Positions 1 to 64,000 of a stretch of 64,000 nucleotides of DNA are shown here, one piece after another (within the stretch, counting starts at the first letter, position 1; every line of letters begins with the position of its first letter). This DNA comes from Chthoniobacterales bacterium. GTDB lineage: Bacteria; Verrucomicrobiota; Verrucomicrobiia; Chthoniobacterales; JACTMZ01. Both the position numbers and the translations under genes were made by a program. The stretch lies in NCBI GenBank assembly GCA_021463515.1, contig JAJTYZ010000112.1:1764-65763 (forward strand), written 5' to 3'. The notes below the pieces were generated by a model. That model saw only the letters and a program-made list of their open reading frames with translations. It made no database searches and had not been told where the DNA came from.

Positions 1-476
1 CTTTTATTCCCTCCTGCCTCCATCACCGCATTCGCTCGAGACAAGGGATGCCCCACACTCTGATCCAGTACAAATTTCTTACCCACCTTCTTTGCTCTTT
101 CCCCGATCACCCATGATGCCGTATCAAAACCGATGACAACATCCACCGCCCCAATCTCACTCTGTGGAATAAGTTTCTGAAAGAGCCAGTTTCGCCAATG
201 CCACAGCCTCTCCCGCTTAATCGGAAGCCTCGCCAACCCCAGAGCTAGTATTTCCACCCAAGAAATCGTCCGCAATTTTTCAATCGGAATATCAATCATC
301 CGCCTTCTCGGTCGGCTACACTTCCCTCGAACCACCCCTATCCCCGTCCAAAACCGCCATAAAAGTCCCCGCCTCTCCAATTCTGTCGCCAATCGTGGCG
401 CATGTTGCGTCCCCGGATGAACCAACAATACACGTAGCAAGCCTCGATTTGGGCTCTTTGCAATATCCGGATTCAT
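1..476 (-). CDS. Glycosyltransferase family 4, N-terminal part (runs off the window edge)
   Basis: Hand-translated from ATG 476: MNPDIAKSPNRGLLRVLLVHPGTQHAPRLA...DVVIGFDTASW...FVLDQSVGHP; open to base 1. Confidence 0.75.
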   Translation of the reverse strand, partial: MNPDIAKSPNRGLLRVLLVHPGTQHAPRLATELERRGLLWRFWTGIGVVRGKCSRPRRRMIDIPIEKLRTISWVEILALGLARLPIKRERLWHWRNWLFQKLIPQSEIGAVDVVIGFDTASWVIGERAKKVGKKFVLDQSVGHPLSRANAVMEAGGNK

Positions 477-510
477 AGGTGTTGTCAAAACCCCAAAGAC
501 AAAAAATCGC

Positions 511-1164
511 TTAGTGCTTCGCCCAAAGCCATTGGTTAAAACCAATCGGTCGCCTCTCTGGCGCAAACCTTCTCCACCACGCTTTCGGCACAGAGTTCAC
601 AACAAATCCGAGGCATTCCAAAAAGCGACGACACTCTGTGTCTAAGGACTTTGAATGTGTTTCAAGCAAGAGAAAAATTCGCTTCTGACTTAAAAAATCG
701 TGAATCTCATGCAGTACTTTTAGTTCCGCACCATCTATATCAATTTTGATGAGCACAGGCTCCGGCAAAGCCAAGAGCGACACCACCACGCTCTCACTCC
801 CTGGAAAAAAATCCTGATAAATCAACAACCTTGGATCGTCCCTAAATCCATTGAGACTCATATTTTCCTGAAAGATCGGCCATCTTTCCAGTTTAGGATC
901 AAAAGCCAGCACCTTTTCCACATTAGGGTGTTTCAAAGCCCATGCCGCCATCTCCCCATAACCGGCTCCTACATCAACCATGCTTCTCATCACTCCCCCA
1001 GCCCTCCTCAAAAATGGTGTTGTTTCTGCTTCATAAAGTCCTAGCAGCAAGGTTATTTCACATGAAGAGTCAATGAACAGTCTCAAGCCGCCATACAATC
1101 CCGCCCACACCCAACGCGGTCGCCGCCCTGAGCCCCAAAGGATTTTTTTAACGCAAGCCTTCAT
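511..1164 (-). CDS. FkbM-like SAM-dependent methyltransferase
   Basis: VDVGAGYG motif I, IKIDIDGAE, LETH; paralog of 22867..23538. Confidence 0.8.
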   Translation of the reverse strand: MKACVKKILWGSGRRPRWVWAGLYGGLRLFIDSSCEITLLLGLYEAETTPFLRRAGGVMRSMVDVGAGYGEMAAWALKHPNVEKVLAFDPKLERWPIFQENMSLNGFRDDPRLLIYQDFFPGSESVVVSLLALPEPVLIKIDIDGAELKVLHEIHDFLSQKRIFLLLETHSKSLDTECRRFLECLGFVVNSVPKAWWRRFAPERRPIGFNQWLWAKH

Positions 1165-1172
1165 GATGCTCT

Positions 1173-2102
1173 TTACCTAATCTCACCCTGCCATCCTTTT
1201 GGTTTAGCAGCGTGTCGGCCACTGATAAAAAACTTGCGAAATGTCACCCGCTTCACAGGTTGTCGTTTTTTCCAATAACTCGATGCTAATTTTAGGAAAT
1301 CCCAGACACCAAACAATCCGGAGTAAAACTCCTCTCCTCCCCCTTTCCATCCCCAACACACTTGGTTAATAGCTTTCCCTGGCAAATAATATAACACCTG
1401 CGGCATGGGGACACGCAGTAATGCAAAAATCAAATCATTCAATGTCCCGGAGCGATGCTGCTTTCCCCAATTCCGCCCACTCGTAGTTTTATCATGCCAA
1501 ACATGCACTCCGGGCAAAAATCGAACAACCCATCTATGATCCAAAAATCGCAGGCACAAATCCTTTTCTTCCGAACCATAATACCCAGGAAACTCCGCAT
1601 AATTTCCCACTTCTAAAGTATAACTTCGTCTCAAAACATGCCCACATCCCACATAACCCAAAGCATCCTTACCCACCTCACGTGCCACCTTCTTCGGGCG
1701 ATCCGGTGACAAAATATCAAATGCTACTCCCGCTACTTTGGTATCCTTCTCAAACTCACGCGCAGCCATCTCAATCTCATCTCCCCGCATAAACCAAGCA
1801 TCATCGTCCAAGCTACAAAACAAATCAAACCCCTCCATCTCCAACATCCGAGCCCGCGAATCAATCAACGACAACTCCTCTTCCGGCACAAAATGCCGAA
1901 TCCCCGGAAATCGTGCGATAATCTTCCCATTCTCCCTCCGCATCTCCTCTGTCCCGGAGTTATCCCACACCATCACATCAATCAATCCATAAGACTGCTC
2001 CAAACACGATTCCAAACACTTAGGCAAATATTCCGGTCTATCCTTCGTCACAATCCCCACACGCACCCGCAACTGCCCACTAATTTCCTCTTCTTTCAGC
2101 AT
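1173..2102 (-). CDS. Glycosyltransferase family 2
   Basis: VGIVTKDR...VWDNS, SLDDDAWF DxD motif, SEEKDL; start uncertain because the N-terminus overlaps a repeat arm. Confidence 0.85.
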   Translation of the reverse strand: MLKEEEISGQLRVRVGIVTKDRPEYLPKCLESCLEQSYGLIDVMVWDNSGTEEMRRENGKIIARFPGIRHFVPEEELSLIDSRARMLEMEGFDLFCSLDDDAWFMRGDEIEMAAREFEKDTKVAGVAFDILSPDRPKKVAREVGKDALGYVGCGHVLRRSYTLEVGNYAEFPGYYGSEEKDLCLRFLDHRWVVRFLPGVHVWHDKTTSGRNWGKQHRSGTLNDLIFALLRVPMPQVLYYLPGKAINQVCWGWKGGGEEFYSGLFGVWDFLKLASSYWKKRQPVKRVTFRKFFISGRHAAKPKGWQGEIR

Positions 2103-2135
2103 CTCAATCTCCCCCCCACTGACAACTGCCAACTT

Positions 2136-2687
2136 TCATACCTTCCCCCCAATTTCCCTCGCTGGAATCCCAGCAACTACGGTTTCGGCAGGCACATCTT
2201 TAGTCACCACGGCACCAGCTCCCACCACCGCGAATTTGCCAATACGAACATTCCGTAAAACTTTAACACCCGCGCCCAGCCAAACTCCATCTTCAATGAT
2301 CGTCTCCCCGAGTCTCATCGGTTGACTTTTCACATCTTTTCCTTCCACCGGCGTATGGTCCGAGTCCGTGATAAAACACATCGGTCCGATCATCACATTC
2401 GATCCTATCCAAAGTTTGTTGGATGCATCAAGAATCGTGTGGCGGTTAATATACGTGCCACAGCCGATCCGAATTTTATCCTTTTTGGGTAGCCCGCTCG
2501 CCAAAATTGTCACCCCACGATCAAGAGCACATCCCTTGAGTGTAATATCCGCCCAATGACGAGGAATTTCAATCTGGCGCATCCAACAATACTTTTCAAT
2601 ATTCACCCCTAATGCTCGGTAATAGAGATTGCGCCAGCGCGAAGCACTTCCCATACAGAGACGATGGAGGAGATGGATTGGATTCAT
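2136..2687 (-). CDS. Hexapeptide-repeat (LbH) O-acetyltransferase
   Basis: IEDGVWLGAGVKVL..IGKFAVVGAGAVVTKDVP..VAGIPAR. Confidence 0.9.
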   Translation of the reverse strand: MNPIHLLHRLCMGSASRWRNLYYRALGVNIEKYCWMRQIEIPRHWADITLKGCALDRGVTILASGLPKKDKIRIGCGTYINRHTILDASNKLWIGSNVMIGPMCFITDSDHTPVEGKDVKSQPMRLGETIIEDGVWLGAGVKVLRNVRIGKFAVVGAGAVVTKDVPAETVVAGIPAREIGGKV

Positions 2688-2691
2688 AACT

Positions 2692-3642
2692 TCAAAATGG
2701 CGGCAAAGACCGCCCTACCAAAATATCAAAGTATCCGAGAAGCGAACCTTTCAGAACTCGCCACTGTTTTGGATTGTGTAGGCTCCCAATCATTGTAGCG
2801 ATCATTTGAAATGCGCCCCAGATCATAAGCCAAACCCAATATCTAAATCCTTGAATTCCCTGCACGCGGCGCGCCACAAAATCTCTATTAACCACGCCCA
2901 TCCTCGCCACCCTTGCAAGATCAGATTTATGGCTTCCTGTTTGAGTATCATGAAAAATCCGTGCCGTTCGCGCATTGACCAATTTCCATTTTCTAGCCAC
3001 CACCAATGACAAAGCCACATCTTCCATCATCGAATATCCGGTGAACATTGGATCAAATGGAGGATCAGGCAAAGCCTCACGACGATACAGTGTAAGTCCC
3101 AAATTTAGCCACCCCACCGAAACCACGTCCGGCATTTCTTCACGATCTGCTGGAAGAAGATTCACCGCAGGCCCAAAAATCTTTCCCGCATAATCCGGTC
3201 CTAAGCCACCACCAATCAGCCGGTAAACAAGCCGCGAAACTCTGCCAGGTTCATGATATTTCTGATTCGTAATCATTGCGCTGGCACCACCGTTATCCGA
3301 AGCCAAGTGTAAAGCATTCCAAACGCGCTCCAAAGCATGTGCCTCCAGAACAACATCATCATCCGCAAAACCAATAACATTCTCACGCACCAGACCCACT
3401 CCTTGATTTCGCTGAGCCGCAGCACCCCGCTGCTTGGCTGGAATACATAGTACCCTCGCGAACAAATCAAACCGTTCCTGCATCACACGGCATACCTCTA
3501 CGGTTTGAGTGTCCGACGAAGCATCCACCACCATGATTTCGCGTGGCCACACACCTTGAATCAATACAGATTCCAACATCTGTTGCAAAACAGCAGAACG
3601 CCCCGAAGTCGGGATCACCAGACTAAGGGGCAACACCTTCAA
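2692..3642 (-). CDS. Glycosyltransferase family 2
   Basis: SLVIPT..VVDAS, AAQRNQG, FADDDV, MEDVALS. Confidence 0.9.
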   Translation of the reverse strand: MKVLPLSLVIPTSGRSAVLQQMLESVLIQGVWPREIMVVDASSDTQTVEVCRVMQERFDLFARVLCIPAKQRGAAAQRNQGVGLVRENVIGFADDDVVLEAHALERVWNALHLASDNGGASAMITNQKYHEPGRVSRLVYRLIGGGLGPDYAGKIFGPAVNLLPADREEMPDVVSVGWLNLGLTLYRREALPDPPFDPMFTGYSMMEDVALSLVVARKWKLVNARTARIFHDTQTGSHKSDLARVARMGVVNRDFVARRVQGIQGFRYWVWLMIWGAFQMIATMIGSLHNPKQWRVLKGSLLGYFDILVGRSLPPF

Positions 3643-4376
3643 GTTGTGACCTCCCTAAGCACCCGCCAAAATCCCTCCCGAATCTTCACCGGGTCAAAAT
3701 CGCGTCTCCCTGCCTCTACAGCCCGCTTCGCCAGCCCAACCCTCAACTCTCCATCTGTCTTCAATCTTTGTAAGCACGCCACCAATTCCTCACGCGTGGT
3801 GCACGAAACCACCCCATTGGGGTAAAAATTGAGAAATTCTAAAACGCTAAAACGTTGCAATAATCCAACCCTTTCAGCATTTCCATTTTTCAGCTTTTCA
3901 GTTTCTTCACCTTTCAGCTTTCCCTCCCCTGTCAACTGCCCACTGCCAACTGCCAACTCCTCTACCCCACGCCCATATCTCACTCCGGTAGCAAACTCCG
4001 GCCCCGACACCACCACGGGCATCCCCAGTCCCAAATACTCCGTTAACTTACTTGGAAAATGCGTACGGTAAAGCATCTCATTATCTCCAGCAGGATTTGA
4101 ATAAGGTAAAATCATCACATCCGCCCGTTCCTGCATCGTGCGCCACATTTCTAGGATATTCATACGATGCGGCATCCATTCCACAACATCCGTCGCCTCC
4201 AATAATCCCTTTAACTTATACGGCGGTCGCGGTGTCGAAGTCAAAACCTTAGCATTCACCTCCCGCAACACCGGAATCAACGCCATCAACGCTTCCCCAT
4301 ATCCATAAGCCACCGATCCTGCATATCCCAGCGTCAAAGTCCCCACCCCATTTCCAGTATTCTCCTCTTGCTTCAT
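3639..4376 (-). CDS. Glycosyltransferase (GT-B/GT4-like), C-terminal half, with an in-frame repeat insertion
   Basis: LGYAGS, ADVMILP, FPSKLTEYLGLGMPVV; same frame as 4452..5093. Confidence 0.75.
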   Translation of the reverse strand: MKQEENTGNGVGTLTLGYAGSVAYGYGEALMALIPVLREVNAKVLTSTPRPPYKLKGLLEATDVVEWMPHRMNILEMWRTMQERADVMILPYSNPAGDNEMLYRTHFPSKLTEYLGLGMPVVVSGPEFATGVRYGRGVEELAVGSGQLTGEGKLKGEETEKLKNGNAERVGLLQRFSVLEFLNFYPNGVVSCTTREELVACLQRLKTDGELRVGLAKRAVEAGRRDFDPVKIREGFWRVLREVTT

Positions 4377-4451
4377 TTCAAAATTTTAGTCTTTCAGCCT
4401 CTCTCTGCCAACTGACTACTGATTCCTGCCAACTCCTCTCCTTCCAGCATT

Positions 4452-5093
4452 TTAGCCTTTCATCATTGCAGCCCGAAGTACTCTCGACATTTCGGGCGAG
4501 CGTGGCTGCAAATCCTCACTCCGATTCGGATACATCACCTCACCCCTCACACTATACCGATTCGCTAGATAATCTTCCATTTCCGGGCTCACGCACAATC
4601 TCCTTGCTGCTGCTCGATATACCCTTCGGTTTTGTTCAAATAATCCCCGCTTCGCCCAAGAAAAAACTTTCTCAAATTCCTCGTTAAGATCGTGGACAAT
4701 CAATACAAGCGGTACACCTAATAATCGTGCTGTCCGTTCCGCCGTCAGAATCCATGGCGTGCTCACCATCACCGCAACAACAATCCTTGGTTTAAAACTT
4801 CCCAATAAACTCAAAATCCTTCGATGTGTTGGCAAAGGAATCAACCCTGTTGCCGCCCATGATCGCTTATACATGCTAAATCGGGTATTATCAAAGCGCG
4901 CCATCGGCATTTTTAACTCACAGTAAGAACACGGTAGCACCTTTGCCCCATGATCTGTAGGCGGTCCCATAACGCACAGCGAATCTATGGGATACTCCGA
5001 AAAAAGGTGATACAACAATATCGCGCCTGCGTTTCGCGTTTGAGGAACTTCACCAGAAAGAATGAGCACATACGGCTTAATCATTGTCGGCAT
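4452..5093 (-). CDS. Glycosyltransferase (GT4-like), N-terminal half of a split gene
   Basis: PLVLIVHD, LCVSPEMEDY..VMYPN typical of a GT4 N-domain; the nucleotide-binding domain is in 3639..4376. Confidence 0.75.
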   Translation of the reverse strand: MPTMIKPYVLILSGEVPQTRNAGAILLYHLFSEYPIDSLCVMGPPTDHGAKVLPCSYCELKMPMARFDNTRFSMYKRSWAATGLIPLPTHRRILSLLGSFKPRIVVAVMVSTPWILTAERTARLLGVPLVLIVHDLNEEFEKVFSWAKRGLFEQNRRVYRAAARRLCVSPEMEDYLANRYSVRGEVMYPNRSEDLQPRSPEMSRVLRAAMMKG

Positions 5094-5144
5094 AATTATC
5101 TCTCGACTGTTATACTTTTAAGAAAGTTATCTATTGAACTACCT

Positions 5145-6623
5145 CTACCTTAATTCAACGACAATACTATCATCATCATCCTTGATTCTACCATCACGAA
5201 CAATACTTACATTAATACTTTTCCTCAACACCTGTTCAAGCCTATATTTCAACCACCCAGCATTCTTCTCCTCATAAAAATCAACCTCTCCATTCGTGAG
5301 CTTTTTCCGAACTATAACGACAAGTGATAAAGCTTCTGGATTGCGTGCTAATTTAGCTAGCGCGAGATCAAATACGACTTGTTCCTCCTGAACATTGCGT
5401 GATGTGTGCCAAGCTTCACCCCTTGTAGAAATAATATTAAAAAGACAAAACAAAATAATTAAAATTGAATACAATATCGGACGATTCAAGTGCCGAATCA
5501 TCCACAAATAGGCAATAGCTACTATCCCTAATGTAATGCCCATGTCAGCACCATAATTAAGGCGAGTTTGCGTTGAAATCGCACCCTGTGCTATAAATGT
5601 CCCTCGAAATCCGGCAAATAATACATAAGAAAACAACAAAATCCAAAGTATTGAAATTTTCCTTATGCCCCCTTCAGCTTTATCACTTTTAAGAAGAATA
5701 GCTCCACCCGAAAGGGCAAAGATGCCGATCAGACCCCATATAGGAAGGGTGATAGAATCTATTCCTTGATTCAACAGATCCCTCCAAGGAATGAGCCACA
5801 ATGAATGCAGCCATCGTAGGTGAACGGAGATGAGTGCTATAAACTTCCTTTCTATCCCGCCCCCCGGTGTCCGAGCACCAGAATCTAAAGGATATGTTAC
5901 CAAATATGCTCCCACCCAAATCATATAAGGAAGCAACATCCATCCCGATAACTTTAAAGCCGCCCAAATTCCCGCGCGCCACTCTCCTCGTGTAATTTTA
6001 TCCTTGCTCTTTGAATGTAATAATGCGATGGCAAAAAAGACTATCCATGACGCTAAAGCCTGTTCATAAATTAAAAGTGAGGCAAAAACTAAAGTTTGAG
6101 CATAAATCAAATAACGTATATGACCTATTTGCATCCACTCTTGAAATGAAATTAAGGCTAATAAAAAGAAGGCCATAGATAAGCGTTGATGTACACAAAC
6201 CCACCAGACAACGGTCTGCGTATGCCAAGGGGCAGTCACAAAGAGAAGAGTTGCTCCCAACGCAACAGCAGCAGGAAATCGCATTCGATGGAGAAAAATT
6301 AATAGAAGAACACCATTTACAGCGTGCCCTAAAATACCCACACACATAGCACCAAATTCACCGAGTATCCACCCACCATACCCAATTATTATTAAAGAAA
6401 ATGGACGTGCTACTGAATAACTGCCAGCTCCACTTTTTCTAATAGATTCAGATAAACTCGGCCACGTACCACCCGGCTGCCCAAAAACAAACATATAATC
6501 ATCACTAAACCACCCACCACCATAAAGGAGTGGACTATAACTTAAAATGGCAGCAAAGATGACCAAGAGAATTCCTGGCCACCTCTCCCTTATCCCCCAT
6601 AACTCAGAACACGCTACACTCAC
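5145..6623 (-). CDS. Polytopic membrane glycosyltransferase (GT-C/GtrII-like)
   Basis: N-terminal FSDDY loop, RPFS, many transmembrane segments, YEQ motif. Confidence 0.65.
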   Translation of the reverse strand: MSVACSELWGIRERWPGILLVIFAAILSYSPLLYGGGWFSDDYMFVFGQPGGTWPSLSESIRKSGAGSYSVARPFSLIIIGYGGWILGEFGAMCVGILGHAVNGVLLLIFLHRMRFPAAVALGATLLFVTAPWHTQTVVWWVCVHQRLSMAFFLLALISFQEWMQIGHIRYLIYAQTLVFASLLIYEQALASWIVFFAIALLHSKSKDKITRGEWRAGIWAALKLSGWMLLPYMIWVGAYLVTYPLDSGARTPGGGIERKFIALISVHLRWLHSLWLIPWRDLLNQGIDSITLPIWGLIGIFALSGGAILLKSDKAEGGIRKISILWILLFSYVLFAGFRGTFIAQGAISTQTRLNYGADMGITLGIVAIAYLWMIRHLNRPILYSILIILFCLFNIISTRGEAWHTSRNVQEEQVVFDLALAKLARNPEALSLVVIVRKKLTNGEVDFYEEKNAGWLKYRLEQVLRKSINVSIVRDGRIKDDDDSIVVELR

Positions 6624-7603
6624 AAATAGTTTTGAAAATGATGTTGATAAAATTTCATTATAGCACTAAGCCCACTTCGCAACGAAACTTTGGGAACCCA
6701 TTCCAAAACTTTAGTTGCCCTTTGAAAATCGGCATAGTAATCCCCGATATCAATTTGCATTCGATCGGCGGGATAAGGCTTCACCTCGAATGCTCCTCCC
6801 CCATGAGCCTGAATCAACAATGTCGCTAAATCCAACAAAGTCACAGGAGGAGGCCCCCCTATATTGAATATCTGACCATCAGCTAGTGGATTCTCAGCAG
6901 CTAATAGCAGCGCGTCAACTGCATCATCAACATAGGTAAAATCACGCAGTTGTGAGCCACCCCAAACTTCAAAAGGTTTTCCTTCAAGCAACAATCGAAT
7001 CCACACCCCAAGAAAGGTCTGCCGCGCATCCTTAATACGCATACCAGGTCCAATCGTATTAGTTAATCGCAGCACCGCAGCCTTTATCCCATATACATTA
7101 TTGTACAAAATATGGTAAAACTCACCGGCCATTTTATTGATTCCATTGACATCCACCGGCCGCAGTGGATGATTTTCGTCAACAGGCAGATAATCAGGTT
7201 TTCCATAAATCTGCCGTGTACTAGCAAATACCACCTTGATCGTTGGATTAAATTGGCGGCACGCCTCTAACATCGATAATTGCGCTCGCGCATTTATTTC
7301 TAGATCTGTATTCGGATCACTCATTGAATCCATATGACTCGTCTGACCAGCCAGATTAAATAGCACATCTTTCCCTTGGATTAAGTATTTCATGCTAAAC
7401 CGATCTCGAACATCCGAGATATTCACATGAACCCTTCTTGAAAAATCCGTGATGTTACACCAATTGCCTCCATATTCAGGAATGAGACTATCTACAATGG
7501 ACACATCAGCACCGAGATCAACAAGACGCCGTGCAAGGTTTGAGCCTATGAATCCTAGACCTCCGGTAATAAGCACTTTTCTTCCACTATAAAACTTGTT
7601 CAT
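6620..7603 (-). CDS. NAD-dependent epimerase/dehydratase
   Basis: ITGGLGFIGS, FASTRQIYG, NGINK, LRLTN. Confidence 0.9.
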   Translation of the reverse strand: MNKFYSGRKVLITGGLGFIGSNLARRLVDLGADVSIVDSLIPEYGGNWCNITDFSRRVHVNISDVRDRFSMKYLIQGKDVLFNLAGQTSHMDSMSDPNTDLEINARAQLSMLEACRQFNPTIKVVFASTRQIYGKPDYLPVDENHPLRPVDVNGINKMAGEFYHILYNNVYGIKAAVLRLTNTIGPGMRIKDARQTFLGVWIRLLLEGKPFEVWGGSQLRDFTYVDDAVDALLLAAENPLADGQIFNIGGPPPVTLLDLATLLIQAHGGGAFEVKPYPADRMQIDIGDYYADFQRATKVLEWVPKVSLRSGLSAIMKFYQHHFQNYL

Positions 7604-8706
7604 GGTTGATAAGCTTCCTGTAAAGCCTTTGCTACAAAGCTAACTTCGTCGTCCTCCATCTCTGGAAAACTGGGAATAGTAAACACTGTACGACAGCATT
7701 CTTCCGTAAGAGAAAGGTGAACATTCTTGAAGTGTTCCTTTAACACCCGTTGTTGATAATCTGGAACAGGAAAGTGTACATCACTCGCAACACCTCTATG
7801 TGCTAACTGTTGGATCACTTCTTTCCTTTTCGTACTTCGAAGCACATAGTGATGCACTATGAAATTATCATTACGTGAAAATGGCAAACGCGGTACAACA
7901 CTTGACAGAGCCTCATGATAAATACTAGCAATCTGACGACGCCGCTTATTCATAGAATCCAGATGATCGAGCTTCACATTGAGAACAGCAGCCTGCATTT
8001 CATCCATTCTACTGTTTGTTCCTCCTGGCATATTCACATAGTATTTATTTGCCCAGCCATATTGCCGTAACGAACGCAAACGTTGGGCGAAATCATCGTT
8101 ATGGCTTACAACAGCACCTGCATCCCCATAAGCTCCAAGATTTTTTGTGGGGTAAAAGCTAAAACACCCGGCAATCCCAAAACTACCTGTCATCCTCCCT
8201 TCCCACCGTGCGCCATGTGATTCAGCACAATCTTCAATCAGAGGAATTCCTGCTTCATTGCAAATTGTTGCTATACTGCCCATATCTGCAGCTTGCCCAT
8301 AAAGGTGAGTGGCAATAATTGCTCGCGTTCGAGAGGTTATTGCCTTCCTTAAAGCTTGAGGATTCATTGTCATTAACTCCGAATCAATTTCACAGTATAC
8401 AGGATGTAACTTAGCATTAAGGATGGCACATGTCGCATACATCCCCGCATTAGCTACTGTAATAACCTCTCCTCCACAGCAGTCCAATGCCCGTAATGCC
8501 AATTCGATAGCCTGAGTTCCATTAGCAACACCAACAACATGAGGCACACCAAGATACTTCGCAAAACGTTTTTCAAATTCTGTTACCTCTGGGCCAAGGA
8601 TAAAGTTCGCACGTGTATGAACAGTATGTAAGCGTGCGGCGACAGCATCCTTGAAGGATGCGACATGACGCGAAAAGTCTTGTAAGGGAATCTTCATTAA
8701 GATCAA
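7600..8706 (-). CDS. DegT/DnrJ/EryC1/StrS aminotransferase
   Basis: IEDCAESHG, FSFYPTKNLGAYGDAG, NSRMDEMQAA. Confidence 0.95.
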   Translation of the reverse strand: MILMKIPLQDFSRHVASFKDAVAARLHTVHTRANFILGPEVTEFEKRFAKYLGVPHVVGVANGTQAIELALRALDCCGGEVITVANAGMYATCAILNAKLHPVYCEIDSELMTMNPQALRKAITSRTRAIIATHLYGQAADMGSIATICNEAGIPLIEDCAESHGARWEGRMTGSFGIAGCFSFYPTKNLGAYGDAGAVVSHNDDFAQRLRSLRQYGWANKYYVNMPGGTNSRMDEMQAAVLNVKLDHLDSMNKRRRQIASIYHEALSSVVPRLPFSRNDNFIVHHYVLRSTKRKEVIQQLAHRGVASDVHFPVPDYQQRVLKEHFKNVHLSLTEECCRTVFTIPSFPEMEDDEVSFVAKALQEAYQP

Positions 8707-8719
8707 TTATTAACTCCAC

Positions 8720-9688
8720 TCAGTTGGGCTTGTGCTCCTGAATAGTACGCACCAGCGATTGAGGACGCCCCGCGAGTGTTAAATAGGTGCGCCCTAAGTA
8801 TTCACCAATCACTCCAAGCATTAACAGCTGTGCGCCGGAAAATACACTAATAGCAGCCATTAAAGAGGCCCACCCCTTTATAGGCTCTCCATATAGAAAT
8901 TTTTCACCTATAACTAAAATGACCAGCACAAATCCTAACGTACAAAGCCCCGTCCCCATCAAACTTGCTAATCGAAGAGGCATCACACTAAAATTAAAAA
9001 ACATATTCATCCACAATCGAACGAGTCGCCTTAATGTATATCCACTTTGACCTTCAACTCGTTTTGCATGCTCTACTTGCAAGCGATCAATACGATTGGT
9101 GGCTCCAAGAATCAACCCATCAATATATGGAAACGGCCCACGATAACTCGTAATACGCTCTACTAATTCTCTACGCATTCCCCGAAAACTACATAAGTAG
9201 AGGTCCTTCGGTTTATCAAGAAGATAAGTTGCTACAACATTGGTAAACCAACTCCCAAAATTGCGCAATGGATGATGCTTTTTCTCCGTAAACCAAGTGT
9301 ACACGACATCGCAATCATGACTTTTAAGATATTCGACAATTTTTAAGGCCTCAGAAACAGGATTTTGAAGATCATCATCAAGATTTACAATATACCGTCC
9401 TTTTGCCTGGCGAAACCCCTCTAAGACAGCAGCATGCTCGCCATAATTTTTAGCCATATCAATAAAAACGACAGGATAAGGTAATTTCGAAATTCTTTCC
9501 GTCACTCGCTGCCCCGTTCCATCGGAGCTGGCATCATTCACCAAAACTAATTCCCAGCCTCCTTCGATCGGCAAGTCTCGAAAGGCATCTAGTAACTTAT
9601 GTAAAAAGCTTCCTGTGTTATAAAGTGGCACAACAAAACTAACTAGGGGCATATCTGCTGAATGAATCATAATAATTTCTTCCATCAA
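8720..9688 (-). CDS. Polyprenol-phosphate glycosyltransferase (GT2, ArnC/GtrB-like)
   Basis: VNDASSDGT, NYGEHAA, LDDDLQNP, two C-terminal TMs, IGEYLGR..GRP. Confidence 0.9.
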   Translation of the reverse strand: MMEEIIMIHSADMPLVSFVVPLYNTGSFLHKLLDAFRDLPIEGGWELVLVNDASSDGTGQRVTERISKLPYPVVFIDMAKNYGEHAAVLEGFRQAKGRYIVNLDDDLQNPVSEALKIVEYLKSHDCDVVYTWFTEKKHHPLRNFGSWFTNVVATYLLDKPKDLYLCSFRGMRRELVERITSYRGPFPYIDGLILGATNRIDRLQVEHAKRVEGQSGYTLRRLVRLWMNMFFNFSVMPLRLASLMGTGLCTLGFVLVILVIGEKFLYGEPIKGWASLMAAISVFSGAQLLMLGVIGEYLGRTYLTLAGRPQSLVRTIQEHKPN

Positions 9689-10446
9689 GATGTAGCTCTT
9701 CTCTGAGCAATACTAAATACAGAGGTTCCTATAGGGCATTTTATGGCTTTACAAACTCGAGACTCCCAAGTTCCTACCCTAGTAAGGAATGCATTGGCCC
9801 AAACAGGAGGAGGCACAAGGTCTGATTTGGCCTCTATTAAAGACGTAAGCTTATGGCGCTTACTTATTTGCCTCCAAAATAAGATCGGTAAAAAAAGCCA
9901 TGCATTCCAACAAAACACATGATTGACAACGAATTCATGTCTTTGGTGTAAGTTCTTCACACCCTGGGGTGTATATCGTCTCGCACTATACACTGCCACA
10001 TCGTGTTGCCCACGCAAACAACGATAGGCAGGAAGATTCATAATCAATTTTCCATCGCGACGAAGTACACGGCAGAATTCTTTCATAGAGCGCTCTTGAT
10101 TGACTCCCTCGGAACAAAGGACATCGAGGGATACAATCACATCCAGAGACGCATCAGGAAGAGGTATCTCATCAACACTCGCTTGAAAAACGTCATGAAA
10201 TCCTCGCTCACGCGTATGCTCTAAAGCTAGAGGCGAAACATCAAAGCCGTTCAGTTTCCAAGAATCTTTCCTCTCACGCAGGACCGCTAATGTCCCACCA
10301 GTTCCGCATCCAGCATCAAGAAGATGTGCGATGGGGTTACTAACTGTCGCTCGAACAACTTCATTAGCTGTCATCTCTCGTAATACCTTATACCACCAAT
10401 ACCCATCCTCCACTGAACGCATCGTTTGATATTCTTGATCAAGCAT
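9685..10446 (-). CDS. Class I SAM-dependent methyltransferase
   Basis: EDGYWWY, LDAGCGTG, SLDVL, HDVAV..RRY. Confidence 0.9.
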   Translation of the reverse strand: MLDQEYQTMRSVEDGYWWYKVLREMTANEVVRATVSNPIAHLLDAGCGTGGTLAVLRERKDSWKLNGFDVSPLALEHTRERGFHDVFQASVDEIPLPDASLDVIVSLDVLCSEGVNQERSMKEFCRVLRRDGKLIMNLPAYRCLRGQHDVAVYSARRYTPQGVKNLHQRHEFVVNHVFCWNAWLFLPILFWRQISKRHKLTSLIEAKSDLVPPPVWANAFLTRVGTWESRVCKAIKCPIGTSVFSIAQRRATS

Positions 10447-10457
10447 AACAATTCATC

Positions 10458-11339
10458 TTAAACACTAGCCCCAAAAAGAGCTTTCTCAAAATCAGACTTA
10501 CCACTCGCAAAAAGAGCATTCCCCTCTATAAACGCTGCGCTTGTATCACTCTCCGTCAGCACCCTCATATCAGCCCCGAATGCTGTAAATTCACGATCTT
10601 TCATGAATGCCAACTTCTCAGCCCAGAAAGGCTCGGCTTCCATGAGAATAAAACTTGGACGTAAATTCTCAAAGTCAAAACCCTCTAACGCGGAAAGTTC
10701 AGAACCTTCAACATCCAATTTTACAACAGTTGGTGCTCCCGAACCAAATTCATGGACGACTTCGCGAAATACGACTGCTGGTATCCAATAATCTGGTTTC
10801 TCATGATCAAGCACTCCATGCGACCAAGCCGTCATCCCTTCCGCTAGTCCCCCATGGCACCAAGGAATTAAGCCCGCCTTATCACCAAGTGCCGCGTGAA
10901 CTAAATGGGCATCCGAGACCTGATTACGATTGATATTATCATGCAACTGCAAGAATGACGCAGGATTGGGCTCAAAACACAAAATCTTTAGTTCAGGGAT
11001 CGAAGACATAACACACGAGAATAGCCCATGGTGAGCACCTATATCTGCAAACCACCCCTTATGGTGCCTAAGAAGATCGCGGCAGAGGTTGATGGAATGT
11101 GGTTCGAAAGCTCCTTTCGTCAAAATATTCCATCCGATAAAATCGGATGGATCAGCACAAAACAATGTTCCACTTGATCCCTCACGATAGACCCATGCAT
11201 TTGATGGAAGGCGTCTGAAAAGAATCTTTAATATCCGTATTTTCGATGGATGCGCAGGGATTTTCCGAGCATAAATGGCCAAAGCTTTCACGAAAGGATG
11301 TAGAGGAACCCAGTGATATATCCTTGTAGTAGTTTTCAC
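10458..11339 (-). CDS. FkbM family methyltransferase
   Basis: DIGAHHG, FEPNP, KLDVEGSE. Confidence 0.9.
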   Translation of the reverse strand: MKTTTRIYHWVPLHPFVKALAIYARKIPAHPSKIRILKILFRRLPSNAWVYREGSSGTLFCADPSDFIGWNILTKGAFEPHSINLCRDLLRHHKGWFADIGAHHGLFSCVMSSIPELKILCFEPNPASFLQLHDNINRNQVSDAHLVHAALGDKAGLIPWCHGGLAEGMTAWSHGVLDHEKPDYWIPAVVFREVVHEFGSGAPTVVKLDVEGSELSALEGFDFENLRPSFILMEAEPFWAEKLAFMKDREFTAFGADMRVLTESDTSAAFIEGNALFASGKSDFEKALFGASV

Positions 11340-11400
11340 ATTTCCTCCTCTAAATAACTATGCCATCAGCATCTTTACGATTCCTGTAAGATGAATACCT

Positions 11401-12111
11401 TTAAAAGTTAACAAAAGGCACATTCCAATCTCTCGGCGGTTCACCTTTCTTTGTGAAGCCACACAATTGCCTTACACCTAGCAAGTTTCCCACTCTCTTC
11501 TTTAGTGACTTATGAGGATTTTCTAGCACACGATAGTCAATTTCATTTAGAATCTGGCCATAATTCGTGCGAATAAACTTTATCACCTTGCAGACATGCG
11601 GATCGCAACAATCGTCAAACAACATAATCCCACCAAGCCTCAAAACACGTAACGCATAGTAAAAATCTATGAAAGCATCTTCAAAAACGTGAGAGCCATC
11701 AATATAAATGATATCGAATTGCTCATTACTTCGACAAATCTCAGGAAGCACGAGAGAGGAATAATCCTCATGCAAAGTAAAATTCCCAGAAAACCCGCAA
11801 TCCGAAATGGCTCTTACAGCACTTCCCCCCCACCCTTTGCTTTGGAAAGGATCAATGGCACTATGATGGAAACCATCAACTGACACCTCCTTCAAAGTCG
11901 CCAGAAATGCAAGTGCCGATCCACCAAAGGCCAAACCAATCTCCAATGTTCTCGATGGACGCCCACGAAGGATTAATTCTCGTATAATCCGAATATTATT
12001 AAGCGTCGAAATGCCTCCAATCTGAACCACATTACCAGAGAGATCAAGAGATTTCCCGGACTCCATCATCTTCCGTAATTTCGGGCAAAAATCTAAATAT
12101 GTTGCATCCAT
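11401..12111 (-). CDS. Class I SAM-dependent methyltransferase (Methyltransf_24-like)
   Basis: LEIGLAFGGS, IYIDGSH, GGIMLFDD. Confidence 0.85.
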   Translation of the reverse strand: MDATYLDFCPKLRKMMESGKSLDLSGNVVQIGGISTLNNIRIIRELILRGRPSRTLEIGLAFGGSALAFLATLKEVSVDGFHHSAIDPFQSKGWGGSAVRAISDCGFSGNFTLHEDYSSLVLPEICRSNEQFDIIYIDGSHVFEDAFIDFYYALRVLRLGGIMLFDDCCDPHVCKVIKFIRTNYGQILNEIDYRVLENPHKSLKKRVGNLLGVRQLCGFTKKGEPPRDWNVPFVNF

Positions 12112-12157
12112 AATCTAACAAACCTGATGAAAAACGCCAAATAAAACCACTATTATC

Positions 12158-13291
12158 TCATCCACCGCCGGCCAACTCTAAAAATCTCCGCGCCATGGCG
12201 GCAGGTGAATAATTCGCAATCACCCAATCATGTCCCTCAACAGCCACCTTACCCAAAATTTCAGGCTCATCTTTAATACGTTCAAGAGTTTTCTTCGGTT
12301 GCGCCAAATCAACTCCAATATAGTGTTTCCAATTCTCCGGCATTACCGGAAGATCAACTCCATACATCTCTAAATCCAGATTGATCACCACACACCCGGC
12401 CACCCAAGCCTCCCACGCTCGAAAACTATCCCACTGAATAGACCGCCGAGGTCGCAGATCAAACTTAGCTATAAAATCAAAAAAATGCCGTTTCAATTTT
12501 GCCTTATTCCCTCCCACCATATAGCTTTGCGGATTCCACGGCATCGGCGGAATAAGTTCACCACAAAAGCAAGCAACGGCTTGGCTACTCTTTAGGCGAT
12601 TGTAATAGTTTTGCGAAAACCTCATCCCCGTCTGTTCCCACATAAGCCGCTCATAAGGATTAGAAGGTTCTTTCTTGAGATCATCTTTCGTCGTATCGAA
12701 TGGGATTATCTTTTCTAATTGCGGCAAAAATTTCTTCTCGGCTTCAATTCGCGCTCCATGCCCATAGGGATGCGAGGCTCCAAAGTTCACCGACACAACA
12801 CGCCGCCGCTCGGCAAACGACAACGCTCCTGACGTAGCTTGCACAATACGGTTGGTGAACCCTAAAACCCACGGACGCATGTTTTCCGGATGCCACGCAC
12901 GGCGGTTCAACTTAGAACGCAAAATCAGATCAAACTTCCGGTATTCAGGTTCCCAAGATTCTGTCCAATACCCATCATGGTTGTCCATACACACCGTCAC
13001 ATACCTCCTTCCTTTCTTAAATAAGCCTTCCGGCAAAGGGCGCTTTAGAACCTCAAAACTCCCTGGACGCATAAAAACCGACCACGTGTAACTAACCACC
13101 ACAACATCGCAATCATCCGGGCTTACATCGGGGTCATGTTTTATTAAGAAATCGTCAGACACTGCAGACTGACGCCAATAATTACAGCTTCCATAAAATG
13201 GCACGCCGAGTTTTTTTAATCCTTCCGCCAGAGTAACTACATCCTCCTGCAGATTGAAAGGCTCATCACGACAATAGAAGTAAACCCGCAT
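12158..13291 (-). CDS. Putative glycosyltransferase / conserved glycan-locus protein
   Basis: C-terminus SFRAWEAWVAGC..ENWKHYI..YSPAAMARRF resembles a GT-B C-domain; ATG 13291 chosen because the upstream extension is repeat-derived. Confidence 0.55.
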   Translation of the reverse strand: MRVYFYCRDEPFNLQEDVVTLAEGLKKLGVPFYGSCNYWRQSAVSDDFLIKHDPDVSPDDCDVVVVSYTWSVFMRPGSFEVLKRPLPEGLFKKGRRYVTVCMDNHDGYWTESWEPEYRKFDLILRSKLNRRAWHPENMRPWVLGFTNRIVQATSGALSFAERRRVVSVNFGASHPYGHGARIEAEKKFLPQLEKIIPFDTTKDDLKKEPSNPYERLMWEQTGMRFSQNYYNRLKSSQAVACFCGELIPPMPWNPQSYMVGGNKAKLKRHFFDFIAKFDLRPRRSIQWDSFRAWEAWVAGCVVINLDLEMYGVDLPVMPENWKHYIGVDLAQPKKTLERIKDEPEILGKVAVEGHDWVIANYSPAAMARRFLELAGGG

Positions 13292-13331
13292 TTCGTTTTT
13301 AGCTTTCTTGTCCTCTCCTGCCGACGGCCAA

Positions 13332-14390
13332 CTACCTACTGTCAACTTCCCTGCTCAGTTTTTCGGCCTTTTCTCCCAGTGCTGCAGCATAAGCTCCTAA
13401 GTCATGCTGACCGGCTCTAATCTCCCTTACAGCTTTCCACATGCCGCGCCTTCGTGACATTGTCATCTCCCATTCCAAACGCCTCAGTCGCCCCCTTCGC
13501 ATAAAGGACATAATCCAGAATCGCCAATCGTTGCGCGGATGCAAGATGCGCCCATTCTCAACAAATCCATGCAATACAGTTGAATAGGCATTGGCCTCCG
13601 CATTTTTCAGCAAATATTCATCAGAGCAACGACCCACAGGGATCAAATGATCCATCAACAACTTCTTAAATACACCCTTTCCATACCCTGATTGACACCC
13701 CACATAAGATAAGTCGGAATCTCCTCCGAAGCCAGCACTTTTTGGAGTCGGATCTAGCAGCCGACGCATCGGATTATCCAAAACACGTTGTCGGTAAAGT
13801 TTTAAGGTCTCCCTCCGTGCACATAGTCCTGCTCCCCATGGGGTGGAATCATGATGCTCAATCACATTGGACCAAATATCCTGTGTTAATTCACGCGCAC
13901 ACAAAGCACCCCGCAGCCAGGTATCAGGTGCCTTATCCGGCTCATCAAACTTTAGTAAAATTTGCCCACCCCAAGTTCCTAGGTGAGGGAAATCCCTAGA
14001 AATTTTGACAACCTCCTCAAGATAATCCGCCCGCAAAGCATTATCCTGATCCACAAAAACAAAGACATCTCCCTTCCCCAACTCAAACCCATACAGTCTG
14101 GAACTCACCAACCCAATCCCCTCCCGCTTCCGGTCCGTCTGCACAAGCCGCGCATTGGGATGCCATCCCAAATCCACAACCACCCTCCCTTCCTCCTCCC
14201 TCACCAACTCATCCCCTGCCCACTGCCCACTGCCAACTGTCAACTTCTTCCTCGACGCATCATCAATAACGATCAGCTCCCATTGATCCTTAGGCAGCGT
14301 CTGACTCATAAGTGCCTCCAGCACAATCCCCAAATGCCGCACTCCAGGATTGCAGCAGGGCATGATAACGGAAATGAAGTTGGCAGACAT
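13332..14390 (-). CDS. Glycosyltransferase family 2 with a short repeat-derived insertion
   Basis: ISVIMPCCNP, IDDAS, FVDQDN, GAGLC, GDSDL. Confidence 0.9.
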   Translation of the reverse strand: MSANFISVIMPCCNPGVRHLGIVLEALMSQTLPKDQWELIVIDDASRKKLTVGSGQWAGDELVREEEGRVVVDLGWHPNARLVQTDRKREGIGLVSSRLYGFELGKGDVFVFVDQDNALRADYLEEVVKISRDFPHLGTWGGQILLKFDEPDKAPDTWLRGALCARELTQDIWSNVIEHHDSTPWGAGLCARRETLKLYRQRVLDNPMRRLLDPTPKSAGFGGDSDLSYVGCQSGYGKGVFKKLLMDHLIPVGRCSDEYLLKNAEANAYSTVLHGFVENGRILHPRNDWRFWIMSFMRRGRLRRLEWEMTMSRRRGMWKAVREIRAGQHDLGAYAAALGEKAEKLSREVDSR

Positions 14391-14407
14391 CAGTAGTCAG
14401 TTGGCAG

Positions 14408-14758
14408 TTATTGCTTCAGTGAGCGTATCAAACCTTGGATCATGGCCGAAAGCTCACGACTATCGCTGATCCAGCGATCAGCAATAGAGTTTTCTAGCAA
14501 ACCGGCTTTTACACCCACAGTTGCTTGTGTCCGAAATTCCCCACATGAACCTCGAGCGTAATCAAGAAACTTCAAGCGATCGGGCAGCGATCTCCGCTCC
14601 ATACCTTCAGCAATATTCGAGGGAATAGAAAGTGCCGAACGTGTTATCTGATCACGAAACCCGAAATCTACACACTTCGCAAGCTTTCTGTAAACGTTAG
14701 CACTCAGCTCTACGGAACGCTTCCAATCCTCCAAATCTTCAAAACCCGCCATATACAA
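14408..14758 (-). CDS. Four helix bundle protein (23S rRNA-IVP / Avd-like family)
   Basis: FEDLEDWKRS..DFGFRDQITRSALSIPSNIAEG..FLDYARGSCGE. Confidence 0.9.
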   Translation of the reverse strand: MYMAGFEDLEDWKRSVELSANVYRKLAKCVDFGFRDQITRSALSIPSNIAEGMERRSLPDRLKFLDYARGSCGEFRTQATVGVKAGLLENSIADRWISDSRELSAMIQGLIRSLKQ

Positions 14759-14790
14759 ATTTCCCCTAGTGACTGTCTGCTGCCCGCTGA

Positions 14791-15708
14791 TTACTGCCTA
14801 CTGCCCAAAATTTCCCTGAAATTTTGGGCATATTCCGCAAGACACACCTTCCAATCCCGCATATAATTAATCCCTCTCCACTCCAACTTCATATTAACCA
14901 GCTTCTCAGAATACGGACGCGGCGCAAAGTACTCCTCCTTCCAATAATCGGAACCCACTTCCGTCACTTTCACATCATCCTCCAGCCCTAGAAGTCTCAC
15001 AAATTCCTTGGCAACATCTAAGCGGCTACAGCTTCCTCCACACACCTGATTATAGAGTCCGTAATGCCCCGTTTCCAAAACTCTAAACATCCCATTGGCA
15101 AAGTCTTTGGTATAAGTCGGCGTCCCCAACTTATCCGCCACCACAAAAAGTTCCTTCGCTCCTCCCTGAATTTGCTTAAAAATTTTATTAACAAACTTCT
15201 TGTCCTTTTTCGGGCCGCCCCCCATCATCCATCCCGCACGAAAAATAAAATACTTGCTCATTTTCCGTTCTACAAAGCACTCTCCATAATATTTCGACTT
15301 GGCATAATGACTCGTTGGCAGAGGCATATCGAAATCTGCATAGAACTCCTGCTCGCCGCCAAAAATTCCGGCGGTACTCACATAAACCATGGTTATCCCG
15401 CGAGATTCCGCCAGCAATGCTGTATTCTCCGGCCCCAGCGCATTCGTCGCCCACGAATCCTCCGGATTTTGCTCGCAATATTCCAAATCCGTCAAAGCCC
15501 CCAAATGAAAAACTACCGTGGGCGCAAACTCATCAAACAGCTTCTTCAACGAGAATAAATCTCGAAAGTCCTGATAAACCAACCAAGGTTCATTCACATC
15601 AATATCCGTCGCCAATACATGTTCATATCTTTGCGTTGCCACCTCAAAAACAGCGGCCCCCAACATCCCCCCAGCCCCCAACAACAATACTTTATCCTGT
15701 GTATTCAT
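14791..15708 (-). CDS. rfbD: dTDP-4-dehydrorhamnose reductase-like SDR
   Basis: GAGGMLG, YAKSK, GTPTYTKD, APRP. Confidence 0.75.
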   Translation of the reverse strand: MNTQDKVLLLGAGGMLGAAVFEVATQRYEHVLATDIDVNEPWLVYQDFRDLFSLKKLFDEFAPTVVFHLGALTDLEYCEQNPEDSWATNALGPENTALLAESRGITMVYVSTAGIFGGEQEFYADFDMPLPTSHYAKSKYYGECFVERKMSKYFIFRAGWMMGGGPKKDKKFVNKIFKQIQGGAKELFVVADKLGTPTYTKDFANGMFRVLETGHYGLYNQVCGGSCSRLDVAKEFVRLLGLEDDVKVTEVGSDYWKEEYFAPRPYSEKLVNMKLEWRGINYMRDWKVCLAEYAQNFREILGSRQ

Positions 15709-15794
15709 ATCTTTTATAAATTAAATTCTTCCCATTTTCAACATTTAAGATTTTCAGTATTTTAGCTTTTTCTCCACTCCCTCCTACCAACTGC

Positions 15795-16349
15795 CTACTG
15801 ACTCCTGCCAACTATCCCTTCCCCCAAACTCCCTCCCCTCCCATCCTTTTCCGAAACAACCGGCTCTCCTTTAAGTGGCCACTGAATGCCTAATGATTTA
15901 TCGTTCCAGAGAATGCAACATTCGTAAGATGGCGAATAAAACTCCGTAGTTTTATAGGCAACATCGGCAAACTCAGAGAGCACATAAAATCCATGCGCAA
16001 AACCTTCCGGAATCCACAACATCTCTTGCGCCTCATCAGTTAATACCTCACCCACCCACTTTCCATAGGTCGCAGATTCAGGACGAATATCCACAGCGAC
16101 ATCGAAAATCTTCCCCCGCATCACCGTGATCAGTTTTGCCTGAGCCTTGGGTTCCACTTGATAATGCAATCCCCGCAAAACATTCCTTTTCGAACGCGAA
16201 TGATTATCCTGCACAAACTCTACCTGACGATTCAATACTTCATTTAACTTCAAGCGATTCCAAGATTCCAAAAAGAACCCTCGCTCATCACGAAAAATTT
16301 TCGGCTTAAGCAACATCACACCATCTAGCTTCGTTTGAATTACTTCCAT
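15795..16349 (-). CDS. rfbC: dTDP-4-dehydrorhamnose 3,5-epimerase
   Basis: DERGFFLES, FVQDNHSRS, LRGLHYQ, GFAHGF. Confidence 0.95.
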   Translation of the reverse strand: MEVIQTKLDGVMLLKPKIFRDERGFFLESWNRLKLNEVLNRQVEFVQDNHSRSKRNVLRGLHYQVEPKAQAKLITVMRGKIFDVAVDIRPESATYGKWVGEVLTDEAQEMLWIPEGFAHGFYVLSEFADVAYKTTEFYSPSYECCILWNDKSLGIQWPLKGEPVVSEKDGRGGSLGEGIVGRSQ

Positions 16350-16409
16350 ATTACAAATAGGCCACGAGTGATACTAATTTCTCTGATAAGTATAGAAGGT
16401 CATTCTCCT

Positions 16410-16985
16410 TTAATTTCGTCTTTGCATTACTCGTGCAGGAATTCCCGCCACGATTTCATGGGGTGACACATCCTTCGTCACGACAGCACCTGCAGCCACC
16501 ACCGCTCCATTACCAATCGTCACCCCCCCCAACACCACAACATTTGCTCCAATCCAAACATCGCGCCCAATTTTAGTCGGCAACAAAACATCCGGTGTTT
16601 CACGAATCAGTTCCCCGGCAGACGGAATCCCATGATTGGACGAGAGAATTGTCGCTTTCATCGAAATCAAGGAATGTTCCCCAATCTCTACCCCGCCATG
16701 ACCATAAATCGTGACATAAGGCCCCAAATATACATTGCTATTCAAGTTTATACTTCCATCAAACGCCCACAAGACGACACCCCGCTCCACCCATACGCTA
16801 TCACCCAGAAGAATCCGGCCTTTCGCATTGTAATTTTTAAGACAATTCTTGAATCCCTTCCCCAAATTAAAATCCACATCTGGTGCCAATCGAACGCCGC
16901 GCCCCAACTTTACTCCTCGCACCCTTGCAAGCCACCGCCTCTTTAACAAAAGCAATTTATAGAATTGGTTCAACAACGTATCCAT
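16410..16985 (-). CDS. Hexapeptide-repeat O-acetyltransferase
   Basis: IGRDVWIGANVVVLGGVTIGNGAVVAAGAVVTKDV. Confidence 0.9.
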   Translation of the reverse strand: MDTLLNQFYKLLLLKRRWLARVRGVKLGRGVRLAPDVDFNLGKGFKNCLKNYNAKGRILLGDSVWVERGVVLWAFDGSINLNSNVYLGPYVTIYGHGGVEIGEHSLISMKATILSSNHGIPSAGELIRETPDVLLPTKIGRDVWIGANVVVLGGVTIGNGAVVAAGAVVTKDVSPHEIVAGIPARVMQRRN

Positions 16986-17030
16986 ACCTATACTTTTGCA
17001 GATTTTCGCTCGCGATCAGTTTCTACTGCC

Positions 17031-18179
17031 TTACTCTGTCACAACACTATCCAGTATTCTGACAAATGTTCCTACGGGATCATTATCACGACGGGCATCA
17101 AAAGTTGCACGAGCCGATAATCCCATTTCTCGCCAATGTTTTCGATTTGTCAGTGCTCGGCGCAACGCCTCCTCGACCAACTCGACAGAAGTTGCACCCG
17201 CCAGAAAAGCATTCTCGCCATCTTGCAACCAGTCATCTACCCCCCCCACTCGGGTCGCCAGCAACGGACGCCCACACATCATGGCTTCCAGCATAGTACT
17301 TGCACATCCCTCTGAGCGCGAAGGCAATAGAAAAAGCTCACCACGGCACCAGAAATTGTGAATGTCCTCCGGTGGAAGAAACTCTTGTATCTCCAAACGC
17401 AAAGCAACGCCATAATAGGCGGCATACTCACGAATCAATGCCGCATCCGCCCCATGTCCCGCCAAGCGTATCACAAAATCAAATTCCTTGGCTACTCGCC
17501 CTGCTGCCGCCAGAAAAATATCCCAGCCCTTTTGCCATAAATCTATTCGGCCTAGTGCAAACAAATCAGCAGGCCCAGCAAGATCACCCATCCAAGGCAG
17601 TGCTCCTTTTGCCGTCCAAGCAATCGGATTCTGAATGACACTAGCGCGTGGAATAACCAATCTCATAGTATGCTCCGCTGTCATTCTATTCGCCGTAGAG
17701 ACAAAAGCAGTTCGAGCAGCTTGAGAAAAAACTTTAGTCATAGAAACCTGTGCCTCTTGATTCAAAGTCGGAGCCTCTTGTGCTTGGTGACAAACCAATA
17801 CATACGGCGTCCTCGAAGACAGAAGCCAGTCCATTAAATAATGTTCTGCCGTAAAATCGAAGGTTCCACCTTGCGTCAGTATCACAAGATCCGGAGAAAA
17901 CTTTGCTAACTGAGTCTCCAAATACCCTTCACGCAGCACGGGCGTACGTCGTTGCAATTCCTTACGGCGTCCGCGAAAGATCGAGTTCTCATGACGAAGA
18001 AAAATAGAAGCCCCCGTACGTTGTAATTCCTTCACCTTTTCATGATCCGCCGTCAGCGGACTAATTCCCACGAAAACTTCATCCCCGCGCTCTTGCATTC
18101 GCAACGCCGCCTCTGTCCACAAACGATCGGGACCGCCCCACGGATAACCGAGAATGCAAGATATAAAAGCGACCTTCAT
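17031..18179 (-). CDS. Glycosyltransferase family 4
   Basis: QKGWD, LLPSRSEG..LEAMMCGRP..TRVGG. Confidence 0.9.
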   Translation of the reverse strand: MKVAFISCILGYPWGGPDRLWTEAALRMQERGDEVFVGISPLTADHEKVKELQRTGASIFLRHENSIFRGRRKELQRRTPVLREGYLETQLAKFSPDLVILTQGGTFDFTAEHYLMDWLLSSRTPYVLVCHQAQEAPTLNQEAQVSMTKVFSQAARTAFVSTANRMTAEHTMRLVIPRASVIQNPIAWTAKGALPWMGDLAGPADLFALGRIDLWQKGWDIFLAAAGRVAKEFDFVIRLAGHGADAALIREYAAYYGVALRLEIQEFLPPEDIHNFWCRGELFLLPSRSEGCASTMLEAMMCGRPLLATRVGGVDDWLQDGENAFLAGATSVELVEEALRRALTNRKHWREMGLSARATFDARRDNDPVGTFVRILDSVVTE

Positions 18180-18196
18180 GAATTACTCCGACTCCT

Positions 18197-19051
18197 TCAC
18201 CGCCTCCTCAAAACCAAATGAAATCCTCTTTCGGGATTCTCTTCAGCATCCCAATCCCATGGGATATTGGGATTACCCGAACCTCTCGGAAAATCCTTCG
18301 ATTTCCACCCATCCTTGATCTCGACAAACTCCGGGGCAATTTGGCGAATTTTAGCGAGCCACCAACCCTTAGATTGTACCGTCTGATGCCAACGCAATCC
18401 CGTTGTTGCATCACTATCTTCATAAGTCGCGACGGATGCCGCAAAGATGCCTCCTACCGCTAAATGACGAATAATGTTTGCAAACAATCCATCAATTTTC
18501 TCTTCTGGTATATGCTCCAACACCTCCCAAGCTGTGATGAAATCAAAGAGAACACGCCCCTCTGACTCCGTATCTTGCAAGTCAAAATCTTTCGTAATAT
18601 CCGCCACAAAAAGGCGTTCTCGAATTGTTCCCCATTCCGCTCGCGTATAATGCGCACTCAAATCACTACCTTCAACACCTATTGCATCATGCCCCAAGGA
18701 CAGCATGTCATAAACCAGTCCCCCTCCTGCACACCCCAAATCCAAAAAGCGAACCTTTCGCCCAAACTGCTCTTCTGCCCACACCCCCAAGCGCGGCCAA
18801 CGCGTGTTATCTCGAATGGTTCCTTTCGGTAAAATATGATCTACAGATTCTCGCGCTGGGCCTGCCGAAGATACCAAAACAACGGACGTGTTGCGAATAA
18901 GCCGATCCGCCCCAAGCAAATCTCGTCGAGTAAACTCCAATTCCTTTTGCAACAATTCAAGTTGAGCTTTCAAATCTCCAATCTGATGAACCATGAGATT
19001 CAACCCCAATAATTTTTGAATCGCCGCGCGAAGTTGATGCTTCCAAGTCAT
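18197..19051 (-). CDS. Class I SAM-dependent methyltransferase
   Basis: FLDLGCAGG, WEVLEHI. Confidence 0.85.
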   Translation of the reverse strand: MTWKHQLRAAIQKLLGLNLMVHQIGDLKAQLELLQKELEFTRRDLLGADRLIRNTSVVLVSSAGPARESVDHILPKGTIRDNTRWPRLGVWAEEQFGRKVRFLDLGCAGGGLVYDMLSLGHDAIGVEGSDLSAHYTRAEWGTIRERLFVADITKDFDLQDTESEGRVLFDFITAWEVLEHIPEEKIDGLFANIIRHLAVGGIFAASVATYEDSDATTGLRWHQTVQSKGWWLAKIRQIAPEFVEIKDGWKSKDFPRGSGNPNIPWDWDAEENPERGFHLVLRRR

Positions 19052-19088
19052 AAGTTAAAATTTTCCGCCTCAAATGAGCTGCCACCCG

Positions 19089-19841
19089 TCATAAGCTTTC
19101 ACCTTTACTGCCCACCGCAAGTACACCCAGATAAATCGGGGTCGCATCCTCCTTCGCTTCTACAACAGAATAATATTGAAAATGACGATCAGCCTGCCGA
19201 TTTATCCATACAATATTTCGTGTCATAATAGTTCGCACAACATTCCAACAAGCACCAAAAACGCTCTTATTCGTCGGTCTTCCCAACCAACCATGGCGTA
19301 TCAACCAAAATAAAAGCACACGCGGTCCGCAAGTGAGTTTCCATCCCTTTTCTCTCTGAAATCCCGCGTCTTCCAATTCGCAAAAAAGCCCCTCCAATGT
19401 CCAACGCCGATAATCCACAGGAACTCCGTGTTCCTCAAATAACCCATGCGTAGAAACCACGATTTTTCCGCCGTGCTTCAATAACCGCCATGCTTCTCGC
19501 AAATAAGTCTGCGGATGCCTCACATGCTCCAGCACCTGTGTCGAAAGAACTAAATCAAAAGATTCATCGGGTGCCGCTATTTTTTCGTCCTCGCCAAAAT
19601 GAAAATCTAACCCAGGAATATTCACACAGTCCGCCCGCCGATAATCGGCCTTGGGGAATAGCAAACGATAGGGAGACCCGCCTGCGCCAAAATCCAGAAT
19701 CCGAATGTTTTCATCACTGCGAATCAATTCCAATGCCTTTCTCAAATCAGTTAGCGCGATGAAATCCAGATCATTAACTATAGGTTGCCACCGCTTGCGA
19801 TTATATTCCGCAGCGGCAAGACCATGAATATCCTGCGTCAT
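19089..19841 (-). CDS. Class I SAM-dependent methyltransferase
   Basis: LDFGAGGSPY, STQVLEHV, DYRRWT. Confidence 0.85.
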   Translation of the reverse strand: MTQDIHGLAAAEYNRKRWQPIVNDLDFIALTDLRKALELIRSDENIRILDFGAGGSPYRLLFPKADYRRADCVNIPGLDFHFGEDEKIAAPDESFDLVLSTQVLEHVRHPQTYLREAWRLLKHGGKIVVSTHGLFEEHGVPVDYRRWTLEGLFCELEDAGFQREKGWKLTCGPRVLLFWLIRHGWLGRPTNKSVFGACWNVVRTIMTRNIVWINRQADRHFQYYSVVEAKEDATPIYLGVLAVGSKGESL

Positions 19842-19851
19842 GATAGAGTCT

Positions 19852-20658
19852 CTAACTTTTAATCAAAACCCGTGCAGAACGATCTACACGATGTAAATAA
19901 TAAGGGCGCTCCATCGCCCCGAAGTATTCATCAACAGCCTGACGTGCTCCTTGCCAATAGCCATAATCATCAATTATCAAAACACCTCCAGAAACAAGTT
20001 TAGGATAGAGATGGGTTAACTCATGGCGCGTTGACTTATACCAATCTGTATCCAATCGCAACAAAGCAATCTCGCCCTCAGGAGACTGAACGGGCAATGT
20101 TTCCTCCACCGGTCCCTTAATAAAATGGACTTTCTCCTCGGGATAGGAAGTTGAGCGAATATTCTGTCGTACATCATCCAGCCCCGCAATGCACCATACA
20201 CCTTCTTTATGAACATCATGCTCAAGATGCTTCTCCGCCAAAACTCCGTCTATCGTTCGATCTCTAGCGTCTGGCGTTGTCATTCCCTGAAAAGTATCAT
20301 AAAGATATAACTCTCTATCGGCAGCCATTTCCTGCATCAACGTTAACGCCATCGCCATACTGCTTCCCCCTCTCCAAACGCCACACTCTACAAAGGCGCC
20401 CAACAAATGATGCCGTAAAATGTATCGTACGGCATTGATGAGCGTCGCCTGCCCCTCCAATGTGGTCATGGTAAAAGGCGCCACCCGCTTCATCGTCTCG
20501 CGAGCCGCATTGTCGGCGTCTTCAGGAAAGATCAATAAAGCACTTTGTGATTTCGAATTTTGTGACCTATTTATTATTCGTCGCTTCAACCTCGACAAAA
20601 TAACATCCGGTCGAAAATCCCGCATGGTCAGGTTGTTCTTCGCTTTTATAGTTGCCAT
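19852..20658 (-). CDS. TylF/MycF/NovP family O-methyltransferase
   Basis: VECGVWRGGS, YDTFQG, LRLDTDWY, IIDDYG. Confidence 0.92.
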   Translation of the reverse strand: MATIKAKNNLTMRDFRPDVILSRLKRRIINRSQNSKSQSALLIFPEDADNAARETMKRVAPFTMTTLEGQATLINAVRYILRHHLLGAFVECGVWRGGSSMAMALTLMQEMAADRELYLYDTFQGMTTPDARDRTIDGVLAEKHLEHDVHKEGVWCIAGLDDVRQNIRSTSYPEEKVHFIKGPVEETLPVQSPEGEIALLRLDTDWYKSTRHELTHLYPKLVSGGVLIIDDYGYWQGARQAVDEYFGAMERPYYLHRVDRSARVLIKS

Positions 20659-20676
20659 ATCTTCACTCGCAAAACT

Positions 20677-21912
20677 CTAAACCTTCCAAACTGCATCTTC
20701 TAAATATGCACAAGTTTCCGGCCTCCAACCAAAGAGCGTAGGACGGCCATGAATGACGACCTCAAAATCACAAAGATTCTCAGCGATCTCATCTACGGGT
20801 TGCCCTGGTGCTCCTCCAAGAAATGCACGCACTGTATATTTCCCAACATTGAGACGGCAGCACGGGATTTCACATTGCAGGGTATGTGTCCCTGATGTGC
20901 GAAGCATCGGGCGTTCCTGATCATATTGCCACAAATGCACCACAGGGCGCTCCATGGAATCTAGGATTTGAAAAGAGAATGTCTTGCCGTGCTGTCCTTC
21001 AGGCATATGAATATCAAACTCAAAAATTAAAGGAGCCGCATGATGTTGTATGGCATTATCAGCACTAGTTATCACCTCAGCTCGTGTAATGGATGGCCGC
21101 TCCAAAACGGGGTCTGCTCGGTAAACCGTTTGTTTTTGATGCCCGCTCTCGAGGTAATCCCGAATGACATCCTCTGTCTTACCTGACGATCGCAGAAGCC
21201 CATGTTCCAAGAGAATGCAGCGAGCGGTGAGCGTTGCAATAGCATTCATATTATGACTTACAAAAAGCACCGTCCGCCCACCTTTGCCACTCACTTCTCG
21301 CATTTTGCCCAAGCATTTTTTTTGGAACTCTGCATCTCCAACAGCCAGCACTTCATCCACAATAAGGATTTCCGGTTCTAAATGTGCCGCGACCGCAAAG
21401 GCGAGTCGCACATACATTCCCGAACTATATCGCTTTACTGGCGTATCTATAAAACGATCAATCTCCGCAAATGCTACAATTTCATCAAACTTCGCCTTAA
21501 TCTCACGACGCGACATTCCTAAGATCGCCCCATTGAGAAAGATGTTTTCTCGCCCTGTGAGTTCCGGATGAAACCCTGTTCCTACCTCCAATAGCGACGC
21601 CACTCGGCCCGTAATGGTAATACGACCCTTCGTAGGTTCGGTAATGCGACTTAACACCTTGAGCAGTGTACTTTTTCCCGCTCCGTTACGCCCGATAACC
21701 CCGATTACCTCCCCCTGCTTGACGTCAAAGGAAATATCATTAAGAGCCCAAAATTCTTCGCCTTCCGCAAACTTCCCCGCCTTTCCATTCGATTGCTTCC
21801 GAAAGGGTGCCTTCACCCAAAAATCTAACTTATGCCGAAGCCCCTCCCCACTTCGATCCTTTCCAATAAAGTATCGCTTAGACAAATGCTCGACTTTAAT
21901 CAGTGAATCCAT
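20677..21912 (-). CDS. wzt: Polysaccharide ABC transporter ATP-binding protein with C-terminal Wzt_C-type domain
   Basis: GRNGAGKST, YSSGMYVRLAF, VDEVLAVGD; about 150 aa C-terminal extension. Confidence 0.93.
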   Translation of the reverse strand: MDSLIKVEHLSKRYFIGKDRSGEGLRHKLDFWVKAPFRKQSNGKAGKFAEGEEFWALNDISFDVKQGEVIGVIGRNGAGKSTLLKVLSRITEPTKGRITITGRVASLLEVGTGFHPELTGRENIFLNGAILGMSRREIKAKFDEIVAFAEIDRFIDTPVKRYSSGMYVRLAFAVAAHLEPEILIVDEVLAVGDAEFQKKCLGKMREVSGKGGRTVLFVSHNMNAIATLTARCILLEHGLLRSSGKTEDVIRDYLESGHQKQTVYRADPVLERPSITRAEVITSADNAIQHHAAPLIFEFDIHMPEGQHGKTFSFQILDSMERPVVHLWQYDQERPMLRTSGTHTLQCEIPCCRLNVGKYTVRAFLGGAPGQPVDEIAENLCDFEVVIHGRPTLFGWRPETCAYLEDAVWKV

Positions 21913-21958
21913 TTTTCAATAAATGAGCATAGGCACCTTCATATCTACACTCTTTCCT

Positions 21959-21985
21959 ATCCGTCTTATCCGTTTAATCCGTGGT
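21959..21985. repeat. Three copies of a 9-mer (ATCCGTnnn) between wzm and wzt
   Basis: atccgtctt atccgttta atccgtggt. Confidence 0.7.
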
Positions 21986-22006
21986 CAAAATCCTCCCTAT
22001 CACTTT

Positions 22007-22837
22007 TTAAATAATATCTGCAAATGTCCGTTCTGTTTTTCTAAAGAACCATATCCCCGAGGCTAAACCTATACCAACCAACGCCAGAGACACACCAAAG
22101 GCCGGCCAATAAGGTTGAACATCACCCGAGAGAATAGCCCAACGAAACCCATCAATCACACCCACCATCGGATTCAGTGAATAAAGCATAAATACGACTT
22201 CACCAAATTTTTCTCGAACAACATGACTACTGAACCCCACAGGTGAAATATACAATCCAAACTGGATAATGAATGGCAGAACATATTTAAAGTCACGGTA
22301 TTTGACATTTAAAGCCGTAATCCAAAGCCCTACGCCCAGTGCTGCGGCAAAAGCCGCCAAGGTAAATAAAGGCAGGAGCACCAAACGCCATGTGGGAACG
22401 TATTGATACCATAACATCAGTACCGCAAGGAATCCTAGATTAATGCAAAAATCCACGAGGCTCACAACTACCGCACTAGCAGGAACGATCAGACGCGGAA
22501 AATAAACTTTAGAAATGAGACTCGCATTACCTACAATACTGCCACTTGCCCCACTGAGAGAGTTCGCAAAAAATTGCCAGGGTAACATCGCTGCAAAGAC
22601 TAAAATAGGATAAGGTACGCCACCCGAAGGAAACCCGGCGAGCTTTCCAAAGATCACGGTAAAAACAATCATCGTTAGCAGGGGTTGAAGAAGTGCCCAA
22701 GTGACGCCTACCGCCGTTTGTTTGTAACGCACAAGAATGTCGCGCCACGCAAGGAAGCCAAACAGCTCTCGATACCGCCATAGATCGCGCCAATAATGCT
22801 TCTCCGTTCGCCCCGCTTCTATAATGAGTGTCGCCAT
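22007..22837 (-). CDS. wzm: Polysaccharide ABC transporter permease
   Basis: RDILVRYKQT, KVYFPR, LNPM, ERTFADII. Confidence 0.93.
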   Translation of the reverse strand: MATLIIEAGRTEKHYWRDLWRYRELFGFLAWRDILVRYKQTAVGVTWALLQPLLTMIVFTVIFGKLAGFPSGGVPYPILVFAAMLPWQFFANSLSGASGSIVGNASLISKVYFPRLIVPASAVVVSLVDFCINLGFLAVLMLWYQYVPTWRLVLLPLFTLAAFAAALGVGLWITALNVKYRDFKYVLPFIIQFGLYISPVGFSSHVVREKFGEVVFMLYSLNPMVGVIDGFRWAILSGDVQPYWPAFGVSLALVGIGLASGIWFFRKTERTFADII

Positions 22838-22866
22838 GTATAGTACTGATTAGTCGAATATCCTTA

Positions 22867-23538
22867 CTACGGGGTTGCCACTAACCATTGATTAAAGCCA
22901 ATGGGACGCTGCTCATTTATGAGTTTTCGCCACCAAGCAGGAGCGAGCCTTTTTACCTCATGCCCCGCATCTTTCAATAAACTGTGACATGCTTCGTCTA
23001 ATTCCTTGGAGTGAGTTTCAATTAAACAAAACACCTGTTTCTGACGCAGAACGTCGCGAAGTTTTTTAAGAACTATTTCCTCGCCCCCATCTATATCCAT
23101 TTTCATCAAAATAGGTTCGGGCAATTCTGCAAACAATTGCATTGCTGCATCAGGGGCATCTCCTCCAAGAAACCAATCTTCCCGTGCCTCAAGTCGAGCA
23201 TCATTTGTTAAGTAATTGAGTGCAAGATTCTCACGAAATACAGGCCAACGCTCCGGCTTAGGATCATAAGCGAGAACGCACTTCATACGTCGCTGCTTAA
23301 GTCCCCAAACGGTCAACTCTCCATAACCTGCACCCAGATCTATTAAACTTTGCGCTTCCTTTCCTGCCCAACGCAACCATGATGACGTCTCTGCTTCATA
23401 CGTTCCGAGCCACAAACTCATTTCGCAAGCAGGATCAATGGACAATATCAGTCCACGATACAAGCCAAAAGGAATACGACGCCCGGAGCGGCCTGTACCG
23501 AAGAGTGCTTTTTTGAAAAATGCCTTAATTTCCTTCAT
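22867..23538 (-). CDS. FkbM-like SAM-dependent methyltransferase
   Basis: IDLGAGYG, MKMDIDGGE, IETH; paralog of 511..1164. Confidence 0.8.
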   Translation of the reverse strand: MKEIKAFFKKALFGTGRSGRRIPFGLYRGLILSIDPACEMSLWLGTYEAETSSWLRWAGKEAQSLIDLGAGYGELTVWGLKQRRMKCVLAYDPKPERWPVFRENLALNYLTNDARLEAREDWFLGGDAPDAAMQLFAELPEPILMKMDIDGGEEIVLKKLRDVLRQKQVFCLIETHSKELDEACHSLLKDAGHEVKRLAPAWWRKLINEQRPIGFNQWLVATP

Positions 23539-23595
23539 CCTTTTTGGTTAGAGCGTGTCATGCACTTTTTAGGTGCCCGCACCTCCATGAAATGA

Positions 23596-24114
23596 TCAGT
23601 TCAAGCCCAAAGCTGTCTCCCAAATTTCCCACGTTTTATCAAGTCCGTGCCGCACAAGAATCTCTACAAACAAAGTTCTATCAAAGTCAGGCAATGCAAT
23701 GAGATACACAATTCGCGCTCGATCTTTCGGTCGCCCTACGGCTATTGCAATCGCGGCTAAATGCTCTGGGCGCATCACCCGCAAACACCCACCTTCCCAC
23801 TTCCTATGCAAAGCTTGCTCGACAGCCTCAGCCTCCAAGTTTGTTGAAACCATAAGAAATTGAACGGGAAGGTCGTGAATAAGAATAGCTTCTTGATCAA
23901 ATTCAGAAAACCCCATCTCTGCCAACTTCTCATAAAGAGGATTTAAGCTTACAAGAAGAGACTCGGAAGCTGAGTTCAGGAAAATAAAGACATCAACATT
24001 ACGGGTTGCCAAGGGTTCGCCATAAAAACCTGCTGCCGTTGCACCTCCGATAGCATAGTTCTCCAGCGAACCGGTATGAACAAGTCGCTCTAAAATTTCA
24101 CAGACTTTTTGTAC
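23596..24114 (-). pseudogene. Nucleotidyltransferase-fold protein, probably decayed (start codon lost)
   Basis: Frame extends upstream of TTG 24012 as VQKVCEILERLVHTGSLENYAIGGATAAGFYGEPLATRNVD (GG-A..TxxxD motif); C-terminal GRPKD; no ATG/GTG upstream in frame. Confidence 0.55.
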
Positions 24115-24371
24115 TGCTGCTTTATATGCTCTAACTTTCGCGTCTCCCTAATAAATTGACCAATAAGTTGAAGCTTCTCAAGCACCGGCAAAGACCTTTG
24201 TTTCGCACGTCAGCGTGGCATACCCCACTCCCTAGGCACCGGCGTGTCAACACCTTTGCCATATGATACTGATGGTTCACTTCTACTCATACTCAACCGC
24301 CATTCTCAAGTTTCCAGCCGTATGTTCGGATAATAAAGACCCATTCAAACGTCAATCCCAATTTCCTGCTC

Positions 24372-24974
24372 TTATGTTTTCTCCAGCTTGAAAATGCAAT
24401 GCAAACCTCTGCCAAACACCCAGGAAAGAGGCCGGAAATATATTGGAACACGGTTTGTAGAGAACACCACACGCGCATTTACCTCATCAAAAAGGCAACT
24501 CCACTCTTTCATGGATAGATAATTCCCGGGCACCGCGACTCCATGACGATCATTGCCCACAGCGTCCATTTTCCGAAGAATCCAATCATCGCCCCAGTTT
24601 TCGCTAAGATGATCTTTAATGAGAACCCCTTGACGTGCCACTCGAAGCATGTCCCCCAGAATCGCTCTTGGGTCTTCCGCATGATGAAAAACATCCACAG
24701 CCATAACATAATCCCAGGCTCCATCATTCCAGGGAAGGTGCCTACCATCAAAGGCACGCACCGGAATGGCCACCTCACTACGAACCAACACATCCACGCC
24801 TTCCACGGTACGAAGCTGGCGTTTCTCACGTAACATGGAGGCCAACCTTCCATCACCGCACCCCACATCCAGCAAGGTGGCTCCCTCCTGAAGCAGCGGC
24901 CCCAAAGCCGCCACGAGATTGCGGAGGCGTGTGGGGTGAATGATGCTTCCGTGGATGAATCCTGTGACTTTCAT
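24372..24974 (-). CDS. Class I SAM-dependent methyltransferase
   Basis: LLDVGCGDG, VDVFHH, LIKDH; ATG overlaps the upstream stop. Confidence 0.85.
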   Translation of the reverse strand: MKVTGFIHGSIIHPTRLRNLVAALGPLLQEGATLLDVGCGDGRLASMLREKRQLRTVEGVDVLVRSEVAIPVRAFDGRHLPWNDGAWDYVMAVDVFHHAEDPRAILGDMLRVARQGVLIKDHLSENWGDDWILRKMDAVGNDRHGVAVPGNYLSMKEWSCLFDEVNARVVFSTNRVPIYFRPLSWVFGRGLHCIFKLEKT

Positions 24975-25666
24975 TGCCTCGGAATGCTCTTGGACCCCAC
25001 AAACATCCATTTGCCCCAGGCCACTTGCTCAAGGGTGACATCGAACCGTTTGGCCACCTCCGCGCGTATCAAACTTCCGCTGGAAAGCCACGAATAGTAG
25101 GTATCTCGCTCCTCCTCGACCATCGTGGCAAAAGCATCGAATTTGGGAAGCAGACGCCGCGCCGGTTTCCAAAAACTGACGGCATGTACAGCCCGCAAAA
25201 ACGGAGTGTCCCAAGGTTCCACCGCGCAAAAGAGGCCGCCGGGAACCAAGGATTGCGCCACCTGATCCAACACAAGGGACAGATTTGTGGGAAGCTCCGG
25301 CAAGTGATGGAGTCCTCCTTGCACCACAAAGACATCCACCGATTGCGGCTCAAACCGCAAATCTCTACAATCGGCCACAATGCGGCGGGCGCGGTCAGGA
25401 GCCTTGGCCAACAAGGCCGGAGACAGGTCAACGCCGCTCAGATTTTGAAACCCCATCTCCTGCAATACCGCGAGGCCATTTCCCCGTCCGCAAAACAAAT
25501 CAACGATGTTCAGGGAGCGTTCCAAGGAATCGAATCCCATGCGAAAAAAGCGTTCCCGGAATTTCCGCTTCTCTTCAACAGGCTGCTCGAACCCCTGATA
25601 GGCATTCTCCCAACGCGGATTGCAGCAGTGCTCGCCGGAATGCCAGTAGATCAATCCGTCTTGCAT
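24971..25666 (-). CDS. Class I SAM-dependent methyltransferase
   Basis: VDLFCGRG, GVDLS, GGLHH, VEP. Confidence 0.85.
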   Translation of the reverse strand: MQDGLIYWHSGEHCCNPRWENAYQGFEQPVEEKRKFRERFFRMGFDSLERSLNIVDLFCGRGNGLAVLQEMGFQNLSGVDLSPALLAKAPDRARRIVADCRDLRFEPQSVDVFVVQGGLHHLPELPTNLSLVLDQVAQSLVPGGLFCAVEPWDTPFLRAVHAVSFWKPARRLLPKFDAFATMVEEERDTYYSWLSSGSLIRAEVAKRFDVTLEQVAWGKWMFVGSKSIPRQ

Positions 25667-25668
25667 CT

Positions 25669-26838
25669 TTATTTGCGCCTCAGTGACAGGACGCTTCCCA
25701 GAAAGGCCACGAAACATAATTGCACCGCCATGACGCACGCCGTAATGCCCGGCACCACCAACCGCATGGTTTGGGCATAATTCAGCGGGCCAAAGCCTTC
25801 ACTGCTCCAACGGAAAAAAATCACCGAAATCAGCAGAATGCCGACCATGAAAAGCCCGCTACTCAAAAGCAAACCTACCTCCAATCGCAAGAGCGCCGCT
25901 CCGGGACGCGTGCGTTTGCGCTTGGGCAAAATGCCCTCGGAGATGGCAAATTTTTCGATGAGAATTCCTAGGCAAAGCGCTTGGAATCCACAGATGATCA
26001 ACATGCTCCCAACCAGCAGCGTGTGGGCGTCAAATTGAATCCCCGCAATAGCCGTCCCCGGCAAAGCCAAGGCCCACGCAACCGCGCCCAGAACGAACAA
26101 AATCACGCCTGGGATCATGAAAAGCCACTGCGGGGTGCAAAGCAAAAAGAACCTCAAGGTTCGCCATCCATCGCGCATGGTGCGCAAATGCGGAGCGTGG
26201 GAAATCCTCCCGTCTTTGTGCAACGTGATCGGAACCTCGCTGATTTTTGCTCCGCCGAGGCTGGACTTGATGATCATCTCCGTGGCGAACTCCATGCCGG
26301 TACAACGCTGATCGAGGCGGAGATAAAGATCTTTGGTGAATGCCCGCAGCCCACAATAGATATCGTGAATGGGCGCATGAAACCAACGCGCTGCGAGGGC
26401 TGAAAACATGGGGTTGCCAATCCACCGATGACTCCACGGCATCGCCCCCGGAGCCACGCTCCCTCCCCCCGCGGGAAGGCGGCACCCCTGCACCAGCTCA
26501 CACCCCTCCCGCAATTTGGCCACGAATTTTGGAATCTCCCGAAAGTCGTAGCTGTCATCCGCGTCCCCCATCACAATCCATTGTCCGCGCGCATCGGCAA
26601 TTCCTCCCATGAGCGTGCTGCCGTAGCCCTTAGCCGCCACCGGAACGACGCGGGCTCCCTCTTTTTCGGCGAGAGCCTGCGAGCCATCGGTGCTTCCGTT
26701 GTCCGCCACAATGACTTCGCCAGTCAGCCCTGCTTCGCGGATACCCTCCCATGCCTTGCGAATGCACACGCCCAAGGTGTCCGACTCGTTCAGGCACGGA
26801 ATCACCACGCTTAATTCGATGTTTGGATTTTCCATCAT
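25669..26838 (-). CDS. GT2 polyprenol-phosphate glycosyltransferase (DPM1-like) with C-terminal TMs
   Basis: SVVIPCLNE, ADNGSTDGS, GDADDSYD, GMEFATEM, RDGWR. Confidence 0.9.
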   Translation of the reverse strand: MMENPNIELSVVIPCLNESDTLGVCIRKAWEGIREAGLTGEVIVADNGSTDGSQALAEKEGARVVPVAAKGYGSTLMGGIADARGQWIVMGDADDSYDFREIPKFVAKLREGCELVQGCRLPAGGGSVAPGAMPWSHRWIGNPMFSALAARWFHAPIHDIYCGLRAFTKDLYLRLDQRCTGMEFATEMIIKSSLGGAKISEVPITLHKDGRISHAPHLRTMRDGWRTLRFFLLCTPQWLFMIPGVILFVLGAVAWALALPGTAIAGIQFDAHTLLVGSMLIICGFQALCLGILIEKFAISEGILPKRKRTRPGAALLRLEVGLLLSSGLFMVGILLISVIFFRWSSEGFGPLNYAQTMRLVVPGITACVMAVQLCFVAFLGSVLSLRRK

Positions 26839-26841
26839 GGC

Positions 26842-28440
26842 TTAGCTCACCCGGGAATTGTCCGTGAGCGTTTTCCAAATTGCCACAAGCAATCCGAGAA
26901 TGCCTGCCAGCAGCATTCCCCATGCGGCCAACGCGACAGCTCCTGCACGGACGCCAAATTGCGAGTAAACATGGAATGGCATGAAATTCACGCGCAGCAA
27001 TCTCTCGGAAATCTCCGGCACCATGAGACGGCGTTCACAAAATTCACCTCCCAGCATCGTGGCAAAATTCAGCCATCTCTGGCCCACAAGAAAGTATTCA
27101 CGGCCCCATGCCGCCCATTGCACCTGCTCCAGGTTGCTCCAAAACAGGAGCGAGCCAATTTGGGCCGCAAGCGCATAGGCGGTCAAAATTCCACATGCGA
27201 TTTTTGCCGTTTTTCCCATCCGGGGCCAAAGGTGCGCCATCAGGCCGAAGCCAAGCAGACCCAGCATGATGGCCGGCGTGGTTGTATAACGGCTGCCCCA
27301 TCCTGACGCGCCGCCCGGCCACGGGTAGGGCGCGTAAAATGCAATCAATGTCAGCAATAATGCGAACAGGCAAAATCCAAGCGTTTTGATGTCCCTGGAG
27401 ACGCGCCAAAAATAAAAAATCAACAACAGCGCAAAAAGCAAAATCCCCGGATCCATCCACAGGGCGGAGTCATAACCGGAAAACAGCAGCGTCCATACGC
27501 CCCGCCACCAATCGCCGCCAACGTAAAAATCCGGATTTTGCAACTGATGCGCCCCGATATAGGTGTTTGTGAACGACCCGAATCTCACCCACTGATATAA
27601 ACGCTCTGCAACGACAAACAGCCCGAACACCGCGCCAAAAATTCCTGCGGCCTGAAGCCAGTTGCCGCGGCCCTTTGCCTTTCCATGCGCGTCACGGAAT
27701 GCAAAAAGCAAAACCGCCATAAAAAGTCCCGCGAAGGCCGTTTCAAAGATGGTTGGGAGGCGAACCAGAAGCGCGAATCCCGCCGCTGCTCCCGCTCCGA
27801 TCATATTGCCTAGGTGCCCGGTCAAGAACCATCGCAGACAAAAAAGGAGGAGAGCCAAGAAACATAGGAGCGTAAGATTATTTTCCTGATTCACCTGCGT
27901 CCATTGCAGCAGTGTCGTTCCAAAAAGCATCCCAATCGTTCCCGTCGCCGCAGCCGTGGGTTGAAAATTCAACAACAGCAGTAAATGAAACCCAAACACC
28001 ACGCACGCTGCGGTAATGAGTGGGAAAGTCGCATACACAATGAACGCGTGTTTGATCCTACCTTTCACACTGGCCGGATCAGGCATTGTTTCTCCAAGAA
28101 GCAGCGAGCTGACCATATCCGCCGGGAACATCACCAGACTCTGTCCTATTCCATACCACGCATGAATCACTCCATTGCGCCCGACAACGCCAAACTCAGG
28201 ATAATCCCCGTCCCGAACCGGAGGCTCATCCGTCCACAACGCGTGGGTGACCTGCAAGCGGCGCGAAGCATCTATCGAGCTGATATCTCCGTCCTCCACC
28301 GCAAACCCCGTCAGCAGAGCCATAAAAAATAATAAGATCGTCAATCTCCTTTGAAGTCCTTTTATTTGTCCCCCTGTTCCAAACTCTGTTGGACATTGGG
28401 ACAGTGATGCCATTAAACCCATGCCTGCTTTCCGCCTCAA
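26842..28440 (-). CDS. Polytopic membrane protein, putative GT-C glycosyltransferase
   Basis: About 11 hydrophobic segments, WYGIGQS, WGSRY motif; adjacent to a DPM1-like GT2; start uncertain. Confidence 0.6.
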   Translation of the reverse strand: MRRKAGMGLMASLSQCPTEFGTGGQIKGLQRRLTILLFFMALLTGFAVEDGDISSIDASRRLQVTHALWTDEPPVRDGDYPEFGVVGRNGVIHAWYGIGQSLVMFPADMVSSLLLGETMPDPASVKGRIKHAFIVYATFPLITAACVVFGFHLLLLLNFQPTAAATGTIGMLFGTTLLQWTQVNQENNLTLLCFLALLLFCLRWFLTGHLGNMIGAGAAAGFALLVRLPTIFETAFAGLFMAVLLFAFRDAHGKAKGRGNWLQAAGIFGAVFGLFVVAERLYQWVRFGSFTNTYIGAHQLQNPDFYVGGDWWRGVWTLLFSGYDSALWMDPGILLFALLLIFYFWRVSRDIKTLGFCLFALLLTLIAFYAPYPWPGGASGWGSRYTTTPAIMLGLLGFGLMAHLWPRMGKTAKIACGILTAYALAAQIGSLLFWSNLEQVQWAAWGREYFLVGQRWLNFATMLGGEFCERRLMVPEISERLLRVNFMPFHVYSQFGVRAGAVALAAWGMLLAGILGLLVAIWKTLTDNSRVS

Positions 28441-36478: not shown

Positions 36479-37999
36479 CTAAGCAGACGACTCCGTCGAA
36501 GTTGCATCAGTCACCACCCAACGCATCAACCTTATGAAAATAGAAATCCCCATCGTGATAATTCCCAACAATACGAGCACCACGAAAAATACCGCAAGAC
36601 GTGCCAACAATGCTCCGATTTCATGGGAGCTAGAAATCCCCATCGTGGAATACTCGGCAAAACGACGTGGGATGCTATTCATGCCGCCGAGGTAAAACAT
36701 GAGCAAAAATCCATAAGAGCCGGTGACAAATGTCCAAAACGCCCATCCGGCCTTTGGTCCGCCCTCTTTCCCTGATTGCGGTGCCGTGAGGTAGTAGAGA
36801 AATCCAAGGATAAAAAGCACCACGCCCATGAGCATGTAAGTGTGGAAATGCGCGGGAACCCACAAGGTATTGTGAAGCACTTTATTCACCGCAATCGTAG
36901 AGTCCACCACCGCCGCAATGCCGCCAATCGCCCAGCCAACGGCACCCAAGAAAAAGGACAACGGAATCACTCCCCACTTAATTTTCGAATGATACAGCTG
37001 CGCAATAACGCCAAAAATTGTCACCGCTGTCGCCGGAACCGCACTCATATACGAAGCAAGTTGCCCTGCATACTGAATCGAAATCGGCTGCGCAAAATCC
37101 ATGTAGAGATGATGAAAATAGGCAAACAAGATGAAGAGAAATGTCGCGTTCCAAGCAATCACCGTCACCTTCGTCAATTTCCATGCGCGTCCCGTGAACT
37201 CAGGGAACAGCGTGTAAACCCAACCCACGGCGCAGTAAATCGTGATGTTGACCAAGGTATGGCCAAAGAAAAACAGGATATTTTTCATCATCAGCGGATT
37301 GAATTCCAAACTCGGCTCAAAGAGCTGAAATAAAAACATGATCAAAAAAACCGCACCCGCCAAAAATGCGAGGATGCCGGGAACCAGACTCACCACGCTA
37401 ATTAACGCAATCGGCGGCAGTTCTTCCTCAGGTTCTTTATTCCCTAAATACCGCCAGCCCATAAGCTGAAAAAATCCTCCGTACTCCAAAGACAAAGCCC
37501 GTACAATATGTACGCAACCCACAAGCCACACGACGCCGAGAATGAGGAGAGAAATAAACGTAAGACCCGACGACCATTCCGGCCAACTCGTACCTTTAAA
37601 CGGAAGCGGATAAAGCAAGTACCACCCTGCGGCAAACCCGCCAATGAGCGTCGCCACCACCAACCCAATCACCCCAACGACAACTCCGATAAAGACAAAA
37701 TACCCCACCTTCACGCTCGTTCGCGCAAACCGCGTCCCCACCAAGAAATGCAAGCCCCCCAACGCAAAACTAAACAACAACCCTGCCATCCCCAACCCAT
37801 GCAAAGTCATGATCGCGTAAAAGGTGTTCGGCTGAAGATGTACCAACTCGCCCTGGTTCAACCGCATGAAAAGCCCCAGCCCAATCAACAACGGAAACAA
37901 TACCAAAAGCGTCACGCCCCATGTGACCATCAAGCGTCGTTGCTTCCGAAATTCTTCGGCATCCAAAGGTTTCATGGGTTCTCGTGTTTTATTCGACAT
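36479..37999 (-). CDS. Heme-copper oxidase superfamily subunit I, probable nitric oxide reductase (sNOR/NorY-like)
   Basis: MTLHG, GWYLLYPL, FFGHTLVN (Asn in place of the cross-linked Tyr), YFHHLY, PAHFHTY, PRR. Confidence 0.8.
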   Translation of the reverse strand: MSNKTREPMKPLDAEEFRKQRRLMVTWGVTLLVLFPLLIGLGLFMRLNQGELVHLQPNTFYAIMTLHGLGMAGLLFSFALGGLHFLVGTRFARTSVKVGYFVFIGVVVGVIGLVVATLIGGFAAGWYLLYPLPFKGTSWPEWSSGLTFISLLILGVVWLVGCVHIVRALSLEYGGFFQLMGWRYLGNKEPEEELPPIALISVVSLVPGILAFLAGAVFLIMFLFQLFEPSLEFNPLMMKNILFFFGHTLVNITIYCAVGWVYTLFPEFTGRAWKLTKVTVIAWNATFLFILFAYFHHLYMDFAQPISIQYAGQLASYMSAVPATAVTIFGVIAQLYHSKIKWGVIPLSFFLGAVGWAIGGIAAVVDSTIAVNKVLHNTLWVPAHFHTYMLMGVVLFILGFLYYLTAPQSGKEGGPKAGWAFWTFVTGSYGFLLMFYLGGMNSIPRRFAEYSTMGISSSHEIGALLARLAVFFVVLVLLGIITMGISIFIRLMRWVVTDATSTESSA

Positions 38000-38567
38000 G
38001 AATTTTTCCCGTCATAATTGTGTGTGGTGCCCCGCAGTATTCGAGGCAGAGAATCGGATAATCTCCTTTTTCTCGAAACCGATATTGCAAATCATTGCGA
38101 TAGCCCGGCATGGCCTGCGTCTGCGCCAACAAAACACCTCGATCGTTGTAAATGGAAAAATTGTGATTCACGTCCTCCGACGTCACTTGAAATGTGATCG
38201 GCGTATCCACAGGCAATGTGATTTGATTCGCACCCGTAAAATCCTTGGGCTTCACATCCGTAGAACCTATCCCCATTTTCCACGCCCATTGCATTCCCAC
38301 AACCGTGACAATTTCGCCGGGCTTTTGCTGAAATTCTTCATAGGGCAAAAATCGTAATGTCCAAAAAAGCCCCACCGTCAGCACCACACACAAACCCCAA
38401 AAATAAAATCCGCGTACTTTGTAAACTTTCCCCTTTGCCGCGTATTTATCCTCCGTCCCCACCATCGCCGCACGCATGAGGAAAATCGCGCCAAGGAGAA
38501 TAAAATACACCACCACGATTGTCACGAGCGCGGCGTAAACCTGAGTCGTCATCGCCGCAATCATCAA
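37989..38567 (-). CDS. Heme-copper oxidase subunit II with CuA site (NorS-like)
   Basis: QWAW, DVNHNF, AMPG, CLEYCGAPHTIM. Confidence 0.85.
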   Translation of the reverse strand: MMIAAMTTQVYAALVTIVVVYFILLGAIFLMRAAMVGTEDKYAAKGKVYKVRGFYFWGLCVVLTVGLFWTLRFLPYEEFQQKPGEIVTVVGMQWAWKMGIGSTDVKPKDFTGANQITLPVDTPITFQVTSEDVNHNFSIYNDRGVLLAQTQAMPGYRNDLQYRFREKGDYPILCLEYCGAPHTIMTGKIHVE

Positions 38568-38708
38568 ACACCCTCCTCAGTCACACAAACCCACGCAGTG
38601 CGTTGCCGTAATGTCATAATCCAACTCATATCGTAATATGATATTTTTTGCAACATAAGAGCATCGCTGGCATCGGAGCGGACTCGGCGTTAAGATTGAG
38701 GGTTCGTC

Positions 38709-40856
38709 ATGTCTTTTCGCCTTTCCTCACCTCACGCACCTTGCGGCGACCAAGGGCAGGCTATTGAAAAACTGACGCGCTCGCTCGAAGCTGGCAATCG
38801 TCATCAAACGCTACTCGGCGTCACGGGCTCGGGAAAAACATTTACGGCGGCCAATGTCATTCGCAATCTCGATCGCCCAACGCTCGTCATTTCCCATAAT
38901 AAAACACTCGCGGCGCAGCTTTATTCCGAGTTTAAGCAATTTTTCCCGGACAATGCCGTAGAGTATTTCGTCAGCTATTTCGACTACTACCAACCCGAGG
39001 CGTACATCCCACGCACCGACACGTACATCGAAAAAGATTCCGCCATTAACGAGGAGATTGAGCGTCTGCGCCTTTCGGCTACGAGTTCGCTGCTTTCCCG
39101 TCGTGATGTGCTGATCGTCGCAAGCGTTTCCTGCATCTATGGCTTAGCGTCGCCGGAAGATTATCAGCAAATGCTTTTACCGCTCAAATCCGGCGAGGAC
39201 ATGTCTCGCGAAGCACTTCTCGGACGCCTCGTAGATTTGCTCTACGAGCGCAATGACATTGGTTTTGCTCGTGGAAAGTTTCGCGTTCGCGGGGATGTGG
39301 TGGAAGTTCATCCGGCAAATTTCGATGAGGAAGCCGTGCGCGTGGAGTTTTTTGGCGATACAATTGATCGCCTAAGCCTTTTCGATCCTCTCACCGGTCA
39401 CGTCCTAAAATCTCTACCAGGGCTCACGATTTTTCCTGCAAAGCAATTTGTCACACCACATGAAAAGCTCCGCCGCGCATTAGGCACGATCCGCGTGGAG
39501 CTCGGCGAACGCCTTGCGGAACTTGAGTCACAGGGAAAACTTCTCGAATCCCAACGACTGAAAATTCGCACCGAATTTGATCTCGAAATGATGGAGGAAA
39601 TGGGATTTTGCAGCGGGATTGAAAATTATTCGCGACATCTCAGCGGACGCCTCCCCGGCTCGCGTCCGTTCACCCTGTTAGACTTTTTCCCTCGGGATTT
39701 CCTATGCGTCATTGATGAATCGCATACTTCCATTCCCCAAATTGGTGGCATGTATGCAGGAGACCGTTCGCGCAAGCAAGTGTTGGTAAATCACGGTTTT
39801 CGACTGCCCAGTGCCCTCGATAATCGTCCGTTGAATTTTCCGGAGTTCATGGGCATGACCAACCAGATTTTGTACATGAGCGCAACGCCCGGGGATTTTG
39901 AATTGCGCAATAGCCACGTCGGAAATCACTCATTTCTACCTGCGGTTGACGCGGCGAATCGCCTTTCGATTGAGGAGAGCGCAGCTCTACTTGCACGTGC
40001 TCGAAGTCACTTTGCTGTTTCCGTTTCCAATGCTCCATTGATTGTCGAACAAATCATCCGCCCCACGGGCCTCCTCGACCCCGTCATCACCGTGCGTCCA
40101 CTCGCCAATCAAATTGACGAAACCATCGAACTTTGTCGTCAGCGCATTGAAAAAAATCAGCGTGTTCTCGTCACAACCCTCACCAAACGTACCGCAGAAG
40201 ACCTATCGGATTACCTCCGCGACATTGGCCTTAAAGTTCGCTATCTTCACAGTGACATTGACACCATTGAACGCGTGGAAATTCTTCGCGCTCTTCGCGC
40301 CGGAGAGTTTGATATTCTCGTAGGCATCAACCTTCTTCGTGAAGGACTCGATTTGCCCGAAGTCGGTCTGGTCTGTATTCTTGACGCAGACAAAGAAGGC
40401 TATCTCCGCAGTCAAACATCCCTCATCCAAACCGCCGGACGCGCCGCTCGCCACGTGGATGGAGAAGTCGTGCTTTTTGCCGATAACATGACAAGCAGCA
40501 TCCGTGCTCTCCTCGAGATCAGCGATGATCGGCGGCGGCGACAAATGGAGTACAATGAGAAACACGGCATCATTCCCCGCAGCGTTCAGCGTGCGGTGCA
40601 GGAAAGTCTTCATGTGATTCTTCGCGGAAAACCCGACAAAACGGCCCGCGTGGCGGAGAGCAATTTGTCGCTCTCGGATTTACTCGCGGAGTTGAATCAA
40701 GAAATGGAAGAAGCTTCGTCAGCCTTGGAGTTTGAGCGTGCGGCTCTCCTCCGCGATCAAATTCTCGAACTTAAAGCCAATGCCGGCATTGAAAAAATCT
40801 CTCCCTCCCCTCGTCCGGTGACTTACGGTAAAAAGAAACGCAAACCCAAGTTCTGA
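38709..40856 (+). CDS. uvrB: Excinuclease ABC subunit B
   Basis: [32 protein letters not shown]-terminal UVR domain. Confidence 0.98.
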
Positions 40857-40860
40857 CATC

Positions 40861-42024
40861 ATGCCTCCCGCAAAAGCCAAAAAAACCGTCACCAAAGCTG
40901 CTCCTGCAGTATCATCCGCCATTCACGTCGTGGCCGGGAATGATGAGATGGCCGTTAAAAATCGCGCTCTCGAACTTTCGACAAAACTTACACCGGGCGA
41001 TGGCGGAGAATTTTCAGCGGAGATTCTCGATGCTCATGCAGACAATGCAGAACACGCCGGCTCTATTATTCGTGAGGCCATTCTCTCACTCAGTATGCCC
41101 GGATTTCTCGCCTCCGAAAAACTCGTCTGGCTCAAAAACATCAACTTCCTTGCGGACACCCAACTTGGCGGAAGTAAGTCAGTTCTCGAAGCACTCGAAG
41201 AGCTCCAACAATTTCTTACCGGCGGCCTTCCCGAAGGCACGCGCCTCCTGTGCAGTGCCATCAATCCTGACAAGCGTCGCGTCTTTTACAAATTCCTCAC
41301 CAAACTTGGCAGTACAGAAGTTCTCGATAAGCCTGCCACCAGCCCCCGCTTTAGCGAAGATGATGCGGCTCGCCAAGTGGCTTCTACAGCGGCTCGCGAG
41401 CGTAATTTGCATTTTACTCCGGATGCACTCGAGCGCTTTGCGGCTTACGTGGGATCAGACACGCGTCAGGTGCTCAATGAGCTGGATAAAATTGACACGT
41501 ACCTCGGGAGCGAGCGGCGGAAAATCAATGAGGACGACATTTCTCTCCTCGTTCCGGAAACGCGGCGCGGCATCATTTTTGAACTCGGCAATTGTCTTGC
41601 TCGTCGCAATCTCAAAACAGCCAGTCGCTGCCTGCAAAAACTGCTCGCGCAAGGCGAAGAACCCGTCGGCCTTCTCTACGCTGTCATCGCCCCTACGATT
41701 CAACGTCTTCTCGCTGCCGCCGTACTCATCGAACAATACGGCCTCCGCGTCACTCCAAGCTACCCTGCTTTCCAATCGGCCCTCGAACGCCTTCCTGTCG
41801 AAGCAGCCGATATTGTCCCGCGTAAAAAGGATGGAACCCTTAATGCTTATGGCTTTTATAAAACCGCCGAAGAAGCGGGGCGTTTTACAGCACGTGAACT
41901 TGGAGCGGCAACCATTGCGTGTGCCAATGCCGCAACGGCCATCATGACCACCGGTTCCGATCCCGCCCTCATCCTCCAACAGCTCCTCGTGCGTATTTTA
42001 TCGAAAAAGTCTAAGGAATCCTAA
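40861..42024 (+). CDS. holA: DNA polymerase III delta subunit
   Basis: LVWLKN, DKRR, GSDTRQVLNELDKIDTY, IFEL. Confidence 0.85.
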   Translation: MPPAKAKKTVTKAAPAVSSAIHVVAGNDEMAVKNRALELSTKLTPGDGGEFSAEILDAHADNAEHAGSIIREAILSLSMPGFLASEKLVWLKNINFLADTQLGGSKSVLEALEELQQFLTGGLPEGTRLLCSAINPDKRRVFYKFLTKLGSTEVLDKPATSPRFSEDDAARQVASTAARERNLHFTPDALERFAAYVGSDTRQVLNELDKIDTYLGSERRKINEDDISLLVPETRRGIIFELGNCLARRNLKTASRCLQKLLAQGEEPVGLLYAVIAPTIQRLLAAAVLIEQYGLRVTPSYPAFQSALERLPVEAADIVPRKKDGTLNAYGFYKTAEEAGRFTARELGAATIACANAATAIMTTGSDPALILQQLLVRILSKKSKES

Positions 42025-42928
42025 GAACCATCCCAGGCTTAAGCTTCGTGGGGTCGGGAAGGACGTCTTTATTTGCCTCTGCAATTTTAGGCCATTGACT
42101 CGACTTATTGTAATACTTGCGTGCAATTCCGGCGAGTGTGTCGCCTCTTGCCACCGTATGCGAACGCTCCTTTGCCGGAGGTACAACGGCGGATGTCGCA
42201 GGGCTCGGAGCAGTTGCTCCCGGCATGATGAGCTGAACATTCGCCGTGGATGCAGCATCCGTGGCCAGCGCGGAATTGACAGGGCGGGCTGCCGAGGGAA
42301 TCACAGCAACAGCGCGTCGCACTTCGGGCTCCGGTGCAGCAACGGCAGGTGCCGGCGGCGGCGTTGCGGCAACGACCATCGCAGGAGGTGCGGCAGGTGC
42401 GACGGAGCGAGTGGCAAGAAAAGTTTTCTCTGCACTTTTATCCCCTGACTTTTGCTCTCGCTTTAATTCGGCAACTTGCTTTTGCAATTCCAGATTTTCA
42501 TTTTTAAGCCGCGCTGCCTCACGAGCAGGAATCACCGAACCGTCCGCTAGATTGGACACAATGGCTAACCGCAAACGCGTCGCATACGTCTTCACATCCG
42601 TCGCAAATTGACCCTGCGGCGCAAGCTCCAAATAACGTTCAAAATGATGCAAGGCGGCTACGGGATTTTTCAGCTGATCCTCATACAAAAGTCCGAGCCG
42701 ATAATGGGCTTCGGCCGAAAGCATCGTCCCATCCAACGCCGATTCGTAATACTGCACCGCACGTTGCACTTCGCCGCGCGATACCGCGTCATTGCCCTCG
42801 CGAAGGTTGCGGCTTGTTTGCGAAACCGTGAGAAGATCGCAACCCGAGAAAAAAATCATCGTCACAACCGAAACCGTGGCGTACTGGAGAATCCGTATGC
42901 TTGCTGCTGGTTTGTTCATGCGAGGCAT
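42011..42928 (-). CDS. TPR + LysM domain protein (possible lipoprotein)
   Basis: FSGC lipobox, AEAHYRLGLLY TPR, Ala/Pro linker, HTVARGDTLAGIA..LKPGMVLRIP. Confidence 0.88.
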   Translation of the reverse strand: MPRMNKPAASIRILQYATVSVVTMIFFSGCDLLTVSQTSRNLREGNDAVSRGEVQRAVQYYESALDGTMLSAEAHYRLGLLYEDQLKNPVAALHHFERYLELAPQGQFATDVKTYATRLRLAIVSNLADGSVIPAREAARLKNENLELQKQVAELKREQKSGDKSAEKTFLATRSVAPAAPPAMVVAATPPPAPAVAAPEPEVRRAVAVIPSAARPVNSALATDAASTANVQLIMPGATAPSPATSAVVPPAKERSHTVARGDTLAGIARKYYNKSSQWPKIAEANKDVLPDPTKLKPGMVLRIP

Positions 42929-42943
42929 GATAAACCTCCTCGC

Positions 42944-43498
42944 ATGTCAGGCAAGGCTGTCATCACAACGTTGACCATTCTCTCATTGGCCCTCGGCGCT
43001 TGCACCAAGGTACATGAGTCTTCCGCGCCACCCCAATCCTCCCCAGTGCCTGCTGCAAAAATCACACCAGCAAAAAATCCTGGCACCAAACCTGCACCTC
43101 GCCCAACAACAGCCAAGCCATCACGGCGCACAAATACGACATCAGCACCATCCCGTCCCATGACACCGGCCGTCAAAAAAGTTACGCCCTCGTCCAACAC
43201 TCCCTACGATGACCTTCTCCCACTCCTCAAAGGCAACGCCTCGTGGAATACCTATGGTCACGATCTCACCGTCACCAATGGGGCGAACCCCCCCGTTCCC
43301 ATTTTTCGCCAAGCCATCGTCCTCGCCGCCGTTCGCGCCACGCTTGCGGACTCACCCGTGGAGCCAACAGCCGAATTCTTAAAAGGCACACTCACCCTCA
43401 AATTTAATCACGGCACCAGTCGAGAAATCGCCGCGGATATCAATCGAACCCTCAAAGTTCCCGAAGTTAGTACCCTTTGTATTCTTCTCGGGAGTTGA
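42944..43498 (+). CDS. Putative lipoprotein, Pro/Thr-rich
   Basis: MSGKAVITTLTILSLALGAC lipobox. Confidence 0.6.
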   Translation: MSGKAVITTLTILSLALGACTKVHESSAPPQSSPVPAAKITPAKNPGTKPAPRPTTAKPSRRTNTTSAPSRPMTPAVKKVTPSSNTPYDDLLPLLKGNASWNTYGHDLTVTNGANPPVPIFRQAIVLAAVRATLADSPVEPTAEFLKGTLTLKFNHGTSREIAADINRTLKVPEVSTLCILLGS

Positions 43499-43523
43499 TC
43501 CCTCGCCTTCGTTCGGGTGCAAA

Positions 43524-43694
43524 GGGTACCGCGCCCACCTCGGGTGCCGTTTCCCGCGCCCTCGCGGGAAACATCGAAAAAATTAACAAGTCACTGAAAA
43601 AAATCTTAGTTTGCAGGAGTTCGTATTTCCATCACAGGCGAACCGGAGCCGAAGGCGGAGATGGCTCTTAGGCAACCGCCTGTGCCCCCTGATT
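43524..43694. repeat. Composite REP-like element between convergent genes
   Basis: Family A copy 43524..43574 with perfect gtttcccgcg/cgcgggaaac stem; family B copy 43631..43694 with an enlarged loop. Confidence 0.75.
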
Positions 43695-43710
43695 TTTTTC
43701 TTTGGTGGTG

Positions 43711-46293
43711 TTATTCTTCTGCTTCCGCTTCCGTTTCCGCTTCGTCTTCCTGATCCTGACTTACAACGCGGGCCATGGCTTGAAGTTTCTCGCCTTCGTT
43801 AAGTCCGATAAGACGCACTCCCTGCGCATTACGTCCTGTCATGCGAATCTCCGCGACACGCGTGCGGACGCTTTGGCCGCCGGATGTGATGAGCATAATT
43901 TCATCATTACCACGCACGCTTAAAGCACCCACGACATCACCGGTTTTATCGGTAACTTTCATGGTGATGATTCCTTTACCGCCGCGACCTTGCAGGCGGT
44001 ATTCGTCAAATTCGGTGCGTTTCCCTACGCCATTGGCACCGGCAACGAGTAAGGTGGCATCGGGAACAACGAGAGCAGCACCAATCACAAAGTCGCCCTT
44101 CGACGGGCGAATTCCCCACACGCCGGTCGCGGTACGGCCCATGTCGCGAATGTCTTCCTCGCTGAAACGAATGCTCATGCCGTCTTTGGTAATAAGGACT
44201 ACTTCGTTTTGGCCATCGGTCATGAGCGCATCAATGAGCACATCACCTTCCTCGATGTTAATGGCAATGATCCCGCCCTTGCGGATATTTCGATAGGCAG
44301 AGAGGTTTGTTTTCTTAATCGTGCCGGAGCGTGTGGCAAAAAGAATGTGTAGATTCTCATCCCACGTTTCGTCTTTGTCGGCACCTGTCTTCGCGGTGAT
44401 ACGAAGGACAGCAGCAATTTCTTCACCGGGTTTAAACTCCAACAAATTGGCAATAGATCGCCCTTTGGCAGCGCGTCCCATTTCGGGAATGTTGTAAGCC
44501 TTTTCCACATAACAACGACCTTTTTTCGTGAAGAATACAAGGTAGTCGTGCGTGCTGGCTGTGAAGAGATGCTCCACAAAATCATCTTCCTCATTTTCCG
44601 CCCGTGCCTCGCGCGTTTGCATGCCAATGACCCCTTTGCCCCCGCGTTTTTGGGCGCGATAAGCACTCACAGCGGTGCGCTTGATGAAGCCGCGATGGGT
44701 GACGGTAATGATACATCCTTCGTTGGTGATGAGGTCTTCAATGTTGATCTCACCCTCGTCGGGAACGATCTCGGTGAGGCGTGGGCCGGCGTGTTTGCTT
44801 TTGATTTCACGCAGCTCGGATTTGATAATTTCTAACACGCGCTCTTCGCGAGCAAGGATATCAAGCAAGTCCGCAATCGTAGAAAGGAGTGCCGTGTATT
44901 CTGCCAAAACCTTGTCGCTTTCGAGGCCGGTAAGTTGGTAGAGACGCAGCTCAAGGATGTCATCCACCTGCTGCTCCGTGAGCAAGTATTCCCCATCGGT
45001 GAGACGCGCTTCGTTGCGGATTTTAATGCCAAATTTTTCCACTTGTTTACGAGTGAATTCAAAGGCGAGAAGTTTAACTTTGGCCTCCTCGCGATTTTTG
45101 GAATTACGAATGATGCGGATAAACTCATCAAGATTGGCGAGCGCAATGAGAAATGCCTCGAGTTTTTCCGCCCGCACTTCCGCCTCACCAAGCAAGTGCC
45201 GCGTGCGACGCAAAACAACTTCGCGACGATGCTCGATGTAACAAGCAATGGCGCCTTTAAGCGAAAGCAATTTCGGCTTGCCATGGTCAATGGCCAACAT
45301 CGTGGTGGAAAACGAACTCTCAAGCGTCGTGTACTTGTACAGATTGTTAATGACAACCTTCGGATTGGCGTCGCGCTTTAGCTCAACGACGACGCGGGTG
45401 TTTTCATCGGACTCATCGCGAATGGCGCTGATGTCGGTGATGGTCTTTTGATTCACCAAATCCGCGATGCGCTCGACGAGCGTGGCGCGATTGACATTGT
45501 AAGGAATCTCGGTGATGACGATTTGCTCGCGATTGCCTTTGAGTTCTTCGACGCCGGCTTTACCACGCACCTTCACGGAACCGCGTCCGGTTTCGAGATA
45601 TTGCCGAATCCCCGCGACGCCGCATATATGGCAGCCTGTGGGAAAATCCGGCCCCTTAACATGCTTCATCAGCCCCTCGAGTGTGATGTCGGGTTTGTCA
45701 ATTTGTGCGCAAATGGCATCAATCACTTCACCAAGATTGTGCGGCGGCATATTGGTCGCCATACCAACCGCAATGCCCGTGCCACCATTTACGAGAAGAT
45801 TCGGAAATGCCGCAGGAAAAACGACGGGCTCCGTCAGGCGTTCATCGTAATTGGGAACAAAATCCACCGTGGATTTATCCATATCCGCCATGAGTGCCGT
45901 ACCAAGATGCGTGAGGCGTGCCTCGGTATAACGCATGGCCGCCGGAGGATCGCCTTCCACCGAACCAAAGTTGCCTTGCCCATCCACAAGCGTCTCCCGC
46001 GTTGCCCAACTTTGCGCCATGTGAACCAACGTAGGATAAATGACAGCTTCGCCGTGCGGGTGATAGTTACCGCTGGTGTCACCGCAAATTTTGGCGCACT
46101 TGATATGCTGCCTCCCGGGGAAAAGCCGCAGATCGTGCATCGCGTAAAGAATGCGGCGCTGCGCAGGCTTAAGACCATCACGCGCATCGGGGAGAGCACG
46201 CGAAATGATAACGGACATGGAGTAGTCGAGAAAGGAGCGAGACATCTCCTCCGCGACATCAATAGGTTCGACTTTTTCGTTCTGTGTGTACAC
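43711..46293 (-). CDS. gyrA: DNA gyrase subunit A
   Basis: RALPDARDGLKP, YHPHGE, AAMRYTE, GyrA-box QKRGGKG, pinwheel repeats. Confidence 0.95.
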   Translation of the reverse strand: MYTQNEKVEPIDVAEEMSRSFLDYSMSVIISRALPDARDGLKPAQRRILYAMHDLRLFPGRQHIKCAKICGDTSGNYHPHGEAVIYPTLVHMAQSWATRETLVDGQGNFGSVEGDPPAAMRYTEARLTHLGTALMADMDKSTVDFVPNYDERLTEPVVFPAAFPNLLVNGGTGIAVGMATNMPPHNLGEVIDAICAQIDKPDITLEGLMKHVKGPDFPTGCHICGVAGIRQYLETGRGSVKVRGKAGVEELKGNREQIVITEIPYNVNRATLVERIADLVNQKTITDISAIRDESDENTRVVVELKRDANPKVVINNLYKYTTLESSFSTTMLAIDHGKPKLLSLKGAIACYIEHRREVVLRRTRHLLGEAEVRAEKLEAFLIALANLDEFIRIIRNSKNREEAKVKLLAFEFTRKQVEKFGIKIRNEARLTDGEYLLTEQQVDDILELRLYQLTGLESDKVLAEYTALLSTIADLLDILAREERVLEIIKSELREIKSKHAGPRLTEIVPDEGEINIEDLITNEGCIITVTHRGFIKRTAVSAYRAQKRGGKGVIGMQTREARAENEEDDFVEHLFTASTHDYLVFFTKKGRCYVEKAYNIPEMGRAAKGRSIANLLEFKPGEEIAAVLRITAKTGADKDETWDENLHILFATRSGTIKKTNLSAYRNIRKGGIIAINIEEGDVLIDALMTDGQNEVVLITKDGMSIRFSEEDIRDMGRTATGVWGIRPSKGDFVIGAALVVPDATLLVAGANGVGKRTEFDEYRLQGRGGKGIITMKVTDKTGDVVGALSVRGNDEIMLITSGGQSVRTRVAEIRMTGRNAQGVRLIGLNEGEKLQAMARVVSQDQEDEAETEAEAEE

Positions 46294-46451
46294 GTAAAAC
46301 TTCCTTGTTGGCGGCGACGGAATCGTTACCGCGTTGACCTTGTATCATGACCGCACCCGCTGCGTCATGCCAGTGGAAACATTCGGCAAAGTGCAATTTT
46401 TCACTTACACCGCTCTCACAATAAGAGTCAAGGCTCTGCGAAAACGAAGGA

Positions 46452-46880
46452 CTACTCCCGCTCGCGCATGAACTCCTTGTGGCCGTCGCGACGGGATTGA
46501 TTAAGGACGCTCATTTGCTTGCGAGCGGCATCCCATTTCCCTGCGCTAATAAGCTCCGCAAGCTCGTCAATTTCGGCAACCAAATGCTCGATGGACTTTT
46601 TATAGTCGGCCACAAACGCGGCACGTTTTGCCTCGGGAATGTCCGCTGTTTTTGCAGGCTCCAAAGCCCCCGCCGCCACCGCGGCCTCGCGTAATTTCGC
46701 GACGTGTTTGAGATTCTCCGTTTTGTCAGGCTGAGAGGCTTCGATTAAATCCGCCTTCAAATCCTTCGTCGCCTGCTTCATCACCTTCATCTTTTTTTCC
46801 AAAGGCGTCGCGTGCAGCGGCAGCGCAGGAATGAAAACCAAGAGACTAAGAAAAAGGGCGAAGCGAAGAGTTGAGTTCAT
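46452..46880 (-). CDS. Cytochrome b562-like periplasmic helical protein
   Basis: Signal peptide, N-terminal LEKKMKVM and C-terminal GHKEF giving a Met/His ligand pattern. Confidence 0.65.
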   Translation of the reverse strand: MNSTLRFALFLSLLVFIPALPLHATPLEKKMKVMKQATKDLKADLIEASQPDKTENLKHVAKLREAAVAAGALEPAKTADIPEAKRAAFVADYKKSIEHLVAEIDELAELISAGKWDAARKQMSVLNQSRRDGHKEFMRERE

Positions 46881-47062
46881 GCGCCGATGGTATCCGCTGG
46901 CCTTCGCAGTTTGTCAAGCCACACGACTTTCAATTTTACCACGCTCATTCACCCCATACGATTTCTCCAAATCGCATCCTAAAGTTTTTCCAAAAATTTC
47001 ATTTTTTTCCTTGCCCCGAAATTATTCACCTCCTAACCTCCCCCACAACGTCCAACCTCTCT

Positions 47063-47947
47063 ATGAAGAAAACCACCCTCACCCTACTCGCCTCTGCCGC
47101 TTTGGCAGCCACTACTTTCGCCTCAGCTGGTCCTGGCCCTTGGGCCAACTCCACATGGTATCCCGGAAGCCTCGATGGCAAATACCAAGCTGCCGTCTAT
47201 GGCGAAAATATCTCGGGAGTCGTTGGCTTCGCCTTAAGTAGTGGTGCTCCAACTACGGCTACTACGAGCACGCTCAACATGACTAATGGCAGTTCACAAT
47301 CAACCCTTACAGTTAATCCATTCCAAAATTACTACGCCATCTTTGTGGAAGGTCGGACTTACACCGGCATAGCCTTAGCAAATATTAATAATGACAATAG
47401 CTCAATAACGGGGACGCTCATCGGCGCACAACCCGACTACACGCTTGATAGCTTTACCCTCAAAATTAAACAGCCAGCTATTACTAATATTACTCCAACT
47501 GTCACCGTTATTGGCAAAACAAACATAACCACAATAGTGCCAACAGGCTTTTATGTGACAAATGTAGTTTCGCCTGGCCCCCCCCCTGTACTACAAACTA
47601 ATCAGATATTTGAAACCAACACTTCAACGATAGACGTGCTATCCACCAATTACACGACGAATATCACAGCGTCCCCTACCCTCGACAGTGATTATAAAGC
47701 ATTCAATCCGCTTCCTCTTATTAATCGAGGCCTAAATGGTGGATTTCAAGCAAAAATCACAGCAAATACTGCTACCTTCACTTTTGTAGGAAAGGGTAAT
47801 TTGAGTACTCCATCGCAAACTCAGGTTATCAATATCAACAGAGATAACCTTTCGTTCCCTGGTGATATTATTGGAACTCAGGTTCAAACCGACACCATAC
47901 CCTTCATGATCAACGGTCTCCGTGTTTCTTTTACGACATCTCCTTAG
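47063..47947 (+). CDS. Exported Thr/Asn-rich hypothetical protein
   Basis: Signal peptide MKKTTLTLLASAALAATTFA; beta-rich composition. Confidence 0.7.
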   Translation: MKKTTLTLLASAALAATTFASAGPGPWANSTWYPGSLDGKYQAAVYGENISGVVGFALSSGAPTTATTSTLNMTNGSSQSTLTVNPFQNYYAIFVEGRTYTGIALANINNDNSSITGTLIGAQPDYTLDSFTLKIKQPAITNITPTVTVIGKTNITTIVPTGFYVTNVVSPGPPPVLQTNQIFETNTSTIDVLSTNYTTNITASPTLDSDYKAFNPLPLINRGLNGGFQAKITANTATFTFVGKGNLSTPSQTQVININRDNLSFPGDIIGTQVQTDTIPFMINGLRVSFTTSP

Positions 47948-47988
47948 TTTTATTTTAAGAGGTTTTGCAAAATTACGACACCTAAATA

Positions 47989-48549
47989 ATGCCTCGTCAT
48001 CATTTTGCTTTTTATTATCCTCGGAGAATTAAAAGTTTAGGGTTTACGGTTGTCGAATTGCTTGCTGTAATCGCTATCCTGATGCTTCTTGCCGTAGTTA
48101 TAATCCCCAACTACGGACGTTGGATGTCTAGTGCATCACAAGCACGATGCATGGCAAATCTGCGCTCACTCCATGTCGGTGTCGGGGCGTATCTCAACGA
48201 CAATCAAAACATCTGGCCTCAAGGGCCACCACCCGATAGCGGAGCAGAATGGTCAAGATTTTGGATTCAAACGCTTGAGCCCTTTGGAATCACCGGCAAA
48301 ACATGGCAATGCCCTGCTATCGCCTCGATGCTACGCAATTCTGACGGCAAAAAACATGCTTTCTTCGAAGCCTCCATCCACTACATGCCTACGCTGTTTG
48401 ATGCAACACCCGGTATTGCTTACAAATGGCCAACGCAACCTTGGTTCATTGAACGCGCTGATGCTCACGGAAACGGTGCTCTAATTAGCTTTACGGATGG
48501 CTCCATCAAATCATTTAATAAGGTTTTGGCAGAGCAGGGAATACGCTAA
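47989..48549 (+). CDS. Prepilin-type N-terminal cleavage/methylation protein with H-X9-DG C-terminal motif
   Basis: GFTVVELLAVIAIL, CMANLR, HGNGALISFTDG. Confidence 0.88.
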   Translation: MPRHHFAFYYPRRIKSLGFTVVELLAVIAILMLLAVVIIPNYGRWMSSASQARCMANLRSLHVGVGAYLNDNQNIWPQGPPPDSGAEWSRFWIQTLEPFGITGKTWQCPAIASMLRNSDGKKHAFFEASIHYMPTLFDATPGIAYKWPTQPWFIERADAHGNGALISFTDGSIKSFNKVLAEQGIR

Positions 48550-48630
48550 GCAGGGCATCTACCCCTCACTGAAAGTCAATCAATCTAAGATTGACGTCCC
48601 TCCAAAATACGTTAGAGATAAATTATCACC

Positions 48631-49308
48631 GTGTCCGATTCATCCACACCCGAAAAGCCGGCTCCCTCGGAAAAAAAATCTATCGAGTCCACGCGAGAGC
48701 GCATCCTTCAGGCGGCGGAGCGTATTTATGCGGCCAGCGGATTTCATGGTATGTCTCTGCGTGATGTCACGCTGCTCGCCGGTGTCAATTTAGCAGCGGT
48801 CAATTATCATTTTGGCTCGAAGGACAAACTGATCCTCGCGCTCGCAGATCGGCGGCTAACTCCGATCAATGCGGCGCGGCTGGCGCGGCTGGAAAAGCTT
48901 CGCAAAAAACACGCAGACGCCCCCATTCCCATCGCAGACTTGATCGGTGCTTTGGTATCACCGGTTCTTGAAGCTCTCCAACAAGGGAAAAGTACCCGTG
49001 CTATCATGGTCAGATTAGCGGGACAATTGATGACCGATGAACCCCAACGCTTCGCCCATCTCCACCGTATTTTTTACAAGGAAACGCTCGATAAATTTTG
49101 CATTGAATTGGAACGCTCCTTACCTCATCTGACCTCGCACCAAATCCACGCAAGGTTCTTTTGCGTATTCTGCACTGTTTTGGGAATGCGCCTCATGCAC
49201 GAAAGTATGGAGCTTTTCCTCCACGTGCGTACGGAAAGCCGTCAAATCGAACTTCTCGAAACCGAATTGCCAGCCTTTATTCTCGGTGCTTTTACCGCCC
49301 ATGCGTGA
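48631..49308 (+). CDS. TetR/AcrR family regulator
   Basis: TRERILQAA..AGVNLAAVNYHFGSKD. Confidence 0.92.
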   Translation: MSDSSTPEKPAPSEKKSIESTRERILQAAERIYAASGFHGMSLRDVTLLAGVNLAAVNYHFGSKDKLILALADRRLTPINAARLARLEKLRKKHADAPIPIADLIGALVSPVLEALQQGKSTRAIMVRLAGQLMTDEPQRFAHLHRIFYKETLDKFCIELERSLPHLTSHQIHARFFCVFCTVLGMRLMHESMELFLHVRTESRQIELLETELPAFILGAFTAHA

Positions 49309-50251
49309 AGCGCTTCCTCATCCCGAGAGTAATAAAGCAACATCCTCCGAGCACTCACGAAAAGTCCTCATTCTCGGCGCGAAAGGTCGCCTAGGAGCTG
49401 CACTTACCCGAGCCTATGCCAACGATTCCAATGTGATAGCTTGGAGCCGAGAGAAGGCAAACTTTGAAAACCCCAGTGCCGTCGCCGCAGCTGTGCGAAA
49501 ATCCGAAGCAGAGATTGTCATCAACTGCGCGGCACTCACCAATGTGGACACCTGCGAAGAGAAGCAAGAATTGGCGGAAGTAGTGAACGCACGCACTCCT
49601 ACGGCTGTCGCTCAAGCCTGTGCAGAAATAAGAGCACGGATGATTCACATCAGCACCGACTATGTTTTCGATGGAAAGAGCAACGTGCCTTACACCGAGG
49701 ATGACGAAACGGCACCCCTTTCCTGGTATGGCAAAACAAAGCGAGAAGGAGAGTGCAGAGTGCTTGCTGCCGCCGCCAACCATGCTGTCGTACGAGTCTC
49801 CTGGATTTTTGGCCCCGATCGCGATTCTTTCGTGGATAAAGCACTTCAGCTCGCACTGCGCGGAGAACCCATTCGTGCGGTGGCTGACAAATGGAGTTCA
49901 CCCACTTACACGCTCGATGCCGCCGAAGCCCTCCGCGCTCTCTTCGATCCTTTTGCGCCTGGCGGAGTGTATCATTTGAGCAATCACGGCAAATGCAGTT
50001 GGCGCAATTGGGCACAACAGGCGATTGATGCGGCCCTCGCTCTTGGGATTCCCATGAAATCCCGCCACGTGGAACCGCAAAAACTTTCCGAACTTGCCGT
50101 CATGACAGCACCACGCCCAATCCACACCGTTCTGTCCTGCAAACGCCTTGAGGCACTTCTTGGCACGCCGTTACGAGGATGGCAAGAAGCGGTGGCGGAC
50201 TATATTCGACTCCTGCGAGATAGTGGACGACTCCCTGTGAAAGACGCGTAA
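49301..50251 (+). CDS. rfbD: dTDP-4-dehydrorhamnose reductase
   Basis: GAKGRLG, HISTDYVFDG, YGKTK, SPTY, APRP. Confidence 0.9.
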   Translation: MREALPHPESNKATSSEHSRKVLILGAKGRLGAALTRAYANDSNVIAWSREKANFENPSAVAAAVRKSEAEIVINCAALTNVDTCEEKQELAEVVNARTPTAVAQACAEIRARMIHISTDYVFDGKSNVPYTEDDETAPLSWYGKTKREGECRVLAAAANHAVVRVSWIFGPDRDSFVDKALQLALRGEPIRAVADKWSSPTYTLDAAEALRALFDPFAPGGVYHLSNHGKCSWRNWAQQAIDAALALGIPMKSRHVEPQKLSELAVMTAPRPIHTVLSCKRLEALLGTPLRGWQEAVADYIRLLRDSGRLPVKDA

Positions 50252-50332
50252 AAAAGCGGCAGCAGCGTGCCGCGGCTACAAAGCGAGAGAGAAGTATCAG
50301 GTGAATAGTTTCCATCCATGCAATGTGCTTGG

Positions 50333-50401
50333 TCAGGGGGCATGGGCGTCTCGCCCGTGTGCGTTTTTAAATCACAGGCGAGACGCCTGTGCTCCCTGAT
50401 T
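50333..50401. repeat. Inverted pair of family B REP-like palindromes between convergent genes (may act as terminator)
   Basis: tcagggggcatgggcgtctcgcccgtg ... cacaggcgagacgcctgtgctccctga. Confidence 0.8.
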
Positions 50402-51277
50402 TTATCCTTTACGAACTCTCCACGCAATCGCGCCGCGTGGAATCTCGGGAACATTCTCCCCAGGTTCTATAACTAATCGTTCTCCTCGCAATATCTCCAC
50501 ACACACTTGCCGTAAATCACGCGCTGTCCACGCTGCAAAATTGCACGAAACCAAAAGCCAGCCACCACGTTCTAAAAGATTAAAGCAACCGCGCAACGCC
50601 TCCGGCAAATCACGCGTCAGCCGAAACGTATTCCGTCCACCACGCCCAAATGTTGGCGGGTCGAGCACAATCAAATCGAAGGACTCTCCCCGGCGCACAA
50701 GCCGAGGAATAATTTTCATCGCATCCTCCGCAATAAAACGATGACCACTGGAAGTATGGAGGTCATTAAGAGCAAAGTTCTCACGTGCCCGTGCAAGGTG
50801 GCTTTTCGCAGCATCAACGCTCAATGTTTTGCCGCCACCCAATGCCGCACAGACAGAAAAACTTCCTGTGTAGGCAAAAAGATTAAGGGTTCGAGCCGGT
50901 TGAAGGGTACGCACCCAATGACGATTTCTACGTTGATCGAGAAAAAGGCCGGAGGAATAGCCTCCCGCAGGTTCGACATAATAGGCCACGCCCCATTCTT
51001 TCACTCCCAATTTTCCTGGTGTCTCCCCCGCAACAACCTTAGTCGCTTGTTGCCCTGCGGCATCTTTTGACAGCCCACGTGCCAACCATCCCCTCGGCTC
51101 AAAGCCAAAGCGTTCACGAAGCGATTTACGAAAATCCCACGCATCAAGGCGCAATCCGCTCCACACCACCCAATCCCCATAGCGATCCAACCACCCATCC
51201 CTCGCCGTTCCCAGGCGATGGGCCGTCGTTTCCTCTCGCCCAAATTGCTCCCATCGTTCCGTGCTAATCCAATCCAT
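50402..51277 (-). CDS. RlmI/RlmK-like class I SAM rRNA methyltransferase
   Basis: GLFLDQR, LNLFAYTGSFS, IVLDPPTF. Confidence 0.85.
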   Translation of the reverse strand: MDWISTERWEQFGREETTAHRLGTARDGWLDRYGDWVVWSGLRLDAWDFRKSLRERFGFEPRGWLARGLSKDAAGQQATKVVAGETPGKLGVKEWGVAYYVEPAGGYSSGLFLDQRRNRHWVRTLQPARTLNLFAYTGSFSVCAALGGGKTLSVDAAKSHLARARENFALNDLHTSSGHRFIAEDAMKIIPRLVRRGESFDLIVLDPPTFGRGGRNTFRLTRDLPEALRGCFNLLERGGWLLVSCNFAAWTARDLRQVCVEILRGERLVIEPGENVPEIPRGAIAWRVRKG

Positions 51278-51344
51278 AATGTTCGCGCATCATGCCGCAG
51301 TTTTTCCATTCCGCCAAACCGATCATCACGATAACATCCCGTTT

Positions 51345-53708
51345 ATGAATTCCTCCATTTACGAAAAACTTGGGCAATTTTATCTCGGGTGTGAAATGGA
51401 GCCGGATGGCAAACGCTCGGATCGGCCCCTGCTTTACGATTCCCGGGATATGACAACTCACGGCGTTTGCGTGGGAATGACGGGCAGTGGTAAAACCGGG
51501 CTTTGCCTTGCGTTGCTCGAAGAAGCGGCGATGGATGGCATCCCTGCGTTGATTGTGGATCCGAAGGGCGATCTGGGAAATTTGGCTCTCACATTTCCAC
51601 AAATGCGAGGCGAAGATTTTGCGCCATGGATCAATGAGGAAGATGCGCGAAAGGCGGGTGTCAATATGGAAGCCTTTGCGGAGCGCGAAGCAGAAAAATG
51701 GAAAGCGGGTCTCGCGGATTGGGGGCAAACTCCCGAACGCATTGCGGCTCTTCGCGAGAAAGCGGACATTGCAATTTTTACTCCAGGCAGCACAGCGGGG
51801 ATTCCGCTTTCTCTTCTTCGTTCATTTGCCGCGCCGGACAAATCGCTCACTGACGATCCGGAGCTTCTCGCCGAGCGCATTCAAAGCACCACCGCCGGCC
51901 TTCTTGCGCTCCTTGGTATTGATGCCGATCCACTCCGTAGCCGTGAGTACAGTTTGCTCGCCGCCATTCTTCAAGACGCCTGGTCAAAAGAAAATTCTCC
52001 AGACCTTGCCGAACTCATTAGCCTCGTTCAAAACCCACCCTTCGCCACTATTGGGGTACTTGCTCTCGAAGATTTTTTTCCGGCAAAGCAGCGCACAGGT
52101 CTCATTCTCGCTCTCAACAATCTCCTCGCCTCCCCCGGTTTTTCCGCATGGCGCGAAGGGCAGCCTCTCGATATCGCCTCCCTCCTGCACACCTCCACGG
52201 GCAAACCACGCCTCGCTATTTTGAGTATTGCGCATCTCTCCGATGCCGAACGCATGTTTTTCGTCACCACCCTGCTCCAAGAACTCATTGCTTGGATGCG
52301 GCGTCAGCCGGGAACGCCCTCGCTCCGCGCCTTGTTTTACATGGATGAAATTTTTGGCTATCTCCCTCCCATTGCTAATCCGCCTTCCAAAGGCCCGCTG
52401 CTTCTCCTTCTCAAACAGGCTCGCGCCTTCGGCCTCGGCCTCCTTTTTGCCACACAGAATCCAGCCGATCTTGATTATAAAGCTCTCTCCAACTGCGGAA
52501 CATGGTTTATCGGACGCCTCCAAACCGACCGTGACAAACAACGCGTCCTCGAAGGTCTCGAATCCGCAAGCGCGGGTGCCGGAGCAAACCGCACGGCACT
52601 TACGTCGCTGCTTGAGGGGTTAGGCAAACGCATCTTTCTCCTCAACAGCATCCATCTTACCGCCCCCGTTACATTTCAAACACGTTGGACCATGAGCTAC
52701 CTGCGCGGACCGCTCACACGCGATCAAATCCGCACGCTGACAGACCCTATTCGCCCTGCGGTTTCCATCGAAAATGAACCGCCTACCCGCGAAAGGGCTG
52801 CTACTACCGACGATATTGCCACCTCTCCCGAGCCACCAACAGTCGAATCCGGCATCTGGCAACTTGTCACCGACGCCACAGCGACAACGCTCTTTCCATC
52901 TCTCGGCTTTAAAGCCCGTGCCACATTTTCCAGCCGCCGCCCTATCGCTGACGCCACCGCCGATGTTCTCATCAGCATTCCGTTAGGCCCGAAGGATTCT
53001 CCTGCGTGGAAAAACGCTGTTGTCGCCGGATCGTTCGATGCCGCCAAATCTCCTGTTGCTCACGGAGGTGCTCTATTTGCCGACGCTCCCGTTGCCCTTC
53101 TTTCGACAGCATCCCATGGCACATGGAAAATGGACGCCCGACAACAGCTCGAAGACTCTCTTGAAATTACCGTTTTGCGCTTCGATAAAACAATCGGTAC
53201 TCCCTTTGAAAACGAAATAGACTTCCGTCGCCGCCTCGAACAAGGAGCCCGCGAACAACGTGATGCGGAAGTCCATCGCCTCCGCGAAAAATACGCCACC
53301 AAATCTTCGGCGGCTGCGGCAAAAATTGCCCGCCTTCGTGAGACTGTCGCTCAGCAACAATCCCAAGCAACCGCTGCGAAACTTCAAACCGCCATTAGCT
53401 TTGGAACTACGATTCTTGGAGCACTCTTCGGCGGGAAAAAACTCGGTGTGGGCAACATCACCCGCGCCGGAACAGCCGCCCGTGGCGTCACCCGTGTGAT
53501 GAAAGAATCCTCCGATGTCGGCACCGCCCAAGAGCGACTTGCCGCCGCCCAAGCGGACGCCGAGGCCATTGAAAATGAAATCCAATCCCTCCTCGCCAAC
53601 ATCCCTTCACCCTCCGACGTCGCCAGCATTCCCGTGGAAACCCTCCGCCTCAAACTCGCTCCCGCCACCCTCCGCATCGAATCCTCCGGCATCCTCTGGG
53701 TAGGTTAA
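51345..53708 (+). CDS. HerA/FtsK-like ATPase (DUF87/DUF853 type) with C-terminal coiled coil
   Basis: GMTGSGKT, DPKGD, YMDE, KQARAFG, ATQNP. Confidence 0.85.
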   Translation: MNSSIYEKLGQFYLGCEMEPDGKRSDRPLLYDSRDMTTHGVCVGMTGSGKTGLCLALLEEAAMDGIPALIVDPKGDLGNLALTFPQMRGEDFAPWINEEDARKAGVNMEAFAEREAEKWKAGLADWGQTPERIAALREKADIAIFTPGSTAGIPLSLLRSFAAPDKSLTDDPELLAERIQSTTAGLLALLGIDADPLRSREYSLLAAILQDAWSKENSPDLAELISLVQNPPFATIGVLALEDFFPAKQRTGLILALNNLLASPGFSAWREGQPLDIASLLHTSTGKPRLAILSIAHLSDAERMFFVTTLLQELIAWMRRQPGTPSLRALFYMDEIFGYLPPIANPPSKGPLLLLLKQARAFGLGLLFATQNPADLDYKALSNCGTWFIGRLQTDRDKQRVLEGLESASAGAGANRTALTSLLEGLGKRIFLLNSIHLTAPVTFQTRWTMSYLRGPLTRDQIRTLTDPIRPAVSIENEPPTRERAATTDDIATSPEPPTVESGIWQLVTDATATTLFPSLGFKARATFSSRRPIADATADVLISIPLGPKDSPAWKNAVVAGSFDAAKSPVAHGGALFADAPVALLSTASHGTWKMDARQQLEDSLEITVLRFDKTIGTPFENEIDFRRRLEQGAREQRDAEVHRLREKYATKSSAAAAKIARLRETVAQQQSQATAAKLQTAISFGTTILGALFGGKKLGVGNITRAGTAARGVTRVMKESSDVGTAQERLAAAQADAEAIENEIQSLLANIPSPSDVASIPVETLRLKLAPATLRIESSGILWVG

Positions 53709-53766
53709 TGTTCCGCATGTCTTTGATGGGCCAACGTAACGAGGGCATTAACGCCCAGAAAAAAGC

Positions 53767-54030
53767 TCACGGAAAGCCCTCCAAAAGTGCCCGTACCATG
53801 TCACTGGTAACCGGCTCCGCACCCCGATGCGCCTTGGTCACACGAAGTCCCGTCGCTGGATCTGTTATATATTTTTTAACCCGCTTTTGCGGCATTTCTG
53901 GCGTCAGCACCACCGAACCACCATGCACCAAGCACTGAAACCTAGTGCCTGGTGTCAAGTGCAGCCGACTCCGCACTAGCCGTGGCAGGACAACTTAGCC
54001 CTTACGGGAAAGAGTGGTTATCACGCCCAT
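53767..54030 (-). pseudogene. AbrB/MazE-family antitoxin with premature stop
   Basis: MGVITTLSRKG*VVLPRLVRSRLHLTPG; TAA at 53995-53997 replaces Q of the KGQ motif. Confidence 0.75.
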
Positions 54031-54036
54031 GGGACA

Positions 54037-54255
54037 CTATGAGGAGAGTATTAGAAAAATGGTCGCTGGGCCGCCGGGAACCAGTGAGGCAGCTATCCCT
54101 GAATCGAAAGTCGCGAAACGTGTGCCGCACTTAACGGCGAGAGCCAGAAGGTAAAGGTCGGTAAGGTGTTGGGATGCCGGGAGTTTGGGAAAAAATCGGG
54201 GGCCCGAAAGAGAAAGCTCATCCGGCCAGAATTGATGCCCCGGAGCCGCCTTCAT
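54037..54255 (-). pseudogene. VapC/PIN toxin, C-terminal fragment
   Basis: GHQFWPD, HLTDLYLLALA..FATFD; N-terminal D-x-N motif not found. Confidence 0.7.
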
Positions 54256-54468
54256 CGCATTTAAAAGCCTCCGTGCCTCGTCGGTTGATCTCGGACCATA
54301 TGGGGCAATCTATTGCTTTATGGGTAGGGTGCAAGGCTATGATGATGGCATATCCAACTTTCCTCTTGAAATTCTTCGCCTCAAATCTCCCGAGATTTTT
54401 TGAAGGGCCTGACATTTTTTGCAGAGTCCACTGGACGTTGTGAGGCGGGCGGATTAGGGAAGGAGGCT

Positions 54469-55350
54469 ATGAAATCTTTTAAGGCAGAGTGTGTGCTTCC
54501 AGCGCAGGCGATGTTGGGAGAAGGAGCGCGGTGGTTTTCCAACGAACAACGGCTGTATTGGGTGGATATTTTACGCTGTGAAGTTCACCGATTTAATCCG
54601 GCAACTGGACGCGATGAAATGCGAAAGACACCATGTCATGTCTCGATGGTGCAACCAACGACACAGGGCGATTTAGTTTTAGCAACGCGAGATGGCATCG
54701 CCCGTATGGATTTTGAAAGCGGACAGTTTACCCCCCTTAACGATCCAGAAACTGACTTGCCGGGCAATCGTTTTAATGACGGCAAGCCCGACCCACGAGG
54801 GCGGTTGTTTGTGGGATCGTTGGCCTACGATGGCTCCGATAAAATGGCGAACCTCTGGCGTATCGAACCGGATTTGAGTTTTACAAAGCTGATTGACCAT
54901 GTGGGAAATTCCAACGGCCTTGGATGGTCGCCGGATGAAAAAACTTTTTATTGGACGGACACCAAAACAGGCTGTGTCTTTGCCTTCGATTACGATGTGG
55001 CCACGGGAGATATTTACAATCGCCGCATCGCGGTGCAGGTAGATAAAGCCATTGGACGTCCCGATGGATTAGCCGTGGATGAAGAAGGATTTCTTTGGAC
55101 GGCGCTTTGGGCGGGCGGCGGCGTAGCGCGATGGAATCCTGCCACAGGAGCCATGGTCGCCAAGGTGGAATGTCCGGCTCTCAACGTCACGTGCCCGACC
55201 TTTGGCGGCGCGGATTTGGATGTACTTTATTTCACCACAGCACAATTAGGCCGCGAAGGTGCTGTGGCATCGCCAGAGCCCGAAGCAGGAAATCTTTTCG
55301 CGGCCAAAGTCGGTGTCAAAGGGCGTCCGGAATTTTCCTTCGCGGGATGA
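54469..55350 (+). CDS. SMP-30/gluconolactonase/LRE family protein
   Basis: LGEG, RFNDG, NGLGWSPD, PDGLAVD; AGGAGG RBS. Confidence 0.92.
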   Translation: MKSFKAECVLPAQAMLGEGARWFSNEQRLYWVDILRCEVHRFNPATGRDEMRKTPCHVSMVQPTTQGDLVLATRDGIARMDFESGQFTPLNDPETDLPGNRFNDGKPDPRGRLFVGSLAYDGSDKMANLWRIEPDLSFTKLIDHVGNSNGLGWSPDEKTFYWTDTKTGCVFAFDYDVATGDIYNRRIAVQVDKAIGRPDGLAVDEEGFLWTALWAGGGVARWNPATGAMVAKVECPALNVTCPTFGGADLDVLYFTTAQLGREGAVASPEPEAGNLFAAKVGVKGRPEFSFAG

Positions 55351-55569
55351 AATTAAAGGCTTTCTTGGACAACGTAGGCGACTTAATTCCTTCGGTACAC
55401 TTGACCACCCAAGGATCGAAATCGCTAAACTTCGCGCAGAAATAAAGCACCGATCGGGGAGCTGTATAAAAGTAATCTTCCTGCTCTCGCCGGAAAGGAG
55501 ACCCGTGCTATCTCCTACGCAGCCAATACTCCTATCTCATTTATTTCTGAACCGGAGTGGGCGAGATTA

Positions 55570-57507
55570 TTATGCCCGGCGACGGCGGAAGAGGAAAATG
55601 CCCAAGGTTCCACCAAGGGCGAGCAGGGCGACGGTGCCCGGCTCGGGAATGGCGACGGTATCGAGCCAGACGCGATTGGAATCGTAATTGATTTGAAATG
55701 TGTTGCCGCTCAGCACGAAGGTATTTGTAGGAGAAAATGCCCCGCTGTTGACCGTTGCAAAGGTGCCGCTCAGAGTTCCGTTTGTGTAAGTGAGCAAATC
55801 AATGTCTTCACCAAGCGTAGGCGAATATCCAAGCGTCAGCTTAAGGTCTCCGTTCAACGTGACAATCGTTCCTGAGTACCCATTGGTGTTCACTACCGAT
55901 AAGGCATCAAAGGAGCCTCCGGCGAGATGCATCTGGTAGGTGGAACCTGCATCAAGGGTCAAAGTTCCTTCAATTTTGAGGGCATTCGTCGTGGAATGGC
56001 TGGCATCTAGGGTGCCTCCAGCCTGAACCGTGACCGGAGTGTACATCGTGCCTATGTTGACGTTACCACCACTCCATTGAATCCCCCCGCCAACTTCGCC
56101 GCTTCCGGAAAGGGTGGCCCCATCGCGGACATAGAGAGATTGTATCTCCTTTAATTTTCCATCGAGTTTAAACGATCCGCCTTGAATATCCGTCTTCCCG
56201 GCAAAATTCGTTGCACTCCCTGTCCAAACGGCAGCACCAGGCCCCGTTTTGATAACGCCATAATACCGATAAGTTCCACCGGAAGAACCTCTGTTGCCAG
56301 TAAATGTCAAGGTGCCATCGGTGGAATACTGATGGATGTAGATTCCGTTATTTCCAAAACTATCAACGCCAACGGTATAGTCACCAACGCCTTCTTCCAT
56401 TAGAAAGTAGGCACTGTTTATACTATTCGTACCTCCAGACAGTGTTCCAGCACCCTGAATTGTCAGGGATTGGGCCGAGACCGCAGCCGTAAGGGCCTGA
56501 CTTCCGGAAATATAGTAATTTGTATTGGCGTTGCCTCCCGAAGTCGGAAGAGAGTTTGTCGGAACATTACGAGTGACCAGACCTGTGCCCGTATCGCGTG
56601 CTGCAAATCCTGTTTTGGTTCCGTCTGTGACAGTGACTCTTCCCGAAAAACTCGTCGTAAGAAACGAATTCCCGACACCGGTCATTACATTGTTAAGCTT
56701 TAACGCACTATTCGCAGCAGAAAGATCAATGTTTAATGTCTGAGAATAAAACCCTCCTGTTTGAATATTGGTAAAAACCAGCGTTGTTCCATCGCCTCCA
56801 TTGGAATCTACCACAATGCGATTTTCACCCGCATTATTACCCAAGTCAATTTCTCGCCCAACATTGATTGTGGTGGTTCCCGATGCGGCACCGCGGCCTT
56901 CAATCACGGCTCCGGAAGTTTGATTAAAGAGAATCTTGCCTGCGGTGAACGAAGCACCCGCCTCAAGCACAAGTCGGCCGCCGTTTATAGAAAATTGACC
57001 CGTAAAAGTATTGCTCCCCCCTAGGGTCAAAGTGCCTGCGCCAGCTTTGATCAAAGTTTTGGAGGTGGTCTCAGAAATATCTCCCAAGATGGCCAGTTCG
57101 CCCGCAACGACGGTGAACGTACTGTTAGCATTCAGCCTGATATTATTATGAATCTTCTGTACTCCGCTGCTGTAATTGGTGATATTAAGATTAAGATCAA
57201 ATGAATTCCCCCACAGCTCAAAGTCGCTTGCATTAGCCGCAAAAGTCAGCGTTCTTACACTCGTCATCGTTGTATTGGTTGCATCCAACCCGATGGATCC
57301 GGCAAAGATCAAATCTTCATTGGTGTTCGCTGGTGCCGAGCCCCCCACCCAATTTGCACCCGTATTCCAGTTGCCATTGGCACCCCCACCATTCCATGTG
57401 TGCGTGGCCGCATGAGCTGAAGATAAGGCCATGGCAAGACTTACAGCGAGGGGTACGAAGCGAATAAAAGAGTGGAGCGAGTTTTCATGATTGGCAAATT
57501 TAAGCAC
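55570..57507 (-). CDS. PEP-CTERM surface protein with autotransporter-associated beta-strand repeats
   Basis: LIKAGAGTLTLGGSNTFTG repeats; C-terminal IPEPGTVALLALGG..RRRRA. Confidence 0.92.
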   Translation of the reverse strand: MLKFANHENSLHSFIRFVPLAVSLAMALSSAHAATHTWNGGGANGNWNTGANWVGGSAPANTNEDLIFAGSIGLDATNTTMTSVRTLTFAANASDFELWGNSFDLNLNITNYSSGVQKIHNNIRLNANSTFTVVAGELAILGDISETTSKTLIKAGAGTLTLGGSNTFTGQFSINGGRLVLEAGASFTAGKILFNQTSGAVIEGRGAASGTTTINVGREIDLGNNAGENRIVVDSNGGDGTTLVFTNIQTGGFYSQTLNIDLSAANSALKLNNVMTGVGNSFLTTSFSGRVTVTDGTKTGFAARDTGTGLVTRNVPTNSLPTSGGNANTNYYISGSQALTAAVSAQSLTIQGAGTLSGGTNSINSAYFLMEEGVGDYTVGVDSFGNNGIYIHQYSTDGTLTFTGNRGSSGGTYRYYGVIKTGPGAAVWTGSATNFAGKTDIQGGSFKLDGKLKEIQSLYVRDGATLSGSGEVGGGIQWSGGNVNIGTMYTPVTVQAGGTLDASHSTTNALKIEGTLTLDAGSTYQMHLAGGSFDALSVVNTNGYSGTIVTLNGDLKLTLGYSPTLGEDIDLLTYTNGTLSGTFATVNSGAFSPTNTFVLSGNTFQINYDSNRVWLDTVAIPEPGTVALLALGGTLGIFLFRRRRA

Positions 57508-57659
57508 GTGAATATACGGGATGCAAGAAAATTTTTCCTAAAATTTTGATGTGGCACAAAATATTTTTTGAGGCTTGATCGCAAGCTTGTGGGAATGTCT
57601 CTCAAAATAATCATGACGATACGATACGATTTTATGGCGCAGATGGGGTGATCGCGGAA

Positions 57660-59495
57660 TTATACTTGCTTATTTTTGCGTTGCTTTTCCGCATTTAATG
57701 CTGCTCGCAATGCATCCAAATCACCCCATTGCAGGAACCCGGGGACGAACCACGCAAGCGATTCGTCGCATTTATCCTCCAACGATTTCGGCGCGTTGAT
57801 CTCGGTTATGGTGATAAGCGAATTAGGTTTTAGCGCGAGGGCGATCAAGGCCGCAAAGCTGGTTTCGGCTTCGGCTATGATTTCAATGTGTGCTCGCGGA
57901 GACTCTTGGTGAACAGCCGCACAAATAGCGGCGATACACTCTGCCCACTCGCCTACCAACGTGTAGCCAAGCCAGAGGCAAGCGCGCGAAGAATCATGCA
58001 ATCTCGCTTCACCGACAGGAGCATTCTCCCACGCAAGTTCGCCCGTTGCGGGAAGATCGGCAGCAAGGCCAATAATTCCGGCGTCGCAGGTTTTCTGAAG
58101 TTGCTTTTCTATGAACGTGGTTTTCTTTCCGTGTGGGGAGAGAAAAAGTCGAATTTCGTGAGCGATTCCCAAATCCCCGGTCGCATAGACGGGCATCTCT
58201 ATTGCGCGCGGTGAGAGGATCGAACCAATGTGCGAGCCGTCGGAGAAGGTTTGTTTGCGCGTCCATTTTGGCGTCATAGTTTCATCGAATTTCCAACCGG
58301 TGATTTCCACCAGGGTGTTGCGGTCTGGCTTTTTTCTGACGACTTGCGCGGCGAGAGTTTTTCGGTTGGCGGCATAATTGGTGCTCTTGGGTTTTTCTCC
58401 TTCCGCGTAGCAGAGAAGATCGTTTTCGGGGATCGGACTCCACGTGGGAAGCACCGTGGGAGACGTGAAAGATTCGCCTTTGAGCCAATGCAACATCCAC
58501 GCCAGCATGGCCTGAAGCGGCTGCTCCCAATATCCGTGCTTCATGTCAAAAAGGCGGGAATCAAAATGGTGTCGTGCGCCAAGCATGGTGTAGATTTCCT
58601 CAAGCTGACGACAAGTATAGGACATAGGCTCATAACCGAAAGCAGGCTCATCGTGCAGCGCGTTGAGGATGAGCAGTGGGCGTGGTGCCATGATTCCAAG
58701 CAATCCCCATTCATCCATGAGCGGTAGTCCACCGGGAAGCGTCTCGCAAACGCAGTTGCAACGCGTGACGTAGGCTTCGAAGGAGCCTACGGAAACCACC
58801 GGAACGGCCGCCTGAATGCGCTCGTCCAGCGCAGACAGCCACATAGTTTGATTGCCGCCACCGCTTGCTCCAGTGGCACCGATTTTTTGCGCATTAACAA
58901 ATGGCAGTGATTGCAGAACATCCACCGCACACATGTTGTCCCGCACCTGCAGACCAAGTAGGCTGTCGCCGAAAAGGTAAAGCTGCGCCGCAAGTGCGGC
59001 ACCATGATATTTCCAAGGGCGTTCCTGCGAAGCACGCTCCCCGGCCCCGGCGACATCCACGGTAAGCGTGACGATGCCGTTTTTCGCCAGAACATGCCCA
59101 CGAGCCTGTACCCGCGCTGCGATTTTTCCCTGCGGCCAATGCCCATGCATGTTCAACACGGCGGGAAACGGACCGGAGCCGTTCGGAATATACAAATTTG
59201 CGGTCACACGAATCTCCGGTGCCGAGGCGAAAGACAGACGTTGAATCTTGTAGCCGTCGAGTCGAATTTCCCCATGAATCCGTACGTCTAAGTCTTGTTT
59301 CAAACGATGGGTGATGAGCAATTTCTCATGCAACGCCGTCCGCAGCTGGGCCGCACGTTCTCGCCATTGCTCCGGCGAAACCGGCAGGGCATGGGAGCGC
59401 GAAATTTCCGTCGCCTCCCGCCGCAGGCGCTCTTGATGCAGGTGTCCATGAGGTCGGGTCCAGAGATTGGGAATGGAAAATGAGGATACGCTCAT
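57660..59495 (-). CDS. Alpha/beta hydrolase (acetylxylan esterase-like)
   Basis: VLNMHGH, GATGASGGG nucleophile elbow, APRPLL. Confidence 0.85.
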   Translation of the reverse strand: MSVSSFSIPNLWTRPHGHLHQERLRREATEISRSHALPVSPEQWRERAAQLRTALHEKLLITHRLKQDLDVRIHGEIRLDGYKIQRLSFASAPEIRVTANLYIPNGSGPFPAVLNMHGHWPQGKIAARVQARGHVLAKNGIVTLTVDVAGAGERASQERPWKYHGAALAAQLYLFGDSLLGLQVRDNMCAVDVLQSLPFVNAQKIGATGASGGGNQTMWLSALDERIQAAVPVVSVGSFEAYVTRCNCVCETLPGGLPLMDEWGLLGIMAPRPLLILNALHDEPAFGYEPMSYTCRQLEEIYTMLGARHHFDSRLFDMKHGYWEQPLQAMLAWMLHWLKGESFTSPTVLPTWSPIPENDLLCYAEGEKPKSTNYAANRKTLAAQVVRKKPDRNTLVEITGWKFDETMTPKWTRKQTFSDGSHIGSILSPRAIEMPVYATGDLGIAHEIRLFLSPHGKKTTFIEKQLQKTCDAGIIGLAADLPATGELAWENAPVGEARLHDSSRACLWLGYTLVGEWAECIAAICAAVHQESPRAHIEIIAEAETSFAALIALALKPNSLITITEINAPKSLEDKCDESLAWFVPGFLQWGDLDALRAALNAEKQRKNKQV

Positions 59496-59634
59496 AACAT
59501 TGCTTGAGACCTTTAATAATAATTATGGATAAATAGCTTTAACTATATACTCGATCGAGATGTATATTTTCATTGAGGATCGTTTGGAGTCCTACCTTTT
59601 GATCACACCGATAATATTGCCAGCCCTCAAAGTA

Positions 59635-61794
59635 TTACCGCAATCCGCTTATGCTTGCCTCGAACATACGAAATTCCGCCGCCTGCAATTCTACACGTTC
59701 GCAACGGCCAAAGGCATGTAAAAAAACGCTGTGTTGGCGAGCCGGATCAATATTGTAGAGGCAAATTTTTCCTGCTTCAGGAAAGTAGGAAACATTGAGG
59801 TATTCGCATTCCGTGCGGGGCTCATCACCATCATCGGTGATCCACACCAGACCTCGTGCATTCTTCGCGATGTGGCGATAAAGCATACCCACAAGTCCCG
59901 GGGAGGTGCGTGTACTTCCCGGGCCAAAGTCCTGATCAAACGCACCTGGATAGGCCCAGGAATTAAGGAAGTAAACTGCACCCGCTCCAAGTTTGTGTCG
60001 CAATACCAAGGGATAGGCTTGCTCGTCATCCACAGCAAGCACCTCGATGTCAGCATCTACAATTTCAATCTTTCCCATCGGCGTTGCCAGAATTCCAAAT
60101 CGGCGCGGAAAGCGAAAACCAAGCTTTTCATTGTTATCGGGGGCCGTTGCCCAGTAAATACGCTCACCGCGTCCGAGCACTCTTACCCCGCACAGCTCCG
60201 AGAAATCCCCGCCATGAACGAGCTCTCCCACCTCGTAATTATTAAAATTGCGCGTCATGTTGGTGGAAAGCTGTGGGATTGAGATGAAAAGCACACCACC
60301 CTCTCGAACATATTCTGTGAGGATGGAGTACTGTCGCGGTGACGCTGTATTCCACCCCGCAAAAAGGAGTGCCTTGTAATTTGCATGGAGGAACTTCGCC
60401 TCGAGGCGATCCTGTGCAAATGAAACGATGTCCACCTGCCCAAATGGAGTTCCAGAAAGAAAAGGATTTTCAAAGGGATCGATCACATTGGGTGTAGGAT
60501 AAAAAACTCTTTTCACAATGTTCCATCCGCGCTCAGGAACGCCCTCGTACCATGCTGGGTTCTGATCCGCCAAAGTATAGGCACCGGCGATGGCATACTG
60601 CGGGCTGAAGCGGAAATTGCAAAGGTCGTAGTTGCCCTTGGCGATGGCGATCGTACTCTCCGGCTGTCCCTGCGGCGTACCGTTTGCTTTCACAAAATCG
60701 TAAAAGTCAGAAATTTCACGACGGTAGCGGCATGCAATCGGCGCGTTGTAATTAATCTTACCAAAGTGCCTCCGAGCGTCCTCGATGTAAGGAATGTATT
60801 GGATCGGCTTATGTCCACCCCAATCTGCCTCCCCCGGCGCAAGCGGCACTCGTGGAAGCGAATGCTTTGGGGAATCTTCGCACAATGAGGCTTCAACAAA
60901 CCAGTTGCCGCTTTCGTTAAGAATGATTTTGCAGCCACTCATATATTTCATATACATGGCGCCCCTCAACAAATGCCATTTGTGCTCACTGGCATTAGGT
61001 ATCCAAGAATAGTGCTCATGCGCCAAGTGACTGCCCCATAACGGCAGGTTGTATTGACGATAAAGTCCGCGAGAAAGCGCGGAGGCAATGTTTAATGGTG
61101 AGAATGCGAAGTCCTCCAGCAATGGCACATCTGTACCGGCGGCAATTTCATAATCGACGTAGAAATTACCACTCGTCGCATAGATGGGACCCCAACCTGC
61201 AGCACGACGAGCGTCCACATGCTCGCGCACTCGTTCCATAAGGTCATCCACAAAAGCCTTCAATGTGACCTTTTCTAGAGGATTCGAATCATCAAGTCGA
61301 AAGGTGTAGCGCTCGCCAAAATCATACCCGAGATAAAACTTCCCGGAGTTCTGAAACTGCTTTGCCCACTCCGGATTAGCACTAACATAAATCAGCATAG
61401 TATAAATACCGCGTTGGGCCGCCTCACGAATAAAGCGGAGAACACCGGCACCATTACGTTCAGGATGTGCCTTGATCACCTCACACTCGTGTGCTTTAAG
61501 GTTTGTCTGTTTCTCCCAATCTGGCTCTGGCACATGAACGCCGATTTCATCCAAAGCATACTGCCATTCGGCAATAGTCGCCGGTGAATAGCCACGCGCT
61601 GTACCCCACAGTTGCGCGACATTACCCTGATTATCCTCGATAATTTTTTCAATCATCTCCTGGGGTGTAAAACTCTGAGGCATCCACGATTGATGGCCGT
61701 GCAAGGTGCATAATAAATAGTCCTTACTCATGGGATAAATACCACTTCCTAAGAGTAAACCACAGGGAGGCAGTTCGATTTTGAATTTATTCAT
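59635..61794 (-). CDS. Hypothetical protein, possible glycoside hydrolase-like
   Basis: 719-aa ORF in a sugar ABC locus; C-terminus (YVREGGVL..LGAGAVYFLN) resembles a GATase-like trimerisation domain. Confidence 0.55.
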   Translation of the reverse strand: MNKFKIELPPCGLLLGSGIYPMSKDYLLCTLHGHQSWMPQSFTPQEMIEKIIEDNQGNVAQLWGTARGYSPATIAEWQYALDEIGVHVPEPDWEKQTNLKAHECEVIKAHPERNGAGVLRFIREAAQRGIYTMLIYVSANPEWAKQFQNSGKFYLGYDFGERYTFRLDDSNPLEKVTLKAFVDDLMERVREHVDARRAAGWGPIYATSGNFYVDYEIAAGTDVPLLEDFAFSPLNIASALSRGLYRQYNLPLWGSHLAHEHYSWIPNASEHKWHLLRGAMYMKYMSGCKIILNESGNWFVEASLCEDSPKHSLPRVPLAPGEADWGGHKPIQYIPYIEDARRHFGKINYNAPIACRYRREISDFYDFVKANGTPQGQPESTIAIAKGNYDLCNFRFSPQYAIAGAYTLADQNPAWYEGVPERGWNIVKRVFYPTPNVIDPFENPFLSGTPFGQVDIVSFAQDRLEAKFLHANYKALLFAGWNTASPRQYSILTEYVREGGVLFISIPQLSTNMTRNFNNYEVGELVHGGDFSELCGVRVLGRGERIYWATAPDNNEKLGFRFPRRFGILATPMGKIEIVDADIEVLAVDDEQAYPLVLRHKLGAGAVYFLNSWAYPGAFDQDFGPGSTRTSPGLVGMLYRHIAKNARGLVWITDDGDEPRTECEYLNVSYFPEAGKICLYNIDPARQHSVFLHAFGRCERVELQAAEFRMFEASISGLR

Positions 61795-61933
61795 AGTATG
61801 AAAAGCAATAAGAAACCTGCATTTGCCAGTATTTAAAGGGTGAGAAAGCTTCCAAACGTGTTAAAGCAGCACTTTTAAGAGTATTTTCAGAAATTTTGGA
61901 TAAAATTCCCATGGGGGTTCGTATTTATAAGTA

Positions 61934-63616
61934 TTATTTATCTGAAGGGACGACGATACCCCGAAGGATGATGTTTTGGCAAAAAATAAAGACAAGGAGA
62001 GTCGGAATAGCGGTTAACACGAGCGAAGCATAGACTACGGGCGAGTCAACCATGGAGCGAAGTTGGTAAATATAAACCATGATTGTCCACATTTTAGGAT
62101 CAGGTGCTAAAATGAGGGCGTAAAAGAAAGTTCCATAGGCGGCCGTAAATGCGCCTAAAGCAATGACAGCTAATATCGGTTTAGAGAGATTCATTCCGAT
62201 TTGCCAAAACATAGTCCACTCATTGGCACCATCTAACTCGGCAGCCTCGTAAAGTTCTTTTGGAAGACTATCAAAAAAGCCTTTAAGAAGAAATATAGAA
62301 AACCCACTTGCCAGCCCGGGCAAAACTAATGCTCCAAAAGTATTGAGGAGATGAAATTCTTTAAGCTGTAAAAAAACAGGGATCATGGTTACTTCTGCTG
62401 GAAAGGCAATCGTCGCTAAACAAAACAAGAGAATGTGATAGGTTTGACGGAGTTTAAATCGGGAAAGAGCGTAAGCGGCGAGAGGATTCACCAGAAGAGC
62501 ACCGCTCATGGTAAGGATAACGAGGATGATAGTATTTGTTATAGCACGGCCATGAATAAGGATTTCGTCAAGTACTCGTTGATAGTTTAAAATGATAAAT
62601 TGCCACTTCCAAAAAGATTGCTTTTGGGTGAAAGATTGCATATCCAAAGCTTGCTGTGGAATACGAACACCGGAAACACCATACTTAGTAGCAACCCAAT
62701 CTTCGTATTGAACGTCAAGGCTCTGAACGCTTAAATGTTCAGGGAGAGCTTGTGTACGTATAAACTCATTCCGATCAATTCCCGCTACATTTTGAGCCAC
62801 TTTTCCAGGTTCTGTCAGTTCAACAAACTCTGGAGAAAGGATGTTCTGAACAAAGGTTAGCCAATCTCTGGGCGTTACTTTAGAAACAACCCGCGTAAAG
62901 GGTATTTCTGTATATGAAGTATAGGCCGTCCCGTGCTTCTTATTAAAGTTTTGGATATCATCACCGTAGAGAGATGGCAAATAGACACCACGGTAATATC
63001 CACCCACGTTCCAAGGCACTAGAAACTCGTTTCCTAGTGTCGTAGAAAACTCAAAAAGCTGTTCCAACATAGGGGTCGTAGGCCATGCTGCACCGATGAT
63101 ATTGAGAAATGGTGGTTCGATGTTGTTTTGGTTTGAAAATTGAGTTCTAAGCTGCTGATTGAGATTTTCGAGGGTATGAAATTTCTTCATCAACCAAAGG
63201 CGAAATTCCCGCCCAGTATAGGAAGGCATGCGTGAAGATCGAAGAAACGCAAGTTGAAAATATTTTATAGGAGGTTGTGTCTCCTTGAGAAATTTCTCCC
63301 ATTGCCTAATAGATTCAGAGTTTACCTTCAGAATTTGTACATTACGAAAATTCGTATTAGAATCTCCCCAAGAGGAACGCAGATTATCAGTCCTTCCTTG
63401 ATACTTTGCCGTCAAATATCGCCGCCACATTTCCTGACGATTGAAAAAATAGCTAGGAAATAAAGATCCACTCGCCTGTGTATCTACTTCCACTGAGCCG
63501 GTAATCATAATCATAAAAGGAATCACCATGCTCATACCACCAAAGATCAACAGAGCGTAAAGAAACAGATAGAGCGAGCGAACTCTCCAAGAACGTTGTG
63601 AGATGGGTGAGAACAT
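61934..63616 (-). CDS. Carbohydrate ABC transporter permease (MalG-like) with a large extracytoplasmic insert
   Basis: AAYALSR, ELYEAAELDGA EAA motif. Confidence 0.9.
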   Translation of the reverse strand: MFSPISQRSWRVRSLYLFLYALLIFGGMSMVIPFMIMITGSVEVDTQASGSLFPSYFFNRQEMWRRYLTAKYQGRTDNLRSSWGDSNTNFRNVQILKVNSESIRQWEKFLKETQPPIKYFQLAFLRSSRMPSYTGREFRLWLMKKFHTLENLNQQLRTQFSNQNNIEPPFLNIIGAAWPTTPMLEQLFEFSTTLGNEFLVPWNVGGYYRGVYLPSLYGDDIQNFNKKHGTAYTSYTEIPFTRVVSKVTPRDWLTFVQNILSPEFVELTEPGKVAQNVAGIDRNEFIRTQALPEHLSVQSLDVQYEDWVATKYGVSGVRIPQQALDMQSFTQKQSFWKWQFIILNYQRVLDEILIHGRAITNTIILVILTMSGALLVNPLAAYALSRFKLRQTYHILLFCLATIAFPAEVTMIPVFLQLKEFHLLNTFGALVLPGLASGFSIFLLKGFFDSLPKELYEAAELDGANEWTMFWQIGMNLSKPILAVIALGAFTAAYGTFFYALILAPDPKMWTIMVYIYQLRSMVDSPVVYASLVLTAIPTLLVFIFCQNIILRGIVVPSDK

Positions 63617-63623
63617 GAGAAGC

Positions 63624-64000
63624 TTATTTCGCGGCTTTAAACTCCATTTGACTAAGGCGTTTGAGCTGGAGAACGGTAAAACCAATTAAAATGCTACCAA
63701 GAATCCAAGCCATCGCTGTCGCGGGGCCAAAGCGCAAACGGGCAAAAGATTCATAGAAAATTTTTAAGGATATAACTTCAGTGATGCCATTGGGGCCACC
63801 TCCCGTCATAATGAGAATATTCGTGGCACCGTGAAAGGCAGCACCTACCGCTCCTACAAAATTAATAAAAATGAGAGCCCGTAACCCCGGGTAAACAATC
63901 CCACTTGTTTTCTGTAAAAAACTCGCACCGTCAATTTCTGCCGCCTCAAATTGTTCTTCCGGAATTGTTTTGAGTGCCGCAAGATAAATCAAACACCCGG
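63624..64000 (-). CDS. Carbohydrate ABC transporter permease (MalF-like), C-terminal part
   Basis: IYLAALKTIPEEQFEAAEIDGA, MTGGGP; 5' end lies outside the window. Confidence 0.88.
   Translation of the reverse strand, partial: GCLIYLAALKTIPEEQFEAAEIDGASFLQKTSGIVYPGLRALIFINFVGAVGAAFHGATNILIMTGGGPNGITEVISLKIFYESFARLRFGPATAMAWILGSILIGFTVLQLKRLSQMEFKAAK

Follow-up and report, generated by a model that had tools for sequence, protein, structure and literature searches.

Background

In Coxiella burnetii the helix-45 intervening sequence (IVS) of the 23S rRNA carries terminal inverted repeats that form a 28-bp stem cut by RNase III, and two to three tandem GACAGAT heptamers, whose copy number differs between strains, precede its S23p open reading frame (ORF) (PMC4990558). 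The cassettes that we regard as parents of the insert studied here are alike in their gene, which is of the same 23S_rRNA_IVP family, in a stem closed by terminal inverted repeats and in the heptamers that stand in tandem beside the ORF, and both kinds of element are regarded as selfish and decaying. They differ in that our cassettes are found within protein-coding operons instead of rRNA. The insert itself has no ORF of its own, sits in frame inside a coding sequence and is most likely translated, whereas excision by RNase III is a feature of the IVS.

The Rickettsia palindromic elements are palindromic repeats of 100-150 nt that occur in frame in unrelated metabolic genes, where the added peptide is tolerated by the fold; they form multicopy families in which both the full-length sequence and the peptide are conserved (PMC10969869). 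Measured against them, our insert is likewise an in-frame palindromic repeat adding a fold-tolerated peptide. The difference is that here short modules recur rather than a second full copy, and that the sequence varies among close relatives.

Cyanobacterial STRR consist of short heptamer units in tandem; a genome contains many types of unit, for the most part between genes and now and then inside them. They have been described as repeats without a linked gene and are used for fingerprinting. The arrays reported here are also short tandem heptamers, and the cyanobacterial IVP genes that we analyzed are also flanked by inverted short-period arrays. They differ from STRR, however, in being the arms of gene cassettes, in occurring in Verrucomicrobiota and in including octamers. 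For the host enzyme a comparison is offered by Alg13/Alg14, a split GT-B glycosyltransferase of which the N- and C-domains are two polypeptides. Here too both domains are encoded separately, but the fission appears recent and would stem from a repeat element in the linker; close relatives differ in it, with fused forms, split forms and split forms that carry an inserted gene.

Results and discussion

A 47-codon insert in a split glycosyltransferase

The window (the whole stretch of Chthoniobacterales DNA that was analyzed, 64,000 nt) carries on its minus strand a GT4-like glycosyltransferase that is encoded in two parts. The C-half is an ORF of 245 aa at 3639..4376 and hosts the insert; the N-half (213 aa; minus strand, 4452..5093) matches Pfam Glyco_transf_4 at 7.3e-11. 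The two lie in the same reading frame, apart by 75 nt plus the TAA stop, and a read-through meets three in-frame stops. Joined in this way, the halves are 65% identical (263/402) to the unsplit 424-aa protein of a genome of the same genus (G037), with no frameshift and with the invariant motifs GYAGS..YGYGE and HFPSKLTEY conserved. The host has the GT-B layout of an N-terminal Glyco_transf_4 domain and a C-terminal Rossmann domain of the Glycos_transf_1 type, and its unsplit relatives measure 396-424 aa.

By sequence the C-half is only weakly recognized: its Pfam match (Glyco_trans_1_4) scores 0.0044, which is below the cut-off, and ends at residue 125, ahead of the insert. PDB sequence searches gave no useful homolog, but a fold search did find some. 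The AlphaFold2 model (mean pLDDT 86.7) is matched in Foldseek by BshA, GlgM, WaaG and PimA at E-values of 2e-5 to 1e-4. In this model the GT-B C-domain is kept at high confidence and the insert is a low-confidence excursion between helix 130-136 and strand 189-192, with a pLDDT below 50 at residues 140-153 and of 55-66 at 150-170; the final turn, SVLEFLNF, is more confident. As modelled, the insert is an in-frame addition of peptide that does not break the host fold.

The insert measures 141 nt, or 47 codons, and occupies 3825..3965 on the minus strand. A reading of the sequence alone (the sequence-only reading) had proposed an in-frame insertion of about this size in a glycosyltransferase C-domain and had named alignment to uninterrupted homologs as the way to fix its boundaries. 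This proposal is borne out: the limits follow from the alignment to G037 and distant homologs, and the segment is absent both from G037 (locus L164) and from four distant full-length homologs.

On the mRNA the order is a heptamer module, a 5' octamer arm, a 14-nt loop and a 3' inverted octamer arm. Read from 3965 to 3825, the insert opens with GTAGAGGAG and continues with TTGGCAG, TTGGCAG, TGGGCAG and TTGACAG; after a purine spacer follow six octamers of the GCTGAAAR type, the loop, and about four decayed reverse-complement octamers (CGTTTTAG, CGTTTTAG, AATTTCTC, AATTTT). The repeat words quoted in the sequence-only reading are all found on this minus (mRNA) strand, and Tandem Repeats Finder returns all three arrays. 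The heptamer module (3929..3958, minus strand) has period 7 and 4.3 copies (CTGCCAA on the plus strand). The 5' octamer arm (3872..3921, minus strand), which reads GCTGAAAG GTGAAGAA ACTGAAAA GCTGAAAA ATGGAAAT GCTGAAAG, has period 8 and 6.2 copies. In the 3' inverted arm (3826..3857, minus strand) positions 3839-3854 are reported with period 8 and 2 copies, and the arm pairs with the 5' octamer arm in the minimum free energy (MFE) hairpin. The heptamer module, a member of a family of NNNNCAG arrays, is a solo arm with no inverted partner within the insert.

The insert is open in the frame used: its 47 codons contain 0 stops, where the two remaining sense frames have 5 and 4, in agreement with the roughly 47 low-complexity residues noticed earlier. 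The peptide runs VEELAV...LEFLNF (also given as VEELAVGSGQLTGEGK...LEFLNF). Within it the 5' octamer arm is translated as KLKGEETEKLKNGNAER and the 3' arm as QRFSVLEFLNF, and in relatives this same 3' arm reads FQxFSxSEFL.

A second element lies at the interdomain linker (4377..4454, minus strand; hereafter site 1, the insert above being at site 2). It holds the in-frame stops TAA, TAG and TAA, ends at the ATG of the C-half and amounts, by alignment, to some 41 codons more than in G037. Its words are GAGGAG-TTGGCAG heptamers and GCTGAAAG / ACTAAAAT / TTTGAAAT octamers, as in the site-2 insert; directly shared between the two sites are GAGGAGTTGGCAG and GCTGAAAG. A promoter-like TTGGCA-17-TAAAAT is present at 4411-4383, 7 nt before the C-half ATG. 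This is a match to the consensus alone, and since the region 3500-5300 contains four such sites against 2.5 expected, we treat it as a lead; a terminator scan of the same region found none. The site-1 element would have split the enzyme into two polypeptides that probably still work together.

Empty and filled sites in relatives

The homologs were compared in an alignment of 26 rows out of 86 matches. The spacing of GP.FATG[VL] and PNG amounts to 6 residues in two distant full-length homologs, 11 in P0030 and 53 in the window, and in two further distant full-length homologs the alignment shows no insert at site 2. In 20 close relatives among the 26 rows the spacing varies from 24 to 87 residues. 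G037 carries an unsplit 424-aa protein without the ~41 codons of site 1 and without ~42 codons of site 2, and a second locus (L001) shows the same unsplit, insert-less state; in both, site 1 has 18 residues and site 2 has 11, compared to 18 and 6 in the distant homologs. An empty and a filled site that differ at strain level only were not found among the genomes compared. A likeness between the peptides of sites 1 and 2 was considered as well, and was dropped when 4-mers shared within proteins turned out not to exceed those shared between proteins (four full-length homologs).

The filled sites are diverse. The site-2 inserts of close relatives fall into at least three unrelated classes, AEKLK...FQxFSxSEFL, EARGE...NFERDHFDILK and IEDGRSEMG...SEILDR. 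Their 3' ends (xEFLxx, FDILKx and SEILDR) are alike across the classes and are modelled as a fairly confident helix, which suggests that part of the insert may have been taken into the structure of the protein. In terms of DNA, L039 has a foldback of GCTGAAAA x5 as its site-2 insert, and L041 and L042 have other heptamers there.

At site 1, the insert of L041 and L042 measures 613 nt, and in it a 23S_rRNA_IVP gene (Pfam 3.4e-9) is flanked by GCTGAAAA octamers on its 5' side and by TTTCAGCT octamers on its 3' side; in L041 the ATG and the first codons of the C-half fall within the inverted octamer arm. Two others (L040 and L103) carry a 1379-nt insert with an Acyl_transf_3 gene (4.8e-25) at this site. 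In L039 the flanking motifs share a reading frame and are 174 nt apart, which exceeds the spacing in L001 by about 126 nt. The empty site 1 of L001, for its part, already contains GCTGAAAG once. By these comparisons both glycosyltransferase sites are hot spots. Comparing the filled sites with the empty ones of L001 and L164 revealed no target-site duplication, and no transposase is associated with the insert; the IVP gene is the sole linked gene.

Divergence between close relatives is informative on how the insert is used. Between P0001 and P0002 the core is identical at 168/186 positions and the insert at 31/47, with 22 gapped columns that are all in frame. At the level of aligned sequence, this pair puts the rate of change of the insert at about three times that of the remaining protein, with the frame kept throughout. 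P0002 and P0003 differ by duplications of whole heptamer-plus-octamer modules. Fast change combined with a kept frame is the pattern of a translated, weakly constrained loop and not that of a structured RNA removed before translation.

The assembly of the region is supported by a contig of DNA run X16, which spans the whole of 3600-5100 with 2 substitutions and no indel. This run is near-identical and possibly the source sample of this very DNA, so that its support is not independent; going by this contig, assembly error accounts for neither the insert nor the split. In each of 17 DNA runs, 0.96 or more of the words sampled from 3600-5100 were present, and activated sludge runs are among those that contain the DNA. 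Contigs from three RNA-labelled runs covered 3600-3774 (X18), 4168-4318 (X20) and 4443-4593 (X19, probably DNA), none of which crosses either insert, with no joints listed. Judged by reading of the alignments, both X16 substitutions shift residues towards those of G037 or similar ones.

The three stops at the linker and the weak Pfam score of the C-half could also be taken as marks of a dead gene, a pseudogene in which both inserts accumulate as junk. We consider this very unlikely. Across the stops the halves retain their identity to the intact G037 protein without a frameshift, the invariant motifs are kept and the insert itself is open; the direction of the X16 substitutions argues likewise. 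Moreover, C-half-only ORFs are found in 17 of the 22 close forms (the window and 16 relatives), and most of them start with MSAFP or MST just ahead of LTLGY.

Shared modules and IVP cassettes

Two cassettes with an IVP gene were identified in the window. The first lies between an rmlD-like and a GT2 gene (14372..14812, minus strand; IVP gene at 14408-14758, Pfam 23S_rRNA_IVP 2e-27) and has inverted NNNNCAG heptamers at 14769-14805 and 14378-14407 as its arms; in the fold of its RNA the ends are paired (z = -2.07). The second (29415..29900, minus strand) has an IVP gene at about 29521-29784 with one internal TAG, between the arms GGTTCTT x6 (29420-29462) and AAGAACC x8.7 (29838-29897), and its RNA forms a long closing stem (z = -6.69; 0/100 shuffles as good). 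Elsewhere in the same genome an IVP gene (C77:73777-74094) lies between AGTTGAG and CAACTCT arrays.

Elements without a gene occur as well. About 10 kb from the glycosyltransferase, the GT2 gene (13332-14390) contains a second in-frame insert of the same heptamer family (14193..14240, minus strand), delimited by pairwise alignment to the G037 ortholog. It comprises 16 codons, or 18 with 2 nearby, is absent from this 68%-identical ortholog and is also missing in 5 homologs of the same order. Copies of the heptamer-then-octamer module are present in intergenic sequence after rmlC and before the start codon of the rmlD-like gene (15740..15850, minus strand), and after the GT2 gene in an intergenic or gene-end position (13290..13350, minus strand).

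Sequence matches connect these elements. The octamer part of the insert has a 22-nt exact match to L041:449-470, in the 5' arm of the IVP cassette there, and its heptamer part has 18 exact nt in common with 14222-14239 in the GT2 insert. Site 1 (4405-4434) is 93% complementary (28/30) to the arm at 14378-14407 of the first IVP cassette. The sequence-only reading had described the insert as a gene-less version of an element that folds back so that its ends meet; with these three links, and with cassettes of which the ends pair, the description holds at the level of modules.

How far the family extends depends on the pattern used. Arrays of at least three period-7 CAG words number 14 genome-wide, with 6 in this 14-kb gene cluster; such near-confinement to one cluster is as compatible with recombination or slippage on the spot as it is with mobility. 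When octamer arrays were sought by a strictly defined regular expression, 2 loci were returned genome-wide; this pattern is too rigid. An exact-word search of the 2.11-Mb assembly (65.65% complete) found no second full copy of the 141 nt, and modules of 13-18 nt recur. Given that there is no second full copy and that modules of at most 18 nt alone recur, the insert is no classical multicopy MITE. Of the features of MITEs and Rickettsia palindromic elements it has the in-frame addition of peptide, but neither the copy number nor a target-site duplication or transposase parent.

The rmlD/GT2 junction of G037 also holds an IVP gene, which is 42% identical (35/83) to ours and has different arms, between an rmlD-like gene that is 83% identical (252/302) and the 68%-identical GT2 gene. 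These values fit a cassette that was replaced at a fixed site or else evolved there very rapidly.

More generally, IVP genes are present in 26 of 31 related genomes. With flanks of 220 nt, an inverted repeat scoring at least 30 was detected at 21 of 30 IVP loci in relatives and at 0 of 23 controls with flanks displaced by ~500 nt; several of the 30 loci are close kin, so these counts are not independent. The best period is 7 on both sides at 19 of the 30 loci, and 8 at L139. Outside the lineage, in a Pedobacter, three cyanobacteria and one Cyanobacteriota MAG, 8 of 15 IVP loci passed the same test and 0 of 13 controls did. The family PF05635 is regarded as Avd-like (PMC10053308). In the literature, as represented by the portions available, we did not find IVP genes between inverted heptamer arrays outside rRNA described.

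Could the arrays be home-grown instead? They might be a microsatellite that arose by local slipped-strand expansion in a tolerant loop, and the 7- and 8-nt units might even provide a surface-polysaccharide glycosyltransferase with a phase-variation switch. Genes for surface sugars are classical examples of contingency loci. The units are tandem with periods of 7 and 8, whole heptamer-plus-octamer duplications separate P0002 from P0003, and one GCTGAAAG is already present in the empty site 1 of L001. Yet the units of the insert are imperfect, with at most two identical ones in a row, for which slow slippage is to be expected. Stretches of 18-30 nt are the same at separate loci and in the cassette arm of another organism, and an IVP gene occupies the same site in relatives. 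Nor does the behaviour look like that of a phase-variable contingency repeat: the single contig from another run that spans the region (X16, perhaps from the source sample) has neither an indel nor any other change of length, and the sampled words recur almost completely in the 17 DNA runs, though rare variants may exist. An origin by local expansion alone thus seems improbable to us.

Folding of the insert

Whether 3815-3975 folds better than shuffled sequence, a check that the sequence-only reading had called for, can be answered positively. The mRNA-sense fold has -44.1 kcal/mol and z = -3.39, with 1 of 200 dinucleotide shuffles as good, against z = -0.89 and 39 of 200 for the complementary strand. 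The repeats and the fold of this insert are beyond chance. The predicted fold comprises 48 pairs, 7 of them G-U, in which the octamer arms pair with each other; the heptamer arm lacks a partner. The sequence-only reading had stated that the ends of the element pair using G-U. Pairing, G-U pairs included, is indeed predicted, but the outermost GGG/CCC pairs are formed by the host codons Gly136 and Pro185, which are also there in homologs, and have therefore not been brought by the insert.

From the G-U pairs an RNA-level function had been derived: the foldback would act in the mRNA in the way of an rRNA intervening sequence, as an RNase III site or as a switch of translation or stability, and the G-U pairs would be under selection. 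Besides the strand difference and the 7 G-U pairs in 48, several observations are in keeping with this. Parent cassettes are built like the Coxiella 23S IVS with its RNase III-cut stem (PMC4990558). Nearly all arrays of the operon share one orientation relative to transcription and, by reading of the arms, the G-rich arm is located 5' of the gene in most IVP cassettes.

Related elements do not follow suit, however. At site 2 of L039 we obtained z = -1.32 for the sense and -0.29 for the antisense strand, and at site 2 of L040 -1.56 and -1.47, so that the strands are equal there. Site 1 of the window gives z = -0.67, the GT2 insert 0.26, the spacer copies at 15740..15850 and 13290..13350 -0.39 and 0.55, and site 1 of L039 +1.94; only the site-2 copy of the window folds significantly, and related inserts do no better than shuffles. 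With 12 + 4 bp in the inner and ~15 bp in the outer part, the stems are short and interrupted, and their outer G-C pairs are those host codons. No Rfam match falls within the elements: the scan of 2000-17000 (E up to 1) returned two chance snoRNA-like matches, both located elsewhere. Finally, an open frame is conserved among relatives despite their divergence, and such a frame is needed only if ribosomes read through the insert. Together with the lack of a second full copy in the assembly, these results take away the ground for the claim that the G-U pairs favour a function at the RNA level, and we regard such a function as unlikely.

Origin of the insert

The reading that we hold to be probable, though by no means certain, is that the 141-nt insert is an exonised, decaying, gene-less remnant of the arms of an IVS-type IVP cassette, most likely translated as a floppy loop. 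It starts from what the alignments and word matches show of the insert: absence from orthologs, modular build, exact sharing of 18-22 nt with cassette arms and with the second insert, and an open frame. On this reading the insert derives from an IVS-type cassette, yet is itself none: its arms are those shared with cassettes, but they are separated by the 14-nt loop alone with no S23p / 23S_rRNA_IVP ORF between them, and the location is a protein-coding ORF instead of 23S rRNA.

In the proposed course of events, the parents would be cassettes with a gene of the 23S_rRNA_IVP family (S23p, an Avd-like four-helix bundle) between inverted tandem arrays of 7 or 8 nt that pair as a closing stem, a type that occurs in this lineage and in other phyla. 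Cassette arms would have entered a tolerant loop at the surface of the glycosyltransferase C-domain, a loop of 6 residues in insert-less homologs, leaving there a solo heptamer arm and a decayed octamer foldback without the gene. A cassette may have come in by insertion or by recombination; its gene would then have been lost, for instance through hairpin-mediated deletion, and its arrays shuffled locally. The insert would now be translated as a mostly disordered loop of 47 residues with no catalytic role, and selection would merely keep it open. The sister element at the linker, with its three stops and its end at an ATG, would have turned the enzyme into two polypeptides. The significant sense-strand fold of this copy (z = -3.39) is left to chance or to recent origin when the insert is read as such a remnant.

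A bolder proposal, to which we assign a small probability, takes the hairpin-armed IVP cassettes as a cross-phylum and apparently undescribed class of gene-remodelling elements. The arms would be recognition arrays in which each subunit of a pentameric Avd-like IVP protein has roughly one 7-nt unit to itself, and this protein would act on RNA or single-stranded nucleic acid. Cassettes would home repeatedly to the same permissive sites, and their remnants might be exapted as new loops, as start codons and perhaps as promoters (TTGGCA-17-TAAAAT). Gene fission would belong to the outcomes too, as would new genes between the halves of an enzyme, such as the acyltransferase gene of L040.

Conclusions

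Annotators should check for these elements before they label such genes as pseudogenes or as two unrelated ORFs. If the proposed origin is true, in-frame "low-complexity" segments in enzymes of this lineage would be cassette debris, kin of rRNA intervening sequences, and not random linkers. The glycosyltransferase would then provide a natural series for the birth of loops and the splitting of genes, with five states: empty, fused but carrying an insert, split, and split around either an IVP gene or an acyltransferase gene. The long-unexplained IVP/S23p family, in turn, would gain a concrete candidate for its nucleic-acid partner.

In-frame repeats within genes

A second in-frame insert, built from TTGACAG, TTGGCAG and TGGGCAG heptamers, is located at 14193-14240 (minus strand) within the GT2 gene 13332-14390 and comprises 18 codons in all. 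Neither the ortholog in the same-genus genome G037 nor any of five same-order homologs contains it. Candidates for additional exonised repeats are found on six contigs of the window's own assembly, where period-7 or period-8 arrays occur within long open frames of 338 to 557 amino acids (C19:23956-23985, C38:20407-20426, C65:2143-2185, C79:12520-12600, C88:13431-13489 and C119:11756-11783).

The window also holds two repeats without relation to the heptamer elements: a 51-nt direct repeat of 90% identity (35679-35729 and 43524-43574) and a 51-nt inverted repeat of 80% identity (35744-35794 and 50370-50420), the copies of both being 8 to 15 kb apart.

Cargo and cassettes in relatives

On two freshwater-type metagenome contigs (L040:330-1439 and L103) the orthologous glycosyltransferase has an Acyl_transf_3 gene of 369 amino acids lying between its N-domain half and its C-domain half; this is a new gene inserted at the fission point. 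Another relative (L041:340-520) carries an IVP cassette at site 1 in which the codons for the IVP N-terminus (MRISPELR...) are present twice, as a direct repeat of approximately 26 nt on either side of an octamer array. Judged from this arrangement, it looks as if an octamer element was inserted into the IVP gene itself. At the rmlD/GT2 locus of G037 (L166 on contig C18, reverse strand, about 1060-1500) we observe another IVP gene, truncated by a stop and sharing 42% identity with the one in the window's cassette at this junction; its arms are unlike those of the window cassette and the rmlD/GT2 junction is the same.

Module order before start codons

Three heptamer-octamer module sets of one operon (13290-13350, 15740-15850 and 4377-4454, minus strand) are each placed directly before a start codon. 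All three lie on the sense strand and share one order, NNNNCAG heptamers followed by a purine spacer and A/T-rich octamers such as GCTAAAAT; the set might act as an intercistronic leader. In the 4377-4454 element, which splits the glycosyltransferase, a single heptamer and a single octamer together compose a promoter-like TTGGCA-17 nt-TAAAAT (4383-4411, minus strand), a consensus match only, at 10 of 12 positions. This match stops 7 nt short of the ATG that opens the C-half ORF; scanning the region around the split gene yielded four promoter-like sites against 2.5 expected. Going by sequence, the element may have provided both a promoter and a start codon for the split-off C-half.

Follow-up and report, generated by a model that had tools for sequence, protein, structure and literature searches.

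The DNA analysed here, a stretch of 64,000 nucleotides referred to throughout as the window, comes from a wastewater Verrucomicrobiota bacterium and carries, within a polysaccharide gene cluster, a glycosyltransferase gene that is present as two ORFs in one common frame. An earlier note on this DNA had placed both halves in the same frame, and this is confirmed, the ORFs running with their stop codons from 5093 to 4452 and from 4376 to 3639 on the minus strand. The three in-frame stops that it had listed in the linker are also present, neither of the two remaining sense frames is open (a lone stop directly ahead of the ATG closes one, and five stops close the other), and an ATG (4376-4374) does follow the insert. 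These positions show that the N-domain ORF ends at stops supplied by the repeat array in the linker, and that the ATG opening the C-domain ORF comes from this array too. The features are collected in Table 1.

Table 1. Coordinates of the two gene halves, the linker insert and the related repeats in the window
Feature	Position	Strand	Description
N-half ORF (213 aa)	4455..5093	-	N-terminal Rossmann-like domain of GT-B glycosyltransferase; ends ...VLRAAMMKG, then TAA 4454-4452
C-half ORF (245 aa)	3642..4376	-	C-terminal Rossmann-like domain
Linker insert, ~41 codons (~123 nt)	4344..4469	-	Boundaries from comparison with insert-free orthologs
First in-frame stop TAA	4452..4454	-	Terminates N half
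Second in-frame stop TAG	4416..4418	-	Within heptamer core
Third in-frame stop TAA	4386..4388	-	9 nt upstream of C-half ATG
Heptamer core of insert	4405..4434	-	28/30 identical to 14378-14407, repeat flank of the four-helix-bundle gene
Second insert, same repeat types, within C half	3831..3968	-	In frame, no stops; surface loop
Same heptamer array, read in frame (LTVGSGQWAG)	14216..14245	-	Within 352-aa ORF 13332..14390
23S_rRNA_IVP four-helix-bundle gene with flanks	14378..14810	-	Intact gene 14408..14758, 116 aa; 10 kb away

Compared with Pfam, the N half scored above the cut-offs of both Glyco_transf_4 (42.8 bits, cut-off 28.5) and Glyco_trans_4_4 (42.9 bits, cut-off 29.7), and the C half, set against the C-domain models Glycos_transf_1 and Glyco_trans_1_4, reached 17.7 bits with Glyco_trans_1_4, under the curated cut-off of 27; PF13692 is given for some relatives in the precomputed Pfam column of the database. 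No PDB chain matched the glycosyltransferase by sequence at an E value of 0.001 or better. An intact, insert-free ortholog of 424 aa is found in the same genus (genome G041), and its AF2 model (pLDDT 93.8) displays two Rossmann-like domains and a linker, as in the GT-B fold, with all three insert sites of the family in loops or in the linker. The Foldseek neighbours of this model were the GT4 enzymes GlgM, BshA, PglA, PimB', MshA and WaaG (probability 1.0, TM 0.59-0.66). From the Pfam N-domain models and these neighbours, the enzyme is GT4-like with a GT-B fold. Retaining GT4 enzymes have the motif EX7E; read directly against it, the invariant block HFPSKLTEY has Glu solely at the second position.

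Apart from the interruption both halves are intact, as had been claimed. Their ORFs are open, and they keep 32 of the 34 columns with at least 90% conservation across fused homologs (N half) and 40 of the 41 conserved columns of the family (C half). The N half has an R29H change, i.e. His where at least 90% of the fused homologs have Arg; this codon specifies Arg in all three other DNA runs described below, and the copy in the present MAG could be slightly impaired. The stop of the C half (3639-3641) overlaps the TTG start of the downstream GT2 gene (TTGA). Its ATG lies inside an 8-mer array (TTTGAAATG) preceded by an A/T-rich leader, in which no Shine-Dalgarno match was found, and other genes of the cluster also do without one.

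The extent of the insert follows from the spacing between the conserved YPNRS and GYAGS blocks, which is 63 aa in the window versus 22 aa in insert-free orthologs, so that the insert comprises about 41 codons at roughly 4344-4469, in agreement with the earlier figure of 4345-4465. Read in the sense direction, it begins with the degenerate 8-mers GCTGCAAT, GATGAAAG, GCTAAAAT and GCTGGAAG, continues with the 7-mers GTTGGCA, GGAATCA, GTAGTCA and GTTGGCA, and ends with a series of 8-mers that starts GCTGAAAG, ACTAAAAT, TTTGAAAT. The earlier reading of the linker as heptamer and octamer motifs holds only in part: Tandem Repeats Finder (TRF) reported no array with a score of 30 or more inside 4345-4465, so the units are degenerate, but a repeat search within the window linked 4366-4471 to a cleaner array at 3870-3963 with 66-80% identity, and a blastn-short search of the whole 2.1-Mb genome matched the heptamer core to 14378-14407 with an E value of 1.4e-5. 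In addition, CTGCCAACTGCC occurs 11 times in the window with at most one mismatch, versus 0.30 expected, a count reached in none of 100 shuffles.

The cleaner array belongs to the second insert, which consists of 7-mers (read as ELAVGSGQLTG), followed by sense 8-mers (KLKGEETEKLKNGNAE) and then antisense 8-mers (LQRFSVLEFLNF); TRF called arrays here at 3872-3921 (period 8) and 3929-3958 (period 7), and the corresponding loop has low pLDDT in the ortholog model. The heptamer array at 14216..14245 is identical to 3925-3958 at 31 of 34 positions. Ten kilobases from the split gene, the 23S_rRNA_IVP gene has heptamer arrays in inverted orientation (TTGGCAG / CTGCC(N)A) as its flanks, and this repeat-flanked gene is likely to be a relative or the source of the insert core. 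The gene belongs to Pfam PF05635 (23S_rRNA_IVP, Avd-like), as does one found in the split relative L056 (see below), and matches to this family at E 1e-10 or better occur in 24 of 31 genomes of the genus as free-standing, multi-copy genes. The insert repeats are of the kind that flanks 23S_rRNA_IVP (Avd-like) genes in the genus. Clean arrays with at least three TGAAA/TTTCA cores at a spacing of 8 number only two in the 2.1-Mb MAG (0-1 in 20 shuffles) and CTGNNNA x3 arrays number five, counts that refer to a MAG 65.65% complete, repeats often being left unassembled in MAGs. A rampant genome-wide repeat family was considered and rejected, because the few clean arrays indicate that the repeats here are local and degenerate. 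A perfect sense array of GCTGAAAA/T, constructed as a model, has a stop in every frame per 24 nt; the GCTGAAAT form, by the logic of its units, additionally has an ATG in every frame, and the antisense model array TTTTCAGC has no stops.

In three public DNA runs, each belonging to a different study, contigs also carry the whole stretch, with 1-2 base differences; X3 and X14 (from the run table) and X3 and X16 (from their near-identical whole-stretch contigs) are possible sources of the window DNA itself. These contigs, in which rare variants would be hidden, show neither an indel nor a joint that leaves out the insert, and the split is therefore not an assembly artefact. From the RNA run X18 came a repeat-only piece and a single 257-nt contig covering 3600-3774; this contig could be DNA carry-over and is evidence neither for nor against transcription of the insert.

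To place the split among relatives, we compared fused and split members of the family. Three loop sites in the clade are hypervariable, as judged from the alignment and the ortholog model, and the linker is one of these: among 75 classified fused homologs it measures 22 aa in 44 and 23-107 aa in 31, the additional residues being in-frame translations of repeats, e.g. EKLKSGNAEKLK, FDILKD and ADQETKR. N-only ORFs number 37 outside the window's own cluster (pairwise identity 43-89%, median 68%), and all of them end 18-39 aa past YPNRS, many with a tail of the form ...RAEVAAAEKLKx. On average they keep 99.0% of the 34 conserved columns, versus 97.6% in 79 fused homologs. C-only forms made up 27 of the 33 proteins examined (about 25 besides the window's own), with the starts MSAFPLTL (14), MSTPLTL (6) and MKQEENTGNGV (3). 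Members of nine N-only/C-only pairs share an identical 'longest contig' size, from which we infer that each pair lies on one contig. DNA of split forms was read for three lineages. In L056 and L058, which are 98.8% alike and therefore represent one metagenome population, a 23S_rRNA_IVP gene with inverted GCTGAAAA arrays lies between the halves (PF05635 37.3 bits in L056, cut-off 33.8), and in L066 and L069, 99.7% alike and therefore another single population, this place is taken by a 369-aa Acyl_transf_3 gene. Frameshift errors in repeats, or truncation at contig ends, may account for some of the 'split' ORFs in the database. Judged from the sequences compared, split forms of the family are common, diverged and apparently under constraint.

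One split relative is represented by the N half P0123, 70% identical to that of the window, and the C half P0033 (74% identical by BLASTP, 82-83% in the alignment), both with a longest contig of 13359. P0123 ends in ...GGELAAVSSQLAVGRRKY, the same heptamer core in another frame, and P0033 starts MKQEENTGNGVK, the start MKQEENTGNGV being common to the window, P0031 and P0033. The protein tails and longest-contig sizes suggest that the window and P0123/P0033 share the split, which would consequently not be recent, since a relative about 70-82% identical has the same insert architecture and C-half start. Differences between the window and P0123 fell in 9 of 81 conserved columns versus 50 of 106 variable columns (Fisher p 9e-8). 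The corresponding test for the C half was not significant (3/69 versus 14/113, p 0.11; 6/69 versus 19/113, p 0.18). In a C-domain tree, built with FastTree from 210 columns and containing many weak forks, the window groups with P0031 and P0033 in a split clade (support 100), and fused and split forms are interleaved with at least 17 changes, at least four of them forced by well-supported branches. The N half was matched in 4 of 41 relatives' genomes and the read-through query in 4 of 31 genus genomes (G000 included in both counts). A single-query search of the genome contigs for related loci gave no confirmed relative; an alignment query gave 40 loci, the one close locus being a fused, insert-free gene (55%) of a Chthoniobacterales MAG.

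The association of the halves was assessed by structure prediction, and the predicted complex of the two window halves had an ipSAE of 0.87, the best of three controls being 0.00; of 80 solved complexes 58 attained that mark, as did 2 of 110 mismatched pairs. At least 90% of the contacts agreed between docking runs, with a partner pLDDT of at least 80, and residues 226-244 of the C half, a C-terminal helix crossing back, touch the N domain in the predicted complex. Resemblance to single-chain GT-B structures may be all that this result reflects.

Taken with the comparison of many relatives, these results suggest that the halves still cooperate as a two-part enzyme and are not a dead gene. We consider it probable, and better supported than the two other readings that had been offered, that this is a gene in pieces, in which an array in the interdomain linker cut a GT-B gene into the halves of a two-polypeptide enzyme. 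The degenerate array of 8-mers (GCTGAAAN-type) and 7-mers (TTGGCAG-type) would have cut the gene at this linker, both ORFs would be translated separately from the operon transcript, and the two products would assemble into the usual two-domain enzyme as in Alg13/Alg14 or EpsE/EpsF, with the N-half tail packed against the C domain and the final C-half helix against the N domain. Frame preservation had rightly been given little weight of its own, and the simplest explanation is that it survives from a fused ancestor in which an in-frame insert was read through, as it still is in many relatives; the linker array may drift between open and closed states while function is kept.

The main competitor, which we hold to be distinctly less probable though a serious possibility, is a pseudogene, inactivated by stops that arose in or were brought by the repeat insert, the halves looking intact only for lack of time since then or because one of them keeps another role. 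Three stops in the linker rather than one, a C-half start without an SD-like sequence, the His at a conserved column in the present MAG and the non-significant C-half test would all be compatible with such decay, as would the frequent loss of GT genes from variable polysaccharide clusters (a close ortholog occurs in 3 of 30 other genomes of the genus) and the record of expression, which consists of the single X18 contig. Decay is harder to reconcile with reading frames open over 213 and 245 codons that retain nearly all conserved columns, with a relative 70-82% identical in which both halves of the same split are open, with N-half differences that avoid conserved columns, with dozens of diverged split homologs that keep the conserved residues as well as fused ones do, and with the overlap of the C-half stop and the start of the next gene. 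The knockout proposed earlier is at any rate not recent, given the relative (about 70% identical in the N half, 74-82% in the C half) with the same architecture and C-half start; an older inactivation of the gene is still conceivable.

Ribosomal bypass of the T4 gene 60 type has matching take-off and landing codons that bracket the gap and a stable stem-loop at the take-off site. A full-length product obtained by such bypass, by reading through the stops or by excising the insert from the mRNA would fit the common frame, the insert length in a multiple of three and its shortness (about 123 nt), and the window resembles T4 gene 60, as far as the accessible part of the account goes (bioRxiv 10.1101/2022.08.31.505936), in having a short non-coding gap within a coding frame. 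However, the window is without matched take-off and landing codons or a hairpin, and its gap is not conserved: the codon before the first stop, where take-off would occur, is GGC, which does not recur in frame from the third stop up to the conserved LTLGYAGS, and the RNA fold has an MFE of -31.3 kcal/mol versus a shuffle mean of -30.35 (z -0.32; 73 of 200 shuffles equal or better). A full-length product would require getting past three stops, of two kinds, and TAA and TAG are ordinary stops here, ending 17 and 8 of the 42 window ORFs longer than 250 aa. An Rfam scan of 3000-6000 (E up to 1) detected no intron or ribozyme, only a chance snoRNA match at 3232-3280 (25.6 bits, gathering cut-off 75), and no run contig compared has a joint that skips the insert. 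In P0123 the N-half frame continues through the heptamers in another frame and stops elsewhere, so that no recoding signal is conserved. RNA excision or bypass, as envisaged earlier, is therefore extremely improbable. Only slightly less so is phase variation, in which slippage of 7- and 8-mers would let members of a population alternate between a fused gene (on) and one that is split or off. A change in the copy number of 7- or 8-nt units does shift the frame, the gene lies within a surface-polysaccharide cluster, and the two states are interleaved across the family tree, but the window units are too degenerate for a TRF call, stops occupy all three sense frames, so that no single slippage event opens the linker, and the contigs of the three runs from three studies, which would hide rare variants, have no indel.

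Set beside known systems, the two-polypeptide reading finds its closest parallel in Alg13/Alg14 and EpsE/EpsF, in which, according to the accessible part of PMC8993221, separate polypeptides with Rossmann-like domains form the active site in the cleft between them, and split and re-fused states alternate in evolution. The N and C domains of the window enzyme are likewise separate ORFs. Those enzymes, however, are GT1/GT28 (MurG-like) with an ancient split, whereas the window split lies in a shallow clade beside fused orthologs with the causal repeat array still visible; Pfam gave only GT4-type models for the window enzyme and its fold neighbours are GT4, with no sign of MurG-like GT1/GT28 membership. 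By analogy, the window enzyme would work like Alg13/Alg14 and EpsE/EpsF without being a member of their family. A second parallel is phage nrdA, which a homing-endonuclease gene fragments (PMC3045599, accessible part), leaving a selfish insert between domains and two ORFs whose products reassemble. L056/L058 match this case in having a small selfish-looking gene, 23S_rRNA_IVP, between the halves, and L066/L069 have Acyl_transf_3 there; between the pieces in the window we found no mobile-element gene but only repeat flanks, there is no endonuclease of the kind described for nrdA, and mobility of the four-helix-bundle cassette is putative.

All-frame stops have been described for TAACTGA heptamer direct repeats of Beggiatoaceae, Cyanobacteria and Bacteroidetes (MacGregor 2015, PMC4679880); in the accessible text, the forward orientation has stops in all three frames, the reverse is read as peptide, and the repeats immediately precede start codons, in many cases with no SD sequence, as in the window. 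Our forward model arrays were closed and the reverse ones open, and the three sense frames of the window are closed. The units differ, being GCTGAAAN-like 8-mers and TTGGCAG-like 7-mers, as does the phylum, Verrucomicrobiota, and window-type arrays form inverted flanks of 23S_rRNA_IVP genes and interrupt a concrete enzyme with many fused and split relatives. The window case joins known kinds: split GT-B enzymes of the Alg13/Alg14 type, genes in pieces and all-frame-stop repeats.

If the halves cooperate, one shallow clade offers a natural series of fused, split and gene-separated GT-B enzymes, with the molecular cause of the split still readable in the DNA; the fission and fusion of domains, in most cases a matter of inference about ancient events such as Alg13/Alg14, would then be open to direct experiment. 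For annotation, stop-interrupted glycosyltransferases in Verrucomicrobiota MAGs should not automatically be called pseudogenes.

A bolder proposal, which we regard as doubtful, is that a small mobile cassette, with a 23S_rRNA_IVP (Avd-like) four-helix-bundle gene as cargo, has the 7/8-mer arrays as its working ends. Such a cassette would land in loops and domain linkers, or survive only there, and would either split the host gene into pieces that are translated separately and remain functional or be read through, because sense arrays have stops (and ATGs in the GCTGAAAT form) in every frame and antisense arrays are open; loss of the cargo would leave 'solo' arrays as in the window. If true, this would mean repeated domain fission and re-fusion of enzymes across Verrucomicrobiota. 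A literature search, which lay outside subscription journals and supplements, gave no account of PF05635 genes with inverted heptamer/octamer arrays, and nothing relevant on heptanucleotide repeats with four-helix-bundle genes except PMC4679880; their association appears to be an undescribed link. Avd and 23S rRNA intervening-sequence proteins make up the four-helix-bundle family PF05635 (PMC10053308, accessible part), and in contrast with the Avd described there, the PF05635 genes of the window genus are free-standing, multi-copy and flanked by heptamer arrays.

Both halves of the GT-B glycosyltransferase lie, as an earlier note on this DNA had claimed, in one reading frame with no other frame open across the linker, and comparison of ORFs, frames and homologue spacing also bore out its coordinates and its three in-frame stops; the feature itself is real. 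The remaining two sense frames across the insert are closed too, by one and five stops respectively. Spacing between the YPNRS and GYAGS motifs is 63 aa in the window versus 22 aa in insert-free homologues, which gives an insert of approximately 41 codons, roughly 4344-4469. The Glyco_trans_1_4 match of the C half is weak (17.7 bits against a Pfam cut-off of 27).

Positions in the window of the split ORFs, their in-frame stops and the 23S_rRNA_IVP genes
Feature	Position	Strand	Remarks
N half ORF, 213 aa	5093..4452	minus	Pfam Glyco_transf_4 and Glyco_trans_4_4 above cut-offs
C half ORF, 245 aa	4376..3639	minus	same frame as N half
In-frame stop 1, TAA	4454-4452	minus	
In-frame stop 2, TAG	4418-4416	minus	
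In-frame stop 3, TAA	4388-4386	minus	
Intact 23S_rRNA_IVP four-helix-bundle gene, 116 aa	14408..14758	minus	Pfam 95.9 bits
Broken 23S_rRNA_IVP gene	29467..~29830; pieces 29467..29688 and ~29740..29830		one in-frame TAG

In the sense direction the insert opens with degenerate 8-mers (GCTGCAAT GATGAAAG GCTAAAAT GCTGGAAG), passes into a 7-mer core (GTTGGCA GGAATCA GTAGTCA GTTGGCA) and returns to 8-mers (GCTGAAAG ACTAAAAT TTTGAAAT ...), the last block of which contains the ATG of the C half. The earlier note named the correct type of motif, heptamers and octamers, though in degenerate units; TRF called no tandem array within 4345-4465, a region that the repeat search linked to a cleaner array at 3870-3963. 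In a whole-genome search, a 30-nt stretch of the insert core was 28/30 identical (E 1.4e-5) with 14378-14407, the left repeat flank of the intact 23S_rRNA_IVP gene. A TTGGCAG array also lies in frame within the C half; it belongs to a second insert (~3831-3968), whose translation is ELAVGSGQLTG / KLKGEETEKLKNGNAE / LQRFSVLEFLNF, and shares 31/34 positions with a CTGCC(C/A)A (TTGGCAG-type) array at 14216-14245, read in frame as LTVGSGQWAG within a 352-aa ORF (13332..14390). With one mismatch or fewer, CTGCCAACTGCC occurs 11 times in the window (0.30 expected), and the repeat family is small genome-wide in this MAG (65.65% complete). Over the heptamer array at 3912-3963, many short contigs of other loci or organisms stack up, with a summed depth of up to 298 against approximately 11 in the flanks, indicating that CTGCCAA-type arrays are abundant in the sampled communities. 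Upstream of the gene 14791..15708, an intergenic block at 15740-15815 resembles the insert in its order of 8-mers before 7-mers and is 25/27 identical with the insert core. The GT2 ORF 1173..2132 starts with a TTG that sits in a TTGGCAG TTGTCAG heptamer pair (2119-2130), and repeats may therefore supply the start regions of other cluster genes.

At E 1e-5 or better, a search with the read-through sequence matched 448 of 8000 scored candidate proteins; among the 120 matches listed, distant members have 381-420 aa, and the close clade (50-64% identity) spans 409-605 aa. Alignment placed the hypervariable sites after RLFxGY near the N terminus (site 1), at the interdomain linker, which is the insert site (site 2), and in a C-domain loop (site 3), and the extra residues there are recognisable repeat translations (EKLKSGNAEKLK, FQRFSISEF, FDILKD and ADQETKR). 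The nearest named genome match was a Chthoniobacterales MAG (55%), which places the organism in the Verrucomicrobiota, and no PDB chain was matched by sequence search. A same-genus genome, G041, encodes an intact 424-aa orthologue without the insert, whose AF2 model (pLDDT 93.8) has all three sites in loops or the linker, site 3 being its sole low-confidence internal block, and Foldseek matched this model to GT4 enzymes (probability 1.0, TM 0.59-0.66). Approximately 3 kb from this orthologue, on the same contig (C18), G041 carries a 23S_rRNA_IVP gene (12625-12930) that contains a single TAA.

Split forms are widespread among relatives. The N-half search returned 40 proteins which, pooled with earlier matches, gave 38 N-only proteins including the window's own cluster (P0122); their ORFs end 18-39 aa past YPNRS, many with the tail ...RAEVAAAEKLKx. 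The C-half search returned 38 proteins, and 27 of the 33 examined were C-only, starting with MSAFPLTL (14), MSTPLTL (6), MKQEENTGNGV (3, window included), MSSSFLTL (1) or MSALPLTL (1), or having truncated heads (2). Nine N-only/C-only pairs share an equal 'longest contig' value, so the two members of each pair are probably on one contig. The split was also read at the DNA level in two further populations, represented by the loci L056/L058 (98.8% alike) and L066/L069 (99.7% alike). The order in the former is N half, GCTGAAAA-type arrays, a 23S_rRNA_IVP gene, inverted arrays and a C half starting MSAFPLTL, and in the latter an N half with the tail ...AAAGNLKI is followed by a 369-aa Acyl_transf_3 gene directly behind CTGAAAATTTGAAATG and then by a C half starting MSSSFLTL. 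This acyltransferase gene, from a lake metagenome in L066 (940-2049) and present also in L069, is complete, has the same orientation as the halves and comes right after CTGAAAATTTGAA.

As 7 and 8 are coprime with 3, an array presents its unit in each of the three codon phases once per 21 or 24 nt. Model arrays of sense GCTGAAAA/T have stops in all three frames (AEKLKS*), and GCTGAAAT provides an ATG in each of them as well; antisense TTTTCAGC leaves all frames open (FSAFQLFS), and heptamers are open in both orientations. In the window the array supplies the stops that end the N-half ORF and the ATG that opens the C-half ORF. This frame logic accounts for the AEKLKx tails, for the FQxFSxSxF peptides of fused forms, and for the C half and the L066 acyltransferase both starting at ...TTTGAAATG. 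Within the cluster, a tightly packed operon on the minus strand, the C-half stop overlaps the TTG start of the next gene (TTGA); an SD-like sequence is absent before both halves, as before several neighbouring genes.

The likeliest reading, suggested by conservation and modelling, is that the two pieces of the split glycosyltransferase form a working enzyme together. The other 37 N-only proteins (pairwise identity 43-89%, median 68%) retain a mean of 99.0% of conserved columns versus 97.6% in fused homologues, judged on 34 N-half columns at least 90% conserved among 79 fused homologues; the window keeps 32 of these 34 (exceptions R29H and G181S) and 40 of 41 in the C half. The nearest split relatives are P0123 for the N half (70% identical) and P0031 and P0033 for the C half (80 and 74% by BLASTP; 86 and 82-83% in the alignment). 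The window and P0123 differ at 9 of 81 columns that are conserved and at 50 of 106 that are variable (p 9e-8), with the same trend, not significant, in the C half (p 0.11 and 0.18). Predicted docking of the halves gave an ipSAE of 0.87 versus 0.00 for the best of three controls, a mark that 58 of 80 solved complexes, but only 2 of 110 mismatched pairs, attained; runs agreed in at least 90% of contacts with partner pLDDT of at least 80, and the predicted interface is reciprocal (N-half 187-211 on the C domain, C-half 226-244 on the N domain), although this pass may echo only single-chain GT-B structures. In a FastTree analysis of C-domain cores (60 rows, 210 columns, omitting cores below 190 aa and, except for one outgroup, rows below 50% identity to the window), P0031 and P0033 joined the window in a split clade with support of 100. 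Split forms are scattered among fused ones on this tree, with at least 17 changes, at least four of them forced by well-supported branches, and the labels were not significantly clustered (as few changes in 60 of 500 shuffles). That the gene is instead a pseudogene is unlikely but deserves to be taken seriously; the sole RNA-library contig on the locus covers 3600-3774.

Three public DNA runs, each of a different study (sludge, biofilm and aquatic), have contigs with the stretch, differing by 1-2 substitutions and showing no indel or joint across it. Their independence is limited, as the run table marks X3 and X14 as a possible source of the window DNA, and the contig alignment flags X3 and X16 in the same way for their near-identical records of the whole stretch. 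An assembly artefact is an unlikely origin of the split. Phase variation, by which tract length would switch the fusion on and off, is very improbable given a degenerate 7-/8-mer tract, closure of all frames across the linker and the lack of length variants in the run contigs. Recoding into a full-length product is less credible still: the three stops are of two kinds, both ordinary stops in the window, and restoration by RNA excision or ribosomal bypass, as the earlier note had raised, found no support in a matching landing codon, an RNA structure in the insert region, an Rfam family or a joint skipping the insert in run contigs. Nor are the stops conserved in P0123, whose tail (...GGELAAVSSQLAVGRRKY) is the window heptamer core in another frame, the third frame of the window reading ELAGISSQLAER, which indicates a homologous insert with different stops. 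Near-identical strains differ at 5008 (His29 in the MAG, an Arg codon in three other runs and Arg in at least 90% of fused homologues) and 4975 (Tyr40 instead of Cys40 in one run), both non-synonymous.

Split GT-B enzymes, namely Alg13/Alg14 and EpsE/EpsF, and re-fusions are already known (PMC8993221); these are MurG-like, whereas the window enzyme is GT4-like. Selfish inserts are likewise known to make genes in pieces (PMC3045599), and PMC4679880 describes the same all-frame-stop logic for TAACTGA heptamers in other phyla, its author suggesting that gene-splitting insertions might become fixed. Three things are new: a GT4-like clade in which many members are fused, read through or split at the same linker; repeats that themselves serve as putative modules for stopping and starting translation; and the association of these repeats with PF05635 (23S_rRNA_IVP) genes lying between inverted arrays. 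This association was not found described in the openly searchable full-text literature.

The intact, Avd-like 23S_rRNA_IVP gene is wedged between two polysaccharide-cluster genes (14378-14810) with inverted heptamer flanks, the left one of TTGGCAG type and the right one of CTGCC(N)A type. The broken gene lies between the inverted arrays GGTTCTT x6.1 (29420-29462) and ACCAAGA x8.7 (29838-29897), and a third on contig C77 between GTTGAGA/TCTCAAC arrays. The heptamer unit differs from one copy of the family to the next in this genome. Family matches at E 1e-10 or better occur in 24 of 31 genomes of the genus, and a crude detector applied to 30 fetched loci scored an inverted heptamer pair at eight, a left array at 19, a right array at 16 and no array at five.

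What the first reader, a model, noticed from the sequence alone, without database searches (positions are those of the whole stretch)
14378..14810. Four-helix cassette 1: the stem places the upstream stop opposite the downstream start
Seen: the upstream arm GGGCAGTAGGCAG-TAA-TCAGCGGGCAG contains the rfbD-like stop (14791-14793). The downstream arm CTGCCAACTGACTACTG-ATG-TCTGCCAACT begins right after the four-helix stop and contains the GT2 start (14388-14390). When the arms pair, stop and start lie within about 6 nt across the helix, with the 116-codon gene in the loop. Inference: an insertion that preserves translational coupling of its host operon, analogous to rRNA IVS stems but in mRNA.
Basis: partly seen in the sequence, partly recalled or inferred. 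Interest (0 to 1): 0.85.

Follow-up and report, generated by a model that had tools for sequence, protein, structure and literature searches.

The report
IVS-type four-helix gene cassette in operon
A small four-helix-bundle gene of the kind known from intervening sequences in 23S ribosomal RNA sits here between two sugar-pathway genes, bracketed by two complementary runs of 7-base repeats that can pair and bring the neighbours' stop and start codons together; the same design recurs in many bacterial phyla and seems largely undescribed.

Summary
On the minus strand an rmlD-like gene, a PF05635/TIGR02436 four-helix gene and a GT2 gene follow one another. They hold the rmlD stop (14791-14793) and the GT2 start (14388-14390).

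The arms are opposed arrays of tandem heptamers, not simple inverted repeats. They can form about 25 bp in five short helices, which puts stop and start about 5 nt apart across the helix. This stem is weak-to-moderate here: dG -37.6, 0/500 and 5/1000 shuffles, but z only 2.0 by strict Watson-Crick alignment.

The design is general. Complementary flanks occur in 87 of 111 PF05635 loci from many phyla, against 3/300 and 0/96 controls. Period 7 is specific. The 5' arm is G-rich in 80/87. An upstream frame ends within 20 nt of the arm in 66/87 (control 1/82).

At sdhA|sdhB, relatives show occupied sites of 445-493 nt and empty sites (spacers of -4 to 61 nt, 2-7 nt within the genus). That cassette protein is vertically inherited under purifying selection.

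The closest known element is the S23p-encoding 23S rRNA IVS, for example in Coxiella, which has heptamers and an RNase III-cut stem. The translational-coupling function is untested. No RNA data were available.

The parts
14791..15708 (-). Upstream host gene, rmlD-like (dTDP-4-dehydrorhamnose reductase family). Its last four codons (GSRQ) and its stop TAA 14793-14791 lie inside the 5' heptamer array.
   Evidence: ORF. PF04321 RmlD_sub_bind 5.3e-51. C-termini of relatives.
14772..14806 (-). 5' arm: five tandem heptamers (GGGCAGT AGGCAGT AATCAGC GGGCAGC AGACAGT), G-rich on the sense strand. It contains TAG and TAA.
   Evidence: Sequence. Lag-7 self-match 14/21. Pairs with the 3' arm.
14408..14752 (-). 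Four-helix-bundle gene (S23p / 23S rRNA IVS protein family), 114 aa from ATG 14752 (116 aa from TTG 14758), stop TAA 14410-14408. Intact.
   Evidence: PF05635 2e-27. NF008912 145.9 bits (cut-off 124) and TIGR02436 98 bits. PDB 2gsc_A 1.6e-14. 81% identical to the G012 copy.
14376..14409 (-). 3' arm: tandem heptamers AACTGCC AACTGAC TACTGAT GTCTGCC AACTTC, C/A-rich on the sense strand. It contains the GT2 start ATG 14390-14388 and the next three codons.
   Evidence: Sequence. Pairing (I6, I15). The N-terminus reads MSAN-FISVIMPCCN here and MP-FISVIMPCCN in G032.
13332..14390 (-). Downstream host gene, family-2 glycosyltransferase.
   Evidence: ORF. PF00535 1.6e-11.
14216..14247 (-). In-frame G-rich heptamer array inside GT2 (sense: GTTGACA GTTGGCA GTGGGCA GTGGGCA). 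It offers an alternative pairing partner to the 3' arm, with a 128-nt loop that holds the first 47 GT2 codons.
   Evidence: I1: 32 nt, 75% complementary. dG -40.7, 3/500 shuffles. The segment is absent in G032 and longer in G035.
29415..29897 (-). Second cassette of the window, with the same design. 5' array GGTTCTT-type at 29838-29897, holding the stop TAG 29876-29874 of a 447-aa upstream ORF. PF05635 pseudogene (in-frame TAG plus a frame break) at 29470-29832. 3' array CCAAGAA-type at 29420-29462. Downstream ATG at 29417-29415.
   Evidence: arm duplex -72.1 kcal/mol.

Best explanation
The interval is one complete IVS-type cassette. It is a PF05635/TIGR02436 four-helix-bundle gene (the S23p family first found in 23S rRNA intervening sequences) bracketed by two complementary arrays of tandem heptamers. 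It is wedged into the stop|start junction of two co-directional genes (rmlD-like, GT2) of a polysaccharide locus. The arrays themselves supply the upstream gene's last codons and stop, and the downstream gene's start.

Shown: the anatomy; its recurrence across phyla with a different heptamer at each locus; its fixed polarity (G-rich 5' arm, C/A-rich 3' arm); occupied and empty alleles in relatives; long vertical inheritance of one such cassette under purifying selection; and relocation of this cassette lineage as a unit (ORF plus arms).

Inferred mechanism: in the polycistronic transcript the arms pair into a long imperfect stem. The stem loops the inserted gene out and restores the original closeness of the host stop and start. 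As in the rRNA copies of the family, the stem is most likely an RNase III substrate. The insert would then be cut out of, or insulated from, the host RNA, and the downstream gene would be expressed from the remaining short C/A-rich heptamer leader. Stop/start juxtaposition would follow from this design and may additionally allow coupled re-initiation.
For: Family and anatomy.

Stem at this locus: dG -37.6, 5/1000 and 0/500 shuffles. It is also present in the whole-region MFE.

Generality:
- All 3 heptamer-flanked PF05635 loci of this genome share the design.
- 87/111 loci (relatives plus 80 loci from many phyla) have complementary flanks at z>=4, against 3/300 random pseudo-cassettes and 0/96 displaced flanks.
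- Period 7 shows in 95/222 flanks; periods 4-6 and 9-12 in 0-1, period 8 in 12; control 2/1000.
- The 5' heptamer equals the reverse complement of the 3' heptamer within 1 mismatch in 28/39 periodic cassettes, although heptamers differ between loci.
- The 5' arm is G-rich in 80/87.
- Median arm length is 28 nt, and 65/87 arms are 22 nt or longer.

Junction geometry: an upstream frame ends within 20 nt of the arm in 66/87 (control 1/82), and a downstream ORF starts within -10..+25 nt in 42/87.

Insertion:
- Among the 30 sdhA|sdhB loci, 5 are occupied; one search measures 445-493 nt in 10 occupied genomes.
- The other 25 are empty, with spacers of -4 to 61 nt. Three species of the same genus have spacers of 2-7 nt.
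- RNAalifold puts a 20-bp stem starting 2 nt after the stop and ending 5-8 nt before the ATG in all 10.

The arms persist without the protein: cassette 2 is a pseudogene with a -72 kcal/mol stem.

Precedent: in the Coxiella 23S IVS of the same family, a 28-bp terminal stem is cut mid-stem by RNase III (in vitro and by RACE), at the first of 3 tandem heptamers (PMC4990558, passages).

Untranslated setting: one copy lies between two tRNA genes.

This genome has an RNase III homologue. The cassette contains no terminator-like site.
Against: No RNA evidence at all: no RNA run holds the stretch, and the contigs laid say nothing about RNA ends.

This copy's stem is interrupted: five helices of 4-6 bp with internal loops, and z only 2.0 by Watson-Crick alignment. 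It may therefore be a poor RNase III substrate.

The 3' arm pairs at least as well with the array inside GT2.

Non-Watson-Crick positions show no excess of G:U over A:C on the sense strand (60 vs 73). Selection at the RNA level is therefore not demonstrated, and DNA-level complementarity explains the arms equally well.

Orthologous sdh arms are mostly invariant: only 2 of the 20 stem pairs show a change on both sides.

Cleavage would break coupling between genes whose empty-site spacers are only -4 to 8 nt in many relatives.

The cassette protein is under strong purifying selection (dN/dS 0.063). A pure 'harmless insertion' model does not explain that.
Confidence: 0.4

Rival explanations
1. 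The stem exists to keep the host operon translationally coupled. A ribosome ending at the rmlD stop at the base of the helix opens the lower stem, frees the 3' arm that holds the GT2 start, and re-initiates there (or first at the cassette ORF). The RNA is not cut.
For: The stop and start lie inside the arms, 4-6 nt apart across the helix.

The same holds for cassette 2 and the sdh cassettes. Generally, the median stop is 5 nt before the arm and the median start 5 nt after it.

Empty sdhA|sdhB sites are tightly coupled junctions (-4 to 8 nt in many relatives).

5' arms carry stops in all three frames more often than column-permuted arrays (31/87 vs 18.4 +/- 3.1; 0/200 permutations reach it).

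SD-like motifs are rare upstream of long ORFs here (126/999, with noisy start calls).
Against: Tight geometry is expected from any insertion into a spacer of a few bases, so it does not discriminate between models.

The same arms flank copies in untranslated RNA (tRNA spacer; 23S and 16S rRNA per PMC4990558 and preprint 10.1101/2024.02.27.582315, passages).

There is no wobble signature.

Only 42/87 loci have a co-directional downstream ORF starting next to the arm.

No translation data exist.
Confidence: 0.25
2. A DNA-level feature. The arrays are the terminal inverted repeats or hairpin ends of a mobile cassette, used for insertion into gene junctions and for precise loss. Pairing in RNA is incidental.
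For: ORF and arms move as a unit. The same lineage (81% and 88% protein identity, same GGCAGTA/CTGCCAA heptamers) sits in other junctions in G012 and G006, while the rmlD|GT2 junction of G035 and G032 holds a 42%-identical lineage with other arms.

Protein similarity tracks heptamer similarity (0/2000 permutations; 4/2000 without genus orthologues).

Occupancy of sdhA|sdhB is patchy, with clean empty sites inside one genus.

Mismatches are symmetric between strands.

The G-rich-inward polarity belongs to the palindrome itself.

The older literature proposed IVSs as transposition remnants or mobile elements (cited in PMC4990558, passage).
Against: No transposase or recombinase lies in the cassette, and PF05635 has no known catalytic motif.

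No target duplication is visible at the sdh junctions.

The sdh cassette has stayed in place since before three families of the order split (identity tracks sdhB, r 0.90). Movement is therefore rare.

The arms stay intact over that whole time, which argues for a continuing function.
Confidence: 0.2
3. A protein-repeat system. The pentameric four-helix protein binds the tandem heptamers, as RNA or single-stranded DNA, at its own flanks and at the many dispersed arrays of the same heptamer. It acts either as a post-transcriptional regulator of the genes behind those arrays or as the maintenance factor of the repeats, analogous to RAYT/REPIN.
For: Heptamers matching the cassette arms are dispersed in the same genomes as solo arrays just upstream of start codons and as ORF-less inverted pairs.

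TTGAG-type arrays: 36-39 hits in G005, G007, G012 and G001, with reversed-pattern controls at 0-1. There are 0 hits in G039, G026 and G052, which lack that cassette.

ACTGA-type arrays: 91 hits in G024, whose cassette has these arms, and 0 in G062 and G085.

Strong purifying selection acts on the protein.

The family forms homopentameric toroids (Lin 2006 as cited in PMC4990558; PDB 2gsc has 5 chains).

MacGregor 2015 (PMC4679880, passages) proposed an unknown regulator binding TAACTGA arrays upstream of start codons.
Against: G032 has the most TTGAG arrays (57 hits) but no close homologue of the cognate protein (best 43% identity). G008 has the cassette but only 8 hits.

Close proteins can have different heptamers (L041 vs L038).

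Co-occurrence among relatives is not independent evidence.

No binding data exist, and no complex prediction was run.
Confidence: 0.13
4. Chance complementarity of two low-complexity intergenic stretches.
For: This copy is weak by strict alignment (z 2.0).
Against: 0/500 and 5/1000 shuffles reach the duplex energy. The same design occurs at 87/111 homologous loci, against 3/300 and 0/96 controls.
Confidence: 0.02

Closest known systems
S23p-encoding intervening sequences (IVS) of 23S rRNA (Leptospira, Coxiella burnetii, Xanthomonas; Ralph & McClelland 1993 recalled and as cited; Warrier et al. 2016, PMC4990558, passages read)
   Same: Same protein family (PF05635). The ORF is in the sense of the host transcript. 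Terminal complementary arms form a stem (28 bp in Coxiella). Tandem heptamers lie in the 5' arm (GACAGAT x3 in Coxiella, purine- and G-rich as here), with variable copy number. The ORF can decay while the arms persist.
   Different: Here the host RNA is a protein-coding operon, not rRNA; there are no Rfam hits in the window. The arms abut or overlap a stop and a start codon. The protein is intact and, in the sdh lineage, under purifying selection. RNase III cleavage has not been shown for mRNA-borne copies.
Intergenic TAACTGA direct heptamer repeats upstream of start codons (MacGregor 2015, PMC4679880, abstract and passages read); cyanobacterial STRR heptamers (recalled)
   Same: Tandem heptamers in 'forward' orientation lie a few bases upstream of start codons, and some overlap the end of the upstream ORF. 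The finding's 3' arm (AACTGAC TACTGAT) and the solo array at G000 C11:5132 are TAACTGA-like. Indels come in steps of 7.
   Different: That work describes solo direct repeats of one heptamer. It does not mention four-helix genes or 23S ('four helix' 0 and '23S' 0 occurrences). Here each array has an opposed partner across a PF05635 gene, and the heptamers differ by locus.
REP/REPIN elements and their RAYT genes (recalled: Nunvar 2010; Bertels & Rainey 2011)
   Same: A single, vertically inherited gene is flanked by inverted copies of a short repeat. That repeat is also dispersed through the genome as hairpin-forming inverted pairs. Different paralogues go with different repeats.
   Different: The gene is not a Y1/HUH transposase. 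The repeats are tandem heptamer arrays, not 20-35 nt palindromes. The gene-repeat link fails in G032.
Avd of diversity-generating retroelements
   Same: A distant member of the same fold and family. NF033474 scores 25 bits against a cut-off of 80 for the sdh-cassette protein and gives no hit for the window protein. It is a pentameric barrel that binds nucleic acid and reverse transcriptase (recalled).
   Different: No reverse transcriptase lies next to the cassettes; RVT_1 occurs only on contigs C51 and C110. There is no template/variable repeat pair.

Membership tests
PF05635 / TIGR02436 four-helix-bundle (23S rRNA IVS protein, S23p) family | Profile match above the curated cut-off over the full domain | tested here: met
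   PF05635 95.9 bits (cut-off 33.8), positions 1-106/106. TIGR02436 98.1 bits (cut-off 24). NF008912 145.9 bits (cut-off 124).
PF05635 / TIGR02436 four-helix-bundle (23S rRNA IVS protein, S23p) family | Sequence relative with a solved four-helix, homopentameric structure | tested here: met
   2gsc_A (XCC0516), E 1.6e-14, 5 chains in the entry. No structure was predicted for this protein itself.
S23p-type IVS element of rRNA | Lies inside a 23S (or 16S) rRNA gene helix | tested here: not met
   No Rfam family hit anywhere in the 64-kb window. The flanks are protein-coding genes.
S23p-type IVS element of rRNA | S23p ORF in the sense of the host transcript, enclosed by complementary termini that form a stem | tested here: met
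S23p-type IVS element of rRNA | Tandem heptamers in the 5' arm (described for Coxiella only) | tested here: met
   Five units at 14806-14772. Lag-7 match 14/21 against 13/3000 controls.
S23p-type IVS element of rRNA | Excision by RNase III cleavage within the stem | not testable with these tools
   An RNase III homologue is present, but no RNA reads were available.
RAYT/REPIN system | The flanked gene is a Y1 (HUH) transposase | tested here: not met
   The only Pfam hit of the gene is PF05635.
RAYT/REPIN system | The flanking repeat is dispersed in the genome as inverted pairs and is tied to the presence of the gene | tested here: inconclusive
   Dispersed arrays and hairpins exist. G032 has arrays without a close cognate gene.
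Diversity-generating retroelement (Avd) | Adjacent reverse transcriptase and a TR/VR repeat pair; Avd-level profile match | tested here: not met
   The Avd model gives no hit for the window protein. RVT_1 occurs only on other contigs.
TAACTGA-type intergenic heptamer repeats | Tandem heptamers in forward orientation within a few nt of a downstream start codon | tested here: met
   The 3' arm 14409-14376 holds the GT2 ATG. Solo arrays lie 2-12 nt before ATGs elsewhere in the genome.

The most novel reading that the evidence does not exclude
PF05635 four-helix proteins and tandem-heptamer arrays form one pan-bacterial system. Each pentameric protein would recognise its own heptamer. Its gene is kept between two opposed arrays of that heptamer. 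The same heptamer is spread through the genome as leaders directly upstream of start codons and as ORF-less hairpins. The protein would then be the long-sought partner of the 'TAACTGA-type' repeats, acting as a post-transcriptional regulator or a repeat-maintenance factor. The 23S rRNA IVSs would be just one landing place of such cassettes. This would give a function to a large family that has had none since 1993.
Probability: 0.15. Interest if true: 0.9.

Novelty: new variant of a known kind. Interest (0 to 1): 0.7.

Why it matters
The S23p / four-helix-bundle family is very widespread. The family has had no assigned function since its discovery inside 23S rRNA intervening sequences.

This work shows that the rRNA IVS is a special case of a general cassette: gene plus opposed heptamer arrays. 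The cassette sits exactly in stop|start junctions of operons, can be lost cleanly, relocates as a unit, and can persist under purifying selection across families of an order.

That turns three separate curiosities into one testable problem: rRNA IVSs, heptamer repeats upstream of start codons, and 'four helix bundle' genes scattered through polysaccharide loci. It also offers natural material for studying how an operon tolerates a 450-nt insertion between tightly coupled cistrons. For annotation, it explains gene ends and starts that lie in repeat arrays, and contig breaks at such arrays.

Tried and rejected

2. RNA evidence. The look-up of sequencing runs listed no RNA holder for the stretch. 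Laying four runs gave only short contigs that break at the arrays, with no joints, so nothing about RNA ends or cassette-less forms.

3. Wobble test. I expected an excess of G:U over A:C at non-Watson-Crick arm positions if the sense RNA is under selection. I found 60 vs 73, so no support.

4. Covariation within the orthologous sdh cassettes. The arms are nearly invariant, so the test has little power.

5. Strict one-protein-one-heptamer link. It fails for G032.

6. rRNA context. None of the 14 loci scanned lies in rRNA. One lies between tRNAs.

7. C/A-rich leaders as a general rule of this genome. Base composition upstream of 999 long ORFs is flat, though start calls are noisy, so I dropped the claim.

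8. No promoter of note (2 weak consensus matches) and no terminator in or next to the cassette.

9. DGR reading rejected.

10. My first heptamer detector was too strict and found only 10 arrays. I replaced it with TRF lists.

11. In one search the 'longest ORF' rule picked wrong frames. redid the analysis with the domain frame. L021 (no motif match) and L017 (sdhB cut by the contig end) were dropped from the identity and dN/dS tables, and dS is near saturation.

12. Literature. Searches found no paper describing four-helix genes outside rRNA as flanked by opposed heptamer arrays. The library lacks most subscription journals, and supplements were not seen. They may hold repeat tables that bear on this, for example those of PMC4679880.

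13. Complex prediction, structure prediction, the protein atlas and the large protein searches were not used.


Full report
**What is at the coordinates.**

The region is a minus-strand gene row of a polysaccharide locus. It reads, in order:
- dTDP-sugar epimerase, 15795-16349;
- an rmlD-like reductase, 14791-15708;
- a 114-116-codon gene, 14408-14758;
- a family-2 glycosyltransferase, 13332-14390;
- further transferase and methyltransferase genes.

The small gene is a full-length member of PF05635 (23S rRNA intervening-sequence protein), E 2e-27. It also matches NCBIfam TIGR02436 'four helix bundle protein' and NF008912 above its cut-off. Its nearest solved relative is XCC0516 of Xanthomonas, PDB 2gsc, E 1.6e-14.

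- 5' arm: GGGCAGT AGGCAGT AATCAGC GGGCAGC AGACAGT, 14806-14772;
- 3' arm: the opposed AACTGCC AACTGAC TACTGAT GTCTGCC AACTTC, 14409-14376.

**Does the stem form on paper, and beyond chance?**

RNAduplex pairs 14816-14779 with 14408-14369 in 25 base pairs split over five helices, dG -37.6 kcal/mol. Two bases of the stop pair with 14394-14395. The ATG lies in the next internal loop, so the two codons are 4-6 nt apart across the helix.

The evidence on chance is mixed:
- 5 of 1000 shuffles (wide flanks) and 0 of 500 (tight flanks) do as well.
- The 471-nt fold also closes the arms (z -2.47).
- By strict Watson-Crick local alignment this copy is weak (z 2.0).
- The 3' arm pairs at least as well (-40.7; 3/500) with a third, G-rich array lying in frame inside GT2 at 14216-14247.

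**The design is general.**

This incomplete genome (2.1 Mb, 140 contigs, 65.65% complete) has five or six PF05635 loci. Three have readable flanks on both sides, and all three show the same design, each with its own heptamer:
- the finding;
- a pseudogene copy at window 29415-29897, with GGTTCTT / CCAAGAA arms;
- a copy between sdhA- and sdhB-like genes on another contig, with GTTGAGG / CCTCAAC arms.

I then collected 35 loci from 26 of 31 related genomes and 80 loci from many phyla. The phyla include Verrucomicrobiota, Planctomycetota, Bacteroidota, Acidobacteriota, Patescibacteria, Elusimicrobiota, Omnitrophota and Deinococcus.

Of 111 cassettes with both flanks on the contig:
- 87 have complementary flanks at z>=4, against 3 of 300 random pseudo-cassettes and 0 of 96 flanks displaced by 300 nt.
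- Self-similarity at lag 7 reaches 16/21 in 95 of 222 flanks. Period 8 gives 12 and periods 4-6 and 9-12 give 0-1. Control windows give 2 of 1000.
- In 28 of 39 clearly periodic cassettes the 5' heptamer is the reverse complement of the 3' heptamer within one mismatch, although the heptamer differs from locus to locus.
- The 5' arm is G-rich on the sense strand in 80 of 87, and the 3' arm C-rich in 82 of 87. This polarity belongs to the palindrome itself, because it reads the same from either strand.
- 5' arms carry stop codons in all three frames in 31 of 87, against 18.4 +/- 3.1 in column-permuted arrays (0/200 permutations reach it).

**Geometry relative to the neighbours.**

In 66 of the 87, a same-strand frame of at least 90 codons ends within 20 nt of the 5' end of the arm (median 5 nt before it). 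A control point 300 nt upstream gives 1 of 82. In 21 the stop lies inside the arm. In 42 of the 87, a co-directional ORF starts between 10 nt before and 25 nt after the 3' end of the arm (median 5 nt after it).

The window's second cassette has its upstream stop inside the 5' array and the downstream ATG 4 nt after the 3' array.

At the finding's own site the arrays have taken over the gene ends:
- rmlD ends ...GSRQ* within the array.
- GT2 begins MSAN-FISVIMPCCN here, where a relative has MP-FISVIMPCCN.

**It is an insertion, and an old, selected one.**

At the sdhA|sdhB junction, one search finds 5 of its 30 loci occupied, with the stop fused to the first heptamer and the last heptamer 3-5 nt from the ATG. 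One search measures 445-493 nt between the codons in 10 occupied genomes (these five plus five). The other 25 loci are empty, with spacers of -4 to 61 nt. They include three species of the same genus with TAA-ctctccc-ATG, TAA-cc-ATG and TAG-tc-ATG.

RNAalifold on the 10 occupied sites predicts a 20-bp outer stem of 6+6+4+4 pairs, with one unpaired base per heptamer. The stem starts 2 nt after the stop and ends 5-8 nt before the ATG, so folding restores about the spacing of an empty site.

The cassette protein's pairwise identity tracks that of sdhB (r 0.90; 55-87% against 67-95%). Its dN/dS within the genus is 0.063, against 0.044 for sdhB (dS near saturation). That cassette therefore predates the split of three families of the order, has been lost cleanly several times or was never gained in some lines, and encodes a protein the cells keep.

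**The cassette moves as a unit.**

The finding's own lineage recurs in two other species of the genus, with the same GGCAGTA/CTGCCAA arms:
- in G012 (protein 81% identical), before a different GT2 (37% local identity);
- in G006 (88% over the N-terminal part, frameshifted), between a membrane protein and another gene.

The orthologous rmlD|GT2 junction of G035 and G032, by contrast, is occupied by a 42%-identical lineage with different arms. Across the whole sample, protein similarity tracks heptamer similarity (0/2000 permutations; 4/2000 after dropping genus orthologues).

**What is known.**

The family was named for ORFs inside 23S rRNA intervening sequences. For the Coxiella IVS, passages of Warrier et al. 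2016 (PMC4990558) describe:
- terminal inverted repeats forming a 28-bp stem;
- RNase III cleavage in the middle of that stem, in vitro and by RACE;
- three tandem heptamers (GACAGAT) plus a degenerate fourth upstream of the S23p start, with copy number varying among strains;
- decay of the ORF;
- the homopentameric toroid structure of the Xanthomonas protein (Lin 2006, as cited there).

A preprint on CPR bacteria (10.1101/2024.02.27.582315, passage) finds the domain in both 16S and 23S insertions.

Separately, MacGregor 2015 (PMC4679880, abstract and passages) described TAACTGA heptamer repeats directly upstream of start codons in Beggiatoaceae, cyanobacteria and Bacteroidetes. That paper proposed an unknown post-transcriptional regulator and does not mention four-helix genes or 23S.

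My six literature searches found no description of the general cassette outside rRNA. The library is incomplete and supplements were closed.

**Mechanism.**

The shown facts are the anatomy, polarity, junction placement, insertion/empty alleles, conservation and relocation.

The mechanism is inferred. I favour an RNA-level role of the stem (confidence 0.4). It would loop out the insert and, by homology with the rRNA copies, be cut by RNase III. This genome has an RNase III homologue. The downstream gene would be left with a short C/A-rich heptamer leader of the kind that precedes other genes here as solo arrays, for example at groES|groEL.

Two observations support a role not tied to translation or to the protein. 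One copy sits between two tRNA genes. The arms also persist around a pseudogene.

The following count against this reading, or at least do not support it:
- no RNA data;
- no G:U over A:C bias (60 vs 73);
- little covariation within orthologues;
- the interrupted stem at this locus;
- strong selection on the protein, which an 'innocuous insert' model leaves unexplained.

A DNA-level mobile-element reading (0.2) and a protein-repeat system (0.13) remain open.

**The protein-repeat lead.**

Arrays of the cassette heptamers are dispersed:
- TTGAG-type triple units give 36-39 hits in four genus members with the sdh cassette, and 8 in a fifth. Reversed-pattern controls give 0-1.
- They give 0 in three genomes without the cassette, but 57 in G032 and 6 in G034, which also lack it.
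- G032 has no close homologue of the cognate protein (best 43% identity).
- ACTGA-type arrays give 91 hits in G024, whose cassette has these arms. They give 0, 0, 16 and 9 in four other genomes of the order.

Many hits are opposed pairs 40-370 nt apart, G-rich arm first, without an ORF. This resembles REPIN/RAYT systems, but the link is not strict, and relatives are not independent samples.

**Verdict.**

The IVS analogy is supported by homology. The coupling function is unproven. The element is a new variant of a known kind: an mRNA-borne, junction-filling form of the S23p IVS cassette. It is much more general than the literature I could search suggests.

Noticed in passing
window 29415-29897 (-): A second cassette of the same design. 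The PF05635 gene is a pseudogene (in-frame TAG and a frame break), yet it keeps the strongest arms in the genome (GGTTCTT/CCAAGAA, duplex -72.1 kcal/mol). The upstream 447-aa ORF stops inside the 5' array, and the downstream 326-aa ORF starts 4 nt after the 3' array.
   Followed up: yes
window 14216-14247 (-), inside GT2: An in-frame G-rich heptamer array translated as a low-complexity loop after the DDAS motif. It is absent in G032 and much longer in G035 (L119). The period is not a multiple of 3, so a one-unit change would shift the frame (possible phase variation). It also competes for pairing with the 3' arm.
   Followed up: partly
window 3929-3958 and 2118-2134 (+): Solo CTGCCAA-type arrays with the same heptamer as the finding's 3' arm and no four-helix gene nearby. 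One sequencing contig joined the GT2-internal array to the flanks of the 3929 locus (loose ends), which illustrates assembly confusion at these repeats.
   Followed up: partly
G000 C59:8237-8270; C11:5132-5169; C89:10304-10323; C104:3965-3991 (-); C20:1359-1390: Solo C/A-rich heptamer arrays fill stop-to-ATG spacers and end 2-12 nt before the downstream start. Examples include a groES|groEL-like junction and a TAACTGA-like array on C11. They resemble the repeats described by MacGregor 2015.
   Followed up: partly
G000 C79:12520-12600; also G005, G007, G012, G001, G032, G024: ORF-less hairpins made of two opposed heptamer arrays, G-rich arm first, 30-130 nt apart. They look like miniature, gene-less versions of the cassette and are reminiscent of REPINs.
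   Followed up: partly
G000 C37:2330-3034 (L006): A longer relative (235-aa open frame; 219 aa were scanned) with the TIGR04258 'four helix bundle suffix' domain. It is flanked not by opposed heptamers but by a direct repeat of about 90 nt that itself contains a hairpin.
   Followed up: no
G000 C23:2210-3636: A run of small ORFs (82-168 aa), each separated from the next by an AACCAAG/AACCAAA-type heptamer array. The ORFs were not identified.
   Followed up: no
G000 C74:855-1373: A ~75-aa ORF on the minus strand lies between arrays of two different heptamers (GTTACTC-type, and an 11-unit GGTGATC array), on a 1.5-kb contig.
   Followed up: no
G012 C33:87566-107845; G006 C2:5826-17994: Several PF05635 genes are clustered within 12-20 kb: four in G012 and three in G006. 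As in this window, these look like glycan-synthesis loci, so cassettes seem concentrated between glycosyltransferase genes. The locus type was not verified.
   Followed up: no
L109:1369-2130 (Omnitrophota MAG): A cassette with AGTTCAC-type arms lies between two tRNA genes (tRNAs at 1369-1443 and 2057-2130).
   Followed up: yes
G032 C47:4667-4692: In the species whose sdhA|sdhB site is empty, a TTGAG-type array lies directly after the sdhB stop (sdhB at 3901-4656).
   Followed up: no
literature: PMC10910872, figure legend: A large CRISPR survey lists '23S rRNA IVP' among domains linked to CRISPR arrays. The tandem heptamer arrays beside these genes might have been read as arrays; this was not checked.
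   Followed up: no
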